This document shows positions 1 to 64,000 of a stretch of 64,000 bases of DNA, piece by piece. Both the position numbers and the translations under genes were made by a program. The DNA is taken from the NCBI GenBank assembly GCA_041671565.1, contig JBAZBH010000001.1:71552-135551 (forward strand). The letters run 5' to 3'. Positions within the stretch are counted from its first letter, which is position 1, and the number at the start of each line of letters is the position of its first letter. The DNA comes from Patescibacteria group bacterium (lineage in GTDB: Bacteria > Patescibacteriota > Patescibacteriia > JACRDY01). Under the pieces are notes generated by a model. That model searched no databases, had not been told where the DNA came from, and saw only the letters and a list, made by a program, of their open reading frames with translations.

Positions 1-211
1 TTACCTGCCGCATGTTATGCAAGCGGTAAGAAATATCGATTTGTTTCAAAAGATAATCGCCGTTGCCTTCATCCAGGTCTTTAGCCGCGCCGGCGACAGC
101 CACGATGTCACAGTCGCCCATTAAACCCTCTTTTTCCAACCAACCACGAATCGCCGGCTGAAGACGGAAATCAATGCAATGGAGGACTAGGGAGGAACAA
201 TGATGTGACAT
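1..211 (-). CDS. Partial CDS (3' end runs off window); N-terminus MSHHCSSLVLHCIDFRLQPAIRGWLEKEGLMGDCDIVAVAGAAKDL, hypothetical (CxDxR motif)
   Basis: Own reverse-complement translation from the ATG at 209-211; open to the window edge. No recognisable family. Confidence 0.35.
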   Translation of the reverse strand, partial: MSHHCSSLVLHCIDFRLQPAIRGWLEKEGLMGDCDIVAVAGAAKDLDEGNGDYLLKQIDISYRLHNMRQV

Positions 212-243
212 AAACTTAAAAAAAATAATTATAATGATAGTAT

Positions 244-444
244 AGCTCAAAACTCAAAGCTCAAAAGTCCCCAGCATACGCGGGGCAGGCAAAACCACAA
301 GTCAAAAGGCAAAACTACAGTTCTTAACCTCTTATTCAAGAGATTTACTTATCCTCTTCTAATACCTTTAGTATCAAGTACCAAGAAGATTAAGTTTTTA
401 GCTTTGAGCTGTGGTTTTGACTTTTGAGCTTTGAGTTTTGAGTT
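244..444. repeat. Composite imperfect palindrome: arm agctcaaaactcaaagctcaaaagtc (244-269) versus gacttttgagctttgagttttgag (419-444), with a central GC hairpin ccccagcatacgcgggg
   Basis: Reverse-complement match of the arms read directly from the sequence. Confidence 0.7.
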
Positions 445-451
445 AAATAAT

Positions 452-880
452 CTACTGATGAGGTAAATCTCGATACTTTTTCTTTCTTACTACTTTCAGC
501 CGCGCCAATTCTTTTTCAATCTTCGCGGACAGACCGACAAATTCTTCGGTGTCAAACCGTTTTTCCGCCAGCAGTTTTTTGGCCCTTTCACGACCGGCTT
601 CGGCCCGGGCTTCGTCAATCTCTTCGGCGTGCTCAGCCGAGTCGGCAAGAATGGTCACTTTTTCCGGTCCCACCTCCACAAAACCGCCGGAAACCGCAAT
701 CGAAGTTTCTTTCCCGTCACTCACTATTTTTAATTCCCCCGGCAACAACGCCGACACTAGTGGCAGATGATGCGGCAAAACCGTAATCTCGCCCATTTTG
801 GTGGGAATACTTATCTGGTCCACCTCGGCGTCATAAACCGTCCGCTCCGGCGTGGTAATAATAAACTTTATCTTTGGCAT
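452..880 (-). CDS. atpC: F0F1 ATP synthase epsilon subunit
   Basis: 142-aa ORF; operon position after atpD; length and sequence typical of epsilon. Confidence 0.85.
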   Translation of the reverse strand: MPKIKFIITTPERTVYDAEVDQISIPTKMGEITVLPHHLPLVSALLPGELKIVSDGKETSIAVSGGFVEVGPEKVTILADSAEHAEEIDEARAEAGRERAKKLLAEKRFDTEEFVGLSAKIEKELARLKVVRKKKYRDLPHQ

Positions 881-882
881 AA

Positions 883-958
883 TTAACTCTTAGCTCTTAG
901 CCGATAGCTCATAGCGGTTAGGTCTTTCCTATCGGCTAAGAGCTATCGGCTATCGGCT
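883..958. repeat. Intergenic palindromic repeat, family A (ccgatagc/ctatcggct units)
   Basis: agctcttagccgatagc...ggctaagagctatcggctatcggct; related copies at 6050-6121 and 6640-6705. Confidence 0.7.
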
Positions 959-959
959 G

Positions 960-2333
<1,374 letters not shown>

Positions 2334-2518
2334 TTAGAATTATAATGAATTAAGCCCGCTCGTCTTCGCGAGCGGGTCCGCTCAAGCCCGAAGGGCTATG
2401 AGCGGAAATCAAGAATTAGGAATCAAGCTGACTTGACTGCCACTTCTTGCGCCTTAAACATTTGACTTTTCAAAGCTAACGGTGTTAAATAAGGACAAAC
2501 ATCCAACTGGAGGAAACC

Positions 2519-2854
2519 ATGCGCTTCAACCTTCAACAAACACTTCTCGTGGTTCTAGCGGTTTGCTATTTTACAATGCTCAGCACGACATTAATGGGTT
2601 ACTTCATGAAAGTCCAGTTACTCGAGGTGCCCAAATTTTGGCGCACTCGCCTCCAAACCGGCAAACCAGCGGAAAAAGCCGTCATCCTGGGCTTATCGCC
2701 AGTCTTGTTCCTCCTCGCTGCCTTGGCGGCTTGTTGCCCATTCATTCTCTTCTTAGGCGAAATCGCGTTCAAGGCCGTCGGAACCGGTTTTGCCTGGCTC
2801 TTTGAGAAAACCCAAGAAAAATTTTCCCCCTTCCTCGCGCAATTTACCGCCTGA
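2519..2854 (+). CDS. Small hydrophobic membrane protein (hypothetical), on the opposite strand inside the atp operon
   Basis: Strong SD in caactGGAGGaaaccATG; hydrophobic 111-aa product; intrinsic terminator directly downstream. Confidence 0.55.
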   Translation: MRFNLQQTLLVVLAVCYFTMLSTTLMGYFMKVQLLEVPKFWRTRLQTGKPAEKAVILGLSPVLFLLAALAACCPFILFLGEIAFKAVGTGFAWLFEKTQEKFSPFLAQFTA

Positions 2855-2880
2855 AAACCACCATTTACTCTCACCTTCAC

Positions 2881-2910
2881 GCCGCTCCACTCAGAGCGGT
2901 TTTTTCTTTT
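2881..2910 (+). terminator. Rho-independent terminator (ccgctc-cactca-gagcgg then T-run)
   Basis: Stem-loop followed by TTTTTT, read from the sequence. Confidence 0.6.
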
Positions 2911-2959
2911 GAAAGATCAAACAACCGGCAATTCTTAATTATTAATTTTTAATTCTTAA

Positions 2960-3880
2960 TTATTCTAGCGCCGCCTTACCGCTGGCAATCTCCGCAATCT
3001 CGGTGGTAATCGCCGCCTGCCGGGTTTGGTTATAGCTCAGCGTCAGATCGTCAATCATGTCGCTGGCCGCATCACTGGCGTTCCGCATCGCCGCCATCCG
3101 GGCGCTATGCTCAGCCGCGTTGCTTTCCAGCATCGCCTGATAAATCTGCACCTCAATCAGTCGTGGCAAAAGCTCATTCAATATCGTCTTAGCATTCGGC
3201 TCAAACAAATACTCCGTCCCCGTCTCCTGGTTTTTATGTTTTAATGTTTTCATGTTTTCATGGTTTGCCACCTGCCCCAACATTTCATCCGCCACCGACT
3301 CCAACGGCAACAACTGCTTTACCCGCGGGATTTGCCGTAAAACCGAAATAAAATCAGTGTAAACAATCACTATCCGATCATATTTTTCGGCCAAATAATC
3401 GCTTGTCACCATTTTGGACAGGAATCGAATGTCAGCCACTTCATTTAAAATATCAGCTTTCGGAAAATCAGCGACCACGGTATAGCCGAGTTTAAGGAGC
3501 GTTCTCGCGCCTTTACTGCCGAGCGACAAACAATCCACTGCCACTCCCCCGCTAGACTTCAACTTCTTAATATAATCAACTGCCAATTTTATCGCCTGCT
3601 GGTTAAATGACCCGCACAAACCGCGATTGGAAGTGACCAAAATCACGGCCACGCGCTTGATCTTTTCTCTCGGCAAAAGGAGCGGGTGCAATTTAACCTT
3701 GGTTTTCTTCGCGACATCCAAAATCATTTCCCAAGCCAAGGTGGAATACGGCCGGGTCGCCAAAACACCGTTCACCGCGCGGCGCATTTTGGAAGATGCC
3801 ACCATTTCCATCGCCTTGGTGATTTTTTTGGTATTATGGATTGATTTGATCCGTCGCCGGATATCGCGAGTGCTGGGCAT
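2960..3880 (-). CDS. atpG: F0F1 ATP synthase gamma subunit
   Basis: 306 aa; N-terminus RDIRRRIKSIHNTKKITKAMEMVASSKMRRA typical of gamma. Confidence 0.9.
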   Translation of the reverse strand: MPSTRDIRRRIKSIHNTKKITKAMEMVASSKMRRAVNGVLATRPYSTLAWEMILDVAKKTKVKLHPLLLPREKIKRVAVILVTSNRGLCGSFNQQAIKLAVDYIKKLKSSGGVAVDCLSLGSKGARTLLKLGYTVVADFPKADILNEVADIRFLSKMVTSDYLAEKYDRIVIVYTDFISVLRQIPRVKQLLPLESVADEMLGQVANHENMKTLKHKNQETGTEYLFEPNAKTILNELLPRLIEVQIYQAMLESNAAEHSARMAAMRNASDAASDMIDDLTLSYNQTRQAAITTEIAEIASGKAALE

Positions 3881-3927
3881 AGGTAGGTTGTTAGGTCGAT
3901 AGGTCGTTAAGTTGTTAGGTTACAAAA

Positions 3928-5448
3928 TTATTTAATTAAATAATCTAAAGTGGCGCGGTAGTCTTCAATGGCTTGCTTGAGACCGGCGGCGATTTCGTCG
4001 GTTAGTTCTTTTTTAGCAACAATTTCGGTCAGGATTTTCTTGCCGCTGGTTGCTAAGTACTTGTGCAAACCGGCTTCAAACTCGGCCACCTTCTCCAGCG
4101 GCACATCGTCCAAATAGCCGTTAATGCCGGCGTAAATGATCGCCACCTGATTTTCCACCGCCAGCGGCTCGTATTGGCCCTGTTTTAACACTTCCTGCAT
4201 GCGCTGGCCGCGGTTTAGCTGCTTTCTTGTGCTTTCATCCAAATCCGAGCCAAACTGGGCAAAAGCGGCCAATTCGCGATATTGCGCCATATCCAGTTTT
4301 AGTTTGCCCGCCACCTTTTTCATGGCTTTAATCTGGGCAGCTGAACCGACGCGTGAAACCGACAAACCGGTGTTCAAGGCCGGCCGGATGCCTTGGTAAA
4401 ACAAATCGCTTTCCAAATAAATCTGGCCGTCGGTAATGGAAATGACATTGGTCGGAATATAAGCGGAGACATCGCCGGCTTGGGTTTCAATAATCGGCAA
4501 AGCGGTCAAACTGCCGCCGCCGTAATTTTTGTTCAATTTCGCGGCGCGCTCCAAAAGCCGTGAATGGAGATAAAAAACATCGCCCGGATAAGCCTCACGA
4601 CCCGGCGGCCGGCGGAGAAGAAGTGAAATCTGGCGATAAGCCACCGCGTGCTTGGAAAGGTCGTCATAAACCACCAGCGCGTCTTTGCCCTGATCCATAA
4701 AATATTCACCCATGGCACAACCGGCGTAAGGCGCGATAAACGACAACGCCGCCGGATCCGACGCGCCAGCGAGGACCACAATAGTGTATTCCAGAGCGCC
4801 GCGCTTTTCCAATTCGGCGACAATCCGCGCTACTTTCGACTCTTTCTGACTAATCGCCACATATATACAAACCATGTCCTGGCCCTTTTGATTAATAATG
4901 GCGTCAATCGCCACCGCGGTCTTGCCGGTCTGGCGGTCGCCGATAATCAGTTCTCGTTGGCCGCGGCCGATTGGAATCATGCTGTCAATCGCCTTAATGC
5001 CGGTCTGCACCGGCTGAGTAACGGCTTGGCGGGTAATGACGCGCGGCGCGATTTTTTCCACCGGATAAAAAGCGGCGGCCTTAATCTCGCCTTTGCCGTC
5101 GAGCGGCCGGCCCAATGGATCCACCACGCGGCCAACCATGCCCGGACCGACCGGCACTTCCAAAATCCGGCCCGTGGTTTTGACTGTATCGCCTTCTTTG
5201 ATTTCCAAATAATCACCAAGGACAATGGCGCCGACACTGTCTTCTTCCAAGTTCAATGCCAGACCAAAAATGTTATTGGGAAATTCCAACATTTCGCCGG
5301 ACATACAGTCGGCTAGGCCGGAAATGCGGGCGATACCATCGCCAATTTCCACCACCGTGCCGGTTTTTTCCACTTTGGCGCCGGCCTGAAAATCGGCAAT
5401 CTGTTGTTTAAGAGTTTCGATGATGTAATCTTTGGTTGAGGTTGACAT
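3928..5448 (-). CDS. atpA: F0F1 ATP synthase alpha subunit
   Basis: Walker A GDRQTGKT; 506 aa. Confidence 0.95.
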
Positions 5449-5461
5449 ATTATTTTTATAT

Positions 5462-5632
5462 TTAGATTATATAATTTATAGATTAAGACGCTAGTAAAAC
5501 TTAATTAAAAATCCAAAGTTCAAAGTGCAAAGTTCAAATCAAGTTCAAAGGCCAAAACTCTGGCACCTTTTGATCTTTGGACTTGATTTGAACTTTGAAC
5601 TTAGGGTTTTGAACTTTAAACTGCGTTAAAAC
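5462..5632. repeat. Intergenic palindrome of caaagttcaaag-type tandem units
   Basis: ccaaagttcaaagtgcaaagttcaaatcaagttcaaagg versus ctttggacttgatttgaactttgaactt. Confidence 0.65.
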
Positions 5633-5636
5633 GGCT

Positions 5637-6041
5637 TTACTCTATCAATCGCTGTTTCAGAAGCTCTAATCTAGTCTTCAAACTCGCATCCAAAACCTCG
5701 TCCCCGATTTTGACCACCAGCCCGCCAATCAGCGTCGAGTCTTCAATCGCGGTTAAATCAACTTCCTTAACTTTATGAATTTTCTTGATTTTATCGGCCA
5801 ATTCTTTTAACTCCGCGCCGGTCAGCTTTCTCGCCGAAATCACTGCCGCCGCCAAAATGCCGTTCTGTAAGTCACTATAACGGTTAAATTCAAAGATTAT
5901 CTTCGGCGCCAAGCGCAGGCCCTTGTTTTTTGCCAGTACCTTAACAAAGTTAGCGATATTCAGGCTAACCTGTTTTTTGTCCAGACCCGCCAGACTTTCG
6001 GCTAATGACCGGGCATATTTTTTCGGACTAATCTTCTTCAT
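5637..6041 (-). CDS. atpH: F0F1 ATP synthase delta (OSCP) subunit
   Basis: 134 aa; operon position between atpF and atpA. Confidence 0.75.
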   Translation of the reverse strand: MKKISPKKYARSLAESLAGLDKKQVSLNIANFVKVLAKNKGLRLAPKIIFEFNRYSDLQNGILAAAVISARKLTGAELKELADKIKKIHKVKEVDLTAIEDSTLIGGLVVKIGDEVLDASLKTRLELLKQRLIE

Positions 6042-6049
6042 AAATCAGC

Positions 6050-6121
6050 TCGTAGCTCTTAGCCGATAGCCCATAGCAGTTAGGTTTTTCCTATCGGCTA
6101 TCCGCTATCGGCTATCGGCTG
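6050..6121. repeat. Intergenic palindromic repeat, family A copy
   Basis: ctcttagccgatagcccatagc...cctatcggctatccgctatcggctatcggct. Confidence 0.7.
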
Positions 6122-6619
6122 TTATTTTATCTCCTTCAACGCCGCCTCAATCACCTTTTTATCAACTTCCTTAGTCAGAGCTGACGCCAAAACCTTGCTG
6201 GTTACCGCTACTACCAAATCCGCCACTTCACTTTTGAGTTCAGCCGAGAGCTTAGTTTTGTCAGCCGCCAGTTGTTCTTTGCCTTTCTGAACGATTTTTT
6301 CCACTTCCACTTTCGCTTTCTGCGCCGTTTCCTGTTTATTAACTTCCGCTTCTTGGCGCGCCTGCTCTAGAAAAGCCGCGGCTTCGGTCTTAGTGGCTTT
6401 AAGTATTGCCGCTCGTTCGCTGTCGGTCGCGGTCATCTTTTCTTCAATCGCCTTAGCGTCTTGCAGGCTTTTATCGATTTTTGCGGTCCGTTCATTCATG
6501 ATCTTCTGGAGCGGCTTCAACGCAAACTGCCACAAAACTCCCAAAACAATCAGAAAATTAACGATTTGGGCAATAATCAGTTTAAGGTCGAGGTGGAAGG
6601 TTTCGATCAGGGCGTCCAT
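6122..6619 (-). CDS. atpF: F0F1 ATP synthase subunit b
   Basis: Probable start MDALIETFHLDLKLIIAQIVNFLIVLG (TM helix then coiled coil). The longer ORF to 6646 overlaps the upstream palindrome. Confidence 0.75.
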   Translation of the reverse strand: MDALIETFHLDLKLIIAQIVNFLIVLGVLWQFALKPLQKIMNERTAKIDKSLQDAKAIEEKMTATDSERAAILKATKTEAAAFLEQARQEAEVNKQETAQKAKVEVEKIVQKGKEQLAADKTKLSAELKSEVADLVVAVTSKVLASALTKEVDKKVIEAALKEIK

Positions 6620-6639
6620 ATATTCAGCGGATAGCCGAT

Positions 6640-6705
6640 AGCGCATAGCGGATAGCGATCCGTTCCTAACGGCTATCGGCTATCTGCTATCGGCTAATTT
6701 AATTT
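6640..6705. repeat. Intergenic palindromic repeat, family A-like
   Basis: cggatagccgatagcgcatagcggatagc...ctaacggctatcggctatctgctatcggct. Confidence 0.65.
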
Positions 6706-6762
6706 TTAACCTCGAAGGACTAACCCGGGTTTAACCGCCGTTAATCCTCCGTTCGTCAAAAA

Positions 6763-6999
<237 letters not shown>

Positions 7000-7061
7000 T
7001 TAGACTATTTATTTTTTCTTTTAAAGTCGGCTGACGATGAAAATTAATTATTATTTAGTTA

Positions 7062-7150
7062 TATGGCTTTATGGTTCTATGGTTTTATGGTTTTATGGTT
7101 AGGTGGCGTTTATCAACCCTTAACCATAAAGCCATAAAACCATATAACCA
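7062..7150. repeat. Intergenic palindromic repeat, family B (atggttttatggtt ... ccataaagccataaa)
   Basis: Related copies at 22317-22400 and 44938-45016. Confidence 0.7.
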
Positions 7151-7154
7151 TTTT

Positions 7155-8048
7155 TTAATGTTCTTCCGCCGTGGTGGCAATCGTCAAATAAACCAAGGTT
7201 AAAATGGAAAAAATCAGCGCCTGAATCAAACCGACGATAATCTCCAAAAACATAAACGGAATCGGCAGGATAAAAGCGAATAACGCCGCCATCGAGGTCA
7301 GGAGCACTTCGCCGGCAAAAATGTTGCCGAATAACCGGAAAGAGAGCGACGCCACCTTGGCCATTTCACCGATGATTTCCACGATACCGACAAAGGCTTT
7401 AATCGGATTGACCAGTATCACCGCCGGATCTTTGACAATTTTCCCCGGAATTTCCAAGAAAGCTTTGATATTTATAAACTTATTGAGATATTTCCACCAG
7501 CCAATCATGATCACGCCGGCAATGTGCGAGCCGACTACCGCCAAAAGCGCGAGCGCGAGAGTGGTGTTAAGATCAGCCGTGCCACCGCGGAAAAACGGGA
7601 TAAAGATCGACTCCCCGCCATGAATCTCCTGAAAACCAATCGTGCCGACGCCAGGCAACATGCCTAGCCAGTTATTGACTAAAATAAACAAAAATAAGGC
7701 AAAAACAATCGGAAAAAACTTCTGCGACTTTGACCGGCTACCGGTGACTGTATCGCAAAGGTCCAGCGCGCCATCGATGATAAATTCAAAAAAGTTCTGC
7801 AGGCCGCGGGGTATTTGCCGCAGGCGGGTTCTTAAAACCAAAGCCAGGACCGCCAAAATTAGCACCACCGCCCAAGAATTAATCAGCGAATTGGTAATGG
7901 TAAATTTACCGACCGTCAAAACCGGCTCGGCAAACAAAGTCGTTTCCTGACTGCCGGTGGAAGTTTCTGTTTCCCGGCCAACCGGAGCAACGGCGTTTTG
8001 GCTGTTCAAAACTGCCGCCGCGGCTGAATTTTCCAAATTAGCGCTCAT
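7155..8048 (-). CDS. atpB: F0F1 ATP synthase subunit a
   Basis: Contains LSFRLFGNIFAGE with the conserved Arg. Start taken at the internal Met MSANLENS; the longer ORF to 8150 overlaps atpZ. Confidence 0.85.
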   Translation of the reverse strand: MSANLENSAAAAVLNSQNAVAPVGRETETSTGSQETTLFAEPVLTVGKFTITNSLINSWAVVLILAVLALVLRTRLRQIPRGLQNFFEFIIDGALDLCDTVTGSRSKSQKFFPIVFALFLFILVNNWLGMLPGVGTIGFQEIHGGESIFIPFFRGGTADLNTTLALALLAVVGSHIAGVIMIGWWKYLNKFINIKAFLEIPGKIVKDPAVILVNPIKAFVGIVEIIGEMAKVASLSFRLFGNIFAGEVLLTSMAALFAFILPIPFMFLEIIVGLIQALIFSILTLVYLTIATTAEEH

Positions 8049-8328
8049 GATTTTTATCTTTTGTCTTATCAACTGGTTTAAACTCCTCCATTTGCTTGAT
8101 GGCCTTGCCGCCCTCGCGGACAATGCCGACGGTAGAGATAATAAAGGCAATAAGAACGGCGCCTAAGTAACCCCACGGTTCGAGCCCGTATTTCTGATCT
8201 AACCAATCGCCCAAAAATATCGCTAAAACAATCGGTCCGGCAATCCAACCGCTGAGCTGGAAAAAAAGAATTAATGACGGCTGCCACCAGGGTTTTTCGT
8301 CGTTTTTTTTAGGTTCAAGCTCAGTCAT
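8038..8328 (-). CDS. ATP synthase protein I / AtpZ-like small membrane protein
   Basis: Two TM helices; first gene of the atp operon; start taken at MTELEPKK. Confidence 0.5.
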   Translation of the reverse strand: MTELEPKKNDEKPWWQPSLILFFQLSGWIAGPIVLAIFLGDWLDQKYGLEPWGYLGAVLIAFIISTVGIVREGGKAIKQMEEFKPVDKTKDKNHER

Positions 8329-8359
8329 ATTTATCCACAGAGACCGACTAAAAAGCACC

Positions 8360-8392
8360 AATATTATATATGATTAGAGAATATCGGTCAAT
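8360..8392 (-). promoter_or_regulatory. Sigma70-like promoter for the atp operon (TTGACC, 17 bp spacer, TATAAT on the minus strand)
   Basis: Minus-strand read ttgaccgatattctctaatcatatataat, about 30 nt upstream of the atpZ start. Confidence 0.5.
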
Positions 8393-8499
8393 AAAAAATT
8401 TTGATAATTTTGCCTTAAATTTATTTGACAAAACTTTACTAAATTTGGGAAATAGCCTTATTTCCGAACCCAACCTTGCTATAAAAACCGCCTTGTGAA

Positions 8500-9060
8500 A
8501 TAATAAAATTACCTGCATGAGCATCGCCGAGATTGGCCGACGCACAATGCGTTCAGCCAGAAAAAGCGCCATCTCCCCGGTGGCGCTAGTCCGGTCGCTT
8601 TTCGATCATTCGCGACGCTTTTCAAACCCCAGCGATCGGCTCTCGGCTCCGTACCGGGCGACGCGGTGGACCCACACCACCGCGTCGCCGTCCTTCTTCT
8701 TCGCACACTTCACAAAAATGGCAAAGCAGACGGAGATCTGGGCCTGAAATAACTCAGGCTTTGGGTTACAAGGCGCCGTTTGCTTTGCCACTCTTCTTAT
8801 TTTATGGCAGCCACAATCAGACTCCCTAGCGAGTCCTCCCAGCGGCTGTCTTTTTTTATTTCAGCACACCTCTACCACTTAGATACTCTAACTAATCCAG
8901 CAAGGGGTCCGGGGTGTCCGCCAGTTGGCGGACCGAACTGAGCCGACCGGACTGGTGGTAGTTAACAGATGTTGCGTCAGAAGAGAAGCTGGGGCTAGAA
9001 CCAAGGAAACCGAAGCACAGGCGAGGACGAAAATAATTTAAAGGATTTATTTAGTTAATT
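8500..9060. ncRNA. GC-rich, highly structured non-coding region; candidate structured RNA of unknown class
   Basis: No credible ORF. Contains a 13-bp perfect hairpin (ggcgacgcggtgg...ccaccgcgtcgcc, about 8668-8700) and a 14-bp stem (ggcaaagcagacgg...ccgtttgctttgcc, about 8718-8790). GC well above the flanks. Confidence 0.2.
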
Positions 9061-9062
9061 AA

Positions 9063-9095
9063 AACAACGGGGCAGATGCCCCGTTACTCCGCTAT
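9063..9095 (-). terminator. Intrinsic terminator for tatD with a conserved flank (minus sense atagcggagtaacg, hairpin, gtttt)
   Basis: Hairpin aacggggcagatgccccgtt; the same flanking motif with a compensatory stem is at 49826-49859. Confidence 0.55.
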
Positions 9096-9108
9096 ATAAC
9101 TTTCTAAA

Positions 9109-9984
9109 TTAAGCGAGTCTAAACAACTCCTTGGTATTTTTGAAAGTCTCCGCCGCCACTTCTGCCAAGCTCAAACCTTTTAACTCGGCGACTTTCTCGG
9201 CCACGAACTCCACAAAAGCCGGCTCGTTGCGCGTCCCCCGATGCGGCTCAGGCGCGAGAAACGGCGCGTCGGTTTCCACCAAAATCCGGTCTAAAGGCAA
9301 CTCTTTAACAATCGCCTGCAGTTCAACCGCCTTTTTAAAAGTAACAATCCCGGTAAAACCGACGAAAAATCCCAATGCCACAAACTTTTTCGCCTGTTCC
9401 ATGTTCCCGCCAAAACAATGAATCACGCCTCTGATTCTTGATTCTTGATTCTTGATTCTTGATTCTAATATCCCCAACAAATCGTCATAAGCGCCATACG
9501 GCTCGCCCTTATTCCCCCGGCAATGCAACACCAACGGCAAGTCCAGTTCCCCGGCCAGTTTAATAAACCCGGCCAAGGTCTCCCGCTGAACTTTCTTAAT
9601 TTCTTCAGCCGGCAGTTTATTCTCGCCAAAATAGTAATAATCCAGACCCACCTCCCCGATGCCCACCACTTTCTCTGACGACAAAGCCAATTCTTTATAT
9701 TTGTTATAATCAAACTTTTCTTGCTTGGTGACAAACTTGTATTCTTCGCCGTTAAAAGTGGCCGACTCGGTGATGTCGCCGGTCAGATGAATCGGGTGCA
9801 GACCAACCACAGCATAAACGCCTTCCGGATATTTTTCCGCGATTTTGATGCTCCGCGCCGAAGTGGAAAGCTGCGAACCGATATTGATCAGCCAAATCCC
9901 TTTACTTAAAGACCGCCGGATCACTTCCTCGGCGTCGTCTTTGTAGGCGTTGAAATTGATGTGGCAGTGAGAGTCAAACAACAT
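9109..9984 (-). CDS. tatD: TatD family metal-dependent hydrolase/DNase
   Basis: Start at the conserved MLFDSHCH motif. The upstream ORF extension to 10008 is encoded by the hairpin repeat and is likely spurious. Confidence 0.85.
   Translation of the reverse strand: MLFDSHCHINFNAYKDDAEEVIRRSLSKGIWLINIGSQLSTSARSIKIAEKYPEGVYAVVGLHPIHLTGDITESATFNGEEYKFVTKQEKFDYNKYKELALSSEKVVGIGEVGLDYYYFGENKLPAEEIKKVQRETLAGFIKLAGELDLPLVLHCRGNKGEPYGAYDDLLGILESRIKNQESRIRGVIHCFGGNMEQAKKFVALGFFVGFTGIVTFKKAVELQAIVKELPLDRILVETDAPFLAPEPHRGTRNEPAFVEFVAEKVAELKGLSLAEVAAETFKNTKELFRLA
9433..9472. repeat. Tandem heptanucleotide microsatellite (gattctt about 5.5 copies) inside the tatD coding sequence
   Basis: Direct read ctgattcttgattcttgattcttgattcttgattcta; encodes ESRIKNQESRIR in a loop before GVIHCFGG. 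Confidence 0.9.
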
Positions 9985-10057
9985 ACACAGATTGGCACAG
10001 ATTAACACAGATACTCACAGATCCGTGCTAATCTGTGTTAATCTGTGTAAATCTGTG
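9985..10057. repeat. CACAGAT-unit hairpin: 3 direct units then 3 inverted units
   Basis: acacagattggcacagattaacacagatactcacagatccgtgctaatctgtgttaatctgtgtaaatctgtgcc; same architecture at 11717-11778 and 39213-39287. Confidence 0.85.
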
Positions 10058-10060
10058 CCG

Positions 10061-11716
10061 TTAATATATCTCCTTACGGTAGCACTCCTCACAATAAACC
10101 TTCTCCGGCCGATCTGGCGCGTAGGTGGTTTTAAACTCGTTAGCGCAACCTTCTTTCATGCATTGGCGATGGTATAGCGTTTTATTCTTATGGGTTTTTA
10201 GCCGCCGCAACATTCGGCAATCCGGGCAACAATCGGGCAAAGGAATATTTTGCTGTTGATAAAATCTGAATTCCGGTTTAATAATTTTATAATTGCGGCT
10301 GCACTCGGCGCAAGCCAAAATCTCTTGGCAAATTTTTTCGTCCAAACCGGCAACCTCATCAGGAATAGTTTTGATCGTTTCTTTTCCCTTAGTTCGGCCG
10401 ATTTCTTCCTGCCATTTGATGCCTTGCTTTAACACTTCCTCTTTGGTCAAGGCAAAATTTTCCAGCGAAGCGCGAGTTTCGTTCAACCCAAACGGCGCCA
10501 AGGCATAAGGGAAAAACTCACCCCACTCGCCCGCCGCTTTCATGGCAGTAATAATTTTGGATTTTAACTGATTATAATCGGCTTCGGCATATTTTTTATT
10601 TAATAGGCAAAAGGTTTGATTTTTTAAGCCAACTGAGCCAAAAATTTCCTTGGAACTAAAAATGCTGTCGCTATACCAAATGTGGCTGCTTTCCCAGACG
10701 ATCGAACAAAAAAAGGTGCCATAAGAGCCGCGGCCGGTAGAAGCGCACTGATAGGCTAATTGCGAAGGCGTGCCGCCATAACCGGTGCAATCATTGGCAT
10801 CTTTCATGTTAGAGCCGTTAATAACAAACCCGCAATCTTCGGCGTCCCAAATATCATAAACCTCATGGCAATTTTTGGTATAACGGACAAAATCACCGGT
10901 CGTTTTAACGGTTTTTAAATTATGGCTATAGGGGAAAATCGCTTCAGCTTTAACTGTCTGGTATTTCTGGCGCAGCTTAACTATTGCCGTTCGGCTGGCA
11001 AGTTGTTTTTTAAACTCCAGAATCTCGGCTTCGGTCGCTTGCCGGTTCCAAAGATAGTTAGTTTGATTGCGCAGATTAGTACAACCAAAACAATTGTGAC
11101 AACCAACACAGTCATAACAAAAATGGCAGTCGGCCGAGTCGCGAGAATATTCTAAATAAGAGCAATTATAACAATTTTCAATGTCAGTGCACTCATAGCA
11201 TAATTCGCTTTTATAACAAAAGGCGGCGTCCAGGCAATCGCGGGAATTATAAACCGACCAGCCATATAAACAATCTTCGCAATCGGTGGAGCCGGAAAAT
11301 TGCAAATAACAATTTTTATTCCGTGAAGTGTGGTGGGTATATTCGCTATTGATGGAATTAGTATTATTAATAGCGAGCCGCGGCACGGCCAAAAGGAGCT
11401 CGCCAAATTGCTCAAAAAATCCCCTTTGGAAATCATAATCGCGGCCAAAATCCAGTCCGTCCCACTTATCGCTAAACCAACATTCGTGGCAATAAACTTT
11501 ATAAGGTTTGTCCGGCGAATAAACCGAGACGATATTTTGTTGGCATAAATCGCATTTCCGCTGATACAAAATATATTCATTGCGCCAAACCGCCCGCTGG
11601 CGCGCTCGGCACGGCGGGCATTCCGTTGGCTCGGGCACGCCAATCCGGCCGTAAAACGCGCGGTCCTCGGGGTAAATGGTGAAGATGGATTGGCAGTTTT
11701 TACATTGCATAAGCAC
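10061..11716 (-). CDS. Cysteine-rich protein, paralog 1 of 4 (zinc-ribbon-like termini, central CxxC clusters); function unknown
   Basis: 551 aa. N-terminus CKNCQS..FYGRIGVPEPTxCPxCR; C-terminus LYHRQCMxxGCANEF.TTYAPDRPEKVYCEECYRKEIY; internal CYNCxxCxNCFGCxNLRN motifs. Confidence 0.6.
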   Translation of the reverse strand: MLMQCKNCQSIFTIYPEDRAFYGRIGVPEPTECPPCRARQRAVWRNEYILYQRKCDLCQQNIVSVYSPDKPYKVYCHECWFSDKWDGLDFGRDYDFQRGFFEQFGELLLAVPRLAINNTNSINSEYTHHTSRNKNCYLQFSGSTDCEDCLYGWSVYNSRDCLDAAFCYKSELCYECTDIENCYNCSYLEYSRDSADCHFCYDCVGCHNCFGCTNLRNQTNYLWNRQATEAEILEFKKQLASRTAIVKLRQKYQTVKAEAIFPYSHNLKTVKTTGDFVRYTKNCHEVYDIWDAEDCGFVINGSNMKDANDCTGYGGTPSQLAYQCASTGRGSYGTFFCSIVWESSHIWYSDSIFSSKEIFGSVGLKNQTFCLLNKKYAEADYNQLKSKIITAMKAAGEWGEFFPYALAPFGLNETRASLENFALTKEEVLKQGIKWQEEIGRTKGKETIKTIPDEVAGLDEKICQEILACAECSRNYKIIKPEFRFYQQQNIPLPDCCPDCRMLRRLKTHKNKTLYHRQCMKEGCANEFKTTYAPDRPEKVYCEECYRKEIY

Positions 11717-11778
11717 AGATACTCACAGATTAACACAGATAGTCACAGATCTGTGCTAATCTGTGTTAATCTGTGTCG
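11717..11778. repeat. CACAGAT-unit hairpin between paralogs 1 and 2
   Basis: cacagatactcacagattaacacagatagtcacagatctgtgctaatctgtgttaatctgtg. Confidence 0.85.
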
Positions 11779-13425
11779 TTAATATATCTCCTTACGGTAG
11801 CACTCCTCGCAATATACCTTCTCCGGCCGATCTGGCGCATAGGTGGTTTCAAACTCGTTTGCGCAGCCGGGTCTCATGCACTGCCGGTGATAAAGCCGGC
11901 GCGGATTGCGCAGTTTGATTCTTTCTAAGTGCCGGCAAAGCGGACATAACCGCGGCAGGGGCAAATTTTGTTTTTGGTAAAAGCTGATTTCCTGCGGTAT
12001 GAGTTTATAATTTTTCTGGCAATTTTGGCAAGCTAAAATTTCTTTGGCTAAACCGGCTGGCGCGTCTTTAATATCGTCCGGGATATTTTCCCATTGGACC
12101 GTTTCTTTGCCAAAAGTGCCAGGTAAATTATCCTGCCACCGCCAGCCTTTTGCCAGCACTTCTTTGCGAGTTAAAGGATAATATTCTTGCGCCACGGTCT
12201 CGTTGTAAGCATAAGGCGACATGGCAACCGGGAAAAACTCACCATATTCGCCATCAGCTTTCATCTTAGCGATAACTTTTGGCAAAAGTTTTTTGTATTC
12301 TTCTTCGCTGTATTGCTTATTCAAAATGCAAAATTTCTGACCCCGCAAACCCGAACAGGCAAATAAATCTTGCGAGGTGAAACATTGGAAGCAATATTGA
12401 ATAAAAGAATTTTCCCAGCTAAAAATATTAAACATGCAATGCGCTGAAGTATCAGCGCTCAGCACTTCATACAGCCAACTGGCCGGCCAACCGCTATTAT
12501 CGCAATCATAAGAATCAGTCACTTTTTCACCGCGATAAAAATACTTGCAATTTGTCGCTTCTTTTAAATCGGAACAATTCTTTACATCGTGGCAATAGGT
12601 CAAATAATCGCCAGTAGAATTTTCACATTTTACCTGTATGGCATGAGCCTGGATATTTTTCTTTTTAAAATCAAAAAAATCATCTTTGGCTTTCTGATAA
12701 AAAGAATATTTGCCTAATTCTTGAAGGCGATTTTTAAAATCTGCTTCGCTAATTGGCTCATTAAACCAATGATATTTGGCATTACGCAAATTCACGCAAC
12801 CAAAACAATTGCTACAGCCACGGCAGTTATAACAAAAATAAGTTTCTAGGCAGTCATGACAATTCTGGCAGTAAACACCGTTATAACAGTTTTCACAGTT
12901 AATCAAATAATAAGAAAGCTCGCATTTATGGGCATAATGCGAATCTAAAATATTACTACAATGAATATTAACGGTGCCATAATGGCTTTCTTCGCACCAG
13001 CCGCTACCCACTTCATAATAACAATTTAAATCGCTTTCCTGAAGATTGCCATAATGAGAGTTAACACAATTACGGTTAAAGAGCGCCGGACGCGGCATAG
13101 CTAAAAATAAATCGTGAATTTGTTCCATCATTGGCCGTTGCCAATCAATTTCCCGGCCATAACTAAAAGGATCCCAAGCATCGCCCCACCACTCCGCCTG
13201 TTCATAAACTGGAAACTTCTTGTCCGGCGAATAAACCGACAAAATAGTTTTACCGCTCAGATCAGACTTTCCCTGATAAAAAGTCCTTTCATTGCGCCAG
13301 GCTAACCGCCGTTGGTTGCGGCAAAGCGGACAAAAGGTTGGTTCGGGCACGCCAATCCGGCCGTAGAATGCGCGGTCCTCGGGGTAGATGGTGAAGGCGG
13401 ATTGGCAGTTTTTACAAGCGGGCAT
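11779..13425 (-). CDS. Cysteine-rich protein, paralog 2 of 4
   Basis: 548 aa; same N- and C-terminal zinc-ribbon motifs and CYNCRGCSNCFGCVNLRN. Confidence 0.6.
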   Translation of the reverse strand: MPACKNCQSAFTIYPEDRAFYGRIGVPEPTFCPLCRNQRRLAWRNERTFYQGKSDLSGKTILSVYSPDKKFPVYEQAEWWGDAWDPFSYGREIDWQRPMMEQIHDLFLAMPRPALFNRNCVNSHYGNLQESDLNCYYEVGSGWCEESHYGTVNIHCSNILDSHYAHKCELSYYLINCENCYNGVYCQNCHDCLETYFCYNCRGCSNCFGCVNLRNAKYHWFNEPISEADFKNRLQELGKYSFYQKAKDDFFDFKKKNIQAHAIQVKCENSTGDYLTYCHDVKNCSDLKEATNCKYFYRGEKVTDSYDCDNSGWPASWLYEVLSADTSAHCMFNIFSWENSFIQYCFQCFTSQDLFACSGLRGQKFCILNKQYSEEEYKKLLPKVIAKMKADGEYGEFFPVAMSPYAYNETVAQEYYPLTRKEVLAKGWRWQDNLPGTFGKETVQWENIPDDIKDAPAGLAKEILACQNCQKNYKLIPQEISFYQKQNLPLPRLCPLCRHLERIKLRNPRRLYHRQCMRPGCANEFETTYAPDRPEKVYCEECYRKEIY

Positions 13426-13431
13426 AACAAT

Positions 13432-13525
13432 AGTATTCAGGGGTCAGTATTCGGTATTCAGGGGACTATATCCACAAACACCAAATACGGACCCCTGAAT
13501 ACTGAATACTGTTCCCTGAATACTT
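13432..13525. repeat. Intergenic palindromic repeat, family C (agtattcaggg... / ...ccctgaatact)
   Basis: Related copies at 45885-45980 and 62032-62128. Confidence 0.7.
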
Positions 13526-13527
13526 AT

Positions 13528-14037
13528 TTACAATAACTGCTCTGCCTGCTTCAACGCCCCGGGCAAGAGCGGCAAGAGGATTTTTACGCCGAGAAGGAGC
13601 CAGGGCGCCACGGCCGAAGTGGCCATTTGCGCGGTCAGCCAAGCGCTGACCGGATATTGGGAGAGAAAATAAACCGTTAAACTAACGACGCACAAACCTT
13701 CTAATAGGCCAAAGACTAGGCCCACCAGCCGATTGATGGTTTTGAGAAAAGGGATAATACTGATAATTTCAAAAATACGGTTAACCAAATAAAACAGCAA
13801 GCCGACCAAGCGGCTGACGATAATTAGAATCAAGAAAAATGAAATTAATCGGCCCCAGTTGCCATCCCCCCAAAGGAAACTGCCCCAACCCGCCGCCAGC
13901 TGATAATAATGGCCGGCAACAAAAGCGCCGAGGAGCACGCCGAGGAGTGTGCCAAGCGCTTGAATAAAGCCGGAAATCAGGCCGAGAAGCGCGAACAGGC
14001 CGAGGATGATAAGCAAAGCCAGGTCGAAAGTGAGCAT
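13528..14037 (-). CDS. cvpA: CvpA family membrane protein
   Basis: 169-aa polytopic membrane protein; N-terminus MLTFDLALLIILGLFALLG typical of CvpA. Confidence 0.6.
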   Translation of the reverse strand: MLTFDLALLIILGLFALLGLISGFIQALGTLLGVLLGAFVAGHYYQLAAGWGSFLWGDGNWGRLISFFLILIIVSRLVGLLFYLVNRIFEIISIIPFLKTINRLVGLVFGLLEGLCVVSLTVYFLSQYPVSAWLTAQMATSAVAPWLLLGVKILLPLLPGALKQAEQLL

Positions 14038-14194
14038 AAATTATAAAATAATTTTTAATTTCTAATTTAAAATTTTTAATGAATTCTTAATTTCTAATTT
14101 TAAATTGTCGGCTAACCTAGGCTTTGGGTTTAAAAATTAAGAATTAAGCCTTAAAAATTAATTAAAAATTAGAAATTTTAAATTAAAAATTCCC

Positions 14195-15712
14195 CTATTG
14201 TTTCCTTGGAAACAGCGTCTCCGGCTTTTTAACTTTGGAAAAATCTTTCAGCCGACCCCATTTTTTTAGTTTACTAAAGTCCTCGCCTTTTTCCGTGGTA
14301 AATACACCGAGCGCCGTCAAAATCTTCTCGGCCGTTTCCGGCAAAAGCGGCAAAAGAAGCCAACCGACTTGGCGGATAATTTCAGCCAAAACATACAAAA
14401 CTTCGCCGAGCTTCTGCGGATCGCTCTTAGCCAATTCCCACGGCTTATTCTCTTCAATATAACTGTCGCACCAAGCGAGCAGACGCCAAATCTCGCTCAA
14501 GGCGCGGTCAAACTGCAATTCCCCCATCGCTTTATCATAATTCTGCCACACCTCTTTCACTAATTTTTCTGCGTTTTTATGTTTTAATGTTTTAATGTTT
14601 TCATGGTATTTCTCCACCAGCGTCAGCACCCGCGCCACCACATTGCCGAGGCCATTAGCGAGAAAGGCGTTATAACGGTCTTTAAATTTGGCAACTGAAA
14701 CATCGCCGTCGGAGCCGAAAGCGATTTCCGAAAGCAGGAAAAACTTCGCCGCGTCGGCGCCATAAAGCGCCACCATCTCCACCGGATCAATCACATTGCC
14801 GAGCGTTTTGGACATTTTCTGGCCGTCGATCGTAAAAAATCCATGGGCAAACACTGTTTTGGGGAGCGGCAAATCCAGGGCAATCAGCATACCCAGCCAA
14901 ATCACGGTGTGAAACTTCAAAATGTCTTTCGCCATCAGTTGGACATCGGCCGGCCAAAACTTTTTGAAATTCTCGCCGTCCGGATAACCCAGCGCCGAAA
15001 GGTAATTGGGCAGGGCGTCAAACCAAACCCAAGCGACTTCTTTCTCCGCAAACGGCAGGCTGACACCCCAAGCCAGATTGCGACTCATCGCCACATCTTT
15101 CAACCCTTGTTTAATCAGCCCCAGAACTTCATTTTTTCTCGCTTCCGGAGCGATCACCACTTCGCCTTTTTTGATTCGCTTCTCAATCTCGGCGCCAAAG
15201 TCGGACAAGCGAAAAAACCAATTTTTTTCTTTAACCAATTGCGGCGCGGTGCCATGGTCCGGGCATTTGCCGTCCACCAGGTCGCTTTCGGTTTTATAGC
15301 TTTCACAGCCCACGCAGTATAGCCCTTCGTACTCGCCGCGGTAAATCGCCGGATTAAACTTTGGCGTTTTGCCTTCGTAAAGCTGATTCAAAAAAATCCG
15401 CACGCTGTCATAATGCCGTTTTTCGGTCGTGCGGATAAAATCGTTATTAGAGATATTCAGGCTATCCCAAGCGAGTTGAAACTGGGCCGCCTTTTGGTCG
15501 GCAAACGCCTGCGGCGACAAACCGGCTTTCTCGGCCGCCTGCGCCACTTTGGTGCCATGCTCATCGGTGCCGGTCAAAAAGAAAACCTCTTCACCCCGTA
15601 ACCGGTGGTAGCGCGCCAAAACATCCGCCGCGATTGTGGTATAAGCGTGGCCGATGTGGGGCTTGTCATTGACATAATATATCGGAGTGGTGATGTAGAA
15701 TTTCTTGTTCAT
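14195..15712 (-). CDS. metG: Methionine--tRNA ligase
   Basis: HIGH motif (PHIGHAYT) and KMSKS (KMSKT); 505 aa. Confidence 0.9.
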   Translation of the reverse strand: MNKKFYITTPIYYVNDKPHIGHAYTTIAADVLARYHRLRGEEVFFLTGTDEHGTKVAQAAEKAGLSPQAFADQKAAQFQLAWDSLNISNNDFIRTTEKRHYDSVRIFLNQLYEGKTPKFNPAIYRGEYEGLYCVGCESYKTESDLVDGKCPDHGTAPQLVKEKNWFFRLSDFGAEIEKRIKKGEVVIAPEARKNEVLGLIKQGLKDVAMSRNLAWGVSLPFAEKEVAWVWFDALPNYLSALGYPDGENFKKFWPADVQLMAKDILKFHTVIWLGMLIALDLPLPKTVFAHGFFTIDGQKMSKTLGNVIDPVEMVALYGADAAKFFLLSEIAFGSDGDVSVAKFKDRYNAFLANGLGNVVARVLTLVEKYHENIKTLKHKNAEKLVKEVWQNYDKAMGELQFDRALSEIWRLLAWCDSYIEENKPWELAKSDPQKLGEVLYVLAEIIRQVGWLLLPLLPETAEKILTALGVFTTEKGEDFSKLKKWGRLKDFSKVKKPETLFPRKQ

Positions 15713-15740
15713 AAAAATTTAAAACCACAAGACTAATTAG

Positions 15741-15862
15741 AATGCCCAAATCCCAATGACCAATCAATGTCCAATTTTCAAATCCCAATCAAGTTCAAAA
15801 GTTAAAAGTTTAAAACCCGAACCAGGGAGTTATTGGTCATTGGGGCTTGGATATTGGTCATT
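15741..15862. repeat. Intergenic repeat, family D (aaatcccaatgaccaat...attggtcattgg), about 120 bp
   Basis: Near-identical copy at 51487-51608; degenerate relatives at about 31830-31960 and 35155-35250. Confidence 0.8.
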
Positions 15863-15872
15863 CTAGCAATAA

Positions 15873-17681
15873 TTACTGGTTTAAAACATCCTGTAGATTA
15901 ATCGAAGTCCCGCCACTCGCCGGCTTTGGCGGAGTTGTGGGTCGAGGTTTTTCTTGGTTCGGCCGAACGGCGCCGGCTGGCGTGCGGTTAGAACGAAAAC
16001 CCGACCGCGGTTCGGTGGGCGCGCTTTTTGGAGCTTCAACTTTAACGGTAGTTGGCTTTATCTCGCTGCTTACTGGCGTGACAGAAACGGCTGGCGCCGC
16101 CGACTGATTAGCCGGGTTAGCGAGTGGCAAAACTTTGCCGGCTGTTATATCTCTCAAGCATTTTTTACAATAAACACCCGGCTTCCGCGGCGTGAATGAT
16201 AGGTAGGTAATTTTACCGCAACCGTCGCAAATCCAAGGGATATTGCGGTCCGGCATGGCGCGATCGGCGATTTCCGCCTTGACCATTTTGCCTTTAAACT
16301 CAATTTCCCCCATTTCAACTTTTTTGGCCGCTGGCGCTTCGGCTTCTCCGTCATCGCTATTGCCAGGGCCTTCGCCGGTATCACCCATGCTCCAGCGCAT
16401 GATTTTGTCTTCCACTTCTTCGCGCGGCCGGCCATACCGTTCGCGGGAAACCCGGATCACTTTCTCGGAAACATTGTCTTCCTCGGGTTCAAACAGCGGC
16501 GGCAGGGTATTGGCGGAAAAAGCCTCGGACGCCACGCCGTTGATCATTAATTTCAAATAAATTTCATGCTTGGTCAGGTTAACCAAATCCTCGGCGGTAA
16601 ACCGCGGGGCAAAATCCGGCGCCAAAGTCGAGGCATCGGTCGCGCCCACGCGAAACGACATCATCGTGCCCACATTGCCAAAAACCGCCGCTTTCACTTC
16701 CGGACTCAGCTGATCGACATATTGATGGGCAATAATCAAACACAAGCGATATTTTCTCGCTTCGGACAAAATGCCGGCAAAACTCTCAGTCGCAAAATTT
16801 TGAAATTCGTCAACATAGAGAAAAAAATCTCGGCGTTCTTCTTCCTGGATATTAACGCGCGTCATCGCCGCCAGCTGAATCTGGGTAATCATCATTGAAC
16901 CGAGCAGTTGCGCCGTGTCTTCGCCGATCCGGCCTTTGGACAAATTCATGACAATTATCTTGCCTTCGTCCATCGCTTGCCGAACATCAAAAGAAGACTT
17001 AACCTGGCCAACGATATTGCGGATCAAATAATTGGACAAAAATTGGCCGACTTTGTTTTGGATTGGGGCAATCGCTTCTTGGGCAAATTTTTCGGTGTAG
17101 CGGGAAAATTCATCCACCCAAAACGACCGCACCACCGGATCCTCCACATTGGCAATAATCTTTTTGCGGTAAGCCTTGTCCACTAAAATCCGCATCACAC
17201 CGAGTAGCGTGGTGCCGCTGTTGTCAATCAACGCCAAAATCGCGTTCCGCAAAAGGTATTCGAGCCGCGGGCCCCAAGAATCGGCAAACAATTTTTTGAA
17301 AATCGCCACCAAACCGGATGCCACCACATGCCGTTGGTTGCGGTCGCGGATTTCCAAGATATTGAAAGCTACCGGAAAGTCAATGTCGGACGGATTAAAA
17401 TAGATAACATCGTTGATCCGGCTGGGCGGCACAAACTCCAAAATCTTTTCGGCGCTGTCGCCGTGCGGGTCAATAAACGCCAGGCCATGGCCATTCTTAA
17501 TATCCTGAATAATCATGTTTTCGAGGAGCGTCGTTTTGCCCATACCGGTCTTGCCGATAATATACATGTGCCGCCGCCGGTCATCCAGGCGAATGCCAAA
17601 ACGCCTTTCGTTATCGCGAAAGTTAGTCTTGGCAAAAAAATTTATTTCATTGGGATCTTGCATATTAGCTATATATAACAA
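15873..17681 (-). CDS. HerA/FtsK/TraD-VirD4-like P-loop ATPase (DUF87-type) with a C-terminal YacG-like zinc ribbon and a Pro/Thr/Ala-rich tail
   Basis: Walker A IIGKTGMGKTT; Walker B FLYVDEFQNF; C-terminal CDGCGKITYLSFTPRKPGVYCKKC. Confidence 0.65.
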   Translation of the reverse strand: MLYIANMQDPNEINFFAKTNFRDNERRFGIRLDDRRRHMYIIGKTGMGKTTLLENMIIQDIKNGHGLAFIDPHGDSAEKILEFVPPSRINDVIYFNPSDIDFPVAFNILEIRDRNQRHVVASGLVAIFKKLFADSWGPRLEYLLRNAILALIDNSGTTLLGVMRILVDKAYRKKIIANVEDPVVRSFWVDEFSRYTEKFAQEAIAPIQNKVGQFLSNYLIRNIVGQVKSSFDVRQAMDEGKIIVMNLSKGRIGEDTAQLLGSMMITQIQLAAMTRVNIQEEERRDFFLYVDEFQNFATESFAGILSEARKYRLCLIIAHQYVDQLSPEVKAAVFGNVGTMMSFRVGATDASTLAPDFAPRFTAEDLVNLTKHEIYLKLMINGVASEAFSANTLPPLFEPEEDNVSEKVIRVSRERYGRPREEVEDKIMRWSMGDTGEGPGNSDDGEAEAPAAKKVEMGEIEFKGKMVKAEIADRAMPDRNIPWICDGCGKITYLSFTPRKPGVYCKKCLRDITAGKVLPLANPANQSAAPAVSVTPVSSEIKPTTVKVEAPKSAPTEPRSGFRSNRTPAGAVRPNQEKPRPTTPPKPASGGTSINLQDVLNQ

Positions 17682-17685
17682 TCAA

Positions 17686-18087
17686 CTATGAGATGAATTG
17701 AATACCACATCCTATATTTTCTCCTCTCTTATGATGGCACTGCTCTTTTCCATCATTATCACCTTTGTAATCGTCACAATATCCTTGCTCAGCGCTTTTA
17801 TTTGAATAGACGCAAACATAATTTATACATTCATCATCATAGACACATTTCTTATTAGCATCTTTGGCTTTTATTTCACAAGTTTGAGCAAAAGAATGTG
17901 CAAATATTTTCCCTCCTCCTTTTATACATTTTTCACAATTAATTTGTCGGCCATTCCCATCAAAACAAAATCCCGCCTCTCTTGAATTGTCATCAACCAA
18001 TAAATTATTTTTATTGTTTAGAAAAAGAACCACGATTAAAATTATAATAACTAAGATAATTAACCCCACAATTAATATTTTCTTCAT
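17686..18087 (-). CDS. Small N-terminally anchored cysteine-rich protein (hypothetical) in a low-GC patch
   Basis: TM helix then about 12 Cys; locally AT-rich DNA. Confidence 0.45.
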   Translation of the reverse strand: MKKILIVGLIILVIIILIVVLFLNNKNNLLVDDNSREAGFCFDGNGRQINCEKCIKGGGKIFAHSFAQTCEIKAKDANKKCVYDDECINYVCVYSNKSAEQGYCDDYKGDNDGKEQCHHKRGENIGCGIQFIS

Positions 18088-18119
18088 ATATTAACTACCT
18101 AAATTTAACTAATTAGCGA

Positions 18120-19577
18120 CTAGCCGACCGGCAAATCAGCCGGCGGGCCTTTTTCTTCTTCCTGAGAAATTTCTTCCGGCTGGACCGACTGGTCGCCTTT
18201 TTTGTCTTCCCGACCGCCGAGTACCGCCGTCCACGCTTCACCCGGCGCCACCGGCAAATAAAACGGCGCTTCGGCTTTGACCGCTTCGGATTTTTTGATC
18301 ATCAAGGTCCGGGTATTCCCCAGCGGAAAATGCCAGAGCGAGGCCAGTTCGCCGATATTCAAGATAAAACCGGTACCAAACTCGCTGCCCTTTCTGGTGC
18401 TCCGCACACGGTATTTCTGCAGAATATTATTCTTGCGATAATGATCCACGCGATACTGGGGGAAATAGTATAAATGAGAGGTTGAAACTTTGGTGTACTT
18501 ACTCTGGATCAAACCATTGGCGTAAAGATTGGTGTATTGATGGAGCGCGCCCAAGAAACCCTCTTTGACTTTATTTTTATTAAAAATTTCTTTGCGGGCG
18601 ATATAAACCGCGCGCATGGTGACGCGAAAACCGAGTTTACCCACTTTATCCAAAATACTTTCAATCGCGGCGGATTCTTTGGCAGTCAGATTGGAACCGA
18701 CGGTTTTTTCTCCCGGCTTCACCGGCTCGGGCCGAGCGAGAAAAGTATAAATAATCTCATCGGTAATATAACTGATAAAGCCCAAAATACTGCCGGTTAG
18801 TGAGGAGTAATCGTCGCTACCGGTCAGGCCGGTCGCGTGTTTGACAAACGCCACACCTTTTTTCTGCCATTTGTTTTCTAAGGGCGTAACAATTATCTGC
18901 CACCAAAATTCTTCGCCGGCTTTAATTTTCGCTAGATTTTCCAAAATACTGTTTAAGGGATCAGAATCAATCTCTTTCAGATTTTCCCAAGTTTTGATCG
19001 GAAAAAAATCTTTTTTACTGAGATTAAAAGAAGTGCCCCAGATATCGTAACCATTATCATTATCCGGCCAGCGTAAATCTTTATATTTTTCCGTATAATC
19101 AGGCACTTCGGCGATTTCGGCGTCCGGATATTGGGCGTAGATGGCCGCCTCCACCAAGTCGCGATACGGCCGCGGCGCCCGTATCAAGTATTCCAAATAA
19201 CCTTCACGGGAAATCAGCTCAAAACTGAATTCCGGCTGGATCTTGCCGACAAAAAACCGCTCAATCCAGTCAATTTTTTTCCAAGCGCCGGATAAAGAAG
19301 TAAAAATATATTCCACGGCTTGCGGCGGCTTGGCCGCGGCGCCCGCTCCCGCCTTCGCCGCCAAATTTAACCGCGGCAAACTCAAAGACAAAACCACCCA
19401 TTCCCACCGCTTGCGGTATTTGATCCGCCGACTGGCAATCCATTCTTCAATCATGTACCAAATCATCGGCAAGACAAAAAGCAGCCAACCGCCATGCGCC
19501 AAAAAATACCAGGTAAAAGCCCAGACGCTAGTTGTTGGCACTTGGCCAAAGTCAATCACGATATTCATAATTACCAA
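18120..19577 (-). CDS. Membrane-anchored hypothetical protein (485 aa) adjacent to the ATPase
   Basis: N-terminal TM segments; no recognisable domain. Confidence 0.5.
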   Translation of the reverse strand: MVIMNIVIDFGQVPTTSVWAFTWYFLAHGGWLLFVLPMIWYMIEEWIASRRIKYRKRWEWVVLSLSLPRLNLAAKAGAGAAAKPPQAVEYIFTSLSGAWKKIDWIERFFVGKIQPEFSFELISREGYLEYLIRAPRPYRDLVEAAIYAQYPDAEIAEVPDYTEKYKDLRWPDNDNGYDIWGTSFNLSKKDFFPIKTWENLKEIDSDPLNSILENLAKIKAGEEFWWQIIVTPLENKWQKKGVAFVKHATGLTGSDDYSSLTGSILGFISYITDEIIYTFLARPEPVKPGEKTVGSNLTAKESAAIESILDKVGKLGFRVTMRAVYIARKEIFNKNKVKEGFLGALHQYTNLYANGLIQSKYTKVSTSHLYYFPQYRVDHYRKNNILQKYRVRSTRKGSEFGTGFILNIGELASLWHFPLGNTRTLMIKKSEAVKAEAPFYLPVAPGEAWTAVLGGREDKKGDQSVQPEEISQEEEKGPPADLPVG

Positions 19578-19585
19578 AAAATAAA

Positions 19586-20218
19586 TTACTGGCCGCTCTC
19601 TTCTTTGTCAGCCCGGCCGGAATATAGACTCTCTTGTCTGCCGGTTAATGTCGTCTGAAAATATTTATAGACTTTATAGGGCTCACTAATGTGCAAGAGT
19701 TTGTCATAAGCGGTTCGCGTCCGACTTTGATGATTGCCGCTATTACTGGTTTCGATCTTGCCAGTATCAATATTTATTGTTCCGATTGAAAATATTTTAT
19801 CAATTAATCCTACATTTACATTCGCCGTCTTGACTTCCGTAAAATAAATAGAGTTAAAGTCAGTGCCAATTAAACCAGACTTGATCAGCACTCTTTTATT
19901 GGTAATAGTATAAACCTTTACATAATTAGAGAAAAAACCAACCAAAGAAAGTAGCAGTCCAACAACTAGAATAATCAAACCAACCGTGGCTCCGGCAATA
20001 CTTCTCGGAGTATTATTTAAATTATAACTGATAATTTCTTGCGCAAAAGCAAAAAATGATAATCCGACCACAATCAACAAAGATACTGCCAGCTGAAAAA
20101 TCATAACTTTCCGACTAATCACATCTTGCCAAACTATTTTTTCTTGCGACTCTAAGACCGCTTTTATTTCTTCTGTTTTCATAAATTTATAATTTATTAA
20201 TAACCAGAAATAACACAA
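19586..20218 (-). CDS. Bacterial PH-domain (YdbS/YdbT-like, bPH_2) membrane protein
   Basis: Two TM helices then TITNKRVLIKSGLIGTDFNSIYFTEVKTANV. Start may be the internal MKTEEIK (20182). Confidence 0.55.
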   Translation of the reverse strand: MCYFWLLINYKFMKTEEIKAVLESQEKIVWQDVISRKVMIFQLAVSLLIVVGLSFFAFAQEIISYNLNNTPRSIAGATVGLIILVVGLLLSLVGFFSNYVKVYTITNKRVLIKSGLIGTDFNSIYFTEVKTANVNVGLIDKIFSIGTINIDTGKIETSNSGNHQSRTRTAYDKLLHISEPYKVYKYFQTTLTGRQESLYSGRADKEESGQ

Positions 20219-20775
20219 GTACCGTCAGTTAAAAATACTTGCAACGGATTTTCCACTTCTTGGCCGTCAATGGTATAAGTTGCTTTTTGTTCGCCCCCGT
20301 CTAAATCCAAACTAACACTTGTCCCGGTTGATTCGGCGGCTGCAACATTTTTATAGTATTCCGCGGCGACCTTTCTCGCGCTTTCCGTATAATTGCATTC
20401 CATTTTTCCGCCGTTTGGCATTTGCTCTATATATTTACATTTGCCACTAACGATACCGGCAACTTCTTTTTGCAGTGTTTCTTTGGTTAACAGATGAACA
20501 AATTGACATTTGTACTTTGAACAAGCGTTCAATTTATCCGGAAACGCGCTGCAATCAGCCGCCACGGCAATATTTTTTGGTTGAGCGGGCGGTGCGGCAG
20601 TTTCCGCAGATTTTTGCGCCACCGCTGGTTGCTCTGACTTCGCTGGCGCTGGTTGATTGGTAGTTACCATTCCTTCTAGCGCTGGCGTTTGAGCTACCGG
20701 ATCCTTGGCGCAACCAGCCCCCATTAGCAGAAAAATTACCACAACTCCGACGACGAGGTAGAGTTTTTTGTTCAT
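20197..20775 (-). CDS. Putative lipoprotein (hypothetical)
   Basis: Signal peptide ending LLMGAGC; Pro/Ala-rich linker. Confidence 0.5.
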   Translation of the reverse strand: MNKKLYLVVGVVVIFLLMGAGCAKDPVAQTPALEGMVTTNQPAPAKSEQPAVAQKSAETAAPPAQPKNIAVAADCSAFPDKLNACSKYKCQFVHLLTKETLQKEVAGIVSGKCKYIEQMPNGGKMECNYTESARKVAAEYYKNVAAAESTGTSVSLDLDGGEQKATYTIDGQEVENPLQVFLTDGTCVISGY

Positions 20776-20955
20776 AAATGAAGTATTTTATAGTAAATTA
20801 CCCTATCGCGTTAAGGCGTGGAGACACCAGAAATTATAACCTATTTTGCGATTCTGGACAAATTAAAAGTGGCTCCTAGCCGATGATTGATTGGGCTCGG
20901 CCGCGACTGGTCGCGCCTAACACCAATTATCACTGACTAGCAGCCACTTTTTCCT

Positions 20956-22113
20956 TTATTCTTTGTTAGCTAAAGTATATTTTTTATCGGCTAACTTCTT
21001 GAATTTATCCTTATTCATCAAGGCCAAGTTAATCGTCGCTTTTTTAACTAGCCGTTGCTTGGCGACTTCCACCGCGATTTCGTCTTTGGAAAGCGGGCTT
21101 TTCTGCGCCAAAACCTTGGCAATCACCTCGGTGACCGTGCCGGTTTCATAACCCCATTCTTTCAGGGCGTAAATGCCGCGGCCGATCAAGACATAGCGGC
21201 TGTCCAGAATCAATTCATTATGAATCGTCGCCGGTAAAGCTTTTTTGTGGTCAAATTTAGTCTGATTAATCAGTTCGGCAATCTCGGTAAAATGGAGCGG
21301 CTTGCCGGCTTCTTTCATCACCAAATAAATCTTGTCAGCCATCCGTTTCGGCGTGATCGAGCTCCAGTGGCTCATACCCACCTGACCAAAAAGATTTTTC
21401 TTAATCCGCTTGCTGGTATGGATATAAGACGAAACCGCTTCGTCCAGATCTAAGCCTGTTTGCTTCATTTCCGGCAGATTGCTGATTTTCTCGCTCAACT
21501 CGCGGTAAAAATCCTGATTTTTGAGCAGGCGGAAAAATTCATCAACTTTCACCGGCTGGCCGTTAGTATTGATCAGAGCCACTAATTTTTCAATCACTTC
21601 TTCCACCAACTCCCAAGGGGTTTCTTTTAGCTTCCAAGAATCGTGGAAATGATCGCGATTTTCTATTTTTTCAAATTTATTGGCGAGCAACTGGGAAATA
21701 ATAAAGGCGAGAGACTTTTTGTGTTGCAACACTTCTTCTTCCGCGAGATCCTTGGAGGAAAGGCCATAGAAATCAACCAAGCTGTCCAACAGCCGGTCTT
21801 CTTGCATCGCGCCGCCGTATTTCCGCAAAAATTTATTAATTGTCGCCTCAATCTCGTTGAGGTTGTCCAAAACCCCAGATTGTTCCAGTTTTTCTTTCAT
21901 TTTTTTAAGGCCGTCCCGTTCAATCTGCCGCACCCGTTCGCGAGTGACTTTATAGTCCTGGCCGATTTTCTCCAGAGTTTCTTTCCGTTTTAGGCCTTTA
22001 AGCAAGCTATGCCGGCGGGACAAAACATCTTTTTCCCGAATTGAAAGCAAGCTAAACAAACGAGTGAGGACTTCGTTGAAATTAATGTTAGTGGTTTTAG
22101 TCTCGGTGTCCAT
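20956..22113 (-). CDS. Sigma-70 region-4 HTH plus C-terminal HARE-HTH domain protein (putative transcription factor)
   Basis: N-terminus ETLEKIGQDYKVTRERVRQIERDGLKKMK (sigma-70 region 4); C-terminus ...VLIGRGIYALKEWGY (HARE-HTH signature). Confidence 0.55.
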   Translation of the reverse strand: MDTETKTTNINFNEVLTRLFSLLSIREKDVLSRRHSLLKGLKRKETLEKIGQDYKVTRERVRQIERDGLKKMKEKLEQSGVLDNLNEIEATINKFLRKYGGAMQEDRLLDSLVDFYGLSSKDLAEEEVLQHKKSLAFIISQLLANKFEKIENRDHFHDSWKLKETPWELVEEVIEKLVALINTNGQPVKVDEFFRLLKNQDFYRELSEKISNLPEMKQTGLDLDEAVSSYIHTSKRIKKNLFGQVGMSHWSSITPKRMADKIYLVMKEAGKPLHFTEIAELINQTKFDHKKALPATIHNELILDSRYVLIGRGIYALKEWGYETGTVTEVIAKVLAQKSPLSKDEIAVEVAKQRLVKKATINLALMNKDKFKKLADKKYTLANKE

Positions 22114-22199
22114 ATTAATGGTTTATTTATTTATATAAAATATGATGTAATATAACAAGCAAATTTATAGCTAATTTAAGCTATTTTCTAGAGTTATAC

Positions 22200-22235
22200 T
22201 TTGAAACAACTGTAGTATATCATTTATCTTTTACA
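22200..22235 (-). promoter_or_regulatory. Strong sigma70-like promoter (TTGACA, 17 bp spacer, TATACT on the minus strand) upstream of 20956-22113
   Basis: Minus-strand read cgtccTTGACAgtgtaaaagataaatgaTATACTacag. Confidence 0.55.
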
Positions 22236-22316
22236 CTGTCAAGGACGAATATATTTTTAATCAATGTCACCGCGCGTGGCCAAATTTTTATTTAAAACAA
22301 ACTTAAAAATGATTGA

Positions 22317-22400
22317 ATATGGTTTTATGGTTTTATGGCTCTATGGTTGGATAAGTTAAAGAGTCTAACCATAAAGCCATAAAGCCATAAAGCCATAAAC
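22317..22400. repeat. Intergenic palindromic repeat, family B copy
   Basis: ggttttatggttttatggctctatggttggataagttaaagagtctaaccataaagccataaagccataaagccataaac. Confidence 0.7.
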
Positions 22401-22458
22401 TTACTTAAAAACCCCGCCACAGCGAGGTCTCCACCTAACAACTTAACGACCTATCAAC

Positions 22459-23148
22459 CTAACCAATAACCGTTCCCTTAAATTTACCGCTATTAAGATA
22501 ACCTTCAAAATTTTTCAGATCGCGGCCGGCCATAATCAAAACCGGCAAATGTTTTTTGGCGGCCAGACGGCTGGCAATCGGATCAAACGGCAAATTGGCG
22601 CCCGGCGTCCATTTCTTGCCAACCAGTTTTAAAAAATCCAACCAGCTGATTTTTTCTAGTTTCTTGGCATTCTTATCTTTTCGTGGGTCGGCGCTATAAA
22701 CGAAATCAATATTAGAAAGGTTGATCACAACGCTCGCGCCATGACCAATGGCCAGCTTGACCGCGTCAAAATCCGTGGAAAATCCCGGGCGCCAACCGGC
22801 GCCAATGAGAATTGGCCGATTAAACCTTTCGACCTTAAACGGCTTAGTATTAATTTTCGGCTGAGCGTATTGCCGGAAAATTGTCCGGAGTAAATGCCCA
22901 TTCAACCGCGTGGCATAGATGCCGATCCAATCAATATCCTCTGGCACCAGTTGGCCCACCTTTTTAGCCGCGCCCTGATAGATCCGCGCCGTCTTACCGC
23001 CGCCGACCACAATAATAAACCGCGTGCCCTTTTTCACCTGGCGGATGATAATCGCTTTAAACTTTTTGAGAAACAAATAATCAATTATCCCCTCCTCTGG
23101 CGCCACCACCGAACCGCCGAGCGAGATTACCACGGTTTTCTTATTCAT
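22459..23148 (-). CDS. pyrH: UMP kinase (archaeal-type amino-acid-kinase fold)
   Basis: ISLGGSV, IVVGGGKTARIY, GFSTD, DFVYSADPRKDKNAKK align with archaeal PyrH. Confidence 0.7.
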   Translation of the reverse strand: MNKKTVVISLGGSVVAPEEGIIDYLFLKKFKAIIIRQVKKGTRFIIVVGGGKTARIYQGAAKKVGQLVPEDIDWIGIYATRLNGHLLRTIFRQYAQPKINTKPFKVERFNRPILIGAGWRPGFSTDFDAVKLAIGHGASVVINLSNIDFVYSADPRKDKNAKKLEKISWLDFLKLVGKKWTPGANLPFDPIASRLAAKKHLPVLIMAGRDLKNFEGYLNSGKFKGTVIG

Positions 23149-23151
23149 AAA

Positions 23152-23670
23152 TTAGGCTTTAAATATAAACTTTTCATTAGGCTTGCCTTCGGTTCGCCAG
23201 TCGCGGTTTTGATTCAGTTTCATTTTTGCCGCCACGGCCGCGTTTAAATCAATTTTAAATTTTTCTGACATGGCAATCAAATAAGCGGCGGCTAAAACTA
23301 GCTTCTCTTTAAACTCCGCCAACCGGCCGCGCCGATAGTCTTCCCATGTTTGAGAGATCAATAAATGCAGCCGTAAAATTTGTTCATTCGCGCCAGCCGT
23401 TATAAACTCCGACGGCGTTTCAGGCAAAATCAAAAAATCAACCTCGTAGATACCACCTAAATGCAAAATCCTGATTAAAACATCGGCCAGTTCCTCGGCC
23501 ACGCCATCTTTGCCGTCAACTTGATTTTTCAGACTTGCCTCAAACACTTCGGAAATCTCGGAGTGAATCAAGACCGCCTTTTCGGCCACCAAAATTTCTT
23601 CTGGTCGCACACCAAAATTTTGCGCCGCCGCCAGAGCCATTACTTCTTGTTTTATCTGTTCTAAATTCAT
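23152..23670 (-). CDS. MazG-like nucleotide pyrophosphohydrolase
   Basis: EISEVFEA...AEELADVLIRILHL EExxE/D motifs. Confidence 0.65.
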   Translation of the reverse strand: MNLEQIKQEVMALAAAQNFGVRPEEILVAEKAVLIHSEISEVFEASLKNQVDGKDGVAEELADVLIRILHLGGIYEVDFLILPETPSEFITAGANEQILRLHLLISQTWEDYRRGRLAEFKEKLVLAAAYLIAMSEKFKIDLNAAVAAKMKLNQNRDWRTEGKPNEKFIFKA

Positions 23671-23743
23671 ATTTTTTTAGCAACAACCGCGAACTTTTTA
23701 CTTTTGACTTGTGCTTTTGAATTTTGACTTTTGCCTTTTGACT

Positions 23744-24766
23744 TTATTTCAAGTACTTCGCTTTCGCCCGATTATGTTCTTCCAATGTCTGACTATAAAT
23801 CACTTCGCCCTCCGGTGTGGTCAGAAAATACCAATAATCATTCGCTGTCGGCTCGGTCGCGGCGATGATGGCGTCCAGGCCGGGATTATTGATCGGCCCA
23901 GGCGGTAGTCCGCGGTATTTATAAGTATTATAAGGCGAATCAATTTTTTTATCTTTAGCGGAAATCGACGGCGTTTTTTTGCCGGTGAGGTAATTAACGG
24001 TTGAGTCGGCCTGCAAAGCCATGCCGATTTTCAGCCGGCGCCAAAAAATATCGGCAACTATTCGCCGGTCAGCAGTATCATTGACTTCTCGCTCCAAAAT
24101 ACTTGCCATGGTCAAAACTTCGTGGAGCGTGTGGCCGCTCGCTTTTATTTTCGCCCACAAATCCGGGGTGACTTTATTGCCAAAATTAGCGAGCATTTTA
24201 TTTATCACCGCTTCCGGGTCGCTGTTATTATAAAAATTATAAGTGTCCGGGAAAAGGTAGCCCTCCAGATCAACTCCAGCTGGCAAAACATCCAAAAAAT
24301 CAAACTGATATTTTTTTGTCAGCGCCGTTTGCCAGTCTTTCAGGTAACCGGCCCGCGAGCCGCTAGCGCCATCATAACTAAATAAATTATCCACTAAATA
24401 TTCGCCGAACTGCTGGTTAGTTAAACCTTCCACTAAAGTTAACCTTTTTTCGTTACTACTCCAGCCGTAAGTGATAATATTGGCCAGCTCGCGCAAACTT
24501 AAACTTGGCCGTAACTGGTAATCACCGGCCTGAATCTTGCCGCTACGGCGGAGGAGGAAGAGATAAACTTTAAAATTAAACTGGCTGTTGATCAAACCCA
24601 CAGCTGACAGATTGGCACTGATTTCACCGACGCCCTCACCCGGCTTAATCACAAAAGACTGGTCAACTTCGCCCGCCCCGCGATCCTGCCAAAAAACATC
24701 GCCGAGGAAGTAGGCGGACCAGAGGACGGCTAAAATCACGATGACAGTTAGTATTTTATTTTTCAT
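23744..24766 (-). CDS. mltG: Endolytic murein transglycosylase MltG (YceG-like)
   Basis: N-terminal TM; YNTYKYRGLPPGPINNPG motif. Confidence 0.8.
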   Translation of the reverse strand: MKNKILTVIVILAVLWSAYFLGDVFWQDRGAGEVDQSFVIKPGEGVGEISANLSAVGLINSQFNFKVYLFLLRRSGKIQAGDYQLRPSLSLRELANIITYGWSSNEKRLTLVEGLTNQQFGEYLVDNLFSYDGASGSRAGYLKDWQTALTKKYQFDFLDVLPAGVDLEGYLFPDTYNFYNNSDPEAVINKMLANFGNKVTPDLWAKIKASGHTLHEVLTMASILEREVNDTADRRIVADIFWRRLKIGMALQADSTVNYLTGKKTPSISAKDKKIDSPYNTYKYRGLPPGPINNPGLDAIIAATEPTANDYWYFLTTPEGEVIYSQTLEEHNRAKAKYLK

Positions 24767-24852
24767 GATGACGAAGAATAGCGAATAGTGAATAGTGAAT
24801 GGTGAAGCCGCATTTCCCGCTATTCACTATTCACTATTCTTTGTTTATTAAA

Positions 24853-25932
24853 TCAAATAAACTTTTTCTTGTCCCCGGCCTCCAACTCCGCCACAATCTT
24901 CTTCACTTCCTGCGAACGGCTCTGCGGACAAATCAGCAACGCGTCCGGCGTGTCAACGATCGCCAAATCCTCTACCCCGATGGTCGCGATCATCTTGCCA
25001 GCCGGGCCGTAGATTAAGCAATTTTTGGTGTCCAACCCCAGCCATTCGGCTTTGATCAAATTGCCGTTCGCGTCAGCCTGGCCTTTAAGTTTATCAAACA
25101 AAACATCCCAGGCGCCAATGTCGCTCCAACCAAAGTCGCCTTTGATAATCAAAACATTTTTTGGGTCCATTTTCTCGGTCACGGCGTAGTCAATGGAAAT
25201 CTTTTCTAACCGAGAATATTCTTCGGCTAATAACTTTTGGTCGTCGCTCGCTCGCGCCACTTTAACTTTCATTAAACCGGTATAAACGGCCGGCGCGTAC
25301 GCCTCATAAGCCGCTAAAAATTTAGCCGGCGTCCACATATAATAACTGGCATGCCAGAGATAGTCGCCCTCGGCGAGATATTCTTGCGCCTTTTCCAGAT
25401 TCGGCTTCTCCACATGGCCTTTGAAATTATAGACTTCCACACCGTCTTCATCGAGGTATTTCTCGCCGATCCGCGTATAACCCAGAACCGTGCTGGGGTA
25501 ATTGGCCGTCACGGCAATATCCAGGAGCCGGCCTTCGGCTTTAATTAGCCGCTCACCCACTTTTAAACAATTTAAAAACTTTTTGACATCGCCGATATAA
25601 TGATCCGACGGAATAAACGCCATTGGCTCGTCCGGAAATTTCTCGGCGAGAACCAAAGCCACAAAACCCATGGCCGGACCGGTGTCGCGCTTTGCCGGCT
25701 CAATAATAATATTCTCTGCCGGAAAATTTTTAACCTTCTCTTGAAACAGCGGCAAAAGCTCCGCGGTCAGCGAAACAAAAATATCGCCGGCTGGATAATC
25801 AAAAAAGCGGTCAATGGTTTCCTGCAGTAAAATCCGGTCGCCGATAATCGGCGTGAACTGCTTGGGCAGATTTTTCCGGCTCAGTGGCCACAGCCTAGTG
25901 CCGCCGCCGCCGGCGAGGATGATAATTTTCAT
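24853..25932 (-). CDS. Mannose-1-phosphate guanylyltransferase-like NTP transferase
   Basis: IILAGGGGTRLWPLSRKNLPKQF nucleotidyltransferase signature. Confidence 0.75.
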   Translation of the reverse strand: MKIIILAGGGGTRLWPLSRKNLPKQFTPIIGDRILLQETIDRFFDYPAGDIFVSLTAELLPLFQEKVKNFPAENIIIEPAKRDTGPAMGFVALVLAEKFPDEPMAFIPSDHYIGDVKKFLNCLKVGERLIKAEGRLLDIAVTANYPSTVLGYTRIGEKYLDEDGVEVYNFKGHVEKPNLEKAQEYLAEGDYLWHASYYMWTPAKFLAAYEAYAPAVYTGLMKVKVARASDDQKLLAEEYSRLEKISIDYAVTEKMDPKNVLIIKGDFGWSDIGAWDVLFDKLKGQADANGNLIKAEWLGLDTKNCLIYGPAGKMIATIGVEDLAIVDTPDALLICPQSRSQEVKKIVAELEAGDKKKFI

Positions 25933-25934
25933 GG

Positions 25935-26050
25935 GGGTAGGATGATAAGTTGATAAGTCGTTAGGTAGTTAGGTAGTTAGGTTATTAGGTTGTTATGGTC
26001 CCACTTCGATTAAACCTAACGACTTAACAACCTAACCACTTAATAACTAG
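25935..26050. repeat. Intergenic palindrome, family G (taggttgttaggt-type units)
   Basis: taggtagttaggttattaggttgtta...taacaacctaaccacttaataac; relatives at 3883-3925 and 22422-22470. Confidence 0.65.
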
Positions 26051-26097
26051 TTTAGTTTACTATAAAACCAAGGAAATGCCAAGAAAAAATTAAAACC

Positions 26098-27168
26098 TTA
26101 ATTATCGACCAGTGATTCCGATGGATTTTGGCGGCCTTGAGTTATCTTCCAAACTTTTCGTTCAATTTTGCGTCCCCGACAATGTTTTAAAACTCCTAGA
26201 TATGATTGCAACGACTGATTAAACGACGCTTCGGTGATTAGGGTTTGTTCTAACATTTGCTTCTTCAAACGAATTTTCTTCAGCATCCGCTTTTTGGTTT
26301 TAGTCCGCAGAACAATATAACGCGGCAAGCTGACATAACCGAGAAAATCCACGCCTTGGCTGAATTTCTGGATAAAAACCTTGCCGGGGTGAAGTTCTAG
26401 CAATAGTTCCTGCTGTAAAAATTGCCTAATTTTTGTTAAGACGGATTTTAAATAATCTGAATTTTCATGAATGATAACAAAATCATCGGCGTAGCGAATA
26501 TAATGTTTGATTTTAAGCTGATGTTTTATGAACTGGTCAAAGACATTCATATAAATATTAACGAAAAGTTGGGAAGTGAGGTTGCCAAGCGGCAAGCCTT
26601 TACCGGGCGCGGTGGAAAAACTTTTAATAACTTTATCCAAAAGCCACCGAATATCCGCATTAGGTATATATTGGCTTGAAATTTTCAAGAGTATCTGATG
26701 GTTAATGCTGGCAAAAAACTTTCTGATATCGCCTTGTAAAACCCAAAAACCCCGAGTATTATTGCGGCTGACTTTATTAGCCATTCTTCTAAAATTACTA
26801 ACGGCTTTATGGGTGCCTTTATCCAGTCGGCAAGAATAGGAATTAGTAATAAAAGTTCTGTCAAAAAACGGATAAAGCTGGCGGTAAATGGCGTGATGCA
26901 ATAAGCGGTCGCGAACCGAGGCCTTATGGATATCGCGCGGTTTCGGGTCAAAGACTTTAAAATGTTCGTAACCGCCGTGTTGATAAGTTTGGTTTTTCAA
27001 ATCGTGGTGAAGTGCTAAGATGTTATTCATCAGCCGAGCGGAAAACTCCTGTACATCGCGCCGATCCCGTTTGCCTCTTAAAAACTCCGGCCAGGCTAAA
27101 AGCAGGTTTTCTAAAGAAATAATTTCTTCAAAACTATGACCGAATTGGATTTTCATACTACTAATCAT
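26098..27168 (-). CDS. Diversity-generating retroelement reverse transcriptase
   Basis: RT motifs: YADDFVII catalytic box; LPLGNLTSQLFVNIY (DGR-type GxxxSQ in place of QGxxxSP); RDIHKASVRDRLLHHAI. Start probably MKIQFGH. Confidence 0.85.
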   Translation of the reverse strand: MISSMKIQFGHSFEEIISLENLLLAWPEFLRGKRDRRDVQEFSARLMNNILALHHDLKNQTYQHGGYEHFKVFDPKPRDIHKASVRDRLLHHAIYRQLYPFFDRTFITNSYSCRLDKGTHKAVSNFRRMANKVSRNNTRGFWVLQGDIRKFFASINHQILLKISSQYIPNADIRWLLDKVIKSFSTAPGKGLPLGNLTSQLFVNIYMNVFDQFIKHQLKIKHYIRYADDFVIIHENSDYLKSVLTKIRQFLQQELLLELHPGKVFIQKFSQGVDFLGYVSLPRYIVLRTKTKKRMLKKIRLKKQMLEQTLITEASFNQSLQSYLGVLKHCRGRKIERKVWKITQGRQNPSESLVDN

Positions 27169-27186
27169 ACCCCCCCCCAACGGTTT

Positions 27187-27552
27187 TTGCCAGTCGTAGA
27201 AAAGGCCAAAACTGTTTATAAAAACTGGACAATAATTCATCGCGCTCTTCCCCGAGTTGAACGATTTGGCCTAGGGACAAAAATTGATTTTGTATTTCTT
27301 GAGCTTCTGGAATTATTAAGAAAATCGTCTTACACGCCAATTATCCAAAAAATAAATCTGCTGAGCGACGCTTTGGACAAAACTGATTCTCTGCGTTTTT
27401 TTATTCAGCTTCTTTGGGAATTAAAGCTGATTCCCAACCATCAATTCTCCAGCCTCGGCAGTGAAATAGAAAATATCGGCCGGATGATAAATGGCTGGAA
27501 AAAAGGACTAGTAATAAAAACTTCCGCCACTCAAGCGGAAGAAAGAAAATAG
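27187..27552 (+). CDS. avd: Avd-like accessory variability determinant (four-helix-bundle, 23S-rRNA-IVS family)
   Basis: ERFGLGTKIDFVFLELLELL...SEIENIGRMINGWKKGL pattern. Possible TTG start at 27187; the ATG at 27136 would overlap the RT. Lies on the opposite strand to the RT and TR. Confidence 0.55.
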   Translation: MPVVEKAKTVYKNWTIIHRALPRVERFGLGTKIDFVFLELLELLRKSSYTPIIQKINLLSDALDKTDSLRFFIQLLWELKLIPNHQFSSLGSEIENIGRMINGWKKGLVIKTSATQAEERK

Positions 27553-27648
27553 TCGCGGGAAATGAGGCGGTTGCCGGCGTTCCACTCATTCGGGTTCTCG
27601 ACCGAATTGGCGTTGACATTCCAACTGTCGTCGTTCCAGTTCGCGTTC
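27545..27648 (-). other. DGR template repeat (TR)
   Basis: 104-bp repeat of the VR; minus-sense sequence is AAC/AAT-rich (gtgAACgcgAACtggAACgacgacagttggAATgtcAACgccAAT...). Confidence 0.85.
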
Positions 27649-28010
27649 ACGGCCCACATTAACGCGCCTTATGCCATCTCTGCCACCGCCCCTTGTCCGC
27701 CAACTGGCGGACTTGGGGTTGTATTTTATTTGGGGCATAAAAAGCCCGCCAGTATAAGGCGCCGATTCTTTTCTTTTTTAATAAAATGCATGGCAACTCT
27801 TGTTTAAGGCAATACCCGAAACAATTCTCTGGCCAGACATTTTAAGACGCTCCGCGAAAGCCGTAGCCGCCGCGCCAAAGCAATCCTGATTTGTATTATA
27901 ACAGAAATAAAAAGACCCTTCTACTCCTTCGCCGTTGCGAAGTTTCAAAGGGTCTGAGATTCTCAGAGTCTAATCCGCCTGCTGGCGGCAAAAGATCTAA
28001 GGATCAAGAA

Positions 28011-28613
28011 TCAGCGGGAAACGAGGCGGGAGCCGGCGTCCCACCCAATCGGGTGCCCGACCGAAAAGGCGTTGACACTCCAACTGCCGTCGTACCAGCT
28101 CGCGTTCACGGCCCACAATGTTCCGTCGGTGGCACGAATGTAAAAGATATTCGCGTAACCATCTGCCCGGAGTGTGCCCTCCTCGCCCTTGGATTGTTTT
28201 TTAATCAGTTCCCAAAGGTGAAATAGGCTGGTTTCGTGCCGGTCGCCGAGCTCGGCGATAATCGACGCGTCCAGTGAGTTTTTGATAAACTCGTAAACGG
28301 TGAGGGTTGCCCCCGCGACCACGGTTTCAGTCTTCCCCAAGAAGTTCTGCTTGAAATTGTCGCTGAGCCAAAGCTTTACGCCCGTCTCATTGTCGGCCTT
28401 GAAGTGGTCGGCCGCGACGAACTTCTCCGCGCCGGCCACCGCGATGGTGGTGATAAATTTGAGAAGTTTCGACCATGGGTTCTCCCGACGGAGAAACCGC
28501 TTGAAAGCCTCCAACCACTGCAAGCCGTCCTTACCCGCCAACTTATCAAAAAAATCCTTGAGCGGTCCGACCACTTGGGCCAGAGCGTCGCCGAGCATGT
28601 CTTGTGTCGACAT
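28011..28613 (-). CDS. DGR target protein (200 aa) with C-terminal variable C-type-lectin-like region
   Basis: C-terminus ...WAVNASWYDGSWSVNAFSVGHPIGWDAGSRLVSR encoded by the VR; stop codon abuts the VR end. Confidence 0.75.
   Translation of the reverse strand: MSTQDMLGDALAQVVGPLKDFFDKLAGKDGLQWLEAFKRFLRRENPWSKLLKFITTIAVAGAEKFVAADHFKADNETGVKLWLSDNFKQNFLGKTETVVAGATLTVYEFIKNSLDASIIAELGDRHETSLFHLWELIKKQSKGEEGTLRADGYANIFYIRATDGTLWAVNASWYDGSWSVNAFSVGHPIGWDAGSRLVSR
28014..28117 (-). other. DGR variable repeat (VR) at the 3' end of the target gene
   Basis: Differs from the TR at 15 positions, every one a TR adenine (minus sense): T to C/G/A on the plus strand. Confidence 0.85.
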
Positions 28614-28837
28614 GGTCAGCCTCCTTTCTTGAAGCGCCGCCTCGGAATTGAGGCGAGCATTCTAGAAATCAGCCGCGGCTGACAGCCAAAACGCTCGTCT
28701 CAAAGTAATTTTTGTTAATGTACTAACTGGTTATCATAGCGTAAAACTATATTTCTGTCAATGATTTTAGATATTTTTACTCTAATTTTAAACATTTTAT
28801 GGATATTTTAACAAACAAAAAAACAGACCGTGCCTAC

Positions 28838-28905
28838 TTTCCCGCTATTCCCTATTCCCTATTATCTATTCGCCTGCCTGCGCAGGCAGGCTATTCGCTT
28901 TTAAT
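28838..28905. repeat. Intergenic palindrome, family I (ctattccctattccc / gcctgcctgcgcaggcaggc)
   Basis: Relative at 24775-24845 (gaatagtgaatagtgaat...ctattcactattcactattc). Confidence 0.6.
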
Positions 28906-28907
28906 TT

Positions 28908-29228
28908 TTACAACTTCGAAATAATATAAATCAACTTAAGATTCAACTTATTGCGGTTATAGACATTGCAAACTTTGCCTTTCGGGATATAAATCATTTC
29001 ATCTTTTTTCAGCTTGTAAACTTCGTTGTCCACGACCGCCCAGGCAATCCCCTGCAAAACACCGAGGACTTCGCGCTGGCCCGTGGTTTTATGAACGCCC
29101 AGATTTTCTTTCGGCTTTAAAAAAAGATAGCTGGCGCGGAGGTTTCTCGCCGGGAAAAATTCCATGATCTGCTCCAGGCGGCTAAACGATTTGATCGCCA
29201 CCTGGTCGCTTTTAGCGATTTTAGGCAT
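28908..29228 (-). CDS. Cupin domain protein
   Basis: Cupin_2-like G(X)5HxH...Pxg pattern (GVHKTTGQREVLGVLQG...MIYIPKG). Confidence 0.55.
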   Translation of the reverse strand: MPKIAKSDQVAIKSFSRLEQIMEFFPARNLRASYLFLKPKENLGVHKTTGQREVLGVLQGIAWAVVDNEVYKLKKDEMIYIPKGKVCNVYNRNKLNLKLIYIISKL

Positions 29229-30036
29229 AATAAACAAGCAATAAAACTAAAACGCCCAGAATTATCCGATACCAGCCGAAAATTGCTAAGGAATGATTTT
29301 CCAAATATTTCAAAAAGTATTTCAAGCAAAAGTAGCCGACTAATGCCGCGCTGACTAAACCCACGGCAAATAATAAAGCTTCGCCGCTTGGCAGGCCGAC
29401 TTTTGATAAATCATAAAACTTTTTCAACCCGGCGCCGAAAACCGCCGGAATGGACAAGAGAAAAGAAAACCGCGCCGCGTCGGCTCTTTTCAGATTCTGC
29501 CCCAAACCTGTTATAATAGTAATACCGCTCCGAGAAACACCGGGGATTAGAGCCAGCGCTTGCGCGAGGCCAACAGCAATAGCGCCGCCCCACGAGATAT
29601 TTTCCAGGCTACGATTTTTCAAACTGACTTTCTCTAAAACAAAAAATAAACCGCCGACCGCTATCAGCCAAATTGCCACGCTTTGTGGCGAGCCAAAATA
29701 CTGCGCTAGCAAATCCTCGGCGAGAAAACCGACAATTACAGCCGGAATAGTCGCGACCAAAATCATCCAGGCTAATTTCGCCTCAAAATTACTTTTCCGG
29801 CTGTTGCCGCGAAAACTGCCAAACCAAGCTTTCAATAATTTAACTATATCCGACCAGAAAAATATCAAAAGAGCCGCCAGTGTTCCCCAGTGCAGAGCCA
29901 CATCAAAACTGAGCGAATCGCCCAACTGCAAATCAAAAAAATGGTGCAAAATCACCAAGTGGCCGGAGCTGGAAACCGGCAGGAACTCGGCTAGGCCCTG
30001 AATGGCGCCGAAGAGGAGGGAGTAGATGGTTAGCAT
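29221..30036 (-). CDS. uppP: Undecaprenyl-diphosphate phosphatase
   Basis: N-terminus GAIQGLAEFLPVSSSGHLVI; 271-aa polytopic protein. Confidence 0.85.
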   Translation of the reverse strand: MLTIYSLLFGAIQGLAEFLPVSSSGHLVILHHFFDLQLGDSLSFDVALHWGTLAALLIFFWSDIVKLLKAWFGSFRGNSRKSNFEAKLAWMILVATIPAVIVGFLAEDLLAQYFGSPQSVAIWLIAVGGLFFVLEKVSLKNRSLENISWGGAIAVGLAQALALIPGVSRSGITIITGLGQNLKRADAARFSFLLSIPAVFGAGLKKFYDLSKVGLPSGEALLFAVGLVSAALVGYFCLKYFLKYLENHSLAIFGWYRIILGVLVLLLVYYA

Positions 30037-30069
30037 AGAAAAGATTTAGGATTTAAGAATGGTGGTGAT

Positions 30070-30190
30070 TGATGTTAAGACTAATAATCAAGATATCACA
30101 TAACATGGAACACATAACAAGAGACCTATAACCACCCTTGCTTGCCCCGCGCATGCTGGGGTTCCATGTTATGTGTTATGTGATTTTAAC
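30070..30190. repeat. Intergenic repeat, family E (atcacataacatggaacacataacaagagacctataaccaccc, about 130 bp); inverted copy at 55905-56010
   Basis: Reverse-complement identity between the two loci; this copy carries an extra central GC hairpin ccccgcgcatgctgggg. Confidence 0.8.
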
Positions 30191-30262
30191 CAAGTTATAT
30201 CGCTAAGATGCTAATTTACCGACCATTCTTAAATCCTAAATCTTAAATCTTAAATCTCCTTT

Positions 30263-30691
30263 ATGACTTATTGGATTTTTCTCTTACCAATCATCGCCGC
30301 TGTCTTGGCACAAGCGATCAAAGTCGTCATCGAACTTTTTCACGGCAATTTCTCCTGGCATGTCTTGAAAAAATACGGCGGCTGGCCTTCATCGCACAGC
30401 GCGCTGGTTTTTGGCCTGCTGGGTGAAATGGCTTATGCCGAAAGCTTTTATTCAGCGGCTTTCGCGGTCGCCCTGGTTTTAACTATTTTAATCGTCCGCG
30501 ACGCCACCGGCTACCGCCGCGACTTGGACCGCCACGCCACGATTATCAACCAAATCGCCGAATCTCTGCCCGCCACTAAACAAATTAAATTGCCTCATTT
30601 AGACAACACTCTTGCCCACACGCCCGGCCAAATTGTCGCTGGCGCCGCCGTTGGTCTATTAACCGTCATTATTGGCAATCTTCTTATCTGA
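30263..30691 (+). CDS. Divergent PAP2 / DUF212 membrane protein
   Basis: GGWPSSHSA motif; 142-aa membrane protein. Confidence 0.6.
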   Translation: MTYWIFLLPIIAAVLAQAIKVVIELFHGNFSWHVLKKYGGWPSSHSALVFGLLGEMAYAESFYSAAFAVALVLTILIVRDATGYRRDLDRHATIINQIAESLPATKQIKLPHLDNTLAHTPGQIVAGAAVGLLTVIIGNLLI

Positions 30692-30916
30692 CAAGAAACA
30701 ATAAAAAATCTAGTTCCAAATTCTAAATCCAAAATTATAAATAACAAACAAATTATAAATTCAGAAATCTTAAGCAATAAACGGCTACAGCGGGGTTTAA
30801 AATTTATTAATTTAATGCTTATGATTTATTTGTTATTTATAATTTTGAATTTATGATTTCTTTGAATTAAGAATTAGGGTATTAATTGGCAATTCTTAAT
30901 TATTAATTCTTAATTT

Positions 30917-31761
30917 TTAATTCCCCTTTTGGCATCGCGGACAATAATGCGTCCCGCGGCCGTTTAATTTTATCTTCTCAATTTTGGTCCGGCAAACTTT
31001 ACAAGGCTGGCCGCCGCGGCCATAAACTTTCAAATACGGCAGGAAGCCGCCCTTAGTGCCGTCAGTCCGGACAAAATCGTCGGCCGAAGTGCCGCCTTTT
31101 TTTATTGACAGTTTTAAAATCCGGCTAATGGCCGTGAATAACAGTTTAACCTCTTTTTCTTTTAAAGTTTTAATCTGGCGCGTGGGCAAAATCCGGGCGG
31201 CAAAACAGCTTTCATCGGCGTAGATATTACCGACGCCGGCAATCAGCTTTTGGTCTAGGAGCAACTGCTTTATCTTGCGGTTGGGGTAACGCGCCAAAAC
31301 TTTTTTAAAATTTAAAAAGGTGAATGCCGGTGTTAGCGGCTCGATGCCGTGCTGGCCGCTAATCGCGTCCAATTGTTTTTGGCTGACCAGCTTCAACCAA
31401 CCGAATTTCCGCACATCATTAAAAAATAAACGCGAGCCGCCGGTAAAATTAAAAATAATATGGCTGAAGCGATTGGGCGGCCGCCAACCGCCGTTACGCG
31501 CCCGCTCTTTTGCCGATAAACTAACTGGCCGGTAAGTTTTAAGTGAATCAAGAGATAATCGCCACCGCTTAACTCCAAAATAATCATTTTCGCCCGGCGG
31601 CTGACGGCTTTAATCTTCTGCCCGGCTAAAATCTGATTCAGTCGACTAGCCGGCAGATTAACCATTTTGGGCGCGTCAATTTTCATCGCCCGAATCACCC
31701 GGTTCCTGATTTTCCGGTCCAGCTCGCGCGCGATGGTTTCGACTTCAGGCAACTCGGGCAT
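30917..31761 (-). pseudogene. fpg: Formamidopyrimidine-DNA glycosylase, frameshifted (two overlapping ORFs, 31393-31761 and 30917-31414)
   Basis: N-terminus MPELPEVETIAREL; C-terminus H2TH plus CPRCQ zinc finger. Frames join if one C is added to the ccc run at about 31468-31478; the restored reading gives HIIFNFTGGSRLFFNDVRKFGW, matching the Fpg core. Confidence 0.7.
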
Positions 31762-32002
31762 AACGAACGGGGATTTAAGATTTAAGAAAGTCGGTAATTT
31801 GTGTTTAAACCTCTGAACTTAGTTAAAATGTCCAATGACAAAATCCAAACGTCCAATCAAATCCCAATGACTAATGTCCAATAACGAAGTTTTGGCATTG
31901 GACATTGATTGGACATTTGAGCTTGGGCATTGGGCATTTAAAAGTGAATTTTACCGCGAAAACGCTGATTTACCCGTATTCTTAAATCTTAAATCTTACT
32001 TC

Positions 32003-33583
32003 TTAAATCAATGGTTCCCCCGTCATCTCCTTCGGCTTCTTCAGCTTCATGATTTTCAGAATCGTCGGCGCCACATCAGCGAGCAGACCACCGGGTGATT
32101 GTAGCGACAAATCGCCGCCAATACTGGCGCCGGCGCCGCCGGTCTGGCCTTCCCAGTCTTTACCGACCACGATAAAAGGCACCGGATTGGTCGTGTGGTC
32201 TTTAACCGCTTCACCGGTCTGGAGATTAACTTTTTCCTCGGCATTACCGTGGTCAGCGGTAATCACCACTACCCCGCCGCGCGCCAAGGTTAAATCAACC
32301 ACTCGGCCCAGACAATTATCTACAAACTCCACCGCTTCAATCGTCGCTTTGATATCGCCGGTATGACCGACCATATCCGCGTTGGCGTAATTCACCACGA
32401 TAAAATCATATTTATCGCTTTTAATTTCTTTCAACAACCGATCGGTTATTTCTCCGGCTGACATCTCGGGCTTTTGGTTATAAAACGGTACGCGCGGCGA
32501 TGGAATCACCACCTGGTCTTCGCCCGGATACTTAATGTCCTGCAGGCCGTTGAGAAAAAAAGTGACATGGGCATATTTTTCGGTCTCCGCGAGATGCAAT
32601 TGTTTCAGCTTGGCGTCAGATATGGCTTTGGCCAGAGTTTCCTTAACCGCTTCCGGCGGAAAAGCCACCTCGACCGGCAAATCCTTTTCGTATTCCATCA
32701 ATGTCGCAAAAAATAAATTGGGCAAATACTTTCTTTCAAATTTATCAAATTCCGGCAAAACGAAGGCTTTAGTCAATTGGCGCGACCGCTCGGCGCGAAA
32801 GTTAAAAAAGATTACGGCGTCACCATCACTAACGGTTGCCACCGGCTGACCATCTTTGGTAATCACTGTCGGCAAAAACTGCTCGTCATAAATTTTATTT
32901 TTGTATGACTTGGCAATCGCCTCGGCCGCATCGCTAAAAGTGTTCTCGCTTTTGCCTTCGGCAATCGCCCGATAAGCGAGCTCAGTCCGTTCCCAATGGT
33001 TGTCCCGGTCCATGGCATAATATCGGCCGCAGAGGCTCGCCACTTGGCCGATTCCCAGTTCCTTCATTTTCGCTTCCGCTTTAGCGATAAAATCTTCGGC
33101 GACATTCGGCAAGGTGTCGCGGCCGTCGAGAAAAGCATGGAGATAGACTTCCTTCACCCCTTCTTTTTTGGCTAAGTCCAAAAGCGCCAGCAAATGATCG
33201 AGGTGAGAATGGACTCCGCCCTCGGAAACCAAACCGAGTAAATGCAATTTGGATTTATTTTTCTTTACTTCGGCGCAAGCTTTTTTCAGAACTTTATTTT
33301 TAAAAAATGACCCGTCGCCAATCGCGTGGTTTATCCGCGACAGATTTTGATAAAAAATCTGCCCGGCGCCAATCGTCAAATGGCCAACTTCGCTGTTGCC
33401 CACCTGGCCGAAACTCAAACCCACCTCTTCGGCCGAAGCCCTGAGGGTGATAGCCGGATAGGTCGCGGCGAGACGGTTCATTACCGGCGTTTTGGCGCTG
33501 GCGATGGCATTGCCTTCACCGGCAGGCGCCACGCCATAGCCGTCTAAGATCACTAAAACTACCGGTTTTGGCCGATTGGGCAT
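32003..33583 (-). CDS. gpmI: 2,3-bisphosphoglycerate-independent phosphoglycerate mutase
   Basis: VVLVILDGYGVAPAGEGNAI...ITADHGNAE; 526 aa. Confidence 0.9.
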   Translation of the reverse strand: MPNRPKPVVLVILDGYGVAPAGEGNAIASAKTPVMNRLAATYPAITLRASAEEVGLSFGQVGNSEVGHLTIGAGQIFYQNLSRINHAIGDGSFFKNKVLKKACAEVKKNKSKLHLLGLVSEGGVHSHLDHLLALLDLAKKEGVKEVYLHAFLDGRDTLPNVAEDFIAKAEAKMKELGIGQVASLCGRYYAMDRDNHWERTELAYRAIAEGKSENTFSDAAEAIAKSYKNKIYDEQFLPTVITKDGQPVATVSDGDAVIFFNFRAERSRQLTKAFVLPEFDKFERKYLPNLFFATLMEYEKDLPVEVAFPPEAVKETLAKAISDAKLKQLHLAETEKYAHVTFFLNGLQDIKYPGEDQVVIPSPRVPFYNQKPEMSAGEITDRLLKEIKSDKYDFIVVNYANADMVGHTGDIKATIEAVEFVDNCLGRVVDLTLARGGVVVITADHGNAEEKVNLQTGEAVKDHTTNPVPFIVVGKDWEGQTGGAGASIGGDLSLQSPGGLLADVAPTILKIMKLKKPKEMTGEPLI

Positions 33584-33590
33584 AAACTTT

Positions 33591-35153
33591 TTATTTAATT
33601 AAACTGTCTCCCCGCATTTCCGGGAGCTTTTTAACTTCCAATATTTCCAAGATAGTCGGAGCGATATCGCCCAGACATCCCCTATTTAACCTCTTTTTAC
33701 GCCAATTGTCACTAGCGAGAATAAACGGCACCGGATTCTTACTGTGTTCGGTAATAATCTCGCCGGTCTTTAAATCCAGCATTTGATCGCAATTGCCGTG
33801 GTCGGAAGTTACTGCTAAGTTGCCGCCGCGGGCTTTAACCGCTTGATAAATTTTCCCGAGGCACTCGTCAACCACTTCCAGACCCTTAACCGTTGCCGGA
33901 ATATTGCCGGTGTGGCCGAGCATATCCGGATTGGCAAAATTAACCGCCATAAAATCATACTGTTGATTTTTCAAAGCTTTAAGCAAATGCGAGGTAATCG
34001 GCCGAGCGCTCATTGCCGGCTGGCGGTCATAATGAGCAGCGCTAATCGACGGAATCTTCAGCCGCTCCTCGCCGGCGACCGGATCGGCGTAACCGCCGTT
34101 GAAAAAATAAGTAACATGGGCGTATTTTTCTTCTTCGGCCAAATAAAGCTGGCGGTAAGATTTTAACGCCATTGGCAAGGTGCCGAGTAAGTCAATTGAC
34201 GGATAGGCGGTAATGATTGAATCCAGATCCGGCCCGAAATCAGCTAAAGCGACAAAAAATAAATTTTTAAGTGTTTTCCGCCGCCGGAAGCCGCCGCGTT
34301 TTTCAAAATCTTTTTGGACAAAGGGCTTGGCGAGCTGCCTAGCGCGGTCGGACCGCAGATTGAAAAAAAAGAGCGCGTCGCTGTCTTTGATGGTCCCGCC
34401 CGGGCGGCCTTGATAATAAACCACTGATGGCGGAATAAATTCATCCGTCTCCTGCCGGCCATAAGCGTGCAAAATCGCGTCTTCAGAATTATCCACCCGA
34501 TAACCCTCGCCGAGTACCATGGCGTTATAAGCTTTCTCGGTGCGGTCCCAAGCCTTCTTGCGGTCCATGGCGTAAAACCGCCCCATGACGCTCGCCACGA
34601 TCTCGCCGTTTTTAAAACTAGATTTTAACCGGCGCAAAAGTTTGATTGCCAGATACGGCGGCGAATCGCGCCCATCAGTAAATAAATGCAGAAATATCTT
34701 TTTGACTCCGCGTTCGCGCAAAAATTTTAAGAGCGCTTGCAAATGACGCGGATCGGCGTGCGCTGACTGGTCGTTGCAGAGTAGGCCCATTAAATGCACC
34801 TGGGAATTATTGCGCTTGACATGCTTAATCGCGCCCAAGAAAGCCGGATTTTTAAAAAAAGTGCCGTCAGTGATACTGGCAGTAATCCGCGTCGAGTCTT
34901 GAGTAACCACTCGCCCGCCGCCGATATTCATGTGCCCGGCTTCGCTGTTGCCCGCTTGCTTACTCGGTAGCCCGACAAAACGACCGGAAGCCTGCAATTC
35001 TGTATGTGGATACCTTTGCCAAAGATGCTTAAAAACCGGCATCTTGGCGAGGCTGATGGCGTTGGCCTTTGATGGCGGAGCGATGCCGAAGCCGTCGAGG
35101 ATACAAAGAACAGCGGGTTTTATTATTTTGGAATGTCCTGAATTCATATTCAA
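33591..35153 (-). CDS. Second iPGM paralog
   Basis: AVLCILDGFGIAPPSKANAI...VTSDHGNCD; 520 aa; in tandem with gpmI. Confidence 0.8.
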   Translation of the reverse strand: MNMNSGHSKIIKPAVLCILDGFGIAPPSKANAISLAKMPVFKHLWQRYPHTELQASGRFVGLPSKQAGNSEAGHMNIGGGRVVTQDSTRITASITDGTFFKNPAFLGAIKHVKRNNSQVHLMGLLCNDQSAHADPRHLQALLKFLRERGVKKIFLHLFTDGRDSPPYLAIKLLRRLKSSFKNGEIVASVMGRFYAMDRKKAWDRTEKAYNAMVLGEGYRVDNSEDAILHAYGRQETDEFIPPSVVYYQGRPGGTIKDSDALFFFNLRSDRARQLAKPFVQKDFEKRGGFRRRKTLKNLFFVALADFGPDLDSIITAYPSIDLLGTLPMALKSYRQLYLAEEEKYAHVTYFFNGGYADPVAGEERLKIPSISAAHYDRQPAMSARPITSHLLKALKNQQYDFMAVNFANPDMLGHTGNIPATVKGLEVVDECLGKIYQAVKARGGNLAVTSDHGNCDQMLDLKTGEIITEHSKNPVPFILASDNWRKKRLNRGCLGDIAPTILEILEVKKLPEMRGDSLIK

Positions 35154-35254
35154 GCCAATAACTATATTTTAGAATGACCAATATCCAAATCCCAATGACC
35201 AATAACTTCTAAGCTTAATTGGATATTGGGATTTGGATATTGGTCATTTTTCTT

Positions 35255-36508
35255 TTAAATCTCCTTTTCAATTTCCAATAATTTATTGTATTTGGCCACC
35301 CTCTCTCCCCGATCCGGCGCGCCGGCTTTAATGTATTCGGCGTTGATCGCCACCGCCAAGTCGGCAATAAAATCATCGTTAGTCTCGCCGGAACGGTGGG
35401 AAATTACCACTTGATAATTATTCTTTTTAGCGAGCTCGATGCAACGCAAAGTTTCGCTGACCGTGCCAATTTGATTAAGTTTAATCAGAATGGCATTGGC
35501 GGTTTTATTCTCAATTCCCTTTTGTAATCTTTCTTGATTGGTTGCGAATAAATCATCGCCCACCAACATTAACTTCCGGCCTAGTTTTTTGGTTAACTCT
35601 TGCCAGCCCGCCCAGTCATCCTCTTGCAACGGATCTTCGAGTGACAAGAGCGGATATTTTTCCGTCCAAGCGGCAAAAAAATTGATTAATTCGGTCGGAC
35701 TGAAAATTTCTCCGGTTTTTAAAATATATTTTTTGCCTTTGGCTTGGTAAAACTCTGAAGCTGCCAAATCACTCGCCAGATAAATCTGCCGCCCTTGACG
35801 GTTATAGCCGGCCGCTTTGATGGCCGCTATCATCGCCTCTAAAGCTTCATCAGCTGAATTTAAAACCGGCGCGTAACCGCCTTCGTCACCCACGCCGGTT
35901 GCTAACCCTTTGGCTTTCAAAACTTTTTTTAAACTTTGGAAAATTTCCGCTCCGGCGCGCAATTTCTCGGAAAATTTATTTATACCCTTCGGCACCACCA
36001 TCAACTCTTGAAAAGTTAGATTATTCTCTGCATGCCGGCCGCCATTAATCAGATTGAACATCGGCGTCGGCAGTTTATAGCTGTCCAGTTTTAAATTGGT
36101 TAAGGTCCGGAGATAGCGGTATAACGGCTGGCCCTTGGCGACGGCCGCAGCGCGGGCAGAGGCCAGGCTGACGCCTAAAATCGCGTTCGCCCCCAGCCGG
36201 CTTTTGTTCGGCGTGCCGTCGAGCTTTAACATTAGTTGGTCAAGATATTCTTGTTTCTTGGCTTTTTTGCCAATCAAAGCCGGCGCGATTATTTCATTGA
36301 TATTCCGCACCGCTTTCAGAACGCCCAAACCGTTGTAGCGTTTGCGGTCGCCATCGCGCAGTTCCCAGGCCTCGTGCTTGCCGGTAGACGCGCCGGATGG
36401 CACCGCCGCCTTGACTCGAATTTTATTCTTTAAAATCAAATCGACTTCCACGGTCGGATTGCCCCGCGAGTCCAAAATTTCTCTTGCTTTAATGCTTTTT
36501 ATGCGCAT
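35255..36508 (-). CDS. eno: Enolase
   Basis: EILDSRGNPTVEVD N-terminus; 417 aa. Confidence 0.95.
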   Translation of the reverse strand: MRIKSIKAREILDSRGNPTVEVDLILKNKIRVKAAVPSGASTGKHEAWELRDGDRKRYNGLGVLKAVRNINEIIAPALIGKKAKKQEYLDQLMLKLDGTPNKSRLGANAILGVSLASARAAAVAKGQPLYRYLRTLTNLKLDSYKLPTPMFNLINGGRHAENNLTFQELMVVPKGINKFSEKLRAGAEIFQSLKKVLKAKGLATGVGDEGGYAPVLNSADEALEAMIAAIKAAGYNRQGRQIYLASDLAASEFYQAKGKKYILKTGEIFSPTELINFFAAWTEKYPLLSLEDPLQEDDWAGWQELTKKLGRKLMLVGDDLFATNQERLQKGIENKTANAILIKLNQIGTVSETLRCIELAKKNNYQVVISHRSGETNDDFIADLAVAINAEYIKAGAPDRGERVAKYNKLLEIEKEI

Positions 36509-36739
36509 ATTCTTTTTAATATTAAGTTTGGCTAGTTGATAATAATCTTCACTAATTACTCACGGTAATAACATTATCCGGCTGGCTGAAACGCGATGCG
36601 AATGCTACGAATTACATGCGAATGATGCGAATAATAGTATTGATATTATACCATAAAATCGCGGTTACTTAAACCATTCAAAAACCCGAGGAATCCCCGG
36701 GTTTTTCTTGATTCTTAATTCTTAATTCATAATTCTCTT

Positions 36740-37537
36740 TTACAACGATTCGTAACTCACCACCACATCTATAACTATTTCCTGATTGCCGGCCTGGATT
36801 TCGGGAGCAACGATTCCCCCGCCGCCCATACCCACGCTGCTTAGAGATTTATCATAAGCGTACGGAGGGGTATAACCGCCACTGCTTTCAGAGAAACTAA
36901 CCACTTTGCCGAGCTTGATACCGGCCGCCTTGGCGAGCGCTTCGGCTTTACTTTTGGCATTCTCCAGAGCTTTTAACCGCGCTTCCTGGCGATATTGTTC
37001 CGGCTCATCAATCGTGAAGCTCAAGCCACCGACATTATTGGCGCCCAGCTCGCCGGCCTTGGCAAAAATGTCGCCAACCTTACCCATATCGCGGACTTTA
37101 ACCAAAACGCTTTGGATAACTTGATAACCGCGCAAAGATTGTCGGCCATCCAAATAATCATACTGCGGATAAATGTTGTAGTCGGTCGTTTGAATGTCTT
37201 CGGCTTTAACTCCCATGCCTTTGATGGCAGCGATAATTTTGTTCATCTTGTCGTTGTTTTCCGTCTGCGCCGCGGCAACCGCTACTTTCTCGGTCTGCAC
37301 ACCGACAGTGAAAGTGGCAATATCCGGCAAAGCCGTCACCTTGCCTTCGCCGCTGATGCTGATGGTGTCGCGGATGTCGCCCTTGCCGATGTAGTCATAA
37401 GTCTTGTACCAATTGCGGATCAGTAAAACGCCGGCAACGATTACCAGCACCATTATCACTGACTTAAGCCCGCGAGTAACTGCTTCAGGCGAGCAACTGC
37501 CGCAACCGCAGCCGCCTTGATTTTTTTCATCGTACAT
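36740..37537 (-). CDS. SIMPL domain (DUF541) protein, membrane anchored
   Basis: N-terminal TM, then SIMPL-like fold and a Gly-rich tail. Confidence 0.6.
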   Translation of the reverse strand: MYDEKNQGGCGCGSCSPEAVTRGLKSVIMVLVIVAGVLLIRNWYKTYDYIGKGDIRDTISISGEGKVTALPDIATFTVGVQTEKVAVAAAQTENNDKMNKIIAAIKGMGVKAEDIQTTDYNIYPQYDYLDGRQSLRGYQVIQSVLVKVRDMGKVGDIFAKAGELGANNVGGLSFTIDEPEQYRQEARLKALENAKSKAEALAKAAGIKLGKVVSFSESSGGYTPPYAYDKSLSSVGMGGGGIVAPEIQAGNQEIVIDVVVSYESL

Positions 37538-37830
37538 AGAGTTTTATTTAATATTATTAATTAGTATTCAAATTATAACATAAAAGCCAAAATTCAGATA
37601 CACGGGATTCAAAGCCAAAATTCAAAAGTCCCGCCTATGCCAAGGCTTCTGCCTACGCTGAAGCTTCGGCAGACAAGCCGGCGGGCATACAAAATTCAAA
37701 AGTGAAAGTTAAAACTAAAAACTCAATCTACTTTTGCCTTTTCAATTACCTTATCACTTTTCCACTTCGGGCTTGACATTTTTTGAGTATCGTCTTATTA
37801 TCAGTTATAACTTTCAACTGGAGGAAAAAC

Positions 37831-38013
37831 ATGGCTCTTTTTAGACAAGACAGCACAGGAATTACCTGCAACTATTGCGGCGATAACCGAACCTGGGACG
37901 AAGGTGAAGATCCGCCGGAAAGTTGCCGCAACCCGATGTGCTCCTCGCACCAACTGGCCACGCCGGCACCGCAAAACACGGAAAAACCGGCCGACGCCCC
38001 CGCGGCAAGCTGA
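37831..38013 (+). CDS. Small Cys-containing protein (60 aa)
   Basis: SD caactGGAGGaaaaacATG; contains CNYCG...CRNPMC. Confidence 0.45.
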   Translation: MALFRQDSTGITCNYCGDNRTWDEGEDPPESCRNPMCSSHQLATPAPQNTEKPADAPAAS

Positions 38014-38097
38014 GCCCATCAGCCACCGCGCCCCACGCCCTAACCGACAATCCTCTTGCCCAACAGCGGCACCGATCGTCGGTTTTTTTATCCACTA

Positions 38098-38130
38098 TTG
38101 ACTTATTGGCCGGCGAGTGTTAGTATGAAT
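38098..38130 (+). promoter_or_regulatory. Sigma70-like promoter (TTGACT, 17 bp spacer, TAGTAT)
   Basis: ttgacttattggccggcgagtgttagtatgaat, directly upstream of 38161. Confidence 0.45.
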
Positions 38131-38160
38131 TGTTATTTTCAAATTCAAAAATTGGGAGAA

Positions 38161-38367
38161 ATGATGATGAAAATGATGGTTGACGATTCAAAACCTGAAC
38201 GGCGAAAGCCCTATGCTCTTTCATGGACTTGCAAAAGATGCGGGAAAATAAACAATCGGGACCGGCGTCGTTGCCGATGCAACGAACCCAGATTCGCGAG
38301 TTGGATTGACTATCCAAACTTCGGTAAGCCGATTCTTAATCGGCCTCAACAAAAAAACAACAAATAG
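38161..38367 (+). CDS. Small zinc-ribbon protein (about 68 aa)
   Basis: SD GGGAGAA; CKRCGK...CRCNEPRF. Confidence 0.5.
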   Translation: MMMKMMVDDSKPERRKPYALSWTCKRCGKINNRDRRRCRCNEPRFASWIDYPNFGKPILNRPQQKNNK

Positions 38368-38417
38368 CGGTTACCAGCCAAACAGCGCTCGTAGCCGCTT
38401 TTCTTTTTAAATAAAAT

Positions 38418-38450
38418 AACCGACGAAAGCTTTAGTTCGTCGGTTTTACC
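38418..38450 (+). terminator. Rho-independent terminator (aaccgacgaa-agctttag-ttcgtcggtttt)
   Basis: Stem-loop then T-run. Confidence 0.65.
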
Positions 38451-38712
38451 TTATTGCCTAATTTTAAAATTAAATAACTAATAAACTGATTTGCAACAAC
38501 TTCACCTCCCAAACCAATGGGAATTGTTTTTCCCTCCCCGGCCGCCAGCGCTGTTAACAACTATTTCGCCCCGGACTCTTTCGGGACGAATGATTGTGTC
38601 GGGCAATTTTCCGCGTCAGTCTCCGGCATGACTTCATACCCGAGGCAATCCCCTTTTTCGCTGTCGGTTCTTTGCCGATAATACTTGCAATCTTTGCACT
38701 TAGGCATATTAA

Positions 38713-38736
38713 CCACGCTTTAGCGTGATTTTTTTG
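38713..38736 (+). terminator. Rho-independent terminator (cacgc-ttta-gcgtg then atttttttt) closing an unassigned plus-strand transcript
   Basis: Stem-loop then T-run; the upstream 38470-38712 has only a weak 58-aa ORF without an SD. Confidence 0.5.
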
Positions 38737-38815
38737 GACCAACTTCTATTATAACACCAAAACTGAGATTGCCAAGCCCGCCAAATTTAGCTTCAAAGTT
38801 CACCGCCGACCGAAC

Positions 38816-38997
38816 CTATAGACATCACCCTATGAAATAGCACTTTAGACGCCGCCGGAAATGATGAGCGGCGTCGGCCTGGAGCGGAAAAAAGCGGAAA
38901 TGTACTGGATGTACATTGAGAATTTTTTCCGTGAAGGCCAAGCCGCTCGCTTTTCCGGTGGATGGATAAGTGCTATTTCATAGGGTGATGTCTATAT
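38816..38997. mobile_element. MITE-like element: 30-bp perfect terminal inverted repeats (ctatagacatcaccctatgaaatagcactt / aagtgctatttcatagggtgatgtctatat) flanking about 120 bp of nested palindromes
   Basis: Direct reverse-complement comparison; no ORF inside. Confidence 0.5.
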
Positions 38998-39212
38998 ATC
39001 CACACAATTTTTCTAAATTCTTGACCGACCATTTTTAAACTGTTATACTTTTGTCTTCTTAAATAATTAATTTCTGATAAAAATATGAAAAAAGGTCAAA
39101 CCGCCGTCTATCAAGCAGAATCCGCTAGCTCTGAATCAACTGAAAAAGTTTGGACGCCGGAAGATTTGAAGATGATTAGATTGAAGAAAGAAGGATTAGC
39201 GGGATAGAAGTA

Positions 39213-39287
39213 AAAACAGATTTGCACAGATAGACACAGATCAGCACAGATCCGTAAATATCTGTGTGAATCTGTGCAAATCTGTGT
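39213..39287. repeat. CACAGAT-unit hairpin downstream of paralog 3
   Basis: cagatttgcacagatagacacagatcagcacagatccgtaaatatctgtgtgaatctgtgcaaatctgtg. Confidence 0.85.
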
Positions 39288-40928
39288 TTAATAAATTTCT
39301 TTCCGATAACACTCGCGGCAATAAACTATTTCCGACCGGTTTGGATTATAAGTAGTCTGAATTTCTTGTTGGCACTTTGCACAAACACGCGACCAAAGTT
39401 TCTGCGGATTTCTTTGATGCAATCGGTCTAAATGTCGGCAGAGGTAGCATTTATCCGGTAACGGCAGATTTAAATTCTTATAAAACTTCAATTCTTGAGC
39501 AATAATCTTAAATTGCCGGCCACAAGCGCAAGCAAAAACTTCTTGGCAAATACTGTCCTTTACTCCCACGATGCTGTCTGGCGGTAAGTTAGCTTCAACC
39601 GCCTTTTCCTCTTGCTCGTACCAAGCTAAACCGCGACTAGTCGCCTCTTCTTTTGACAAAGGATAATAAAACCTGGCAGTTGTCTCATTATAACCAAAAG
39701 GCGAATAACGCGCCGGAAAAAATTCGCCATACTCGCCGGCCGCTTTCATTCGTTCGACAATTTTTTGGCGTAATTTAGTATACTCGCTTTCGGTATATTG
39801 TTTATTTAAGATACAAAATTCCTTTTTCTTCAAACCGCAACAGCCAAAACAATTTTTACAGCCGCTGCACTCCGAACAATATTCCAAATTTTGAGAACCA
39901 AAATAACAATGGAAGCAAAATCGACAATTATAATTATTTTCACCGACGATTGCCGACTCGTACATTAATTGGCTATTACCCCACTGAAAAACATCGTACA
40001 TGTCCTTGGAACTAAAATAAATAGCATAGCAATAACGGCAATTCTGCACTTCGCGGCAATCATATGAATCTTTAACTTGATTAACATTATTTAAATAATC
40101 GCCGGTGCAACCTTCATTTTTAACGCCATGCTGATAAAGATAAGGATATTTCAATCGATCGACGGCATGCTTTTGGCGCCAAATCTCAACTGCTTGGCGG
40201 CTACCAAGATTGGCCTCGGCCAAACGCCGCTGATAATCTTCAACTTTAAGCTGCTGGTTAAACCAACAATAATTTTGATTACGCAGATTAACACAGCCAA
40301 AACAATTATTGCAGTTAAAACAATTTTTCAAAAAATAACTCTCGGAACAACTCCGGCAATCCTGTGAATAAAATAAATTAAAACATTCATCACAATCAAT
40401 ACAACTATAACACAATTCACATTGGTGAACTTTTAAACAATCAACTAAATCCTTAGAGTTATTAACGGAATAAGAATAATAACAATCTTCGTTAAAGTCG
40501 CTGTCAAATATCAGATAACAATTTTTGACATGGCCGCAATAATTAACATAATCGCTATTATTTAAAGTTCCGTAAGTAACATTTAAGGCCGAGTGAGGCA
40601 CTTGATAATAAAAACTAAAAAATTGTTCAAAAAAAGTTTTTTGCTCGTCATAATCAATGCCAAAATCAAGCCCCTCCCAACCGTCACCCCACCAGACATG
40701 GGCATCACAAACCGCTATTTTACTCTCCGGGCGATAGGCGGAAATAATATTTTTGCCGGATAAATCGCATTTTCTTTGATATAAATTCATTTCGTTAACC
40801 CAGGCGAGCCGCCGTTGCTGCCGACAGTTAGGGCAGAGTGTCGGCTCGGGTACGCCAATCCGGCCGTAGAACGAGCGGTCCTCGGGGTAGATAGTGAATG
40901 GTTGGTTACAATTTTTACAGGCAGGCAT
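39288..40928 (-). CDS. Cysteine-rich protein, paralog 3 of 4
   Basis: 546 aa; MPACKNCNQPFTIYPEDRSFYGRIGVPEPTLCPNCR ... SEIVYCRECYRKEIY. Confidence 0.6.
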   Translation of the reverse strand: MPACKNCNQPFTIYPEDRSFYGRIGVPEPTLCPNCRQQRRLAWVNEMNLYQRKCDLSGKNIISAYRPESKIAVCDAHVWWGDGWEGLDFGIDYDEQKTFFEQFFSFYYQVPHSALNVTYGTLNNSDYVNYCGHVKNCYLIFDSDFNEDCYYSYSVNNSKDLVDCLKVHQCELCYSCIDCDECFNLFYSQDCRSCSESYFLKNCFNCNNCFGCVNLRNQNYCWFNQQLKVEDYQRRLAEANLGSRQAVEIWRQKHAVDRLKYPYLYQHGVKNEGCTGDYLNNVNQVKDSYDCREVQNCRYCYAIYFSSKDMYDVFQWGNSQLMYESAIVGENNYNCRFCFHCYFGSQNLEYCSECSGCKNCFGCCGLKKKEFCILNKQYTESEYTKLRQKIVERMKAAGEYGEFFPARYSPFGYNETTARFYYPLSKEEATSRGLAWYEQEEKAVEANLPPDSIVGVKDSICQEVFACACGRQFKIIAQELKFYKNLNLPLPDKCYLCRHLDRLHQRNPQKLWSRVCAKCQQEIQTTYNPNRSEIVYCRECYRKEIY

Positions 40929-41013
40929 AACAAAGTTATAAAGTTGAAAGTTATAAAGTTATAAAGTTTTCTAGTTCCCTAAACTTTCTACTTTATAACT
41001 TTATAACTTTCAA
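40929..41013. repeat. AAGTTATAAAGTT-unit hairpin between paralogs 3 and 4
   Basis: aagttataaagttgaaagttataaagttataaagtt ... aactttataactttataactttcaact. Confidence 0.8.
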
Positions 41014-42654
41014 CTAATAAATCTCTTTCCGATAACATTCCTCGCAATAAACCTTCTCCGGCCTTTCCGGCGAATAAGTGGTCTCGATTTCCGTCCCGCA
41101 TTGGTCGCATTTTCTTTGGTATAAGTGCCGCGGGTTACGGAGCTGCATGCGGTCTAAATGACGGCAATCAGGGCACTTCCGGGGAATCGGCAAGCCAAAT
41201 TGGCGATAAAAACCAAGCTCCGGCTTGATAATTTTATAGTTTTTGCCGCAAACGACGCACGCCAAAACTTCATTGAGAATATCATCCGGCACCGCCTTGA
41301 TCTCGGCTGGCGTTTGATAAACCTGCTTTTGATATTCCCGCGCGTCTTTCTGTTTCCAAGCCCAACCTTTGGCCTTCACCTCGGCCTCACTCAACGGAAA
41401 ATAATCATTGGCCACGGTTTCGTTATAGGCAAAAGGCGAAATCTGAATTGGGAAAAACTCACCCCACTCCCCGGTCTTTTTTAGATGTTCAATAATTTTT
41501 GGCACTAACTGATTATATTCTTTTTCCGTGTATTCTTTGTTGAGAATGCTAAAATGCCGCTTGCGCATCACGGAACAGCCAAATAAATTTTTACTGCTGT
41601 CGCACCAATCGCTGTAATAAATATCATTGCACTGGTAACAGGCAAAAGAATAAAATGCCCGATAATTTTTCCAGGAAGCGATGTAATCACAGCACAGTTC
41701 GTTGTTTTCCGTGTAATTATTGTCATAGCAATCTTTGAGGTCAATCACCTGCGCCGAGTAAGCGCTGTCCTCGCACCGCTTGGCGTCAAACGACTGCCGG
41801 CAGTTTTTGCTTTCATTGATATAATCGCCGCTAACCCGGACATTTCTCAACCCTTGCAAATATCGCCGCGGCAATTTTAATTTATTTTTTTCCAGCTCGG
41901 CTTTGACTTCTGCCACCTTTCCCGGATTGCACCAATTTAACTCGGCTTTGAACTTTTCATAATCCGCTTCGCTGTATTGGCGGTTGAAAATCTGATGGTG
42001 GACATTCCGCAATCCAGCGCAACCGATACACTCGGAACAACCGCGGCAATCATAGCAATAAAACAAATTGTTACTGTCAAAACAATCCTGGCACCAGCAA
42101 CAGCTGTAAAGATGCTCGGAAGTGACACACTCATAACAAAGTTCGCAGTCGCGGATCAAAAGCGAGTCAACGCAATCTTTGGAATAATAAGGGTTGCCGT
42201 AAAGGCAATTTTCAATAAAAATACTGCCGTAGCAGAGATAACTGTTTTTGGCGTCGCCCAAATAATTGCAATAATCGCTGTTAACGATATTGCCACCAGC
42301 CTGCACCGTGCCAGCGCGCGGCACGGCTTTCAAGAGTTCATCGTATTGGCTAAAAAACGGCCGGCTAAAATCAAACTCCCGGCCAAAAGCCGTCGGATCC
42401 CATTTGTCTGAATACCAACAATCGCGGCAATAAACTTTATAAGGCTTATCCGGCGAATAATTGGATAAGATCTTTTTATGGCAAAGCTGACACTCAGCCG
42501 AATAAAAAACCCGTTCGTTGCGGAGGGCCATCCGGCGCTGAGCGCGGCAATCTGGACAGTGCGTTGGCTCGGCTAAACCAAGCTTAGCGTAGAACGCGCG
42601 GTCCTCGGGGTAGATAGTGAATGGTTGACTGCAATTTTTACATTGCATAAACAT
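41014..42654 (-). CDS. Cysteine-rich protein, paralog 4 of 4
   Basis: 546 aa; MFMQCKNCSQPFTIYPEDRAFYAKLGLAEPTHCPDCR ... PEKVYCEECYRKEIY. Confidence 0.6.
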   Translation of the reverse strand: MFMQCKNCSQPFTIYPEDRAFYAKLGLAEPTHCPDCRAQRRMALRNERVFYSAECQLCHKKILSNYSPDKPYKVYCRDCWYSDKWDPTAFGREFDFSRPFFSQYDELLKAVPRAGTVQAGGNIVNSDYCNYLGDAKNSYLCYGSIFIENCLYGNPYYSKDCVDSLLIRDCELCYECVTSEHLYSCCWCQDCFDSNNLFYCYDCRGCSECIGCAGLRNVHHQIFNRQYSEADYEKFKAELNWCNPGKVAEVKAELEKNKLKLPRRYLQGLRNVRVSGDYINESKNCRQSFDAKRCEDSAYSAQVIDLKDCYDNNYTENNELCCDYIASWKNYRAFYSFACYQCNDIYYSDWCDSSKNLFGCSVMRKRHFSILNKEYTEKEYNQLVPKIIEHLKKTGEWGEFFPIQISPFAYNETVANDYFPLSEAEVKAKGWAWKQKDAREYQKQVYQTPAEIKAVPDDILNEVLACVVCGKNYKIIKPELGFYRQFGLPIPRKCPDCRHLDRMQLRNPRHLYQRKCDQCGTEIETTYSPERPEKVYCEECYRKEIY

Positions 42655-42664
42655 TATCTCCTAC

Positions 42665-42752
42665 GAATTACGAATCAGCGCGAATGTACGAATTACGAAT
42701 CGCCGTGGTGGCTGGATTCGTACATTCGCGCTGATTCGTAATTCGTAGGGGT
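42665..42752. repeat. Perfect roughly 35-bp-arm inverted repeat (ctacgaattacgaatcagcgcgaatgtacgaat / attcgtacattcgcgctgattcgtaattcgtag), cgaat family
   Basis: Read directly; upstream of paralog 4. Confidence 0.85.
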
Positions 42753-42755
42753 ATT

Positions 42756-43814
42756 TTATTTTTCTAAAATTTCCCCATACTCCATCTCATATATATGCAA
42801 CAGGGTAAAGAAGATCGCAATCACAATCGGCCCGATAAACATGCCCCAAAAACCGAAAGTCAAAATCCCGCCGAAGATAGAAAAGAAAACCAAGAGCGGA
42901 TGAACTTCGGCGCGGCCTTTGATCAACCAAGGGCGGACGATATTGTCCACTAAACTGACCGCCAAAAAGCCCCAAAGTAAAAGGAAGACGCCTTGCCAAA
43001 TTTGCCCCACCAAAAGCAGGTAAATCGCGGCCGGAAACCAGATAATCGCCGAACCGATGTAAGGCAGGAGCGAAAGAAAGGCCATGGTCACGCCGACGAA
43101 AAAGGCCGGGATGCCGATAATCATAAAACCAATGGCGCCGACAATGCCTTGGATCGCGGCGGCGGCAAAACTGCTGACAATCACCGAATAACTGACATCA
43201 CGGAACTTCTGGAATATTTCGCGGTCGTATTTATTGGCGAGCGGCGTCAAATGCATTATCCGCTCCAGCATCTTTTTGCCGTCACGGAAAAGGAAAAAAA
43301 TGGTAAAAAACATAATCAGGAGAGCGGTCAAAAACTCGCCCGTGCTTTTAATAATCGCGGTGCCAGCCGAAACCATGAAATTGGAAATTTGCGAACTGGC
43401 CGAAATCAGATATTGCCGCAGATTGAAAACCGACGGATCAATAAAATTTATCTTGCCGAACCAACTGCTTTTGCCGACCGTCTGTTCCCAGCCGCCGGCC
43501 CCGAGCCAAACCGTCATGGCGCTAAAGCCTTCCAGGGATTTTTGGGATAAATAAAACAAGAAATTGGTTACCGGCAAAATAATAATCAAAGCAATGAGAA
43601 TCACCATAATAAAAGCGGCCAAACTTTGTCGGCCGTGGAGCCGAACTACTAACTTGCTATACCAGCCGTAAAACATAGAAACCAAAATGCTGGAAATAAC
43701 AATCGCGGCGAGGAACGGCTTGAGGAATAAATAAACCAGAAAAAACGCCCCACCGAGCAAAATAAAAAGAAAGATGTGGGATAAATAGTTCTTGGGGTGA
43801 GTGATTACGGGCAT
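42756..43814 (-). CDS. AI-2E family transporter (UPF0118/PerM-like)
   Basis: 352-aa polytopic membrane protein of the AI-2E family. Confidence 0.7.
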   Translation of the reverse strand: MPVITHPKNYLSHIFLFILLGGAFFLVYLFLKPFLAAIVISSILVSMFYGWYSKLVVRLHGRQSLAAFIMVILIALIIILPVTNFLFYLSQKSLEGFSAMTVWLGAGGWEQTVGKSSWFGKINFIDPSVFNLRQYLISASSQISNFMVSAGTAIIKSTGEFLTALLIMFFTIFFLFRDGKKMLERIMHLTPLANKYDREIFQKFRDVSYSVIVSSFAAAAIQGIVGAIGFMIIGIPAFFVGVTMAFLSLLPYIGSAIIWFPAAIYLLLVGQIWQGVFLLLWGFLAVSLVDNIVRPWLIKGRAEVHPLLVFFSIFGGILTFGFWGMFIGPIVIAIFFTLLHIYEMEYGEILEK

Positions 43815-43865
43815 AAAATTATTGTTATCCCAAAGGAATCCCTTCGGGGTTTAATATTTAATTAT

Positions 43866-44882
43866 TTATTTTTTACCGACCAGCGCCGCCAGTTCGACCA
43901 AACGATTAGCATAACCCCATTCGTTGTCATACCAAGCCATAACTTTCACTAAATTGCCGCCAACTACTTTGGTTAAGGACAAATCAACAATGGCGGAATG
44001 CGGGTCACCGACAATATCGGAGGAAACCAAAGGTTCCTCGGAAACCGCCAAGATATTTTTGAATAAAGGCTGCTTCTGCGCCCGGCGGAAAGCGCTGTTA
44101 ACCTGCTCAACCGTTACTGTCTTTTTAAGTAGGCAAGTAATATCGGAAATTGAACCGCAAGGCACGGGCACGCGGATAGCAATGCCGTCAAAAATCCCGG
44201 CCATGGCAGGAATAACCCGGCTAACCGCTTTGGCGGCGCCGGTGACTGCCGGCACTTGATTGAGCGCGGCGGCGCGGCCTTCGCGAAAATCTTTATGGTT
44301 CGGCCCGTCAACCAAACCTTGGCTGACAGTATAAGCGTGCGAAGTGGTTAAAAGCGCCTTCTCAATGCCAAAAACATTTTCCAAAACTTGCATCACCGGC
44401 GCGATACAATTGGTGGTGCAAGAAGCGTTGGAAATAATCTTGCCTTCGTTAATCCGCTTTCTAGTGTCTTCAGTGCCTAAAACCAAAGTCTGCTTGATAT
44501 CCTCTTTGCCTAAGGCGGAAATTATCACTTTCTTTGCTCCGGCTTTTAAATGCTGGCCGGCGCCACTGGCATCGGTAAAAAATCCGGTGCACTCCAAAAC
44601 CACATCGACTTGCATTTTTTTCCAAGGCAATTTCTTCGGCTCCTTCTCGCTGAAAACCAAGATCTTCTTGCCGTTAACCAGCAAACCGCCGCCGCCAACC
44701 GAAACCTTTTTCTGGTATCGTCCGTAAACCGAATCGTATTTTAATAAATAAGCCAAACTCTTGATGTCAGCCAAATCGTTAATTGCCACCACTTCAATGC
44801 CTTTTTTCTCTAAAGCCACCTTGAAAGCCTGCCGGCCAATCCGGCCAAAGCCATTAATCGCCACGCGGATTTTGTTTGCCAT
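43866..44882 (-). CDS. gap: Glyceraldehyde-3-phosphate dehydrogenase
   Basis: INGFGRIGR; SNASCTTNCIAP catalytic Cys. Confidence 0.95.
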   Translation of the reverse strand: MANKIRVAINGFGRIGRQAFKVALEKKGIEVVAINDLADIKSLAYLLKYDSVYGRYQKKVSVGGGGLLVNGKKILVFSEKEPKKLPWKKMQVDVVLECTGFFTDASGAGQHLKAGAKKVIISALGKEDIKQTLVLGTEDTRKRINEGKIISNASCTTNCIAPVMQVLENVFGIEKALLTTSHAYTVSQGLVDGPNHKDFREGRAAALNQVPAVTGAAKAVSRVIPAMAGIFDGIAIRVPVPCGSISDITCLLKKTVTVEQVNSAFRRAQKQPLFKNILAVSEEPLVSSDIVGDPHSAIVDLSLTKVVGGNLVKVMAWYDNEWGYANRLVELAALVGKK

Positions 44883-44937
44883 AGGGGTGAAAGTTAAGAA
44901 TAATAAGGTTATTATAGCAAAAATTTGGGATAACAGA

Positions 44938-45016
44938 CATGGTTTTATGGTTATATGGTTATATGGTTGGATGAATTAAAGAGTCTAACCATAAAGCCAT
45001 AAAACCATATAACCAT
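44938..45016. repeat. Intergenic palindromic repeat, family B copy
   Basis: catggttttatggttatatggttatatggttggatgaattaaagagtctaaccataaagccataaaaccatataaccat. Confidence 0.7.
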
Positions 45017-45074
45017 TAGATTTAAACAAAAACAAGGCTCAAAGGCCTTGCTAAAATTTATTATTCATCTTGTT

Positions 45075-45878
45075 TTACCAAGAAAGCTTATTTATCGGCA
45101 ATTCCACCACGGTGTCGATTTTTTCCTTTTTATCAAAAATCCGGACATCGACAGTTTCTTTGAGGGTGTGCCAGCCGACGACCACGCCTTGGCCGTTTTC
45201 GGCTTTGACACTGGCGCCGACCGCCGGGAATTTCTTCGCCAGATCCTGATAAACTTCTTTTTCAAAAGCCAAGCAACAGCGCAGGCGGCCGCAACAGCCG
45301 GACAACCTTTCCGAGCCGCGATGCGCCACTTGCTGTTGTTCGGCGAGGTCGGAAGTGATACTGCCCAAGTCTTTGACAAACTTCTGGCAGCACAACTGCC
45401 GGCCGCAAGCGCCGATGTCGCCGCACATTTTCATTTCGTCGCGGATGCCGAGCTGTTGCAGGCGAACATTTTTTTGGTAATGGCGGGTCAAATCTTTCGC
45501 TAGTTCGCGGAAATCAATCCGTCCTTGGGCGATAAAAGCGAACACCAGTCGTTTGCCGTCCAGGGAAAAATGGACATCCACCAGCTTCAAGGGCAGATTA
45601 TATTTGTCAGCCAGTTTTTTGCAATTGTCCATGGCTTCGGCTTTGCCCTGGTCCAAGTCCAACCGCTTCTGCAAATCTTCTTTGGTCGCCTTGCGGGTGA
45701 TCGGTTTAATTTCCTGCTCCGGCGTCGACTCGGCCTCATCCCAGCCAATCACCTTGCCCAAGTCCAAACCCAACTGAGTTTCCACCACCACAAAATCACC
45801 TTCGGCGAGTTTAAGCTCACCCGGGTCGAAAAAATAGGACTTATCCCAGGAAGTAAATTGGATTGAGGCGACACGCAT
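45075..45878 (-). CDS. PSP1 C-terminal domain protein (YaaT/RicT-like)
   Basis: Cys cluster CGDIGACGRQLCCQKF...GCCGRLRCC. Confidence 0.7.
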   Translation of the reverse strand: MRVASIQFTSWDKSYFFDPGELKLAEGDFVVVETQLGLDLGKVIGWDEAESTPEQEIKPITRKATKEDLQKRLDLDQGKAEAMDNCKKLADKYNLPLKLVDVHFSLDGKRLVFAFIAQGRIDFRELAKDLTRHYQKNVRLQQLGIRDEMKMCGDIGACGRQLCCQKFVKDLGSITSDLAEQQQVAHRGSERLSGCCGRLRCCLAFEKEVYQDLAKKFPAVGASVKAENGQGVVVGWHTLKETVDVRIFDKKEKIDTVVELPINKLSW

Positions 45879-45884
45879 GATGAA

Positions 45885-45980
45885 TAAGTATTCAGGGAAC
45901 AGTATTCAGTATTCAGGGAACCATATCCCCGAACACTGAATTTGAACCCCTGAATACTGAATACTGACCCCCGAATACTC
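45885..45980. repeat. Intergenic palindromic repeat, family C copy
   Basis: aagtattcagggaacagtattcagtattcagggaacc...cccctgaatactgaatactgaccc. Confidence 0.7.
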
Positions 45981-45982
45981 TT

Positions 45983-46753
45983 TTAAATTTGGTAATGGGA
46001 GAATTTGACTACCTTGGCGGAACCGAGCAGTTGTTCCACGGTTTGCTGGTCGTCTTTGATATAAGCCTGGTTTAAGAGGCAAACTTCAGAGTAAAATTTG
46101 GCTAATTTGCCGGCGATAATCTTATCCCAAACCGCCGCCGGCTTGTTTTCATTTTGCAACTGTTCGCGATAGATTTCTTTTTCTTTATCAATAATCTCGG
46201 CCGGCACCTCGGCTGGCGACAAATATTTTGGCGCCATCGCCACCACTTGCATGGCGAGATCAATGGCTAACTGCTCACTGCCGTTGTCCAAAACCACAGC
46301 CGCGGCCGCTTTTTTATTGGAATGGAGATAAATGCCGACGACCGGCCCGCTGACCACTTCCGCGGCCGCTAGTTTGATATTCTCCCCGATTTTAATGATT
46401 AATTCTTTATTGATCTTGTCTTCGGCTTTGGCCTTAAACTCAAGCAAATCGGCCGTTAATAATTCTTTGGCAAATTCTTCTACCGCCGCGACAAAATCCT
46501 GATTGCGGGAAACAAAGTCGGTTTCACAAGCGAGGCCAACCACAGCGGTTTTGGCGCCGTCTTGGGCAATGGCAATCAAGCCTTCTTTGGTGCTCCGTTC
46601 GGCCTTCTTGCCGGCTTTTTCCAAACCCTTTTTACGCAAGAGTTCCACCGCTTGATCAAAACTGCCACCAGCTTCTTCCAAAGCTTTTTGGCAGTCAACC
46701 ATACCGGCGCCGGTTTTCTCGCGGAGTTGTTTAATGGCTGAGAAGTCTGACAT
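45983..46753 (-). CDS. tsf: Elongation factor Ts
   Basis: N-terminal UBA-like IKQLREKTGAGMVDCQKAL; 256 aa. Confidence 0.9.
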   Translation of the reverse strand: MSDFSAIKQLREKTGAGMVDCQKALEEAGGSFDQAVELLRKKGLEKAGKKAERSTKEGLIAIAQDGAKTAVVGLACETDFVSRNQDFVAAVEEFAKELLTADLLEFKAKAEDKINKELIIKIGENIKLAAAEVVSGPVVGIYLHSNKKAAAAVVLDNGSEQLAIDLAMQVVAMAPKYLSPAEVPAEIIDKEKEIYREQLQNENKPAAVWDKIIAGKLAKFYSEVCLLNQAYIKDDQQTVEQLLGSAKVVKFSHYQI

Positions 46754-46819
46754 ATATAGTACCGATTATATTAATAACTTAACTTATTTTACTAACAATT
46801 CACCATGTTCTGAGAGCCA

Positions 46820-46960
46820 TCTGGCTGGAAGCGATGCGAATGCTACGAATTACATGCGAATCTACGAATGCGGAGCCTTATTTGTAGTATTCGCATGCCT
46901 GCCTTGCCGAATCCGCCGATTTGGCGGAGCAGGCAGGTCATTCGTAGATTGGCATCGCCA
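46820..46960. repeat. Intergenic palindrome, family F (gcgatgcgaatgctacgaattacatgcgaat ...), half-copy at 36581-36640
   Basis: Shared 30-nt string between the two loci plus a local inverted partner. Confidence 0.7.
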
Positions 46961-46961
46961 T

Positions 46962-47660
46962 TTATTTGGCGGCGGCTTCGGCTTGGCCGAGTTTGACGGC
47001 TTCGGCAATCAAGGAAGTGATTAATTCAATGCTCTTGGTGGCGTCATCATTGCCCGGAATAATATAATCAACTTTTTCCGGATTGACATTGGTGTCGCAG
47101 ATTGCCACCAAAGGAATGTGGCGCGTATTCGCCTCGGTCACCGCGGTTTTTTCCCATTTGATATCCACTAAATAAATCGCCTCGGGAATTTTCTTGAGTT
47201 CGGCAATGCCGCCCACGCGGCCGCTCAGTTTGTCAATTTCTTCCTGAAAACCCAGCTGTTCTTTTTTGGAATAAACCTTAAAGCCGCCGGCGGCCATCTT
47301 GCCTTGCAGATCTTTGTATTTCTTGATTAGTTTCAAAATCACCGGAAAGTTGGTCAAGGTGCCGCCGAGCCAGCGGTGGTTAATATAAGGCATGCCGCAT
47401 TCCTCAGCATATTTTTTGATAATCGGCTGAGCCTGGTCTTTGGTGCCCACAAACAAAACAACACCGCCAGTTTTAACGGTATTGGTAACAAACTCTAACG
47501 CCTCTTTTAACTTCACTTGGGTTTTTTCCAAGTCAAGCAAATGAACGCCGCTCCGCTCCGCAAAAATATATTGCTCCATTTTTGGGTGCCACTTGCCGGC
47601 TTGGTGGCCGAAGTGCATTCCCGCTTTTAACATTTCCTCCAGAGTTGGAAGTTGATACAT
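46962..47660 (-). CDS. rpsB: 30S ribosomal protein S2
   Basis: MLKAGMHFGHQAGKWHPKM N-terminus. Confidence 0.95.
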   Translation of the reverse strand: MYQLPTLEEMLKAGMHFGHQAGKWHPKMEQYIFAERSGVHLLDLEKTQVKLKEALEFVTNTVKTGGVVLFVGTKDQAQPIIKKYAEECGMPYINHRWLGGTLTNFPVILKLIKKYKDLQGKMAAGGFKVYSKKEQLGFQEEIDKLSGRVGGIAELKKIPEAIYLVDIKWEKTAVTEANTRHIPLVAICDTNVNPEKVDYIIPGNDDATKSIELITSLIAEAVKLGQAEAAAK

Positions 47661-47853
47661 ATTTTTTTCCTTTATTATCCCTCTCAGCCGTTGCCCGGCG
47701 GAAGAAACCGCAGGGAAGGAAATAATCGGCTGATGAGTGATTTCCGCCTATTTTAATAAATAAAGCGGAATAATTATTTAATTTTACCTCTTTTTGAGGA
47801 GGTAGCAATAGTCTATCAAAGAACCGGGGGTTTGGCAAGATGGCAAACCATTG

Positions 47854-47882
47854 ACATTGAATTGAATAAATGCTATATTCTA
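47854..47882 (+). promoter_or_regulatory. Sigma70-like promoter (TTGACA, 17 bp spacer, TATATT) for the 48027 operon
   Basis: ccattgacattgaattgaataaatgctatattc. Confidence 0.5.
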
Positions 47883-48026
47883 TTGATAATTATGAAGCCG
47901 TAGTTAGCCACAGTTTTTAGTAAAAATAAAGATTTTTATTAAAAACCGTGGCCAATGTCGGACACGGTGAACCTTGAAAACGGGCACGCTTAACCGCACG
48001 CCCACAAACACTAGAAGGAGCACGCT

Positions 48027-48665
48027 ATGGCAAGCCCCGAAGAGTACGCAAAATTGTTCGCCGCGATGAGTAAATTCGCAAATGTCATGAAAAAGGGAGG
48101 GTATGATCTCAAGGATCTTTTCGAAAAACTGTCGGATGATCCTGACCTGTTGGAAAAAGTCGGCAAAGTTGTGGCCAAACCGCGGTTCAGGTTCGAAGTG
48201 GACTACGGTCAACCCCTCGGCGAGCTGGTCACGCTCGTCCGCGAACAACGGCATCGGGTAGTGGAAATCAGCGGACTGGTCGAAAAATTTTACCCCGATC
48301 CGGTCGGAGTCAGCGGTATCGTGAAGGTAAAGGGGTCGGAACTCTTCAACTTCACCGAAGTATTGAACGACCGCGTGATCCGCGTCGCCATGATGACGCA
48401 GGGCTTTAAGCCGGCAAACGCGCGAGAATTCCTGTGCTGGCTGATCGCCTACCCCGACCTTGAGGTCGGCGGACCTTTCCGGCAAAAACCCGTTGCCGCC
48501 CTCGGCGCCGTCTGCGAACAGAGCTGGCCAGATGCCAATAGCCAGATGGCGAACGGCGATCACCTCCAACTGGTCGAGGGGCGCCTGCGACCGCTCGCGG
48601 CCAACTTCGTCTATCCCGCCGGCATACAGTTCCTCGGCGTTCCCATGGAAGGAGGCGTGCGATGA
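48027..48665 (+). CDS. Hypothetical cytoplasmic protein (212 aa) with C-terminal motif FVYPAGIQFLGVPMEGGVR
   Basis: SD ctagAAGGAGcacgctATG; higher-GC region; stop overlaps the next start (ATGA). Confidence 0.6.
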   Translation: MASPEEYAKLFAAMSKFANVMKKGGYDLKDLFEKLSDDPDLLEKVGKVVAKPRFRFEVDYGQPLGELVTLVREQRHRVVEISGLVEKFYPDPVGVSGIVKVKGSELFNFTEVLNDRVIRVAMMTQGFKPANAREFLCWLIAYPDLEVGGPFRQKPVAALGAVCEQSWPDANSQMANGDHLQLVEGRLRPLAANFVYPAGIQFLGVPMEGGVR

Positions 48666-49600
48666 GACCATCGACTTTATTGGTGCCCGCGATTCTGATC
48701 ATGGTCTACACGATGCTGGCCAACCCTATGCTGTGTGATCGCGCCTGTGACAACTGCAACAATGACGACAAAATCGCTACTGAAGCCACGCCAGAACCGG
48801 AAACAATACTGGATCCGGAAACCACGCTGGAATTAGAAGAGACGCCGGAGCCGATCTGCAAAGAGGTTAGCTACTGCCAAGAACAACCAGTCGGTAAAGG
48901 CGGCTGGCGCTACCATCAACGGTCAATAGCCGAGCAAGTTGAAATTCTGCAAAGCTATTTCCCGCGGCTCAGTTTCGTCGGCCTGGACGAAGCTATGGAA
49001 ATCCCCGACGGCGCAGAAGGGCCGTTCGTGATTCTGAAATGGCAGAGTGTGGCCCCCACTTACAACCGGGCTTTCCAAAAGGTTATAAAAATGATCCTAC
49101 GGAAAAACTATAAAAATATCTGCCAAAAGGATGAGTGTAGTGTGAGGCAAGACCCGGACACGGCCAAAATGATTGATGAGATCAGCGCCAACCAGGCCCG
49201 GGACGCTTTCATACTGCCGGCTCAATGGAGCGACCAACGCTACCATGGCCTTTCAGCCCGAAAAGCTCTTAAACAATTCCTGCCTAACGAGTTCGGCCTG
49301 GACTCGTTCAGCGTCGCCTGCATGTTGTTGACACACCCTGAACGAATCTCCCATTTTTGGGTGGCAATATACGCTACCGGCGGCGTGATTCAAAAAAAAG
49401 TGTCACCAACAACAAGGGGATTAGACTGCGCCCCGCTATTCAGTTACGCATTGCAGTTCGACTCAGTGTCATTCTGCCATTCCTGGGTTGAGCTTAGGAA
49501 CGATTCGACTACCACGGCGACCGGATTCATTCCTCTTGAGTTCGTCTATCCCGCCGGAATGGATTTCCTCGGTGTTCCCATGGAAGGGGGCACGCGATGA
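48662..49600 (+). CDS. Hypothetical secreted Cys-rich protein (312 aa) sharing a C-terminal domain with the upstream gene (…FVYPAGMDFLGVPMEGGTR)
   Basis: Signal-peptide-like N-terminus; ATGA overlap with both neighbours. Confidence 0.6.
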   Translation: MRPSTLLVPAILIMVYTMLANPMLCDRACDNCNNDDKIATEATPEPETILDPETTLELEETPEPICKEVSYCQEQPVGKGGWRYHQRSIAEQVEILQSYFPRLSFVGLDEAMEIPDGAEGPFVILKWQSVAPTYNRAFQKVIKMILRKNYKNICQKDECSVRQDPDTAKMIDEISANQARDAFILPAQWSDQRYHGLSARKALKQFLPNEFGLDSFSVACMLLTHPERISHFWVAIYATGGVIQKKVSPTTRGLDCAPLFSYALQFDSVSFCHSWVELRNDSTTTATGFIPLEFVYPAGMDFLGVPMEGGTR

Positions 49601-49746
49601 AAAAATGGGTCACCATACTCCTTAAAGGAGTGCTCGTGGTGGCGTTAGCCGCCATAACAATTATTTTGGCGATGATAGTGGCGGGGGTGATGGTGGTGAC
49701 AGTCTTCTACTGCGCCATAATTATTGCCGCCGGCGGCCACATGTAA
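49597..49746 (+). CDS. Small hydrophobic protein (49 aa), translationally coupled
   Basis: ATGA overlap with the upstream stop; single TM. Confidence 0.4.
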   Translation: MKKWVTILLKGVLVVALAAITIILAMIVAGVMVVTVFYCAIIIAAGGHM

Positions 49747-49768
49747 TCACACAAACCGTTCATTCGGA

Positions 49769-49808
49769 AAAACCGCTCAGGTCTATTCGACTGGGCGGTT
49801 TTCTTTTT
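49769..49808 (+). terminator. Rho-independent terminator (12-bp stem with one G.U pair, then T-run)
   Basis: aaaaccgctcag-gtctattcga-ctgggcggttttcttttt. Confidence 0.65.
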
Positions 49809-49825
49809 GGCTGGAGATTAATAGA

Positions 49826-49859
49826 AACAACGAGGCCGAAGGCCTCGTTACTCCGCTAT
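49826..49859 (-). terminator. Conserved-flank terminator motif (second copy; stem differs by compensatory changes from the 9063-9095 copy)
   Basis: aacaacgaggccgaaggcctcgttactccgctat versus aacaacggggcagatgccccgttactccgctat. Confidence 0.5.
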
Positions 49860-49921
49860 TTTAACACCTTAAATCTAACCCTCTGGACTCGGGACTTTGG
49901 ACTTTGGACTTTGGACTATTA

Positions 49922-51475
49922 TTATTCCCTCTTTTTTCTCAACAATTTATGGTACCCGATGGCAAACCGATGCGCTTCGTCGCGGACTTGTTGGAGAAGT
50001 TTCAGGGCGCCGGAACGGCGGTCGAAGATTACGGGCGCGCTCTGCCCAGGGATAAACACCTCTTCCCGCTTTTTAGCAAGCGAACAAACCGGCAAGTTTA
50101 ATTTTAATTCTTGCAGAACTTTCAACGCCACGCCCAGTTGGCCTTTACCGCCGTCGATCAGGAGCAAATCCGGCTGTTCCCAACCACCATGGCGATAGCG
50201 CCGGCCGATCACTTCTTTAAGCATGGCGTAATCATTCGGTCCGACCACGGTTTTGATTTTAAACCGACGGTAAAGATTTTTGTCCGGCCGGCCGGCCGCA
50301 AACCGGACGCAGGAGCCAACCGCTTCCAGCCCGCTGGTGTTGGAGATATCAAAGCCGTCAATCCGGCGGGGTAGAGCCGGCAAACTCAACCGGCCTTGCA
50401 ATTCAGCTTCCGGGCTGGCAGAAAGTTTGGTTAAGATATTCTCCCGGACCAGATCAAGAATCTGGCGCTTGTCCCCTTTCTGCGGCACCAGTAGATCAAC
50501 CTTGGCGCCTTTTAACTCGGCAAAGTATTTTTTAATTAAAGCTAAATTGGGTAATTTCTCCGGGATTATAATTTCCCGCGGCGCGGGCCGAGTCAGATAA
50601 TACTGCTCCAAAAATCCCGCCAAAACTCCACGGTCATCACTCTCGGCGAGTTGGAGACTGAATTCGTCCCGTGAAGTGACAATCCCCCGCTTGATATTAA
50701 AAACTTGAAATAACGCCTGCTCGCCCACGATGACAAAGTTGATCGCGTCTTGATCATAGCTTTTAGGCAAGGAAACCAGCTGTTTTTCCGACAGCATGCG
50801 GCTGGCATGAATCTGGTCGCGGTAGAGTTTGGCGAGCTCGAAGTTGCGCTCGGCGGCCGCTGTTTTCATCCGGCGCTCCAGCTCGCCGAGCAGGTCGTCT
50901 TTCCGCCCGCGGAGGAACATTTCCGCCAAATGGACATTGCGCCGGTAATCGGCCGCGGAAATTTTCTCCAAATCCCGCGCCCGGATCTCGCTCAGGAGCT
51001 GATAAAGCTCGCGCGCCGAGCGGGAAATAAACTTATCGGTCCGCAGGCCAAACAGCCGCGCCACGGTCAGAAGCAGATACTTGCTCCCCTGGCCGGAAAC
51101 AAACGGCCCGAAATACTTGCCGTCGCGGCCAATCTGCCGAACTCGCGTCAACCGCGGAAATTCTTCGTCCGTGATTTTAATATAAAAATAAGGCTGGTTG
51201 TCTTTCAGCATTAGATTAAACTTGGGCCGGTGCTGGCGGATCAGCCGCGCCTCTAGGATTAAAGCCTCGACTTCGTTGCGAGTGACGATAAACTCAATCG
51301 CGGCAATCTGCCGCACCAGTTCTTCGGTCTTCCAGCTTTGGTTGCGGTTAAAATAACTGCCGACACGCGAGCGGAGGTTTTTGGCTTTGCCGATGTAGAT
51401 GATCTCACCGGAAGAGTTTTTCATCAGATAACAACCGGGGCTGGCAGGAGTTTTGGCTCTAGAAAAAATATACAT
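49922..51475 (-). CDS. uvrC: Excinuclease ABC subunit C
   Basis: GIY-YIG N-terminus (GCYLMKNSSGEIIYIGKAKNLRSRVGSYF); 517 aa. Confidence 0.9.
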   Translation of the reverse strand: MYIFSRAKTPASPGCYLMKNSSGEIIYIGKAKNLRSRVGSYFNRNQSWKTEELVRQIAAIEFIVTRNEVEALILEARLIRQHRPKFNLMLKDNQPYFYIKITDEEFPRLTRVRQIGRDGKYFGPFVSGQGSKYLLLTVARLFGLRTDKFISRSARELYQLLSEIRARDLEKISAADYRRNVHLAEMFLRGRKDDLLGELERRMKTAAAERNFELAKLYRDQIHASRMLSEKQLVSLPKSYDQDAINFVIVGEQALFQVFNIKRGIVTSRDEFSLQLAESDDRGVLAGFLEQYYLTRPAPREIIIPEKLPNLALIKKYFAELKGAKVDLLVPQKGDKRQILDLVRENILTKLSASPEAELQGRLSLPALPRRIDGFDISNTSGLEAVGSCVRFAAGRPDKNLYRRFKIKTVVGPNDYAMLKEVIGRRYRHGGWEQPDLLLIDGGKGQLGVALKVLQELKLNLPVCSLAKKREEVFIPGQSAPVIFDRRSGALKLLQQVRDEAHRFAIGYHKLLRKKRE

Positions 51476-51486
51476 AAATCAAAAAA

Positions 51487-51608
51487 TGTCCAAATCCCAA
51501 TGACCAATCAATGTCCAATATCCAAATTTCAATCAAGTTCAAAAGTTAAAAGTTTAAAACCCGAACTAAGGAGTTATTGGTCATTGGGGCTTGGAAATTG
51601 GTCATTTT
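51487..51608. repeat. Intergenic repeat, family D copy (near-identical to 15741-15862)
   Basis: More than 90% identity over about 115 bp by eye. Confidence 0.8.
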
Positions 51609-52114
51609 ATTTCTATCCAGTACCTCGCCTTCGCCGGCATCCCTCCGCCCTGCTCCACCTGATTCTCCAGCCGCCCGCCGTTCTCTTCTATAATCTTAGC
51701 CGAGCCGAGGTTGGTGACATCGCAAGTCACCAGGACATTTTTTAACCCGAGTTTCTTGGCTTCAACTAAACCGAGCTCCAGAATCTTTTTGCCGTAGCCG
51801 CGGCGGCGCTCACTGGGCCGGATAAAATAACCGATATGCCCGCCGATTTTCAATAAATTGTCGTTCAACTCATGGCGGATGTCCAGCCGGCCGATGAACC
51901 GGTCGTCCTCTACCAGCCAAAACTTAGTCGCTGGCACACGGTCAGCTGGCACATTAATGCCCTGCGACCGGCTTTCCATCTCGGTCAAATAGCCGGCAAA
52001 ATTTTCCCGCGTGACATTCAGCTCGTCATAATGCCGGCCGTCGGTTTTCAACTCCGCCATGGCGGCGAGAAAGCTTTCGCGGTATTTGGCTGAGGGTTTG
52101 ACTAGTTCCGGCAT
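51602..52114 (-). CDS. GNAT family N-acetyltransferase
   Basis: RRRGYGKKILELGLVEAKKLG acetyl-CoA-binding motif. Confidence 0.75.
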   Translation of the reverse strand: MPELVKPSAKYRESFLAAMAELKTDGRHYDELNVTRENFAGYLTEMESRSQGINVPADRVPATKFWLVEDDRFIGRLDIRHELNDNLLKIGGHIGYFIRPSERRRGYGKKILELGLVEAKKLGLKNVLVTCDVTNLGSAKIIEENGGRLENQVEQGGGMPAKARYWIEIK

Positions 52115-52115
52115 A

Positions 52116-52583
52116 TTATTTATTCAGCGACCAAACATTATAAGTCAGATAAGTGGCGAAAGTCACCCAGGCGGCGTAAGGCAAAAGCAAGCCGGCGGCG
52201 AGGCGCGACAGCGGCCAGATCAAAATTATCAGCCCCACCACGCTGAGTCCCAAGGCTCCGGCCTCCCAAACCGCCGCGCCCAGCAGATGCTGGCCGAAAA
52301 ATAAATAACTCCAAGCAAAGTTTAACAAGCCGTTAAGAATAAATAAGCCAAAAATCCAAGCGAGCCGCTCCGGCCGATGACCATTCCAAACCAAAAGCGC
52401 CGAAATTGTGGCGAGGAGAAAAATCACGGTCCAGACCGCGCCGATAACTCCGCCGGCTGGCGTCCAAGCCGGCAGATTAATCGTCCGATACCAAGCCATG
52501 CCCCGGGAAGTGATTAAACTGCCGAACCAAGCGACCGCAATGGTAAACAGCGGGATGAGAAAATAGTTTAGTTTCATAGACAC
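52116..52583 (-). CDS. tspO: TspO/MBR family tryptophan-rich sensory protein
   Basis: Five TM helices; Trp-rich; 155 aa. Confidence 0.75.
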   Translation of the reverse strand: MSMKLNYFLIPLFTIAVAWFGSLITSRGMAWYRTINLPAWTPAGGVIGAVWTVIFLLATISALLVWNGHRPERLAWIFGLFILNGLLNFAWSYLFFGQHLLGAAVWEAGALGLSVVGLIILIWPLSRLAAGLLLPYAAWVTFATYLTYNVWSLNK

Positions 52584-52601
52584 AACAAAATTATTTAATG
52601 A

Positions 52602-55600
52602 TTATTTTTTCTCTTTTTTACTTTTAACATCCTTTATAATATATGGAACAAGTTTCTCTATAACATAATTAAATAACTCTCGAGAGCCATCAGGACCGCC
52701 GCTGATCTGGTGACCTTTTTCTTCCAAATAAGTTTCCAAAAACTTACCTAAACTCCGTAATTCGGAACGGCACATGCCAATTAAACCAAGCGCCTCGGAA
52801 TAAAAACCGGCTATCTGTGAATCCCGATTGTTGTTTTTATTAATCGCCCGGTCATAAACTTTAATTGGCACTGCCTGGTTACCCCCAGCTTCCAAAATTT
52901 CGTCAATTATCGGCTGAAGCGCCAGCATCTCTTTCTCCTCGGCATTTAGATTTTCTGCCCATTCAAAATTGGTCTCAGAATGAGCCACTTCGTAATCATA
53001 GAGTATGCCGCAGGCCCGCATAGTTTCCGTGATTTTGCTGTTCAGCCGCACCACTCTATACCCCATAAATCGCGCTTCGATCGCCGCCCAATCCTGTCCG
53101 CAGTGGGATTTTAAAACCACTTTTTCCTGGCCATAGCGTTTTTCAAAAACCTGGCGCCAGAGTTCCCTATTCTCAAAAGCGCTACTGGCGGAAATATCTT
53201 GAAATTCAAAATAGCCAGTATCATAGTCGGTTCCGGCCCGGTCCAATAAAGCGGCAACGACTTCTGCGGAGTTAGTCTGGCCCAATAATCTTCCAATATT
53301 TTCTTTCAGATTATTAACTTCCAGCATTTCACGGTCACGGGAAGTGTCTAACGGCAGATCGTAGCTGAAAATCAAATTATCTTTTTCCCGATCAGTTACC
53401 TGAAAACCTTTGACATAAATCTTGCCGCCACCCACTCGGACAATATCACCTTCGGCTGTCGCGTCCAAAGGCTGATAATCTTTGTCAAAATAAAGGACTT
53501 TTTCCTGAATATTTTTTACTGCCTCAATAAATTCCGGCGGTATATCGCGGTAGGTGCTCCGAGAACCAACAATCGGTTTGCGATCTTTAAATTCCGTGAC
53601 TTTAAAAGCCAGTTGTTGCACCCTTTCATTATCTAGATAGACGCCCTTAGCTATAGGCTCGGCCAGCCAATTGCGGGATTCCAATGTTTGTTTGATATTA
53701 TTACGCAAGCAAGCCGCCGCCGCCATCTTCATTCCCTCGCCAAATTGGCCGACGGATTCACGATTTTTAGTTTTAGAACTGGCCAAAAGCTGTAAATGGG
53801 CGACATCAAAACCCCGGCCGTCATCAGAAAATCTTATTGCCTTAATACTCTCGGTTGATGGTTGATTGCCGGCCTGCCAATCCAACCACTCGCCAGCGAC
53901 CAAAAACTGAATTTTAACCTGGCTACCGCCCGAATCGCCCGGCATATGGTTCTGAATGCCGTCCAAAACAATCCGGTCAACGCCCCATTTATCTTTTTCA
54001 TATTCCAATGTCAAGGAAGTGTCTAATTCTTTTTCCACCTCGGTCTCCGCCACATCCCAATCAAATTTCACGCCGGTTGGCCTTAAGGCATCGGCCAGAT
54101 AAAAATTTAATTGAATCGGATTAAAACCCTGCTTCTCGGCCTTCTTGGCCAAGAGCTCATTGCTATAAACTACTGCTTGAGGACCAAAAAAATCTTCGAA
54201 AGCCTGTCGCAAAAGCCGACTGTCTTTAAAATAGTTAGAGCATTCATCAAATTCGTAAACTCCACTATAGTTATAGTTCCCGCCCCCGCCCTTACCAATA
54301 GAATAACTGGTGGGATATTGAAAGGCATAGCCTAATAAAACCCGAAAAACTTCCGCCGAGCGGCAATTTGATAATATCTCGCTTATTCCCTCTCTCATTT
54401 CTTGGGGATTTAACACATTCCGATCACGATTAGGCCTGACATTTTGCAAATTGTAAGATAGTAAACAGTACGGATTGTTTTGCTCTCTGACAAACATGCC
54501 TTTAACATAAATCCAGCTGGGATTTTCCAAAGACATTCCGCCGGCCGAACAGGTCTCTTGCCAAGCGCTTTTATCCACCTCGCCATCCTCGCCAAGATTA
54601 AGAGCTAAAACTTTTTTCTGGATTCTTTGAACTTCCCTGATAAAATCCACATTCAGGGAAGTAAAGATAGTTTCCGAACCGACAATACTCTGATCCTCTT
54701 CAAAATGCTCCACAGTAAAACTCAAAGCTTGTATTTCCTGCTCGTCGATTGCCACTTTGTCTAGAGCCGGCGTTGCCAGCCAGTTGCGGGAACGCAACCT
54801 AACCTGCATACCGTGGCTGAGCGCCGCGGCGCAAATCATTTTTAACCCCTCACCAAACTCACCGACTGATTTTTTGTCATCTTTTTGATGGCTATAGGCA
54901 AACTTAAGTAGATTGGAATTATAACCGCGGCCATCATCGCGAAACCTGATGGCGTCAATCGCCCCCGGCGGTAAATTTTGGCCGGCCTTTAAATCCACCC
55001 ACTGCCCATCAGCCAAAAAAGAAACATCGGTTTTGGTCCCGCCGGAATCAGCGGCTAAATGATTTTGCACGCCGTCCAAAGCAATCCTTTCCGGTCCCCA
55101 CTCTCTGGCATATTTGGCGGTAAAAGAAGTTTCCAGTTTTTCTATTGCTAAAGGCAGGGGGCACTCACCGCTTTCATCGCCCAAAGAATCATCATCAGCC
55201 AGCTGCTTTTCCAGTTCCGCTTGATATTTTTCGCTTAACCACAAGAGAACATAATTTTTAATTTCTTTTTTACTTTTTAAGGCCGCAGGATTAATTTCTT
55301 TTTCCTTAAGAAAAGTTTGAAATTCCTCAGTTTGCAGTTGCGCCGCCAAGCGGTTTTCAAAATCTTTGATAGTCCGCCGATCATGTTTAAATAGCTTTAA
55401 GAGATATTCTGACTTTGGCCCCCGAAAAAATTTAGCTGATAACCGATCAAACGGCGTAACCGGGGTAGCTTTAACTGCCGTCGCCTCGATTGACCGCAAA
55501 TTCTTTAAGTCTTCCAGATATTTATCAAATTGCAGACCATATTTATTTTTTAACTCCGCCTCAGATAACAAAAAATCGTTTTCTTCAAATTCTAAAATAT

Positions 55601-55715
55601 CCTTCCCGGATTCTTGCCTGAACTGGTTAACTCGCTCCAGCTGCTGTTTAAGCACTTTCTTGGGCTTTGGTTCGACTGGCTCTGAAAAAGAAATTTTTTC
55701 CATATGGACTATCAT
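52602..55715 (-). CDS. Large protein (1037 aa) with two tandem Hsp90/GHKL (Bergerat-fold, sacsin/MORC-like) ATPase modules
   Basis: Repeat 1 LDGVQNHLAADSGG...DDGRGY...SVGEFGEGLKM; repeat 2 LDGIQNHMPGDSGG...DDGRGF...SVGQFGEGMKM. Confidence 0.6.
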   Translation of the reverse strand: MIVHMEKISFSEPVEPKPKKVLKQQLERVNQFRQESGKDILEFEENDFLLSEAELKNKYGLQFDKYLEDLKNLRSIEATAVKATPVTPFDRLSAKFFRGPKSEYLLKLFKHDRRTIKDFENRLAAQLQTEEFQTFLKEKEINPAALKSKKEIKNYVLLWLSEKYQAELEKQLADDDSLGDESGECPLPLAIEKLETSFTAKYAREWGPERIALDGVQNHLAADSGGTKTDVSFLADGQWVDLKAGQNLPPGAIDAIRFRDDGRGYNSNLLKFAYSHQKDDKKSVGEFGEGLKMICAAALSHGMQVRLRSRNWLATPALDKVAIDEQEIQALSFTVEHFEEDQSIVGSETIFTSLNVDFIREVQRIQKKVLALNLGEDGEVDKSAWQETCSAGGMSLENPSWIYVKGMFVREQNNPYCLLSYNLQNVRPNRDRNVLNPQEMREGISEILSNCRSAEVFRVLLGYAFQYPTSYSIGKGGGGNYNYSGVYEFDECSNYFKDSRLLRQAFEDFFGPQAVVYSNELLAKKAEKQGFNPIQLNFYLADALRPTGVKFDWDVAETEVEKELDTSLTLEYEKDKWGVDRIVLDGIQNHMPGDSGGSQVKIQFLVAGEWLDWQAGNQPSTESIKAIRFSDDGRGFDVAHLQLLASSKTKNRESVGQFGEGMKMAAAACLRNNIKQTLESRNWLAEPIAKGVYLDNERVQQLAFKVTEFKDRKPIVGSRSTYRDIPPEFIEAVKNIQEKVLYFDKDYQPLDATAEGDIVRVGGGKIYVKGFQVTDREKDNLIFSYDLPLDTSRDREMLEVNNLKENIGRLLGQTNSAEVVAALLDRAGTDYDTGYFEFQDISASSAFENRELWRQVFEKRYGQEKVVLKSHCGQDWAAIEARFMGYRVVRLNSKITETMRACGILYDYEVAHSETNFEWAENLNAEEKEMLALQPIIDEILEAGGNQAVPIKVYDRAINKNNNRDSQIAGFYSEALGLIGMCRSELRSLGKFLETYLEEKGHQISGGPDGSRELFNYVIEKLVPYIIKDVKSKKEKK

Positions 55716-55904
55716 TAAACTTATTTAAACTTTTTAAAATTAAAATTCGCGGCCTTGGCGGTTCGCGCCTGTTGGGCCTGCTGAAAACGGAAAACCGCCG
55801 GTGTGCGATAGCCCGGCCGGCCGGAGCGGTTGCCGACTTTAGCGTGGTTCTTCATATGATTTAAGAATGCCTGTAGATTAGCTTTTTGCAGTATAACTTG
55901 GTTA

Positions 55905-56010
55905 AAATCACATAACACATAACATGGAACAAGGGTGGTTATAGGTCTCTTGTTATGTGTTCCATGTTATGTGATATCTTGGTTATTAGTCTTAACACCA
56001 ATTACCACCA
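55905..56010. repeat. Intergenic repeat, family E, inverted copy
   Basis: Reverse complement of 30070-30190. Confidence 0.8.
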
Positions 56011-56020
56011 TTCTTAAATC

Positions 56021-56482
56021 TTAGTAGTGGTATTCCTTCCCCTTCACAATCGCCACCGCCCGGTAAAGCTGTTCCGCCAGCACCACCCGCGCCAACTCAT
56101 GCGGCAAGGTCAGTTGCGACAAGGCGATTTTGTGCGAATAGGCCTTTTTAATCTCGTCGCTAAAACCCAACGCCCCGCCGATTACCAAAACCAGGGTCTC
56201 GCACTGTTGGTCCAGAAACCGCGCCAATTTCTCGGAAGTCATTTCCGCGCCGCGTTCGTCCAGAAGATAAATCTGATTTTTTTGATATTTACCCAAAAAC
56301 TCCGTCAGCCGTTCGGCTTCTTTAGCTTTAGCGCGAAGGTGGTTAGCGGCGTTAAACGGCTCGGGCCGGAGCTCCGCCATCTCTACTTTAAGATACGGCC
56401 GCAGTCTTTTCAAGTATTCCTCCACGGCCGAACGGTAATGCGGTTCTTTAATTTTGCCAATTGCCAGAATGATTATCTTGGT
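56021..56482 (-). CDS. rlmH: 23S rRNA (pseudouridine1915-N3)-methyltransferase RlmH
   Basis: SPOUT family; C-terminus LSQLTLPHELARVVLAEQLYRA. Confidence 0.8.
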   Translation of the reverse strand, partial: TKIIILAIGKIKEPHYRSAVEEYLKRLRPYLKVEMAELRPEPFNAANHLRAKAKEAERLTEFLGKYQKNQIYLLDERGAEMTSEKLARFLDQQCETLVLVIGGALGFSDEIKKAYSHKIALSQLTLPHELARVVLAEQLYRAVAIVKGKEYHY

Positions 56483-56570
56483 CATATTTTTGGCCAAAGG
56501 TTGACATTTTTTAAGATTAATGATAGGTTAAAAACAGTTATTTTGAAAACCCACAACTCGGAGGAAAAAC

Positions 56571-56861
56571 ATGAAAATAGTTGAAGCCAAACTAGGCTTT
56601 CGCGATCTCGGCTTTGATCATGCCGTTCAACTGGAGGAAAACGAATTATCGCTGACCAAAAAAGATACTGCAAGGGTTATTGGGTATGCCAAAGCCAATG
56701 GAGCAATGGCTGGCGGCCATGTCTTAGTCCAACTTCCGAATGGCGAGCAACACGAAATCGCAAATTATGCCCAAGGCATGATCGACGATCTCGAAGAACT
56801 CAACCAAGACCTTCTGGAAAGGAGCTACCGATGCAAGCCGTTGGCGCCAATACTAGTATGA
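56571..56861 (+). CDS. Small hypothetical protein (96 aa), first of a tandem paralog pair
   Basis: SD caactcGGAGGaaaaacATG. Confidence 0.45.
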   Translation: MKIVEAKLGFRDLGFDHAVQLEENELSLTKKDTARVIGYAKANGAMAGGHVLVQLPNGEQHEIANYAQGMIDDLEELNQDLLERSYRCKPLAPILV

Positions 56862-57112
56862 ACTCGCGGGGAATCGGCAATGCCGTCCGCCTCGAAGCGG
56901 AAGATTTCCCGATCGGCCAAGGTAAGGTCGAAGAGATCCTCGCTACGGCCAAGGCCGTGGCTGCCATTTTCCCCGGAGAAAACGGCCGGCCACAACTGGT
57001 CATTGAATTCCCAGACGGCAGACAATCGGCCTTCTCGGCTGATCCGAAAATGTTGATAAGGGAAATCAACATTAGTCATGTGGCTAACCACATGATGGCC
57101 GACCTCCCCTGA
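56831..57112 (+). CDS. Small hypothetical protein (93 aa), paralog of the preceding gene, overlapping it by 31 nt
   Basis: SD AAGGAG; shared pattern AKA..A...G..LV..P.G.Q with the upstream gene. Confidence 0.45.
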   Translation: MQAVGANTSMNSRGIGNAVRLEAEDFPIGQGKVEEILATAKAVAAIFPGENGRPQLVIEFPDGRQSAFSADPKMLIREINISHVANHMMADLP

Positions 57113-57140
57113 TCTCAACCCTTCACACACCATTCATTCG

Positions 57141-57170
57141 CCCCGGTTCACAAAACCGGGGTTGTTTTTT
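57141..57170. terminator. Bidirectional rho-independent terminator (ccccggtt-cacaaa-aaccgggg then T-run)
   Basis: Stem-loop then TTGTTTTTTT; abuts the stop of 57171-57527. Confidence 0.65.
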
Positions 57171-57527
57171 TCAAATTACTTTCTGGCCTTTGTCTAAATC
57201 AAACACTTCTTTAATCTCAATCACAATCGCGTTTTTCACTTTAAACTCTTGCTCGCGCTTGGCGGCGATTTTATAATAGCGGCCGCTGGGATAAAGCCGG
57301 GCGCGGCCTTTGATCCGATAATACTCGCCGTTCTTCCGGCCGACTACGCACACCGCCGGATTCTCCTTAATATTTCTGACCGTGGTTTTCATTTGGCAAT
57401 CATTAACTAAAAGCTTTCGACCAATAAAACCTTGGGAAATTGCCACCACGGCGTTCGGCCGGCCGGCTTTGGAACTGGTCACTAGAACAATCTCTTCACG
57501 ATTTTGTAAGGTTTTTTGCCAAGCCAT
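57171..57527 (-). CDS. Pyridoxamine 5'-phosphate oxidase-like FMN-binding split-barrel protein
   Basis: 118 aa; PNPOx-family pattern. Confidence 0.6.
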   Translation of the reverse strand: MAWQKTLQNREEIVLVTSSKAGRPNAVVAISQGFIGRKLLVNDCQMKTTVRNIKENPAVCVVGRKNGEYYRIKGRARLYPSGRYYKIAAKREQEFKVKNAIVIEIKEVFDLDKGQKVI

Positions 57528-57690
57528 AAAAATAATAAAAATAGGACTTACCTGCTTATTTTAGCATAAAACCAGTTAATCCGGAAAAGGGTTGACAAAA
57601 AGGCGTTAGGGGTGGTAAATTAGGATATTAACCTGATAAAGCATTAATTTGAAAGATTTGTTCGTTAACAACCAATTGGGAGGCGTTAAA

Positions 57691-58284
57691 ATGGCAGCAT
57701 TAAATTTTGTCGTTATCGACGGCATAATCTACCCGGCCGGCGATAAACCGACCAACTGTCCCCAACCAACGACTTGTATCCAAACTTTCAGATATGATCG
57801 TACGGCAATTCAAATTCTTCGCCATCTAGCTGGACTTGATGACGAAGTATTCTGTGGTCACAAAAAACTTTGCTGGCGAGATTGCCAGCTGGACTGTCCG
57901 GCGAAGAAACAAATGGAGGCGGCGCTAAAGTCGCCGAATAAGGAGGAAACCTTGAAAAAGCAATTTGTAAAAATTATTCCTGCTACCTATCATAACGGCG
58001 GAATCGGTAGCACCCAGACCTGGGTCAACGGAAAAAAATCCACCAGCGTCGGCACGGTCGTGGCCGGGCGGTCATACGATCTGGGAGTACTTGACTTGAT
58101 GGAAACCATCACCATCACCACCGGCTATCTGGTCGTCAACGGCATGAGGTATTGCGCCGGTCAGGTGATCAGGCTACGCAAAGGCCAAAAGGTGACCCTG
58201 GAAGTTAAAAATGGCCTTTCGGCCGACTACCGTTGCGTCTACGGCAATCTCCGCTATCGCCGTAGTTTGCCCGGTCTTGCCTGA
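57691..58284 (+). CDS. Hypothetical Cys-rich protein (197 aa)
   Basis: SD ttGGGAGGcgttaaaATG at the internal Met MAALNFVV. Confidence 0.45.
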   Translation: MAALNFVVIDGIIYPAGDKPTNCPQPTTCIQTFRYDRTAIQILRHLAGLDDEVFCGHKKLCWRDCQLDCPAKKQMEAALKSPNKEETLKKQFVKIIPATYHNGGIGSTQTWVNGKKSTSVGTVVAGRSYDLGVLDLMETITITTGYLVVNGMRYCAGQVIRLRKGQKVTLEVKNGLSADYRCVYGNLRYRRSLPGLA

Positions 58285-58307
58285 TAATTTACTTCATTCA
58301 TCACCCT

Positions 58308-58340
58308 GCCCGTCGATTCATTTCGATGGGCGGTTTTTTT
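58308..58340. terminator. Rho-independent terminator (gcccgtcga-ttcatt-tcgatgggc then T8)
   Basis: 9-bp stem with one G.U pair, then a T-run. Confidence 0.6.
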
Positions 58341-58969
58341 TAGTTAAAATTATTCCTATCCCTCTCCCACAGCAAAGGGTTATCTCGGATATATTCCACG
58401 ATATTGTTATAATCATCCTCGTTACTGATAATATGCTCATAATAATTCCTCTGCCATAGCCGATGATTAAACGGCAACCAATGGTTTTGTTTAACCTGTT
58501 TGATATATTCATTAGTGGTCATAGTTTTAAACCATTGGATAAATTGAGGCACGCCTCGTAGGGGCGGACCCGTGTGTCCGCCCCGAACAAGGGTGTTTCC
58601 GGCCATAACAAATTTATTACCGTCCATGGATACAGGTTCTGAACAAACGGCCGAGTTTGAACAAATCCCAGGGCGGACACGCGGGTCCGCCCCTACAACA
58701 CCCATGATCTCAATAATGGCGTGTAAATGGTTAGGCATAATGACAAATGGGCCTAATTTGATGCCAGGGAATTTCTTTTCCAATTTTAGCCACCAATCCA
58801 AGACCAGCCTGCCAGCTTGGTTTAAAACCATCTGTCTGTCTTTAATCTCGCCAAATAGGTGTTTCTTATCTTGGGTGCAAAGGGTAATAAAATAATCGCC
58901 TGACTGGGTGTAATCGTAGGTGGCAAGGCGAATGGAATGGCGATGATGGAGGTTGGGTTGATAAGGCAT
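58340..58969 (-). mobile_element. REP-associated tyrosine transposase (RAYT; IS200/IS605-like Y1 transposase) with an in-frame 150-bp insertion
   Basis: HuH motif MPNHLHAII; RAYT-like C-terminus WQRNYYEHIISNEDDYNNIVEYIRDNP; extra 50 aa relative to typical RAYTs. Confidence 0.65.
58557..58696. repeat. REP-like GC-rich palindrome doublet inside the RAYT ORF (cgtaggggcggacccgtgtgtccgcccc ... gggcggacacgcgggtccgcccctac)
   Basis: The two ends are inverted copies, each itself a hairpin. Confidence 0.75.
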
Positions 58970-59156
58970 ATTAACCCCACCTTAACATACCAATTCTAAA
59001 CTAAATCTAAACTAATCATTAAATATTTCTAAACTTTTTATTAACTAATTCTAAACTCGCCTAAATACCAAAAAAACTGGCGAAAATTCCAGTTTTAATG
59101 AGCGCCAAGTTTAGAAAGGAGTTTTCCTCTGTACTCTGCACTCCGCACTCTGTACT

Positions 59157-62018
59157 CTATAACACCTTCCGCAAAAACTTCCCCGTGTAACTGTCTTTAT
59201 CTTTCGCCACTTGCTCCGGCGTGCCGCGGGCGATGACGCGGCCGCCGCGGTCCCCGCCTTCGGGGCCGAGGTCAATCAGATAATCCGCGGATTTAATCAC
59301 ATCCAAATTGTGTTCAATCACAATCACGGTGTTGCCTTTGTCCACCAGGCGATTGAGGACCGCCAAGAGTTTTTCAATGTCGGCAAAGTGCAGGCCGGTG
59401 GTCGGCTCATCCAAGATGTACAGCGTCCGGCCGGTGTCGCGCTTGGACAACTCGGCGGTCAGTTTGATCCGCTGGGCCTCGCCGCCGGACAGCGTGGTGG
59501 CGGACTGGCCGAGTTTGATGTAGCCCAGGCCGACATCCACCAAGGTTTGCAGTTTGCCGGCAATCCGCGGGATGTTTTTGAAAAAAGCGAGCGCCTCTTC
59601 CACGGTTAAATTTAGGATTTCGGCAATGTTCTTCTCCCGGTATTTCACCTGCAAAGTTTCTTCGTTAAAACGGGTGCCGTGGCACTGTTCGCAAGTGACA
59701 AAAACATCGGGCAAAAAGTGCATTTCAATCTTGATCACGCCGTCGCCCTCGCAATTGCCGCACCGCCCGCCGGCGACATTGAAACTAAAGCGGCCCGATC
59801 TATAACCGCGCACCCGCGCCTCTTCGGTCTGAGTAAACAGCTCGCGCATATAAGTGAAAACACCGGTGTAAGTCGCCGGATTACTGCGCGGCGTCCGGCC
59901 GATCGGGCTTTGGTCAATAATAATCGCCTTGTCCCAATAGCCGAAATTTTCAAGGCTCTCGTGTTCGCCCGGGCTGACTTTGGCCTGATAAAGCTTTTTG
60001 GCGAGAATCGGGTAAAGCGTGTCGGAGACTAGGCTGGATTTGCCCGAGCCGGAGACGCCGGTGATACAACAAAACACTTCCACTGGGAAATCAACATTAA
60101 TGCCTTTGAGGTTATTGTGGCGGGCGCCGATCAGGTTAACCATGCCCCGCGGCCGGCGGCGCTTCTCCGGCACGGCGATAATTTTGCGGCCGGAAAGATA
60201 AGCGCCGGTCAGCGATTTTTTGTCTTTAATCACTTCGCTGGGCTTACCCTCTGCCACGACCCGGCCGCCATGAACCCCGGCTCCCGGGCCGATGTCAATC
60301 AAATGATCCGCCGCCATGATGGTCTCGGCGTCATGCTCCACCACAATCACGGTGTTGCCGAGATCGCGCATTTCTTTCAGGGTTTTAATCAGCTTCTGGT
60401 TGTCGCGTTGGTGCAGGCCAATCGACGGCTCGTCCAAGATGTAAGTCACACCGCGCAATTCCGAGCCGATTTGCGTCGCCAGCCGGATGCGCTGAGCTTC
60501 GCCGCCGGACAGCGACCCGCCCCGCCGGCCGAGTGATAAATAATCGAGACCGACATCCACGAGAAAACCGGCGCGGTCGTTAATTTCTTTAAATATCTGC
60601 CCGGCCACCTCGCTGTCGGTTTTGCCCAGATCCAAGCCGTTGAGAAATTTCAGCAAGTCTTTAATGGACAGCTCGGTAATTTCATGGATGTTTTTGCCGC
60701 CAATTGTCACCGCCACCGCTTCCGGCTTCAGCCGCGCGCCATGGCAAACGCCGCAAGGCTTGGCAATCATATACCGTTCCATTTCCTGCCGTCGGCTGTC
60801 CGAGTCGGTTTGTTTGTAAAGTCGCTCCAAGCGCGGAATAATCCCCTCCCACTTGCCGGTCCACTCCCAGACATTGTCCGTGCTTTTGGATTCAAACTCC
60901 CAGTCAATTTTATCGTCAGTGCCGTGGAAGAGAATGTCTAAAATTTTCTTGGGCAAACTTTTGACCGGCGTCTCCACGCTAAAACCGTATTTCTTGCCCA
61001 GTATCTCCAGCATCTGGCCAAAAAAGCCAAACGAACTAAAACCCTGCGGCTTAATCGCGCCTTCGGAAAGCGTCCATTCTTTATCCGGGATAATCAAATC
61101 CGGGTCAAATTTCTGGATGAACCCGAGACCATGGCAAGCCGGGCAAGCGCCAAATGGCGAGTTAAAGCTAAAAAGGCGCGGTTGCAGTTCTTCAAAACTG
61201 AGTCCGCAATCCGGGCAAGCCAAATGTTCGGAATAAACTTTCTCGGTCACCGCTCCGGGTTTGCCCGACGGGCCGGTCGCCGGCCGGCTGATCAAAGCAA
61301 TCAATAAACCACTACCGAGTTTTAAACCGGTTTCCACCGCCCGCTGGAGCCGGGCTTTCTCAGCCGCGGCTAATTTCACCCGGTCCACCAGCGCTTCAAT
61401 ATTGTGAGTGCCGTACCGTTCCAAAGTGGATTTACCGCCGCCGAAGTAGTCGGACCCGAGCGTCATCTTGCCGTCCACCCGCAAACGGTCATAGCCTTGT
61501 TTATTTAGATCAACAAACAGTTGTTCGTAGTTGCCTTTCTTGCCCCGCACCACCGGCGCCAGGATTTCCACTGTCTGCCCGGCGAACTCGGACAGCAAAC
61601 TTTTGGTGATTTTTTCCGCGTCCTGCGAGCGGATTTCTTGGCCACAAAGCGGGCAATGCGGCGCGCCGATCCGGGCGTAAAGCAGACGCAGATAGTCGTA
61701 AATCTCGGTAATCGTGCCGACCGTTGACCGCGGATTATGGGAAATGCTTTTCTGCTCAATGGAAATCGCCGGACTGAGGCCCTTGATGCTGTCCACATCC
61801 GGTTTACCCATCACGCCCAAAAACTGCCGGGCATAAGACGACAGGCTTTCGACATAACGGCGCTGGCCCTCGGCGTAGACGGTATCAAACGCCAAGGTCG
61901 ATTTGCCGCTACCGGACAGGCCGGTAATGACCGTCAGTTGGTTAATCGGGATATCGACGGAGATGTTTTTGAGGTTGTGCTCCCTAGCCCCTCTGACTTG
62001 AATAAATTCTGTGGACAT
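59157..62018 (-). CDS. uvrA: Excinuclease ABC subunit A
   Basis: Two ABC ATPase modules (GLSGSGKST, GVSGSGKSS) and zinc-finger Cys pairs; 953 aa. Confidence 0.95.
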   Translation of the reverse strand: MSTEFIQVRGAREHNLKNISVDIPINQLTVITGLSGSGKSTLAFDTVYAEGQRRYVESLSSYARQFLGVMGKPDVDSIKGLSPAISIEQKSISHNPRSTVGTITEIYDYLRLLYARIGAPHCPLCGQEIRSQDAEKITKSLLSEFAGQTVEILAPVVRGKKGNYEQLFVDLNKQGYDRLRVDGKMTLGSDYFGGGKSTLERYGTHNIEALVDRVKLAAAEKARLQRAVETGLKLGSGLLIALISRPATGPSGKPGAVTEKVYSEHLACPDCGLSFEELQPRLFSFNSPFGACPACHGLGFIQKFDPDLIIPDKEWTLSEGAIKPQGFSSFGFFGQMLEILGKKYGFSVETPVKSLPKKILDILFHGTDDKIDWEFESKSTDNVWEWTGKWEGIIPRLERLYKQTDSDSRRQEMERYMIAKPCGVCHGARLKPEAVAVTIGGKNIHEITELSIKDLLKFLNGLDLGKTDSEVAGQIFKEINDRAGFLVDVGLDYLSLGRRGGSLSGGEAQRIRLATQIGSELRGVTYILDEPSIGLHQRDNQKLIKTLKEMRDLGNTVIVVEHDAETIMAADHLIDIGPGAGVHGGRVVAEGKPSEVIKDKKSLTGAYLSGRKIIAVPEKRRRPRGMVNLIGARHNNLKGINVDFPVEVFCCITGVSGSGKSSLVSDTLYPILAKKLYQAKVSPGEHESLENFGYWDKAIIIDQSPIGRTPRSNPATYTGVFTYMRELFTQTEEARVRGYRSGRFSFNVAGGRCGNCEGDGVIKIEMHFLPDVFVTCEQCHGTRFNEETLQVKYREKNIAEILNLTVEEALAFFKNIPRIAGKLQTLVDVGLGYIKLGQSATTLSGGEAQRIKLTAELSKRDTGRTLYILDEPTTGLHFADIEKLLAVLNRLVDKGNTVIVIEHNLDVIKSADYLIDLGPEGGDRGGRVIARGTPEQVAKDKDSYTGKFLRKVL

Positions 62019-62031
62019 ATTTTTTATTATA

Positions 62032-62128
62032 AAGTATTCAGGGAACAGTATTCAGTATTCAGGGGAGGGGTCGGTATCCACCGTTCGCGGATATAGTTCC
62101 CTGAATACTGAATACTGTTCCCTGAATA
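62032..62128. repeat. Intergenic palindromic repeat, family C copy
   Basis: aagtattcagggaacagtattcagtattcagggg...ccctgaatactgaatactgttccctgaatact. Confidence 0.7.
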
Positions 62129-64000
62129 CTAATCTTGTTTAATTTCCTTAATCTTCTCCCTTAATTCAATGGCTCGTTCAAAGTCCAGCCCCTCCGCCGC
62201 CGCCTGCATCTGCAATTCCAGCTCAATCACCAGTTGTTCGCGGTCCAGATTTTTACCAGTCAAGTCGGGTGAAATAACTTCTTCTTGCTTTCTGATTTCT
62301 TTAACAATACTCTCCGGCGTGATGCCGTGTTTCTTATTGTAGGCCAGCTGAATCGCGCGCCGGCGGTTGGTTTCGCTAATCGCTGATTTGATCGAGCCTG
62401 TCTCGGTGTTGGCATACATCACCACTTTGGCATCAACATTTCGCGCCGCCCGGCCAATCGTCTGGATCAAACTGCGGGCGTTGCGGAGAAAGCCTTCTTT
62501 ATCCGCGTCCAGTATCGCCACCAAAGCCACTTCCGGCAAATCCAAACCTTCACGGAGCAGATTGATGCCGACGAGTACATCGAACTTACCCAGCCGCAAA
62601 TTCTGGATGATCTTAATCCGGTCCAAGGTGTCAACTTCGCTGTGCAAATACTCGGCTTTAATCTTTTGTTCCACCAAATAACGGGTCAAATCCTCGGCCA
62701 GGCGCTTGGTCAAAGTGGTGACCAGCACGCGGTAACCTTTGGCAATCGTCTGCCGGATTTCGCCTTCAACATCTTTAATCTGGCCCTCCGCCGGCTTGAT
62801 AAAAATCTCCGGGTCAACCAGCCCGGTCGGCCGAATAATCTGCTCTACCACCTGGCCGGAGTGTTCCAGTTCGTAGTCGCTGGGCGTCGCCGAAGTGTAA
62901 ATCACCCGGCCCAGATATTTTTCAAATTCCGGGAAAGTCAGCGGCCGATTGTCATAGGCTGACGGCAAACGGAAGCCGTGGTCGATCAAATTCTCCTTCC
63001 GCGACCGGTCGCCGCCGTACATGCCGTGGACTTGCGGCAGAGCGACATGGCTTTCATCCACCACCATTAGCCACTCGCCTTTGGTTTTGAAATAATCTAA
63101 TAAAGTGTAAGGCGGTTCGCCCGGCTGCCGGCCGTCAAAGTGGCGGGAATAATTTTCCACACCTTGGCAGTAGCCTAATTCCTCAATCAGTTCTAAGTCA
63201 TAATTCGTCCGCTTTTCCAGTCGATAAGCCTCCACCGGCCCCAACTGCGGCAATCTTTCTTTTAACTCCTGCCGGATAGTTTTCAAAGCTGACTGTTTGC
63301 CCACTTCGGTAAAAACAAAATGCTTGGCCGGGAAAATCCAAGCGCTCGGCAAGTCCTGAATCCGAGCAAAGGTGATGGCATGGAGTTCAATAATTTTAAC
63401 TAACCTCTGGCCGTCAAACTCTAACCGCAAAACCGTGGTGCCCGAGCCGGCCATCAGCTCCAGCCGGTCGCCGCGCCGCCGGAAACTGCCGGGCTTCAGC
63501 CGATTATCCTCATTTTCATATTGCACTGCCACCAGCTGGCGGACCAAATCATCCGGGTTAATTTTCTGCCCGACTTTTATCTCCTGGGCGCTGGCTTTGA
63601 AGTTGTCCGGCCGGCCGAGGCCATAAATGCAGGAAACCGACGCCACAATAATCACATCATCGCGCGACATCAAGGCCGCGGTCGCCTCCAGCCGCAGCTG
63701 CTCAATCTTCTCGTTAATCTGGACATCTTTCTCAATATAAGTGTCGGAAATCGGCAGATAGCTTTCCGGCTGGTAATAGTCATAATAGGAAACAAAAAAA
63801 CACACCTTGTTTTCCGGGAAAAAATCGCGGAACTCGTTGTAGAGCTGGGCGGCGAGCGTTTTGTTGTGCGACAAAACCAGGGTCGGCTTTTGGATCTTTT
63901 GAATCACATTGGCCACCGTAAAAGTCTTGCCCGAGCCGGTCACGCCAAGGAGCGTCTGCTGGGGAAACTTGCCATAACCCTTAACTAATTGTTCAATGGC
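62129..64000 (-). CDS. uvrB: Excinuclease ABC subunit B (N-terminus beyond window end)
   Basis: GVTGSGKTF Walker A; helicase motifs; ORF remains open past 64000. Confidence 0.9.
   Translation of the reverse strand, partial: AIEQLVKGYGKFPQQTLLGVTGSGKTFTVANVIQKIQKPTLVLSHNKTLAAQLYNEFRDFFPENKVCFFVSYYDYYQPESYLPISDTYIEKDVQINEKIEQLRLEATAALMSRDDVIIVASVSCIYGLGRPDNFKASAQEIKVGQKINPDDLVRQLVAVQYENEDNRLKPGSFRRRGDRLELMAGSGTTVLRLEFDGQRLVKIIELHAITFARIQDLPSAWIFPAKHFVFTEVGKQSALKTIRQELKERLPQLGPVEAYRLEKRTNYDLELIEELGYCQGVENYSRHFDGRQPGEPPYTLLDYFKTKGEWLMVVDESHVALPQVHGMYGGDRSRKENLIDHGFRLPSAYDNRPLTFPEFEKYLGRVIYTSATPSDYELEHSGQVVEQIIRPTGLVDPEIFIKPAEGQIKDVEGEIRQTIAKGYRVLVTTLTKRLAEDLTRYLVEQKIKAEYLHSEVDTLDRIKIIQNLRLGKFDVLVGINLLREGLDLPEVALVAILDADKEGFLRNARSLIQTIGRAARNVDAKVVMYANTETGSIKSAISETNRRRAIQLAYNKKHGITPESIVKEIRKQEEVISPDLTGKNLDREQLVIELELQMQAAAEGLDFERAIELREKIKEIKQD

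Follow-up and report, generated by a model that had tools for sequence, protein, structure and literature searches.

The locus described here can be read as a chromosomal, active diversity-generating retroelement (DGR) of the Patescibacteria (CPR) type, a reading to which we assign a probability of about 90%. A target gene ending in a variable repeat (VR), a template repeat (TR), an inverted avd accessory gene and a reverse transcriptase (RT) gene follow one another in the layout called architecture B3, and the element falls in DGR clade 2 (Roux et al. 2021, PMC8144416). A complete DGR had been named in the original prediction, and the RT, Avd, the TR/VR pair and the target are indeed all present and intact in the window, that is, the whole 64-kb stretch of DNA that was analysed. 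By the mechanism known from Bordetella, RT-Avd would reverse-transcribe the RNA made from the TR, inserting random nucleotides opposite adenines. Replacement of the VR by this cDNA would generate up to ~1e16 versions of the exposed face of a binding protein, which appears to be a soluble and divergent C-type-lectin-like protein.

Repeat pair, target and variation between samples

The TR (27555-27660) and the VR (28014-28119), both on the minus strand, were delimited by repeat search and pairwise alignment, and their sequences are MWAVNANWNDDSWNVNANSVENPNEWNAGNRLISR and LWAVNASWYDGSWSVNAFSVGHPIGWDAGSRLVSR, respectively. The pair had originally been placed at 27545-27648 and 28014-28117; the pair itself stands, but its TR coordinates were shifted by 10 nt, and in that register only 21 of 104 bases are identical. 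The correct register (27555-27658 against 28014-28117) leaves 14 mismatches over 104 nt, and the predicted count of 15 differences is right, although it is reached over 106 nt rather than 104. At all 15 the TR carries T on the plus strand, hence A on the minus strand, which agrees with the claim that differences are confined to TR adenines; with 28 adenines in the 106-nt TR, the hypergeometric P for this outcome is 5.8e-11. Each of the mismatches affects the first or second codon position of the ORF at 28613..28011 (minus strand). As expected, the VR is read in frame and makes up the last 35 codons of the target, directly after which comes the TGA stop codon. The TR contains 10 AAY codons and 17 variable codons; adenine changes in it can lead to about 1e16 protein variants and to no stop codon. 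DGRs are expected to have an IMH where the VR ends, an IMH* differing from it where the TR ends, and a GC-rich inverted repeat past the VR. The homology of the two repeats ends at the common ...TTTCCCGC, and the flanks diverge immediately beyond it in the alignment. As a putative functional element, a small GC hairpin of 5 bp (CCGCC-AGCA-GGCGG; 27975-27988, minus strand) was predicted by RNAfold 25 nt downstream of the VR. A search of both strands of the 64-kb window, in which the non-A positions of the TR were required to match, recovered the known pair and no further VR.

The target gene (28011..28613, minus strand) encodes 200 aa, predicted to form two N-terminal helices followed by a CLec-like domain at approximately residues 50-200, and neither a TM segment nor a signal peptide was predicted. 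The protein and its family profile gave no meaningful match to Pfam, NCBIfam or PDB sequences, and a Foldseek search of the PDB returned nothing at E<=0.001; the fold is modelled as a divergent C-type-lectin/FGE-like fold. The family had seemed tiny in a word-indexed protein search (12 matches), which proved to be an artefact of search sensitivity, as an exhaustive profile search yielded 3,692 cluster representatives. It is one of several target families in the RT clade and is used at about 17 of the ~75 loci. The transcript of the target gene is predicted to end at a terminator-like hairpin with a T-run (27905-27955, minus strand; RNAfold), and related spacers, when aligned, have a hairpin with a T-run at the equivalent position.

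The activity of the element was addressed by comparison between assemblies. A contig from an independent metagenome and another sequencing run (L001) shows, at the level of the two assemblies, 11 substitutions relative to the window in 2,044 bp and is otherwise identical. All 11 are located inside the VR, spanning 28022-28099 (P 7e-15); ten of them occur at TR-adenine positions and the remaining one at a TR guanine, while the TR, avd and the 5′ end of the RT gene are unchanged. The TR is also identical across four assemblies (the window, L001, L002 and L003). Because the changes are restricted to the VR and fall mostly at TR-A positions in otherwise identical DNA, it could be deduced that the element is active, and its earlier description as 'functional-looking' is thereby upheld.

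Reverse transcriptase, Avd and the gap between their genes

The RT gene (26098..27156, minus strand) encodes 352 aa and matches Pfam RVT_1 at 2.4e-22. Its start is more likely the ATG at 27156 than the position 27168, since the former matches both the homologue consensus and a 352-aa NCBI protein. The DGR motif and YxDD that had been ascribed to the gene are found as LGNLTSQ at 26589-26569 and YADD at 26493-26482. The closest solved RT is Bordetella bRT (8ub7), with an E of 1.8e-46 compared to 1e-16 for group II intron RTs. The RT has more than 8,000 homologues, and the RTs of other Patescibacteria are 60-66% identical to it.

The avd gene (27187..27552, plus strand) encodes 121 aa, with a probable TTG start. 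It matches Pfam bAvd at 2e-10 with 41.5 bits, for which the GA cut-off is 40, and NCBIfam DivGenRetAVD at an E of 7e-16 with 58 bits, under the cut-off of 80, with profile position 1 falling on ORF residue 18; only spurious PPR-repeat matches were obtained by phmmer against the PDB. The place of an Avd-like gene between the RT and the TR is as predicted, and to this can be added its plus strand, by which it is inverted relative to the RT, TR and VR on the minus strand. The reverse-strand avd is found in every related locus having upstream sequence. The inversion was at one time regarded as a novelty, which was dropped because it is the norm in CPR DGRs (PMC5758913).

Two other explanations of the locus have to be weighed against an active DGR. 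It might be a decayed or domesticated remnant, in which the TR/VR pattern reflects past activity and diversification has ceased; homologues of the target (L004 and L006) do occur in genomes without an adjacent RT, avd or TR, and the target family can thus exist without a local DGR. Against this stand the integrity of all ORFs, the presence of the catalytic YADD, the complete lack of non-A mismatches between TR and VR and, from different samples, two otherwise identical contigs whose VRs differ at TR-A positions, which implies recent retrohoming, and we consider a remnant very improbable. Still more remote is an ordinary duplication or gene-conversion tract lying beside an unrelated RT of a group II intron or retron, with an A bias arising by chance. 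Such an origin could be suggested by the best-scoring NCBIfam RT model, which is the group II intron RT/maturase TIGR04416, and by the name 'retron-type RT' that relatives carry in the source databases. However, the scores are far under the cut-offs (134.9 bits against 300 for the former, and 52.6 against 235 for the retron St85 model) and no group II intron or retron RNA was matched in the Rfam scans, so that the locus qualifies as neither. This explanation is refuted by the A-only pattern (P 5.8e-11), by bRT being by far the closest solved RT and by the recurrence of the same cassette, with A-only mismatches, at 61 related loci. We retain the active DGR as the preferred reading.

The RT and avd would be transcribed divergently from a gap of ~30 nt that holds a length-variable poly-G tract. 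This tract, of 9 G on the RT-sense strand (27170-27178, minus strand), is located between the avd and RT starts and, according to a promoter scan, inside a promoter-like site composed of CTGGCA, 18 nt and TATGAT. It is the sole G/C run of at least 7 in the 64-kb window. A poly-G tract is present at the avd-RT gap in 68 of 77 related loci, and 67 of the 70 G/C runs of at least 8 in 599 kb of related loci fall at this position. It comprises 9 G in both the window and L001, as against 10 G in L002 and L003; this difference could be caused by assembly error. Phase variation by promoter homopolymers is exemplified by the poly-G upstream of the Treponema pallidum tpr genes and the poly-C in Bordetella fim promoters. 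The tract described here, a candidate for such variation, resembles these in being a long G/C tract between -35-like and -10-like hexamers with lengths of 9 and 10 in otherwise identical DNA, but differs from them in lying between divergent genes of a mutagenesis machine. A poly-G between two divergent genes of such a machine was not described in the literature searched.

Predicted architecture of the template RNA

The original prediction had missed the structured RNA that flanks the TR on both sides. The related loci (60-77) were gathered via an RT alignment, and a leader, a long-range duplex, a 3′ hairpin and the poly-G gap tract are common to them. Their comparison suggests that the template RNA would be a discrete transcript of ~370 nt, extending from a promoter at 27903-27895 to a hairpin 13 nt past the TR, of which the 5′ ~230 nt would be structured. 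The predicted promoter is the extended -10 element TGTTATAAT (27895-27903, minus strand), conserved in position, with a predicted start at ~27888; in 36 of 63 related loci, TGnTAnnnT is located 130-145 nt upstream of the junction motif described below, and the window has it at -133. The 5′ leader domain (27771..27888, minus strand) was predicted by RNAalifold to consist of two structured helix groups. An alignment of 30 spacers, including that of the window, gave 57 pairs over the whole spacer, 48 of them with compensatory changes, and the window leader folds with a dG of -36.1 and a z of -2.3.

A three-way-junction RNA motif (P1-P3; 27657..27770, minus strand), which covaries strongly, abuts the 5′ end of the TR. 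The covariance model R1, which was built from 36 other loci with the window left out, has a single full-length match in the window (55.2 bits, E 5e-10) and one match in each related DGR locus, 73 in total. The proportion of paired cells in the junction is 96%, compared to 74-76% for shuffles and 36-50% for slid partners. The window copy carries a 16-nt hairpin insertion in P3. The motif has no match in Rfam (release 15), and an earlier description in the literature is possible. At E<=10, Rfam searches over 27000-28200 and a canonical relative returned chance matches only, and a tRNA scan and Rfam at the gathering threshold found nothing in the window.

The long-range duplex, identified by RNAduplex, is formed by a 5′ strand AAAGAAAA (27769-27776, minus strand) and a 3′ strand TTTTCTTT (27542-27549, minus strand), the latter in the linker just after the TR, where it overlaps the avd stop region of the opposite strand. 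This duplex covaries and brackets the three-way junction together with the TR, and its mean energy is -7.9 kcal/mol for cognate strands compared to -5.35 kcal/mol for non-cognate strands (permutation 0/5000). The 5′ strand is followed by a near-invariant single-stranded motif, GATACTTGG in relatives and GAATCGG in the window, whose conserved A (conservation 0.96 in 73 sequences) corresponds to 27767. By analogy with Bordetella, A27767 is proposed to be the priming adenosine. When the window RNA is folded at full length, the MFE structure retains the long-range duplex and loses P1, the 3′ strand of P1 being paired with the 3′ end of the TR.

A terminator-like hairpin with a U-run, CTTCCGCT-TGAGT-GGCGGAAG (27516-27541, minus strand), was found by a terminator scan 13 nt after the TR and is antisense to the last ~10 avd codons. 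Of 61 related loci, 50 have a strict hairpin with a T-run 3′ of the TR and 7 have one on the opposite strand; shuffled sequences yield it in 7% of cases, and the stem sequences differ among the loci. Its standing as a new feature was downgraded because stem-loops directly downstream of the TR had been reported by Handa et al. in 207 of 278 DGRs, CPR included. Furthermore, conservation of the hairpin and linker could be partly protein-driven, since the other strand encodes the Avd C-terminus. The hairpin is probably the counterpart of the Avd-binding stem-loop, and would serve as both this stem-loop and a terminator.

In the arrangement put forward here, the leader strand would pair with the linker 3′ of the TR and then present the near-invariant A-containing motif. 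It would next form helix P1 with the sequence directly 5′ of the TR, and the P1 strand would be followed by two hairpins, the first of them short, with an A-rich single strand in between. In the DGR RNA of Bordetella, for which the order of elements is available (bioRxiv 10.1101/2023.10.23.563531), the corresponding elements follow the TR; here the scaffold precedes it, and the comparison suggests a circularly permuted version of that RNA. The permuted model would place the template:primer duplex strand with A27767, the stop helix P1, the A-rich strand and the RT-binding hairpin 5′ of the TR, and solely the Avd-binding hairpin 3′ of it, the latter being also an intrinsic terminator and, on the other strand, coding sequence for the Avd C-terminus. 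The combined proposal, that the scaffold positioning RT-Avd in Patescibacteria DGRs is a circularly permuted Bordetella RNA and that the poly-G tract, conserved and hypermutable, makes the machinery phase-variable, is a tentative one, to which we give slightly less than an even chance.

The main competitor of this arrangement is a TR RNA that is co-transcribed with the RT through avd in antisense, with priming and RT-binding elements 3′ of the TR and a 5′ structure that is regulatory or contributes to stability. The RT-binding elements of Bordetella are all 3′ of the TR, where a structured Sp holds the priming A, the cPRT Stop strand, the Thumb Ring and the RT-binding stem-loop, and Handa et al. 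described putative upstream/downstream 'cPRT Stop' duplexes in CPR DGRs on the basis of 40 nt upstream and 100 nt downstream of the TR. Intrinsic terminators can leak, and the RT has no obvious long promoter region, given an avd-RT gap of only some 30 nt; if the 3′ hairpin truly terminates transcription, the RT needs its own promoter in this very short gap. On the other hand, the region beyond the hairpin is avd coding sequence of the other strand: instead of a Bordetella-type structured Sp, the 3′ side of the TR holds just the linker, one hairpin and a U-run before antisense avd. The hairpin and U-run are strand-specific (50/61 against 7/61), and covariation in the 5′ region far exceeds the need of a simple leader. 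Moreover, the order of the 5′ elements mirrors Sp 47-139, and the 5′ region pairs with both ends of the TR. Collectively, co-transcription appears unlikely, albeit with a real share of the probability, and a separate RNA with a 5′ scaffold is the arrangement that we favour.

Relation to known DGRs and significance

Among CPR DGRs, 90% are reported to have architecture B3, TR-(avd)-RT with a reverse-strand avd (Wu et al. 2018, PMC5758913). The locus shows this layout in a Patescibacteria host, and all related loci share it; the TR/VR pairs of these loci contain 1,025 mismatches at A compared to 19 others. The likeness to CPR DGRs of B3 and clade 2 extends to gene order, the inverted avd, RT identity of 60-66%, the cellular chromosomal context, a small target with neither a recognisable domain nor a membrane anchor, and a C-terminal AAY-rich VR. 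As there is no essential difference from CPR DGRs, the element can be regarded as a member of this group.

The DGR of Bordetella phage BPP-1 (mtd-VR, avd, TR, Sp, brt) shares with the element a bRT-like RT, an Avd homologue, A-specific transfer from TR to VR and a CLec-type variable protein (modelled in the present case); in both, the homology ends in GC-rich sequence and a stem-loop closely follows the TR. However, the BPP-1 element is phage-borne and this one is cellular; a 140-nt Spacer in the former contrasts with an inverted avd between TR and RT in the latter, which also has a conserved structured RNA 5′ of the TR. The targets differ as well, being the tip of a tail fibre in BPP-1 and a 200-aa protein predicted to be soluble here. 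The template RNA may work like the Bordetella RNA, though arranged otherwise. Treponema denticola TvpA and other FGE/CLec-fold DGR variable proteins are also among the closest known systems.

The element itself is ordinary, being one more active DGR among thousands in CPR bacteria, and the locus offers a clean worked example in which the VR demonstrably differs between samples. Its small target, predicted to be soluble and CLec-like and belonging to a large unannotated family, bears on the question of whether CPR targets are truly non-membrane-bound (Roux et al. 2021). In addition, the class-wide and testable RNA features bear on the priming and stopping of cDNA synthesis in DGRs outside Bordetella. 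The covarying 5′ scaffold and the candidate priming adenosine could be used to design constructs for in vitro reconstitution and for the engineering of compact DGR mutagenesis. Phase-variable switching of a targeted mutator, if true, would represent a new layer of bet-hedging.

Template and variable repeats and VR divergence between samples

A repeat search returned a direct repeat of 104 nt at 27555-27658 and 28014-28117 with 87% identity, corresponding to the template (TR) and variable (VR) repeats of a diversity-generating retroelement (DGR). The original prediction had placed the VR at 28014-28117, which the search confirmed in a corrected pairing; its TR at 27545-27648 is wrong by 10 nt, because just 21 of 104 bases agree with the VR at that position. 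Its count of 15 differences between 104-bp repeats is seen over 106 nt, after a 2-nt extension, whereas the 104-nt register holds 14. Pairwise alignment showed that the TR base is plus-strand T (minus-strand A) in 15/15 mismatches, the confinement to TR adenines that had been claimed; with 28 A per 106 nt of TR, the probability of all 15 falling on A is 5.8e-11. All 15 also affect the first or second base of a codon in the open reading frame (ORF) 28613..28011 on the minus strand, which terminates in TGA right behind the VR, in agreement with the predicted in-frame VR at the target C-terminus with an adjoining stop. The TR contains 10 AAY codons and 17 variable codons, none of them mutable to stop, giving ~1e16 protein variants. 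No further VR-like copy was found across the whole window.

A comparison between samples was provided by L001, an independent contig (run SRR18595301) that carries P0001, a 96%-identical member of the target protein cluster. Its ungapped alignment to window 28749..26706 shows 11 differences, which are confined to 28022-28099, within the VR, while the TR, avd, spacer, and RT 5′ end are unchanged. If placed at random, 11 differences would be restricted to 106 of 2,044 nt with a probability of 7e-15. TR-adenine positions account for ten of the 11, and a TR guanine for the remaining one. This last change (G to T, L001 position 654, window 28096), the sole non-adenine VR difference, fits either a misincorporation of the kind that occasionally strikes non-A positions or a plain SNP. 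The VR of the window was also found in two other assemblies, L002 and L003. Such a pattern, seen between assemblies rather than reads, is what recent mutagenic retrohoming would be expected to give.

Genes of the element and its place among Patescibacteria

The reverse transcriptase (RT) ORF is matched by Pfam RVT_1 (E 2.4e-22), and among solved structures Bordetella bRT lies nearest (8ub7; E 1.8e-46), with group II intron RTs far behind at 1e-16. The predicted DGR motif and YADD are present as LGNLTSQ and YADD, and the profile matches support this assignment. Identity as a group II intron or retron RT was rejected, both NCBIfam models scoring far under their cut-offs. The start could be assigned to the ATG at 27156 because the consensus N-terminus of RT homologues is MKIQ and the identical NCBI protein has 352 aa. 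The Avd-like gene had been predicted between RT and TR, and both its homology and position hold: ORF 27136-27552 (+) matches Pfam bAvd with 41.5 bits (cut-off 40), and NCBIfam DivGenRetAVD at 7e-16, under its cut-off, in an alignment that begins at ORF residue 18 (TTG at 27187). What had gone unmentioned is that avd lies on the plus strand, so that it converges on the TR and diverges from the RT.

More than 8,000 RT homologues were found at E<1e-20, the best being Patescibacteria proteins of 60-66% identity, and 80 related loci were collected around RT relatives on one-genome-per-species contigs. The avd gene is on the reverse strand directly upstream of RT in all related loci with upstream sequence, and this layout is architecture B3, which accounts for 90% of the Patescibacteria (CPR) set of Wu et al. 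(PMC5758913); the inverted avd is thus normal here. The 61 related loci with TR/VR pairs contain 1,025 mismatches at TR adenines and 19 others. The DGR neighbours are housekeeping genes (mannose-1-phosphate guanylyltransferase-like, UppP/BacA, Fpg, and iPGM), and database annotation places the protein in a Patescibacteria MAG; the element is cellular, not phage. Roux et al. (PMC8144416) assigned Patescibacteria DGRs to cellular clade 2, with targets usually lacking recognisable or membrane domains. Collectively, the DGR interpretation is supported, and the element is real, complete, recently active, and typical of Patescibacteria, so that its novelty as originally stated is low.

Two further arrangements were observed. 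In L007, a related groundwater contig, two tandem target-family genes each have their own VR (3651-3758 and 4391-4498), both matching a single TR (4812-4919); the 19 and 21 mismatches are every one at A. In the window, the AT-rich intergenic stretch 3′ of RT (25937-26043) contains tandem TAGGT/TTAGGT-like units as well as a long, imperfect inverted repeat whose arms, at 25946-25966 and 26014-26034, are 90% complementary.

The target sequence has no Pfam, NCBIfam, or PDB match. A word-indexed search found 12 relatives and an exhaustive profile search 3,692 representatives (642 at E<=1e-30), mostly about 200-220 aa long, and the family serves as DGR target in about 17 of ~75 related loci. An AlphaFold model built with a 60-sequence alignment has a pLDDT of 94 and reads as a divergent CLec-like binding domain following a two-helix N-terminal module. 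No hydrophobic segment reaches transmembrane level, and the protein is probably soluble. The two-helix module (residues 1-45, window 28613-28479; MLG..L..GPLKDF..KL.G..G..WLEAFKRFLRKE.PW) also occurs in VR-less paralogues, including P0011 and P0012, ~200-aa proteins without the CLec-like/VR part, which would fit a docking or adaptor module that is separable. In P0135 (926 aa), the target domain is repeated five times in tandem, and the C-terminal segment of every copy is VR-like and divergent; the protein may represent arrayed, diversified binding modules or the relic of repeated duplication. Target homologues of about 45-50% identity with a VR-like C-terminus were also seen at L004:4001-4627 and L006:4001-4633, among housekeeping genes, with RT, avd, and TR absent within 4 kb; they may be orphaned, or a DGR at another site in the genome may serve them in trans.

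Predicted RNA structure around the TR, and the poly-G tract

A three-way junction of ~100 nt abuts the TR on its 5′ side. In a 36-locus alignment, 20 of its 22 pairs show compensatory changes, and 95.6% of paired cells can pair, compared to 76% in shuffles (0/500) and 36-50% when the partners are slid. A covariance model from whose alignment the window had been left out has a single, full-length match in the window (27770-27657, minus strand; 55.2 bits, E 5e-10) and one match per related DGR locus, 73 in total; pairing in the 73-sequence alignment is 96.3% versus 73.8%, a figure biased towards the model because the alignment was fitted to it. The model has no match in the orphan-target loci, and Rfam 15 gives none for the junction in the window or canonical relatives. 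Whole-spacer alignment showed, from VR to TR, a target-gene terminator, an extended -10 promoter conserved in position, another ~120 nt of structured RNA, and the junction, with 48 of 57 predicted pairs compensated. In 36/63 loci, the predicted promoter, TGnTAnnnT, precedes the junction by 130-145 nt, the window copy being TGTTATAAT at 27903-27895. Across alignments A4-A6, the leader at 27657-27888 (minus strand), composed of this promoter, two helix groups, and the junction, is kept in all related Patescibacteria DGR loci with strong covariation and has no Rfam 15 match.

A segment directly 5′ of the junction shows complementarity to the linker that adjoins the TR on its 3′ side (27776-27769 with 27549-27542 in the window, TR-sense strand). 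At other loci, variants that keep the complementarity include AAATGAAGA/TCTTCATTT, AACGAAGA/TCTTCGTT, AAATAACA/TGTTATTT, and AATACAG/CTGTATT, and cognate duplexes average -7.9 kcal/mol versus -5.35 kcal/mol for non-cognate ones (0/5,000 permutations). This duplex is recovered in the minimum free energy (MFE) fold of the 374-nt window RNA. Starting 13 nt past the TR on the TR-sense strand, a hairpin with a U-run occupies 27541-27516, and its strict form occurs in 50/61 related loci, compared to 7/61 on the opposite strand and 7% of shuffles. Its stem sequences vary widely, and the last ~10 avd codons are antisense to it. Handa et al. described putative Avd-binding stem-loops directly downstream of the TR in 207/278 DGRs, CPR included. 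Downstream of the VR, short repeated CTTTG/CTTGG/CCTT motifs (window 27990-28013, minus strand; A6 columns 1-100) are abundant in the first ~60-100 nt past the stop codon in most related loci, preceding the target terminator; the stretch might contribute to target-site recognition or be no more than a low-complexity spacer.

The order of these elements resembles that of the Bordetella ribonucleoprotein (bioRxiv 10.1101/2023.10.23.563531), where one Spacer strand supplies, in sequence, a template:primer duplex, formed with the 3′ end of the TR and closing with the priming adenosine A56, then 2 nt on the cPRT Stop duplex, whose partner sequence immediately precedes the TR, and then a short stem-loop, A-minor-contact adenosines, a single-stranded Thumb Ring, and an RT-binding stem-loop. 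The CPR strand is likewise predicted to open with a duplex, here to the post-TR linker, followed by the motif GATACTTGG, whose A, T, and GG are nearly invariant, by helix P1, which takes the place of cPRT Stop in the order and involves pairing with the sequence that immediately precedes the TR, and by the short hairpin P2, an A-rich strand (AAUAAAAUACA), and the hairpin P3. Because the order is equal but the CPR strand is located 5′ of the TR, we propose that the CPR template RNA scaffold would be a circular permutation of the Bordetella DGR RNA, in which the 3′ hairpin would serve as both Avd-binding stem-loop and terminator. Against this proposal, the 3′ elements share sequence with the avd coding region, P1 is displaced by an alternative pairing in the single-sequence MFE fold, and transcription may read through into RT.

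Between avd and RT, 27170-27178 is the sole G/C run of at least 7 in the 64 kb window. Across 599 kb of related loci, 67 of the 70 runs of at least 8 are at exactly this avd-RT-start position, with G on the RT strand; the tract (8-14 G) was seen in 68/77 of loci L011-L090. It is flanked by a -35-like CTGGCA, which is the antisense of the Avd start TTG-CCA, and by a -10-like TATGAT, and because it lies between these hexamers, slipped-strand changes in it may switch RT and/or avd on and off. The tract measures 9 nt in the window and L001 and 10 nt in L002 and L003, the DNA being identical otherwise. Phase-variable promoter spacing is plausible from this arrangement, with assembly error as the alternative explanation of the length difference. 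No paper linking DGRs to a homopolymer tract was found in the literature searched. Either the RNA scaffold or the poly-G tract may have been described earlier; the window carries all the class-wide RNA features near the TR, and these two are the parts of the element worth follow-up.

Follow-up and report, generated by a model that had tools for sequence, protein, structure and literature searches.

An in-frame REP doublet inside a subclass 2.4 RAYT gene of a Patescibacteria group bacterium

The locus analysed here raises the question of why a gene for a REP-associated Y1 transposase (RAYT) should carry an inverted pair of GC-rich hairpins within its own reading frame, and whether that pair has inactivated the gene, is tolerated by it or is maintained as an element in its own right. 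The gene lies on the minus strand of the window, i.e. the whole stretch of 64,000 nt (64 kb) that was analysed, and was singled out by a reading made from the letters and their open reading frames (the sequence-only reading). The explanation that we consider probable for the locus as a whole is that of a subclass 2.4 RAYT with an inherited REP doublet, which would represent the enzyme's own substrate in cis. The features on which the argument rests are listed below.

58340..58969, minus strand: RAYT / TnpA_REP gene, 209 aa, TnpA_Y1 subclass 2.4-like (ORF, Pfam, NCBIfam, homologues, fold)
58975..58983, minus strand: Shine-Dalgarno-like AAGGTGGGG, 5 nt ahead of the ATG (sequence)
58721..58729, minus strand: codons of the HUH motif, H81-L82-H83 (sequence; H81 and H83 invariant)
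58671..58696, minus strand: 5' REP whose GTAG head is on the coding strand, GTAGGGGCGGACCCGCGTGTCCGCCC, encoding V92-G-A-D-P-R-V-R-P100 (repeat search and pattern scan)
58584..58670, minus strand: inter-REP spacer of 87 nt encoding GICSNSAVCSEPVSMDGNKFVMAGNTLVR, predicted to be disordered (sequence, model)
58558..58583, plus strand: 3' REP with its GTAG head on the plus strand (CTAC on the coding strand), GTAGGGGCGGACCCGTGTGTCCGCCC (repeat search and pattern scan)
58391..58393, minus strand: codon of the catalytic tyrosine, Y193 in YIRDNP (aligned with Y115 of 4ER8)
58306..58333, plus strand: terminator-like hairpin and T-run of the convergent upstream gene, not a REP (no GTAG head)

The RAYT protein and its modelled fold

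The protein matches the Pfam family PF01797 (Y1_Tnp) with 30.4 bits (E = 4.7e-07), above the gathering threshold of 23 bits, over residues 138-197 only, which correspond to the C-terminal half of the domain. The NCBIfam equivalog model NF047646 (REP_Tyr_transpos) gives 60.5 bits in two stretches, below its curated cutoff of 80. Both the half-domain match and the missed cutoff are explained by the insert, which splits the two models. The transpos_IS200 model of NCBIfam reaches only 21 bits, its cutoff being 55. In a phmmer search of the PDB, residues 170-199 align with residues 92-121 of E. coli TnpA_REP (PDB ID: 4ER8), with Y193 equivalent to Y115, W172/Q173 to W94/Q95 and E178/H179 to E100/H101. 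The motifs are N80-H81-L82-H83, W172-Q173 and Y193-I-R-D-N197-P198; H81 (58729-58727) and H83 (58723-58721), both inside MPNHLHAII, as well as Y193, are unchanged throughout alignments A1 and A2. The Shine-Dalgarno-like sequence AAGGTGGGG suggests that the gene can be translated. No second copy of the gene was found within the 64-kb window. The residues of E. coli TnpA_REP contacting the GTAG guide are W94, Q95, E100, H101 and R104 (Quentin et al. 2018, PMC6006769). Alignment shows the equivalents of the first four to be kept (W172, Q173, E178 and H179), while R104 is replaced by Ser182, at a position where the family has Arg (at least 90% conserved) and the paralogue P0002 has Ala. Judging from this substitution, recognition of GTAG may be weakened in the window RAYT.

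The AlphaFold2 model (built on 32 sequences) has a core with pLDDT above 90, and residues 98-133 have pLDDT below 50 and lack secondary structure. The insert (residues ~92-139) is located between the strand formed by residues 81-88 and the helix formed by residues 139-162. A Foldseek comparison shows that the model resembles the TnpA proteins of IS608, ISDra2 and IS200 as well as 4ER8 (E about 1e-6 to 1e-5). The C-terminus reaches 11 residues past the NP motif, with a last modelled helix at 184-203 and no C-terminal domain. With the motifs in place and the low-confidence region restricted to the loop, the catalytic core is intact, and the REP pair encodes a surface loop that the model shows as disordered. 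The sequence-only reading is upheld in recognising a RAYT-type Y1/HUH protein (Pfam and NCBIfam matches, 4ER8 alignment, fold) with the HuH motif MPNHLHAII, and in offering as one option that the protein tolerates or encodes an extra loop, which agrees with the pLDDT values of core and loop. The catalytic tyrosine, to be sought downstream of the insert, is found as Y193.

The REP doublet in the window and in homologues

The segment lying about 10 residues past the HUH motif is a REP-like inverted doublet, as had been read from the letters, in which a GTAG head precedes a GC-rich palindrome. According to the repeat search, its arms (58558-58583 and 58671-58696) are inverted, 26 nt long, 87 nt apart and 96% complementary; their positions had been given correctly to within 1-2 nt. 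Each arm forms its own hairpin, GTAG-GGGCGGAC-(CCGYGT)-GTCCGCCC, with an 8-bp GC stem and a 6-nt loop, which can also be written with the head joined to the stem as GTAGGGGCGGAC-n6-GTCCGCCC. The two copies differ by a single loop base, and at the foot of the stem the 5' GTAG is followed by three consecutive G-C pairs. Read on the minus strand, the 3' REP encodes G130-G-H-T-G-P-P-L137. The doublet measures 139 nt from GTAG to CTAC and the excess over REP-less homologues is about 44-48 codons, so that the size of 150 bp (50 codons) proposed earlier holds only approximately; the remark that the insertion is an exact multiple of three is correct in that the frame is open, but is uninformative beyond that. 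A single long hairpin is predicted for the 166-nt segment, with -43.9 kcal/mol as DNA (z = -5.7) and -89.6 kcal/mol as RNA (z = -7.5), and 0/200 shuffles are as good in either case. The 5' REP has a terminator-like score on the coding strand, and the terminator-like hairpin of the convergent gene (58306..58333) lies 7 nt past the RAYT stop codon. An Rfam scan of 58200-59200 returned just two sub-threshold chance hits, both outside the RAYT ORF.

When up to three mismatches are allowed, the REP pattern has two matches in 64 kb, both intragenic, against 0.00 expected (100 shuffles). A scan of the 64-kb window for other convincing hairpins with GT[AG]G and a GC-rich stem found none; likewise, there is no GTAG hairpin within 1 kb beyond the RAYT ORF and no related REP copy elsewhere in the 64 kb. 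The dispersed REP/REPIN population that belongs to the functional definition of RAYTs is therefore not seen within 64 kb, where the two intragenic copies are the only ones. The window also contains AT-rich palindromes, which are intergenic and consist of tandem 8-11-nt units that differ from spacer to spacer. The earlier suggestion that the RAYT could mobilise these palindromic repeat families is rejected, as they have neither a GT[AG]G head nor a GC-rich stem and share no sequence similarity with the REPs.

The database contains 6370 homologues of the protein, with hosts among the Patescibacteria, Bacteroidota, Chloroflexota, Cyanobacteria, Planctomycetota, Nitrospinota, Desulfobacterota and others. 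Phocaeicola faecalis, Tenacibaculum piscium and Comamonas denitrificans are examples of cultivable carriers, and CP113000.1 and OY970288.1 of complete genomes with the gene. All 32 aligned homologues (A1) have VGADxRVxP, a variable linker and GxHxGxPL at one common site; the linker is very variable in length, and further copies of both motifs, including tandem expansions, are frequent. Both REP-derived motifs are found in 99 of the 120 best hits. A control search guarding against insert-driven bias was run with the insert deleted from the query, and among its best 120 hits both motifs are retained in 76 and a single one in 25. In several hits of this search the REP DNA is read in another frame (e.g. 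GQTHRSAPT, VGAALCGRP...GQPHRVAPTLGD). There is also a handful of short-linker homologues that are REP-less or have decayed REPs, while keeping HUH and Tyr (P0121, P0129, P0176 and P0179). Strict universality of the insert is rejected on account of the REP-less and other-frame relatives obtained with the insert-deleted query, and the REPs appear to be dispensable for the protein, since REP-less homologues have HUH and Tyr intact. Where the homologues have the segment, they have it with palindromic DNA, and its reading as a REP-like insertion stands.

In 65 of the 73 genome loci with a parsable gene, the gene contains one or more GTAG hairpins, and the density of such hairpins is 2.85 per kb in the genes vs 0.316 per kb in the flanks. 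The order is F...R (heads out) in 49 of the 55 genes with at least two REPs; 67/75 forward REPs are in the frame and orientation seen in the window, and 57/70 reverse REPs are in its frame. The cores of the homologues are only about 50% identical across phyla, yet the site, orientation and frame of the REPs are nearly fixed. Flanking REPs with the same 12-mer as the gene are present at 27/74 loci, and about 12 homologous loci resemble the window RAYT in having no GTAG hairpin within 1 kb outside the gene. In metagenomes, the exact REP head and stem occurs in 147 copies, of which 142 do not adjoin a detectable RAYT homologue, many of the contigs being short. These contigs are also GC-rich, and stop-to-stop ORFs span most positions regardless, which blurs the distinction between genic and intergenic copies. 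As to whether the hairpin occurs elsewhere, the answer is thus divided: there is none further in the window, but the identical head and stem is common in other metagenomes.

The paralogue P0002, whose locus is not in the 64-kb window, is 79-82% identical to the window RAYT and shares its doublet around a spacer that has diverged (18/29 residues identical by hand count on A1; the spacers of other homologues are unrelated), so the arrangement is older than this duplication. The closest non-paralogous relative, L201, is encoded on a CPR-like contig with 40% GC. Both of its REPs are the identical 26-mer GTAGGGGCAAACCTTTGTGTTTGCCT and are the sole copies in 20.6 kb, and its stem (GGCAAAC) differs from that of the window by compensated changes in both arms. 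Taken across the sampled homologues, the REP arrangement is inherited and common to most of them.

Constraint on the REPs at the nucleotide level

Synonymous codons are nearly fixed in the two motifs when compared with the core of the same genes: GGG is used in 61/61 cases (29% in the core), GAC in 52/52 (31%), GTA in 58/61 (19%) and CTA in 59/62 (4%). The codon after Leu begins with C in 57/62, which completes CTAC. In GxHxGxPL, the residues at x2 and x6 are paired as E-S (46), A-A (12), G-P (10) or T-V (1), and 69 of the 73 pairs are complementary. Similarly, in VGADxxVxP the third position of the Ala codon and the first position of codon 7 or 8 form a Watson-Crick pair in 64/69 cases; all four Watson-Crick types occur, and depending on the pair the encoded residue is R, C, G or S. 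The covariation of residues tracks the complementarity of codons, and the two peptide motifs are the two orientations of one DNA element, translated.

Pairing was assessed with 51 distinct REPs picked by the GTAGGGG head alone. In these, 96.1% of the cells are paired, vs 85.1% in column shuffles (0/500), and double-sided changes number 46, vs 12.1 in shuffles (0/500); slid-register controls pair at most 62.5%. In 14 pairs of related genes, the 4-fold sites of the core differ by 40% (227/571), the REP loops by 19% (29/156) and the REP head and stem by 3.3% (17/520), mostly through compensated pairs. The divergence of head and stem is thus about 12-fold slower than that of synonymous sites of the same genes. 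The 5' and 3' stems differ from one another in 42 of 49 genes, the window and L201 being exceptions, which indicates that the conserved unit is the local hairpin with its GTAG head and not the long hairpin formed by the doublet. The long REPIN hairpin is accordingly rejected as a conserved feature of the family, although it holds in the window and in L201. There is no excess of G-U/G-T over A-C mismatches, the mismatch counts being too small to separate constraint on RNA from constraint on DNA. Selection-free correction of quasipalindromes by template switching was also considered and rejected: it could yield compensated changes but not the low substitution rate, and it fails on the conservation of the GTAG head, which is outside the local stem.

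The fixed synonymous codons, the compensated stems and the slow evolution together argue for a constraint that acts on the hairpins at the level of DNA or RNA; by these comparisons, REP head and stem appear to be under constraint as nucleotides and not as amino acids. The GTAG/CTAC head is conserved even though it is not part of the local stem, which suggests guide recognition of the TnpA_REP type and speaks for single-stranded DNA rather than a generic RNA hairpin. The REPs accordingly look like nucleic acid under constraint, most likely in the role of the enzyme's own substrate.

Known systems and competing explanations

The window RAYT is a subclass 2.4 (Group 4) RAYT. TnpA_Y1 subclass 2.4, which corresponds to RAYT Group 4 of Bertels, Gallie & Rainey 2017, has the HUH motif NH[IFV]H, the WQ motif and the Tyr motif YIxNNP, and is also defined by an 8-aa insertion at the end of alphaB and by the lack of a conserved C-terminal extension (Quentin, Siguier, Chandler & Fichant 2018, BMC Genomics 19:475, PMC6006769). 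Its members have a variable insertion between beta3 and alphaC that is built of in-frame REPs, and these are canonical long REPs, with 5' GT[AG]G at the base of a stem whose lowest three pairs are all G-C (PMC6006769). The window RAYT shares NH-u-H, WQ, Y-x3-NP, the absence of a C-terminal extension, the variable beta3-alphaC insertion of in-frame REPs and the canonical long REP with 5' GTAG and three G-C pairs, and its family, like the subclass, is spread over many phyla with few copies per genome. It differs in the hydrophobic residue of its HUH motif (L, not I/F/V), in its Tyr motif (YIRDNP, with D for the fourth-residue N of YIxNNP) and in the Ser that replaces the conserved Arg equivalent to E. 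coli R104. Its host, a Patescibacteria (CPR) MAG, belongs to a group absent from the taxon list of Quentin et al. 2018, and flanking REPs, present in the large majority of cases in that study, are found neither within 1 kb nor within 64 kb here. The same authors regarded the REPs as insertions of little impact; codon fixation, covariation and slow evolution are added by the present analysis.

E. coli TnpA_REP / RayT (YafM; 4ER8) belongs to subclass 2.2 (RAYT Group 2). It has in common with the window RAYT the Y1 HUH fold, the (D)YIxxNP tyrosine motif (Y115 vs Y193), WQ...EH and REPs with a GTAG head, which are recognised in E. coli as ssDNA hairpins. However, the E. coli gene is flanked by REPs (REPtron) whereas the window gene is interrupted by them, the gap between HUH and WQ is about 27 residues in E. 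coli vs 83 in the window RAYT, and the REPs of E. coli have bulged stems and are dispersed in hundreds. The TnpA proteins of the IS200/IS605 family (IS608, ISDra2) have the same fold, the same HUH and Tyr chemistry and likewise act on ssDNA hairpins with a 5' guide tetranucleotide. Their tyrosine motif is nevertheless Y-x3-Q (in IS200) instead of YIRDNP, and their hairpins are subterminal and extragenic, in elements that are multicopy and often accompanied by tnpB. Identification of the locus as an IS200/IS605 insertion sequence is rejected in view of YIRDNP, the 21 bits against 55, and the lack of a second copy and of flanking hairpins. In-frame palindromes are also known from the Rickettsia palindromic elements (RPEs) that Ogata et al. 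are said to have described. In-frame intragenic GTAG REPs in general were treated by Di Nocera et al. 2013 (BMC Genomics 14:522). In both, as here, in-frame palindromes are translated as extra surface peptides, often as dimers of 20-30 residues. Those insertions are, however, sporadic, in unrelated host genes and at varying sites, while in the present case the gene that hosts the REPs is also their presumed mobiliser, and the REPs keep their site, orientation and frame from phylum to phylum. The biochemical tests of Corneloup et al. 2021 concern groups 2 and 3 only, and a text search of the literature found no later work on subclass 2.4.

In the explanation that we prefer, cognate REP hairpins lie within the loop that joins the HUH strand (beta3) to alphaC, usually heads-out as GTAG-hairpin ... 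hairpin-CTAC, and would be single-stranded-DNA substrates of which the encoded HUH enzyme reads the GTAG guide and the stem. The gene would thereby hold a resident cis copy of its own REP doublet (REPIN), surviving where the protein tolerates added residues and staying intact through interaction between enzyme and REP or through repeated re-copying. Candidate roles of the pair are autoregulation, service as a master copy for the spread of REPs, or mere retention. As no dispersed REP population is visible in the 64 kb viewed of the CPR genome of the window, the enzyme may have no other substrate there than the intragenic pair. Points against this substrate model are the REP-less homologues, Ser182 and the REP_Tyr_transpos score below cutoff. 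A stronger form of the same idea, which we hold only tentatively, is that the doublet is a selected cis-acting element in which the enzyme's own GTAG-hairpin substrate would act as a master REPIN or as a site for self-recognition or autoregulation, being the sole REP copy in streamlined CPR genomes (a 'REPtron turned inside out', without dispersed repeats). It is no better placed in our estimate than the reading of Quentin et al. 2018, equally a possibility falling short of even chances, by which the REPs are tolerated passengers that insert with a bias in cis, survive only in the permissive beta3-alphaC loop, have no function, and look like REPs because they are young or have been replaced or converted from a REP pool. 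Hypervariable linker length and copy number with tandem expansions, the occurrence of other frames (GQTHRSAPT; VGAALCGRP...GQPHRVAPTLGD), REP-less members with intact catalytic residues and the peripheral, disordered modelling of the loop all fit such a passenger. So do the same-12-mer REPs flanking the gene at 27/74 loci and the 142/147 metagenomic copies of head and stem outside RAYT genes. Many other genomes have this REP type beside the gene or dispersed as well, and in them an external pool could re-seed the copies and so give the appearance of purifying selection. What a passenger accounts for less well is the near fixation of position, orientation and frame across phyla with cores only about 50% identical, the roughly 12-fold slower evolution of head and stem relative to synonymous sites, and a doublet older than the duplication that gave rise to P0002. 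The two CPR loci also speak against it: their arms are perfect and have changed together, although the 64 kb and 20.6 kb available, respectively, show no external pool.

The remaining explanations are less favoured. That the doublet acts in the mRNA, where hairpins would slow translation, set half-life or attenuate transcription and thereby limit the amount of a nuclease that could be genotoxic, is unlikely in our view. The very stable RNA fold (-89.6 kcal/mol, z = -7.5), the terminator-like character of the 5' REP on the coding strand and the effects of E. coli REPs on translation and mRNA decay (discussion of Di Nocera et al. 2013 and other literature) would suit it. Yet the unpaired GTAG/CTAC head is conserved like the stem (GTA 95%, CTA 95%), G-U mismatches show no excess over A-C (on very small counts), no Rfam match was found, and with different stems in 42/49 genes the long RNA hairpin is not conserved. 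Very improbable is a function of the protein segment, with VGADxRVxP and GxHxGxPL as a functional motif pair and the palindrome as its by-product: the two motifs are indeed the most conserved part of the linker, but their synonymous sites are fixed, their residues covary by codon complementarity (E-S, G-P, A-A, T-V), some homologues read the REP DNA in other frames and others are REP-less, and the segment is predicted to be disordered. Least probable of all is a pseudogene. The sequence-only reading had raised inactivation of the RAYT by its own cargo element as one of its two options, and the unmet NCBIfam cutoff, the half-domain Pfam match and Ser182 in place of the conserved Arg could be taken that way. 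The frame is nevertheless open behind a strong SD-like sequence, HUH, WQ and Tyr are intact, the core is modelled with pLDDT above 90, and the paralogue at 79% identity has the identical architecture. The insertion is moreover neither recent nor specific to this gene, as the architecture is common to most sampled homologues (32/32 in A1, 99/120 among the best hits, 65/73 loci), and that option is abandoned.

We thus return to the inherited REP doublet as probable substrate in cis. In-frame REPs inside subclass 2.4 genes were already reported in 2018, and the window gene is an ordinary member of that group. What is new is the near fixation of synonymous REP codons, the compensatory stems, the slow evolution of head and stem and the model of a disordered loop, together with two CPR genomes in which the intragenic pair is the sole copy nearby and both arms have changed in concert. 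For annotation, VGADxRVxP, GxHxGxPL and GQTHRSAPT are to be read as translated REPs, and the splitting of domain models by the insert causes curated cutoffs to be missed. RAYTs are regarded as domesticated transposases that sustain REP/REPIN populations. Subclass 2.4 would be the one lineage in which the hairpin substrate lies inside the enzyme's own coding sequence, and the nucleotide-level constraint described here turns a 'tolerated insertion' into a testable question.

Residue 182, REP copies and linker length

The RAYT transposase carries at codon 182 (window 58424-58426) a serine in place of an arginine that is conserved in at least 90% of the family, and its paralogue P0002 has an alanine at the equivalent position. 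This position corresponds to R104 of E. coli TnpA_REP, which contacts GTAG (Quentin 2018, PMC6006769). Despite Ser182, the GTAG heads of the REPs in the window are perfect.

The exact REP head and stem (GTAGGGGCGGAC...GTCCGCCC) was found in at least 120 metagenomic stretches (L081-L200). Among the matches listed, these copies fall into two loop classes, one (CYNYGT) shared with RAYT genes and the other comprising GCATTC, GACTCT, GCCTCT, GCCCTC and similar loops; some stretches among the same matches (L147, L136) contain clusters of 2-4 copies within 350 nt. Within the linker of several homologues (proteins P0017 and P0100, and loci L002, L019, L060 and L066), partial REP units are amplified in tandem, for example IVGADLRVCP eight times, GEHTGQ three times and PLGEQQ six times. 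The hairpins thus seem prone to slippage during replication, and such amplification accounts for linker lengths ranging from 18 to 164 residues in the homologues.

Neighbouring genes and other repeats of the window

DNA-repair genes directly adjoin RAYT in both CPR loci, that of the window and that of L201, the contig with the closest non-paralogous RAYT. The window RAYT has uvrB-uvrA upstream, and in the L201 locus (7801-11160) recG is upstream of the RAYT and a purine DNA glycosylase gene downstream; this may be coincidence. An AT-rich palindrome is also present in many of the spacers separating co-directional minus-strand genes of the window. The genes and 11 of these palindromes are located as follows; further palindromes exist in the window.

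Repair genes and spacer palindromes (window coordinates unless stated)
59157-62018, uvrA
4922-9813 of database stretch L204, uvrB-uvrA
58984-59110, uvrA-RAYT spacer, similar in style, with units TTCTAAACT
881-973, 6043-6135, 9977-10067, 11705-11785, 13426-13536, 22311-22404, 39206-39296, 42660-42749, 44931-45024, 45884-45985, 62021-62136, AT-rich spacer palindromes

Each spacer palindrome consists of a short unit repeated three to four times in tandem, followed by inverted units (for example ACAGATnnnC, ATGGTTTT / AACCATAA, AGTATTCAGGG and TAGCCGATAGC). The unit varies between spacers, with some families recurring. A tie between the RAYT REPs and these palindromes was rejected, since the latter have no GT[AG]G head in the window spacers. 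A tandem-unit palindrome precedes each of four paralogous genes of ~550 aa, which form two tandem pairs (10061-13425 and 39288-42654) with 60-80% DNA identity over stretches.

The window also holds two inverted copies of ~160 nt each (30047-30206 and 55885-56023), 25.7 kb apart, which match at 96% over 94 nt and at 93% over 46 nt. The DNA between them could be a segment that inverts or moves, or the pair may be no more than an intergenic module present twice.

Antisense reading of the insert

Since the REP doublet is palindromic, the RAYT insert translated in antisense (58555-58698, plus strand) gives a peptide similar to the sense one, which showed up as a tblastn self-hit. Peptides derived from the REP in its two orientations (VGADxRVxP, GxHxGxPL) or in another frame (for example GQTHRSAPT) can give rise to spurious ORFs and to spurious database homology.
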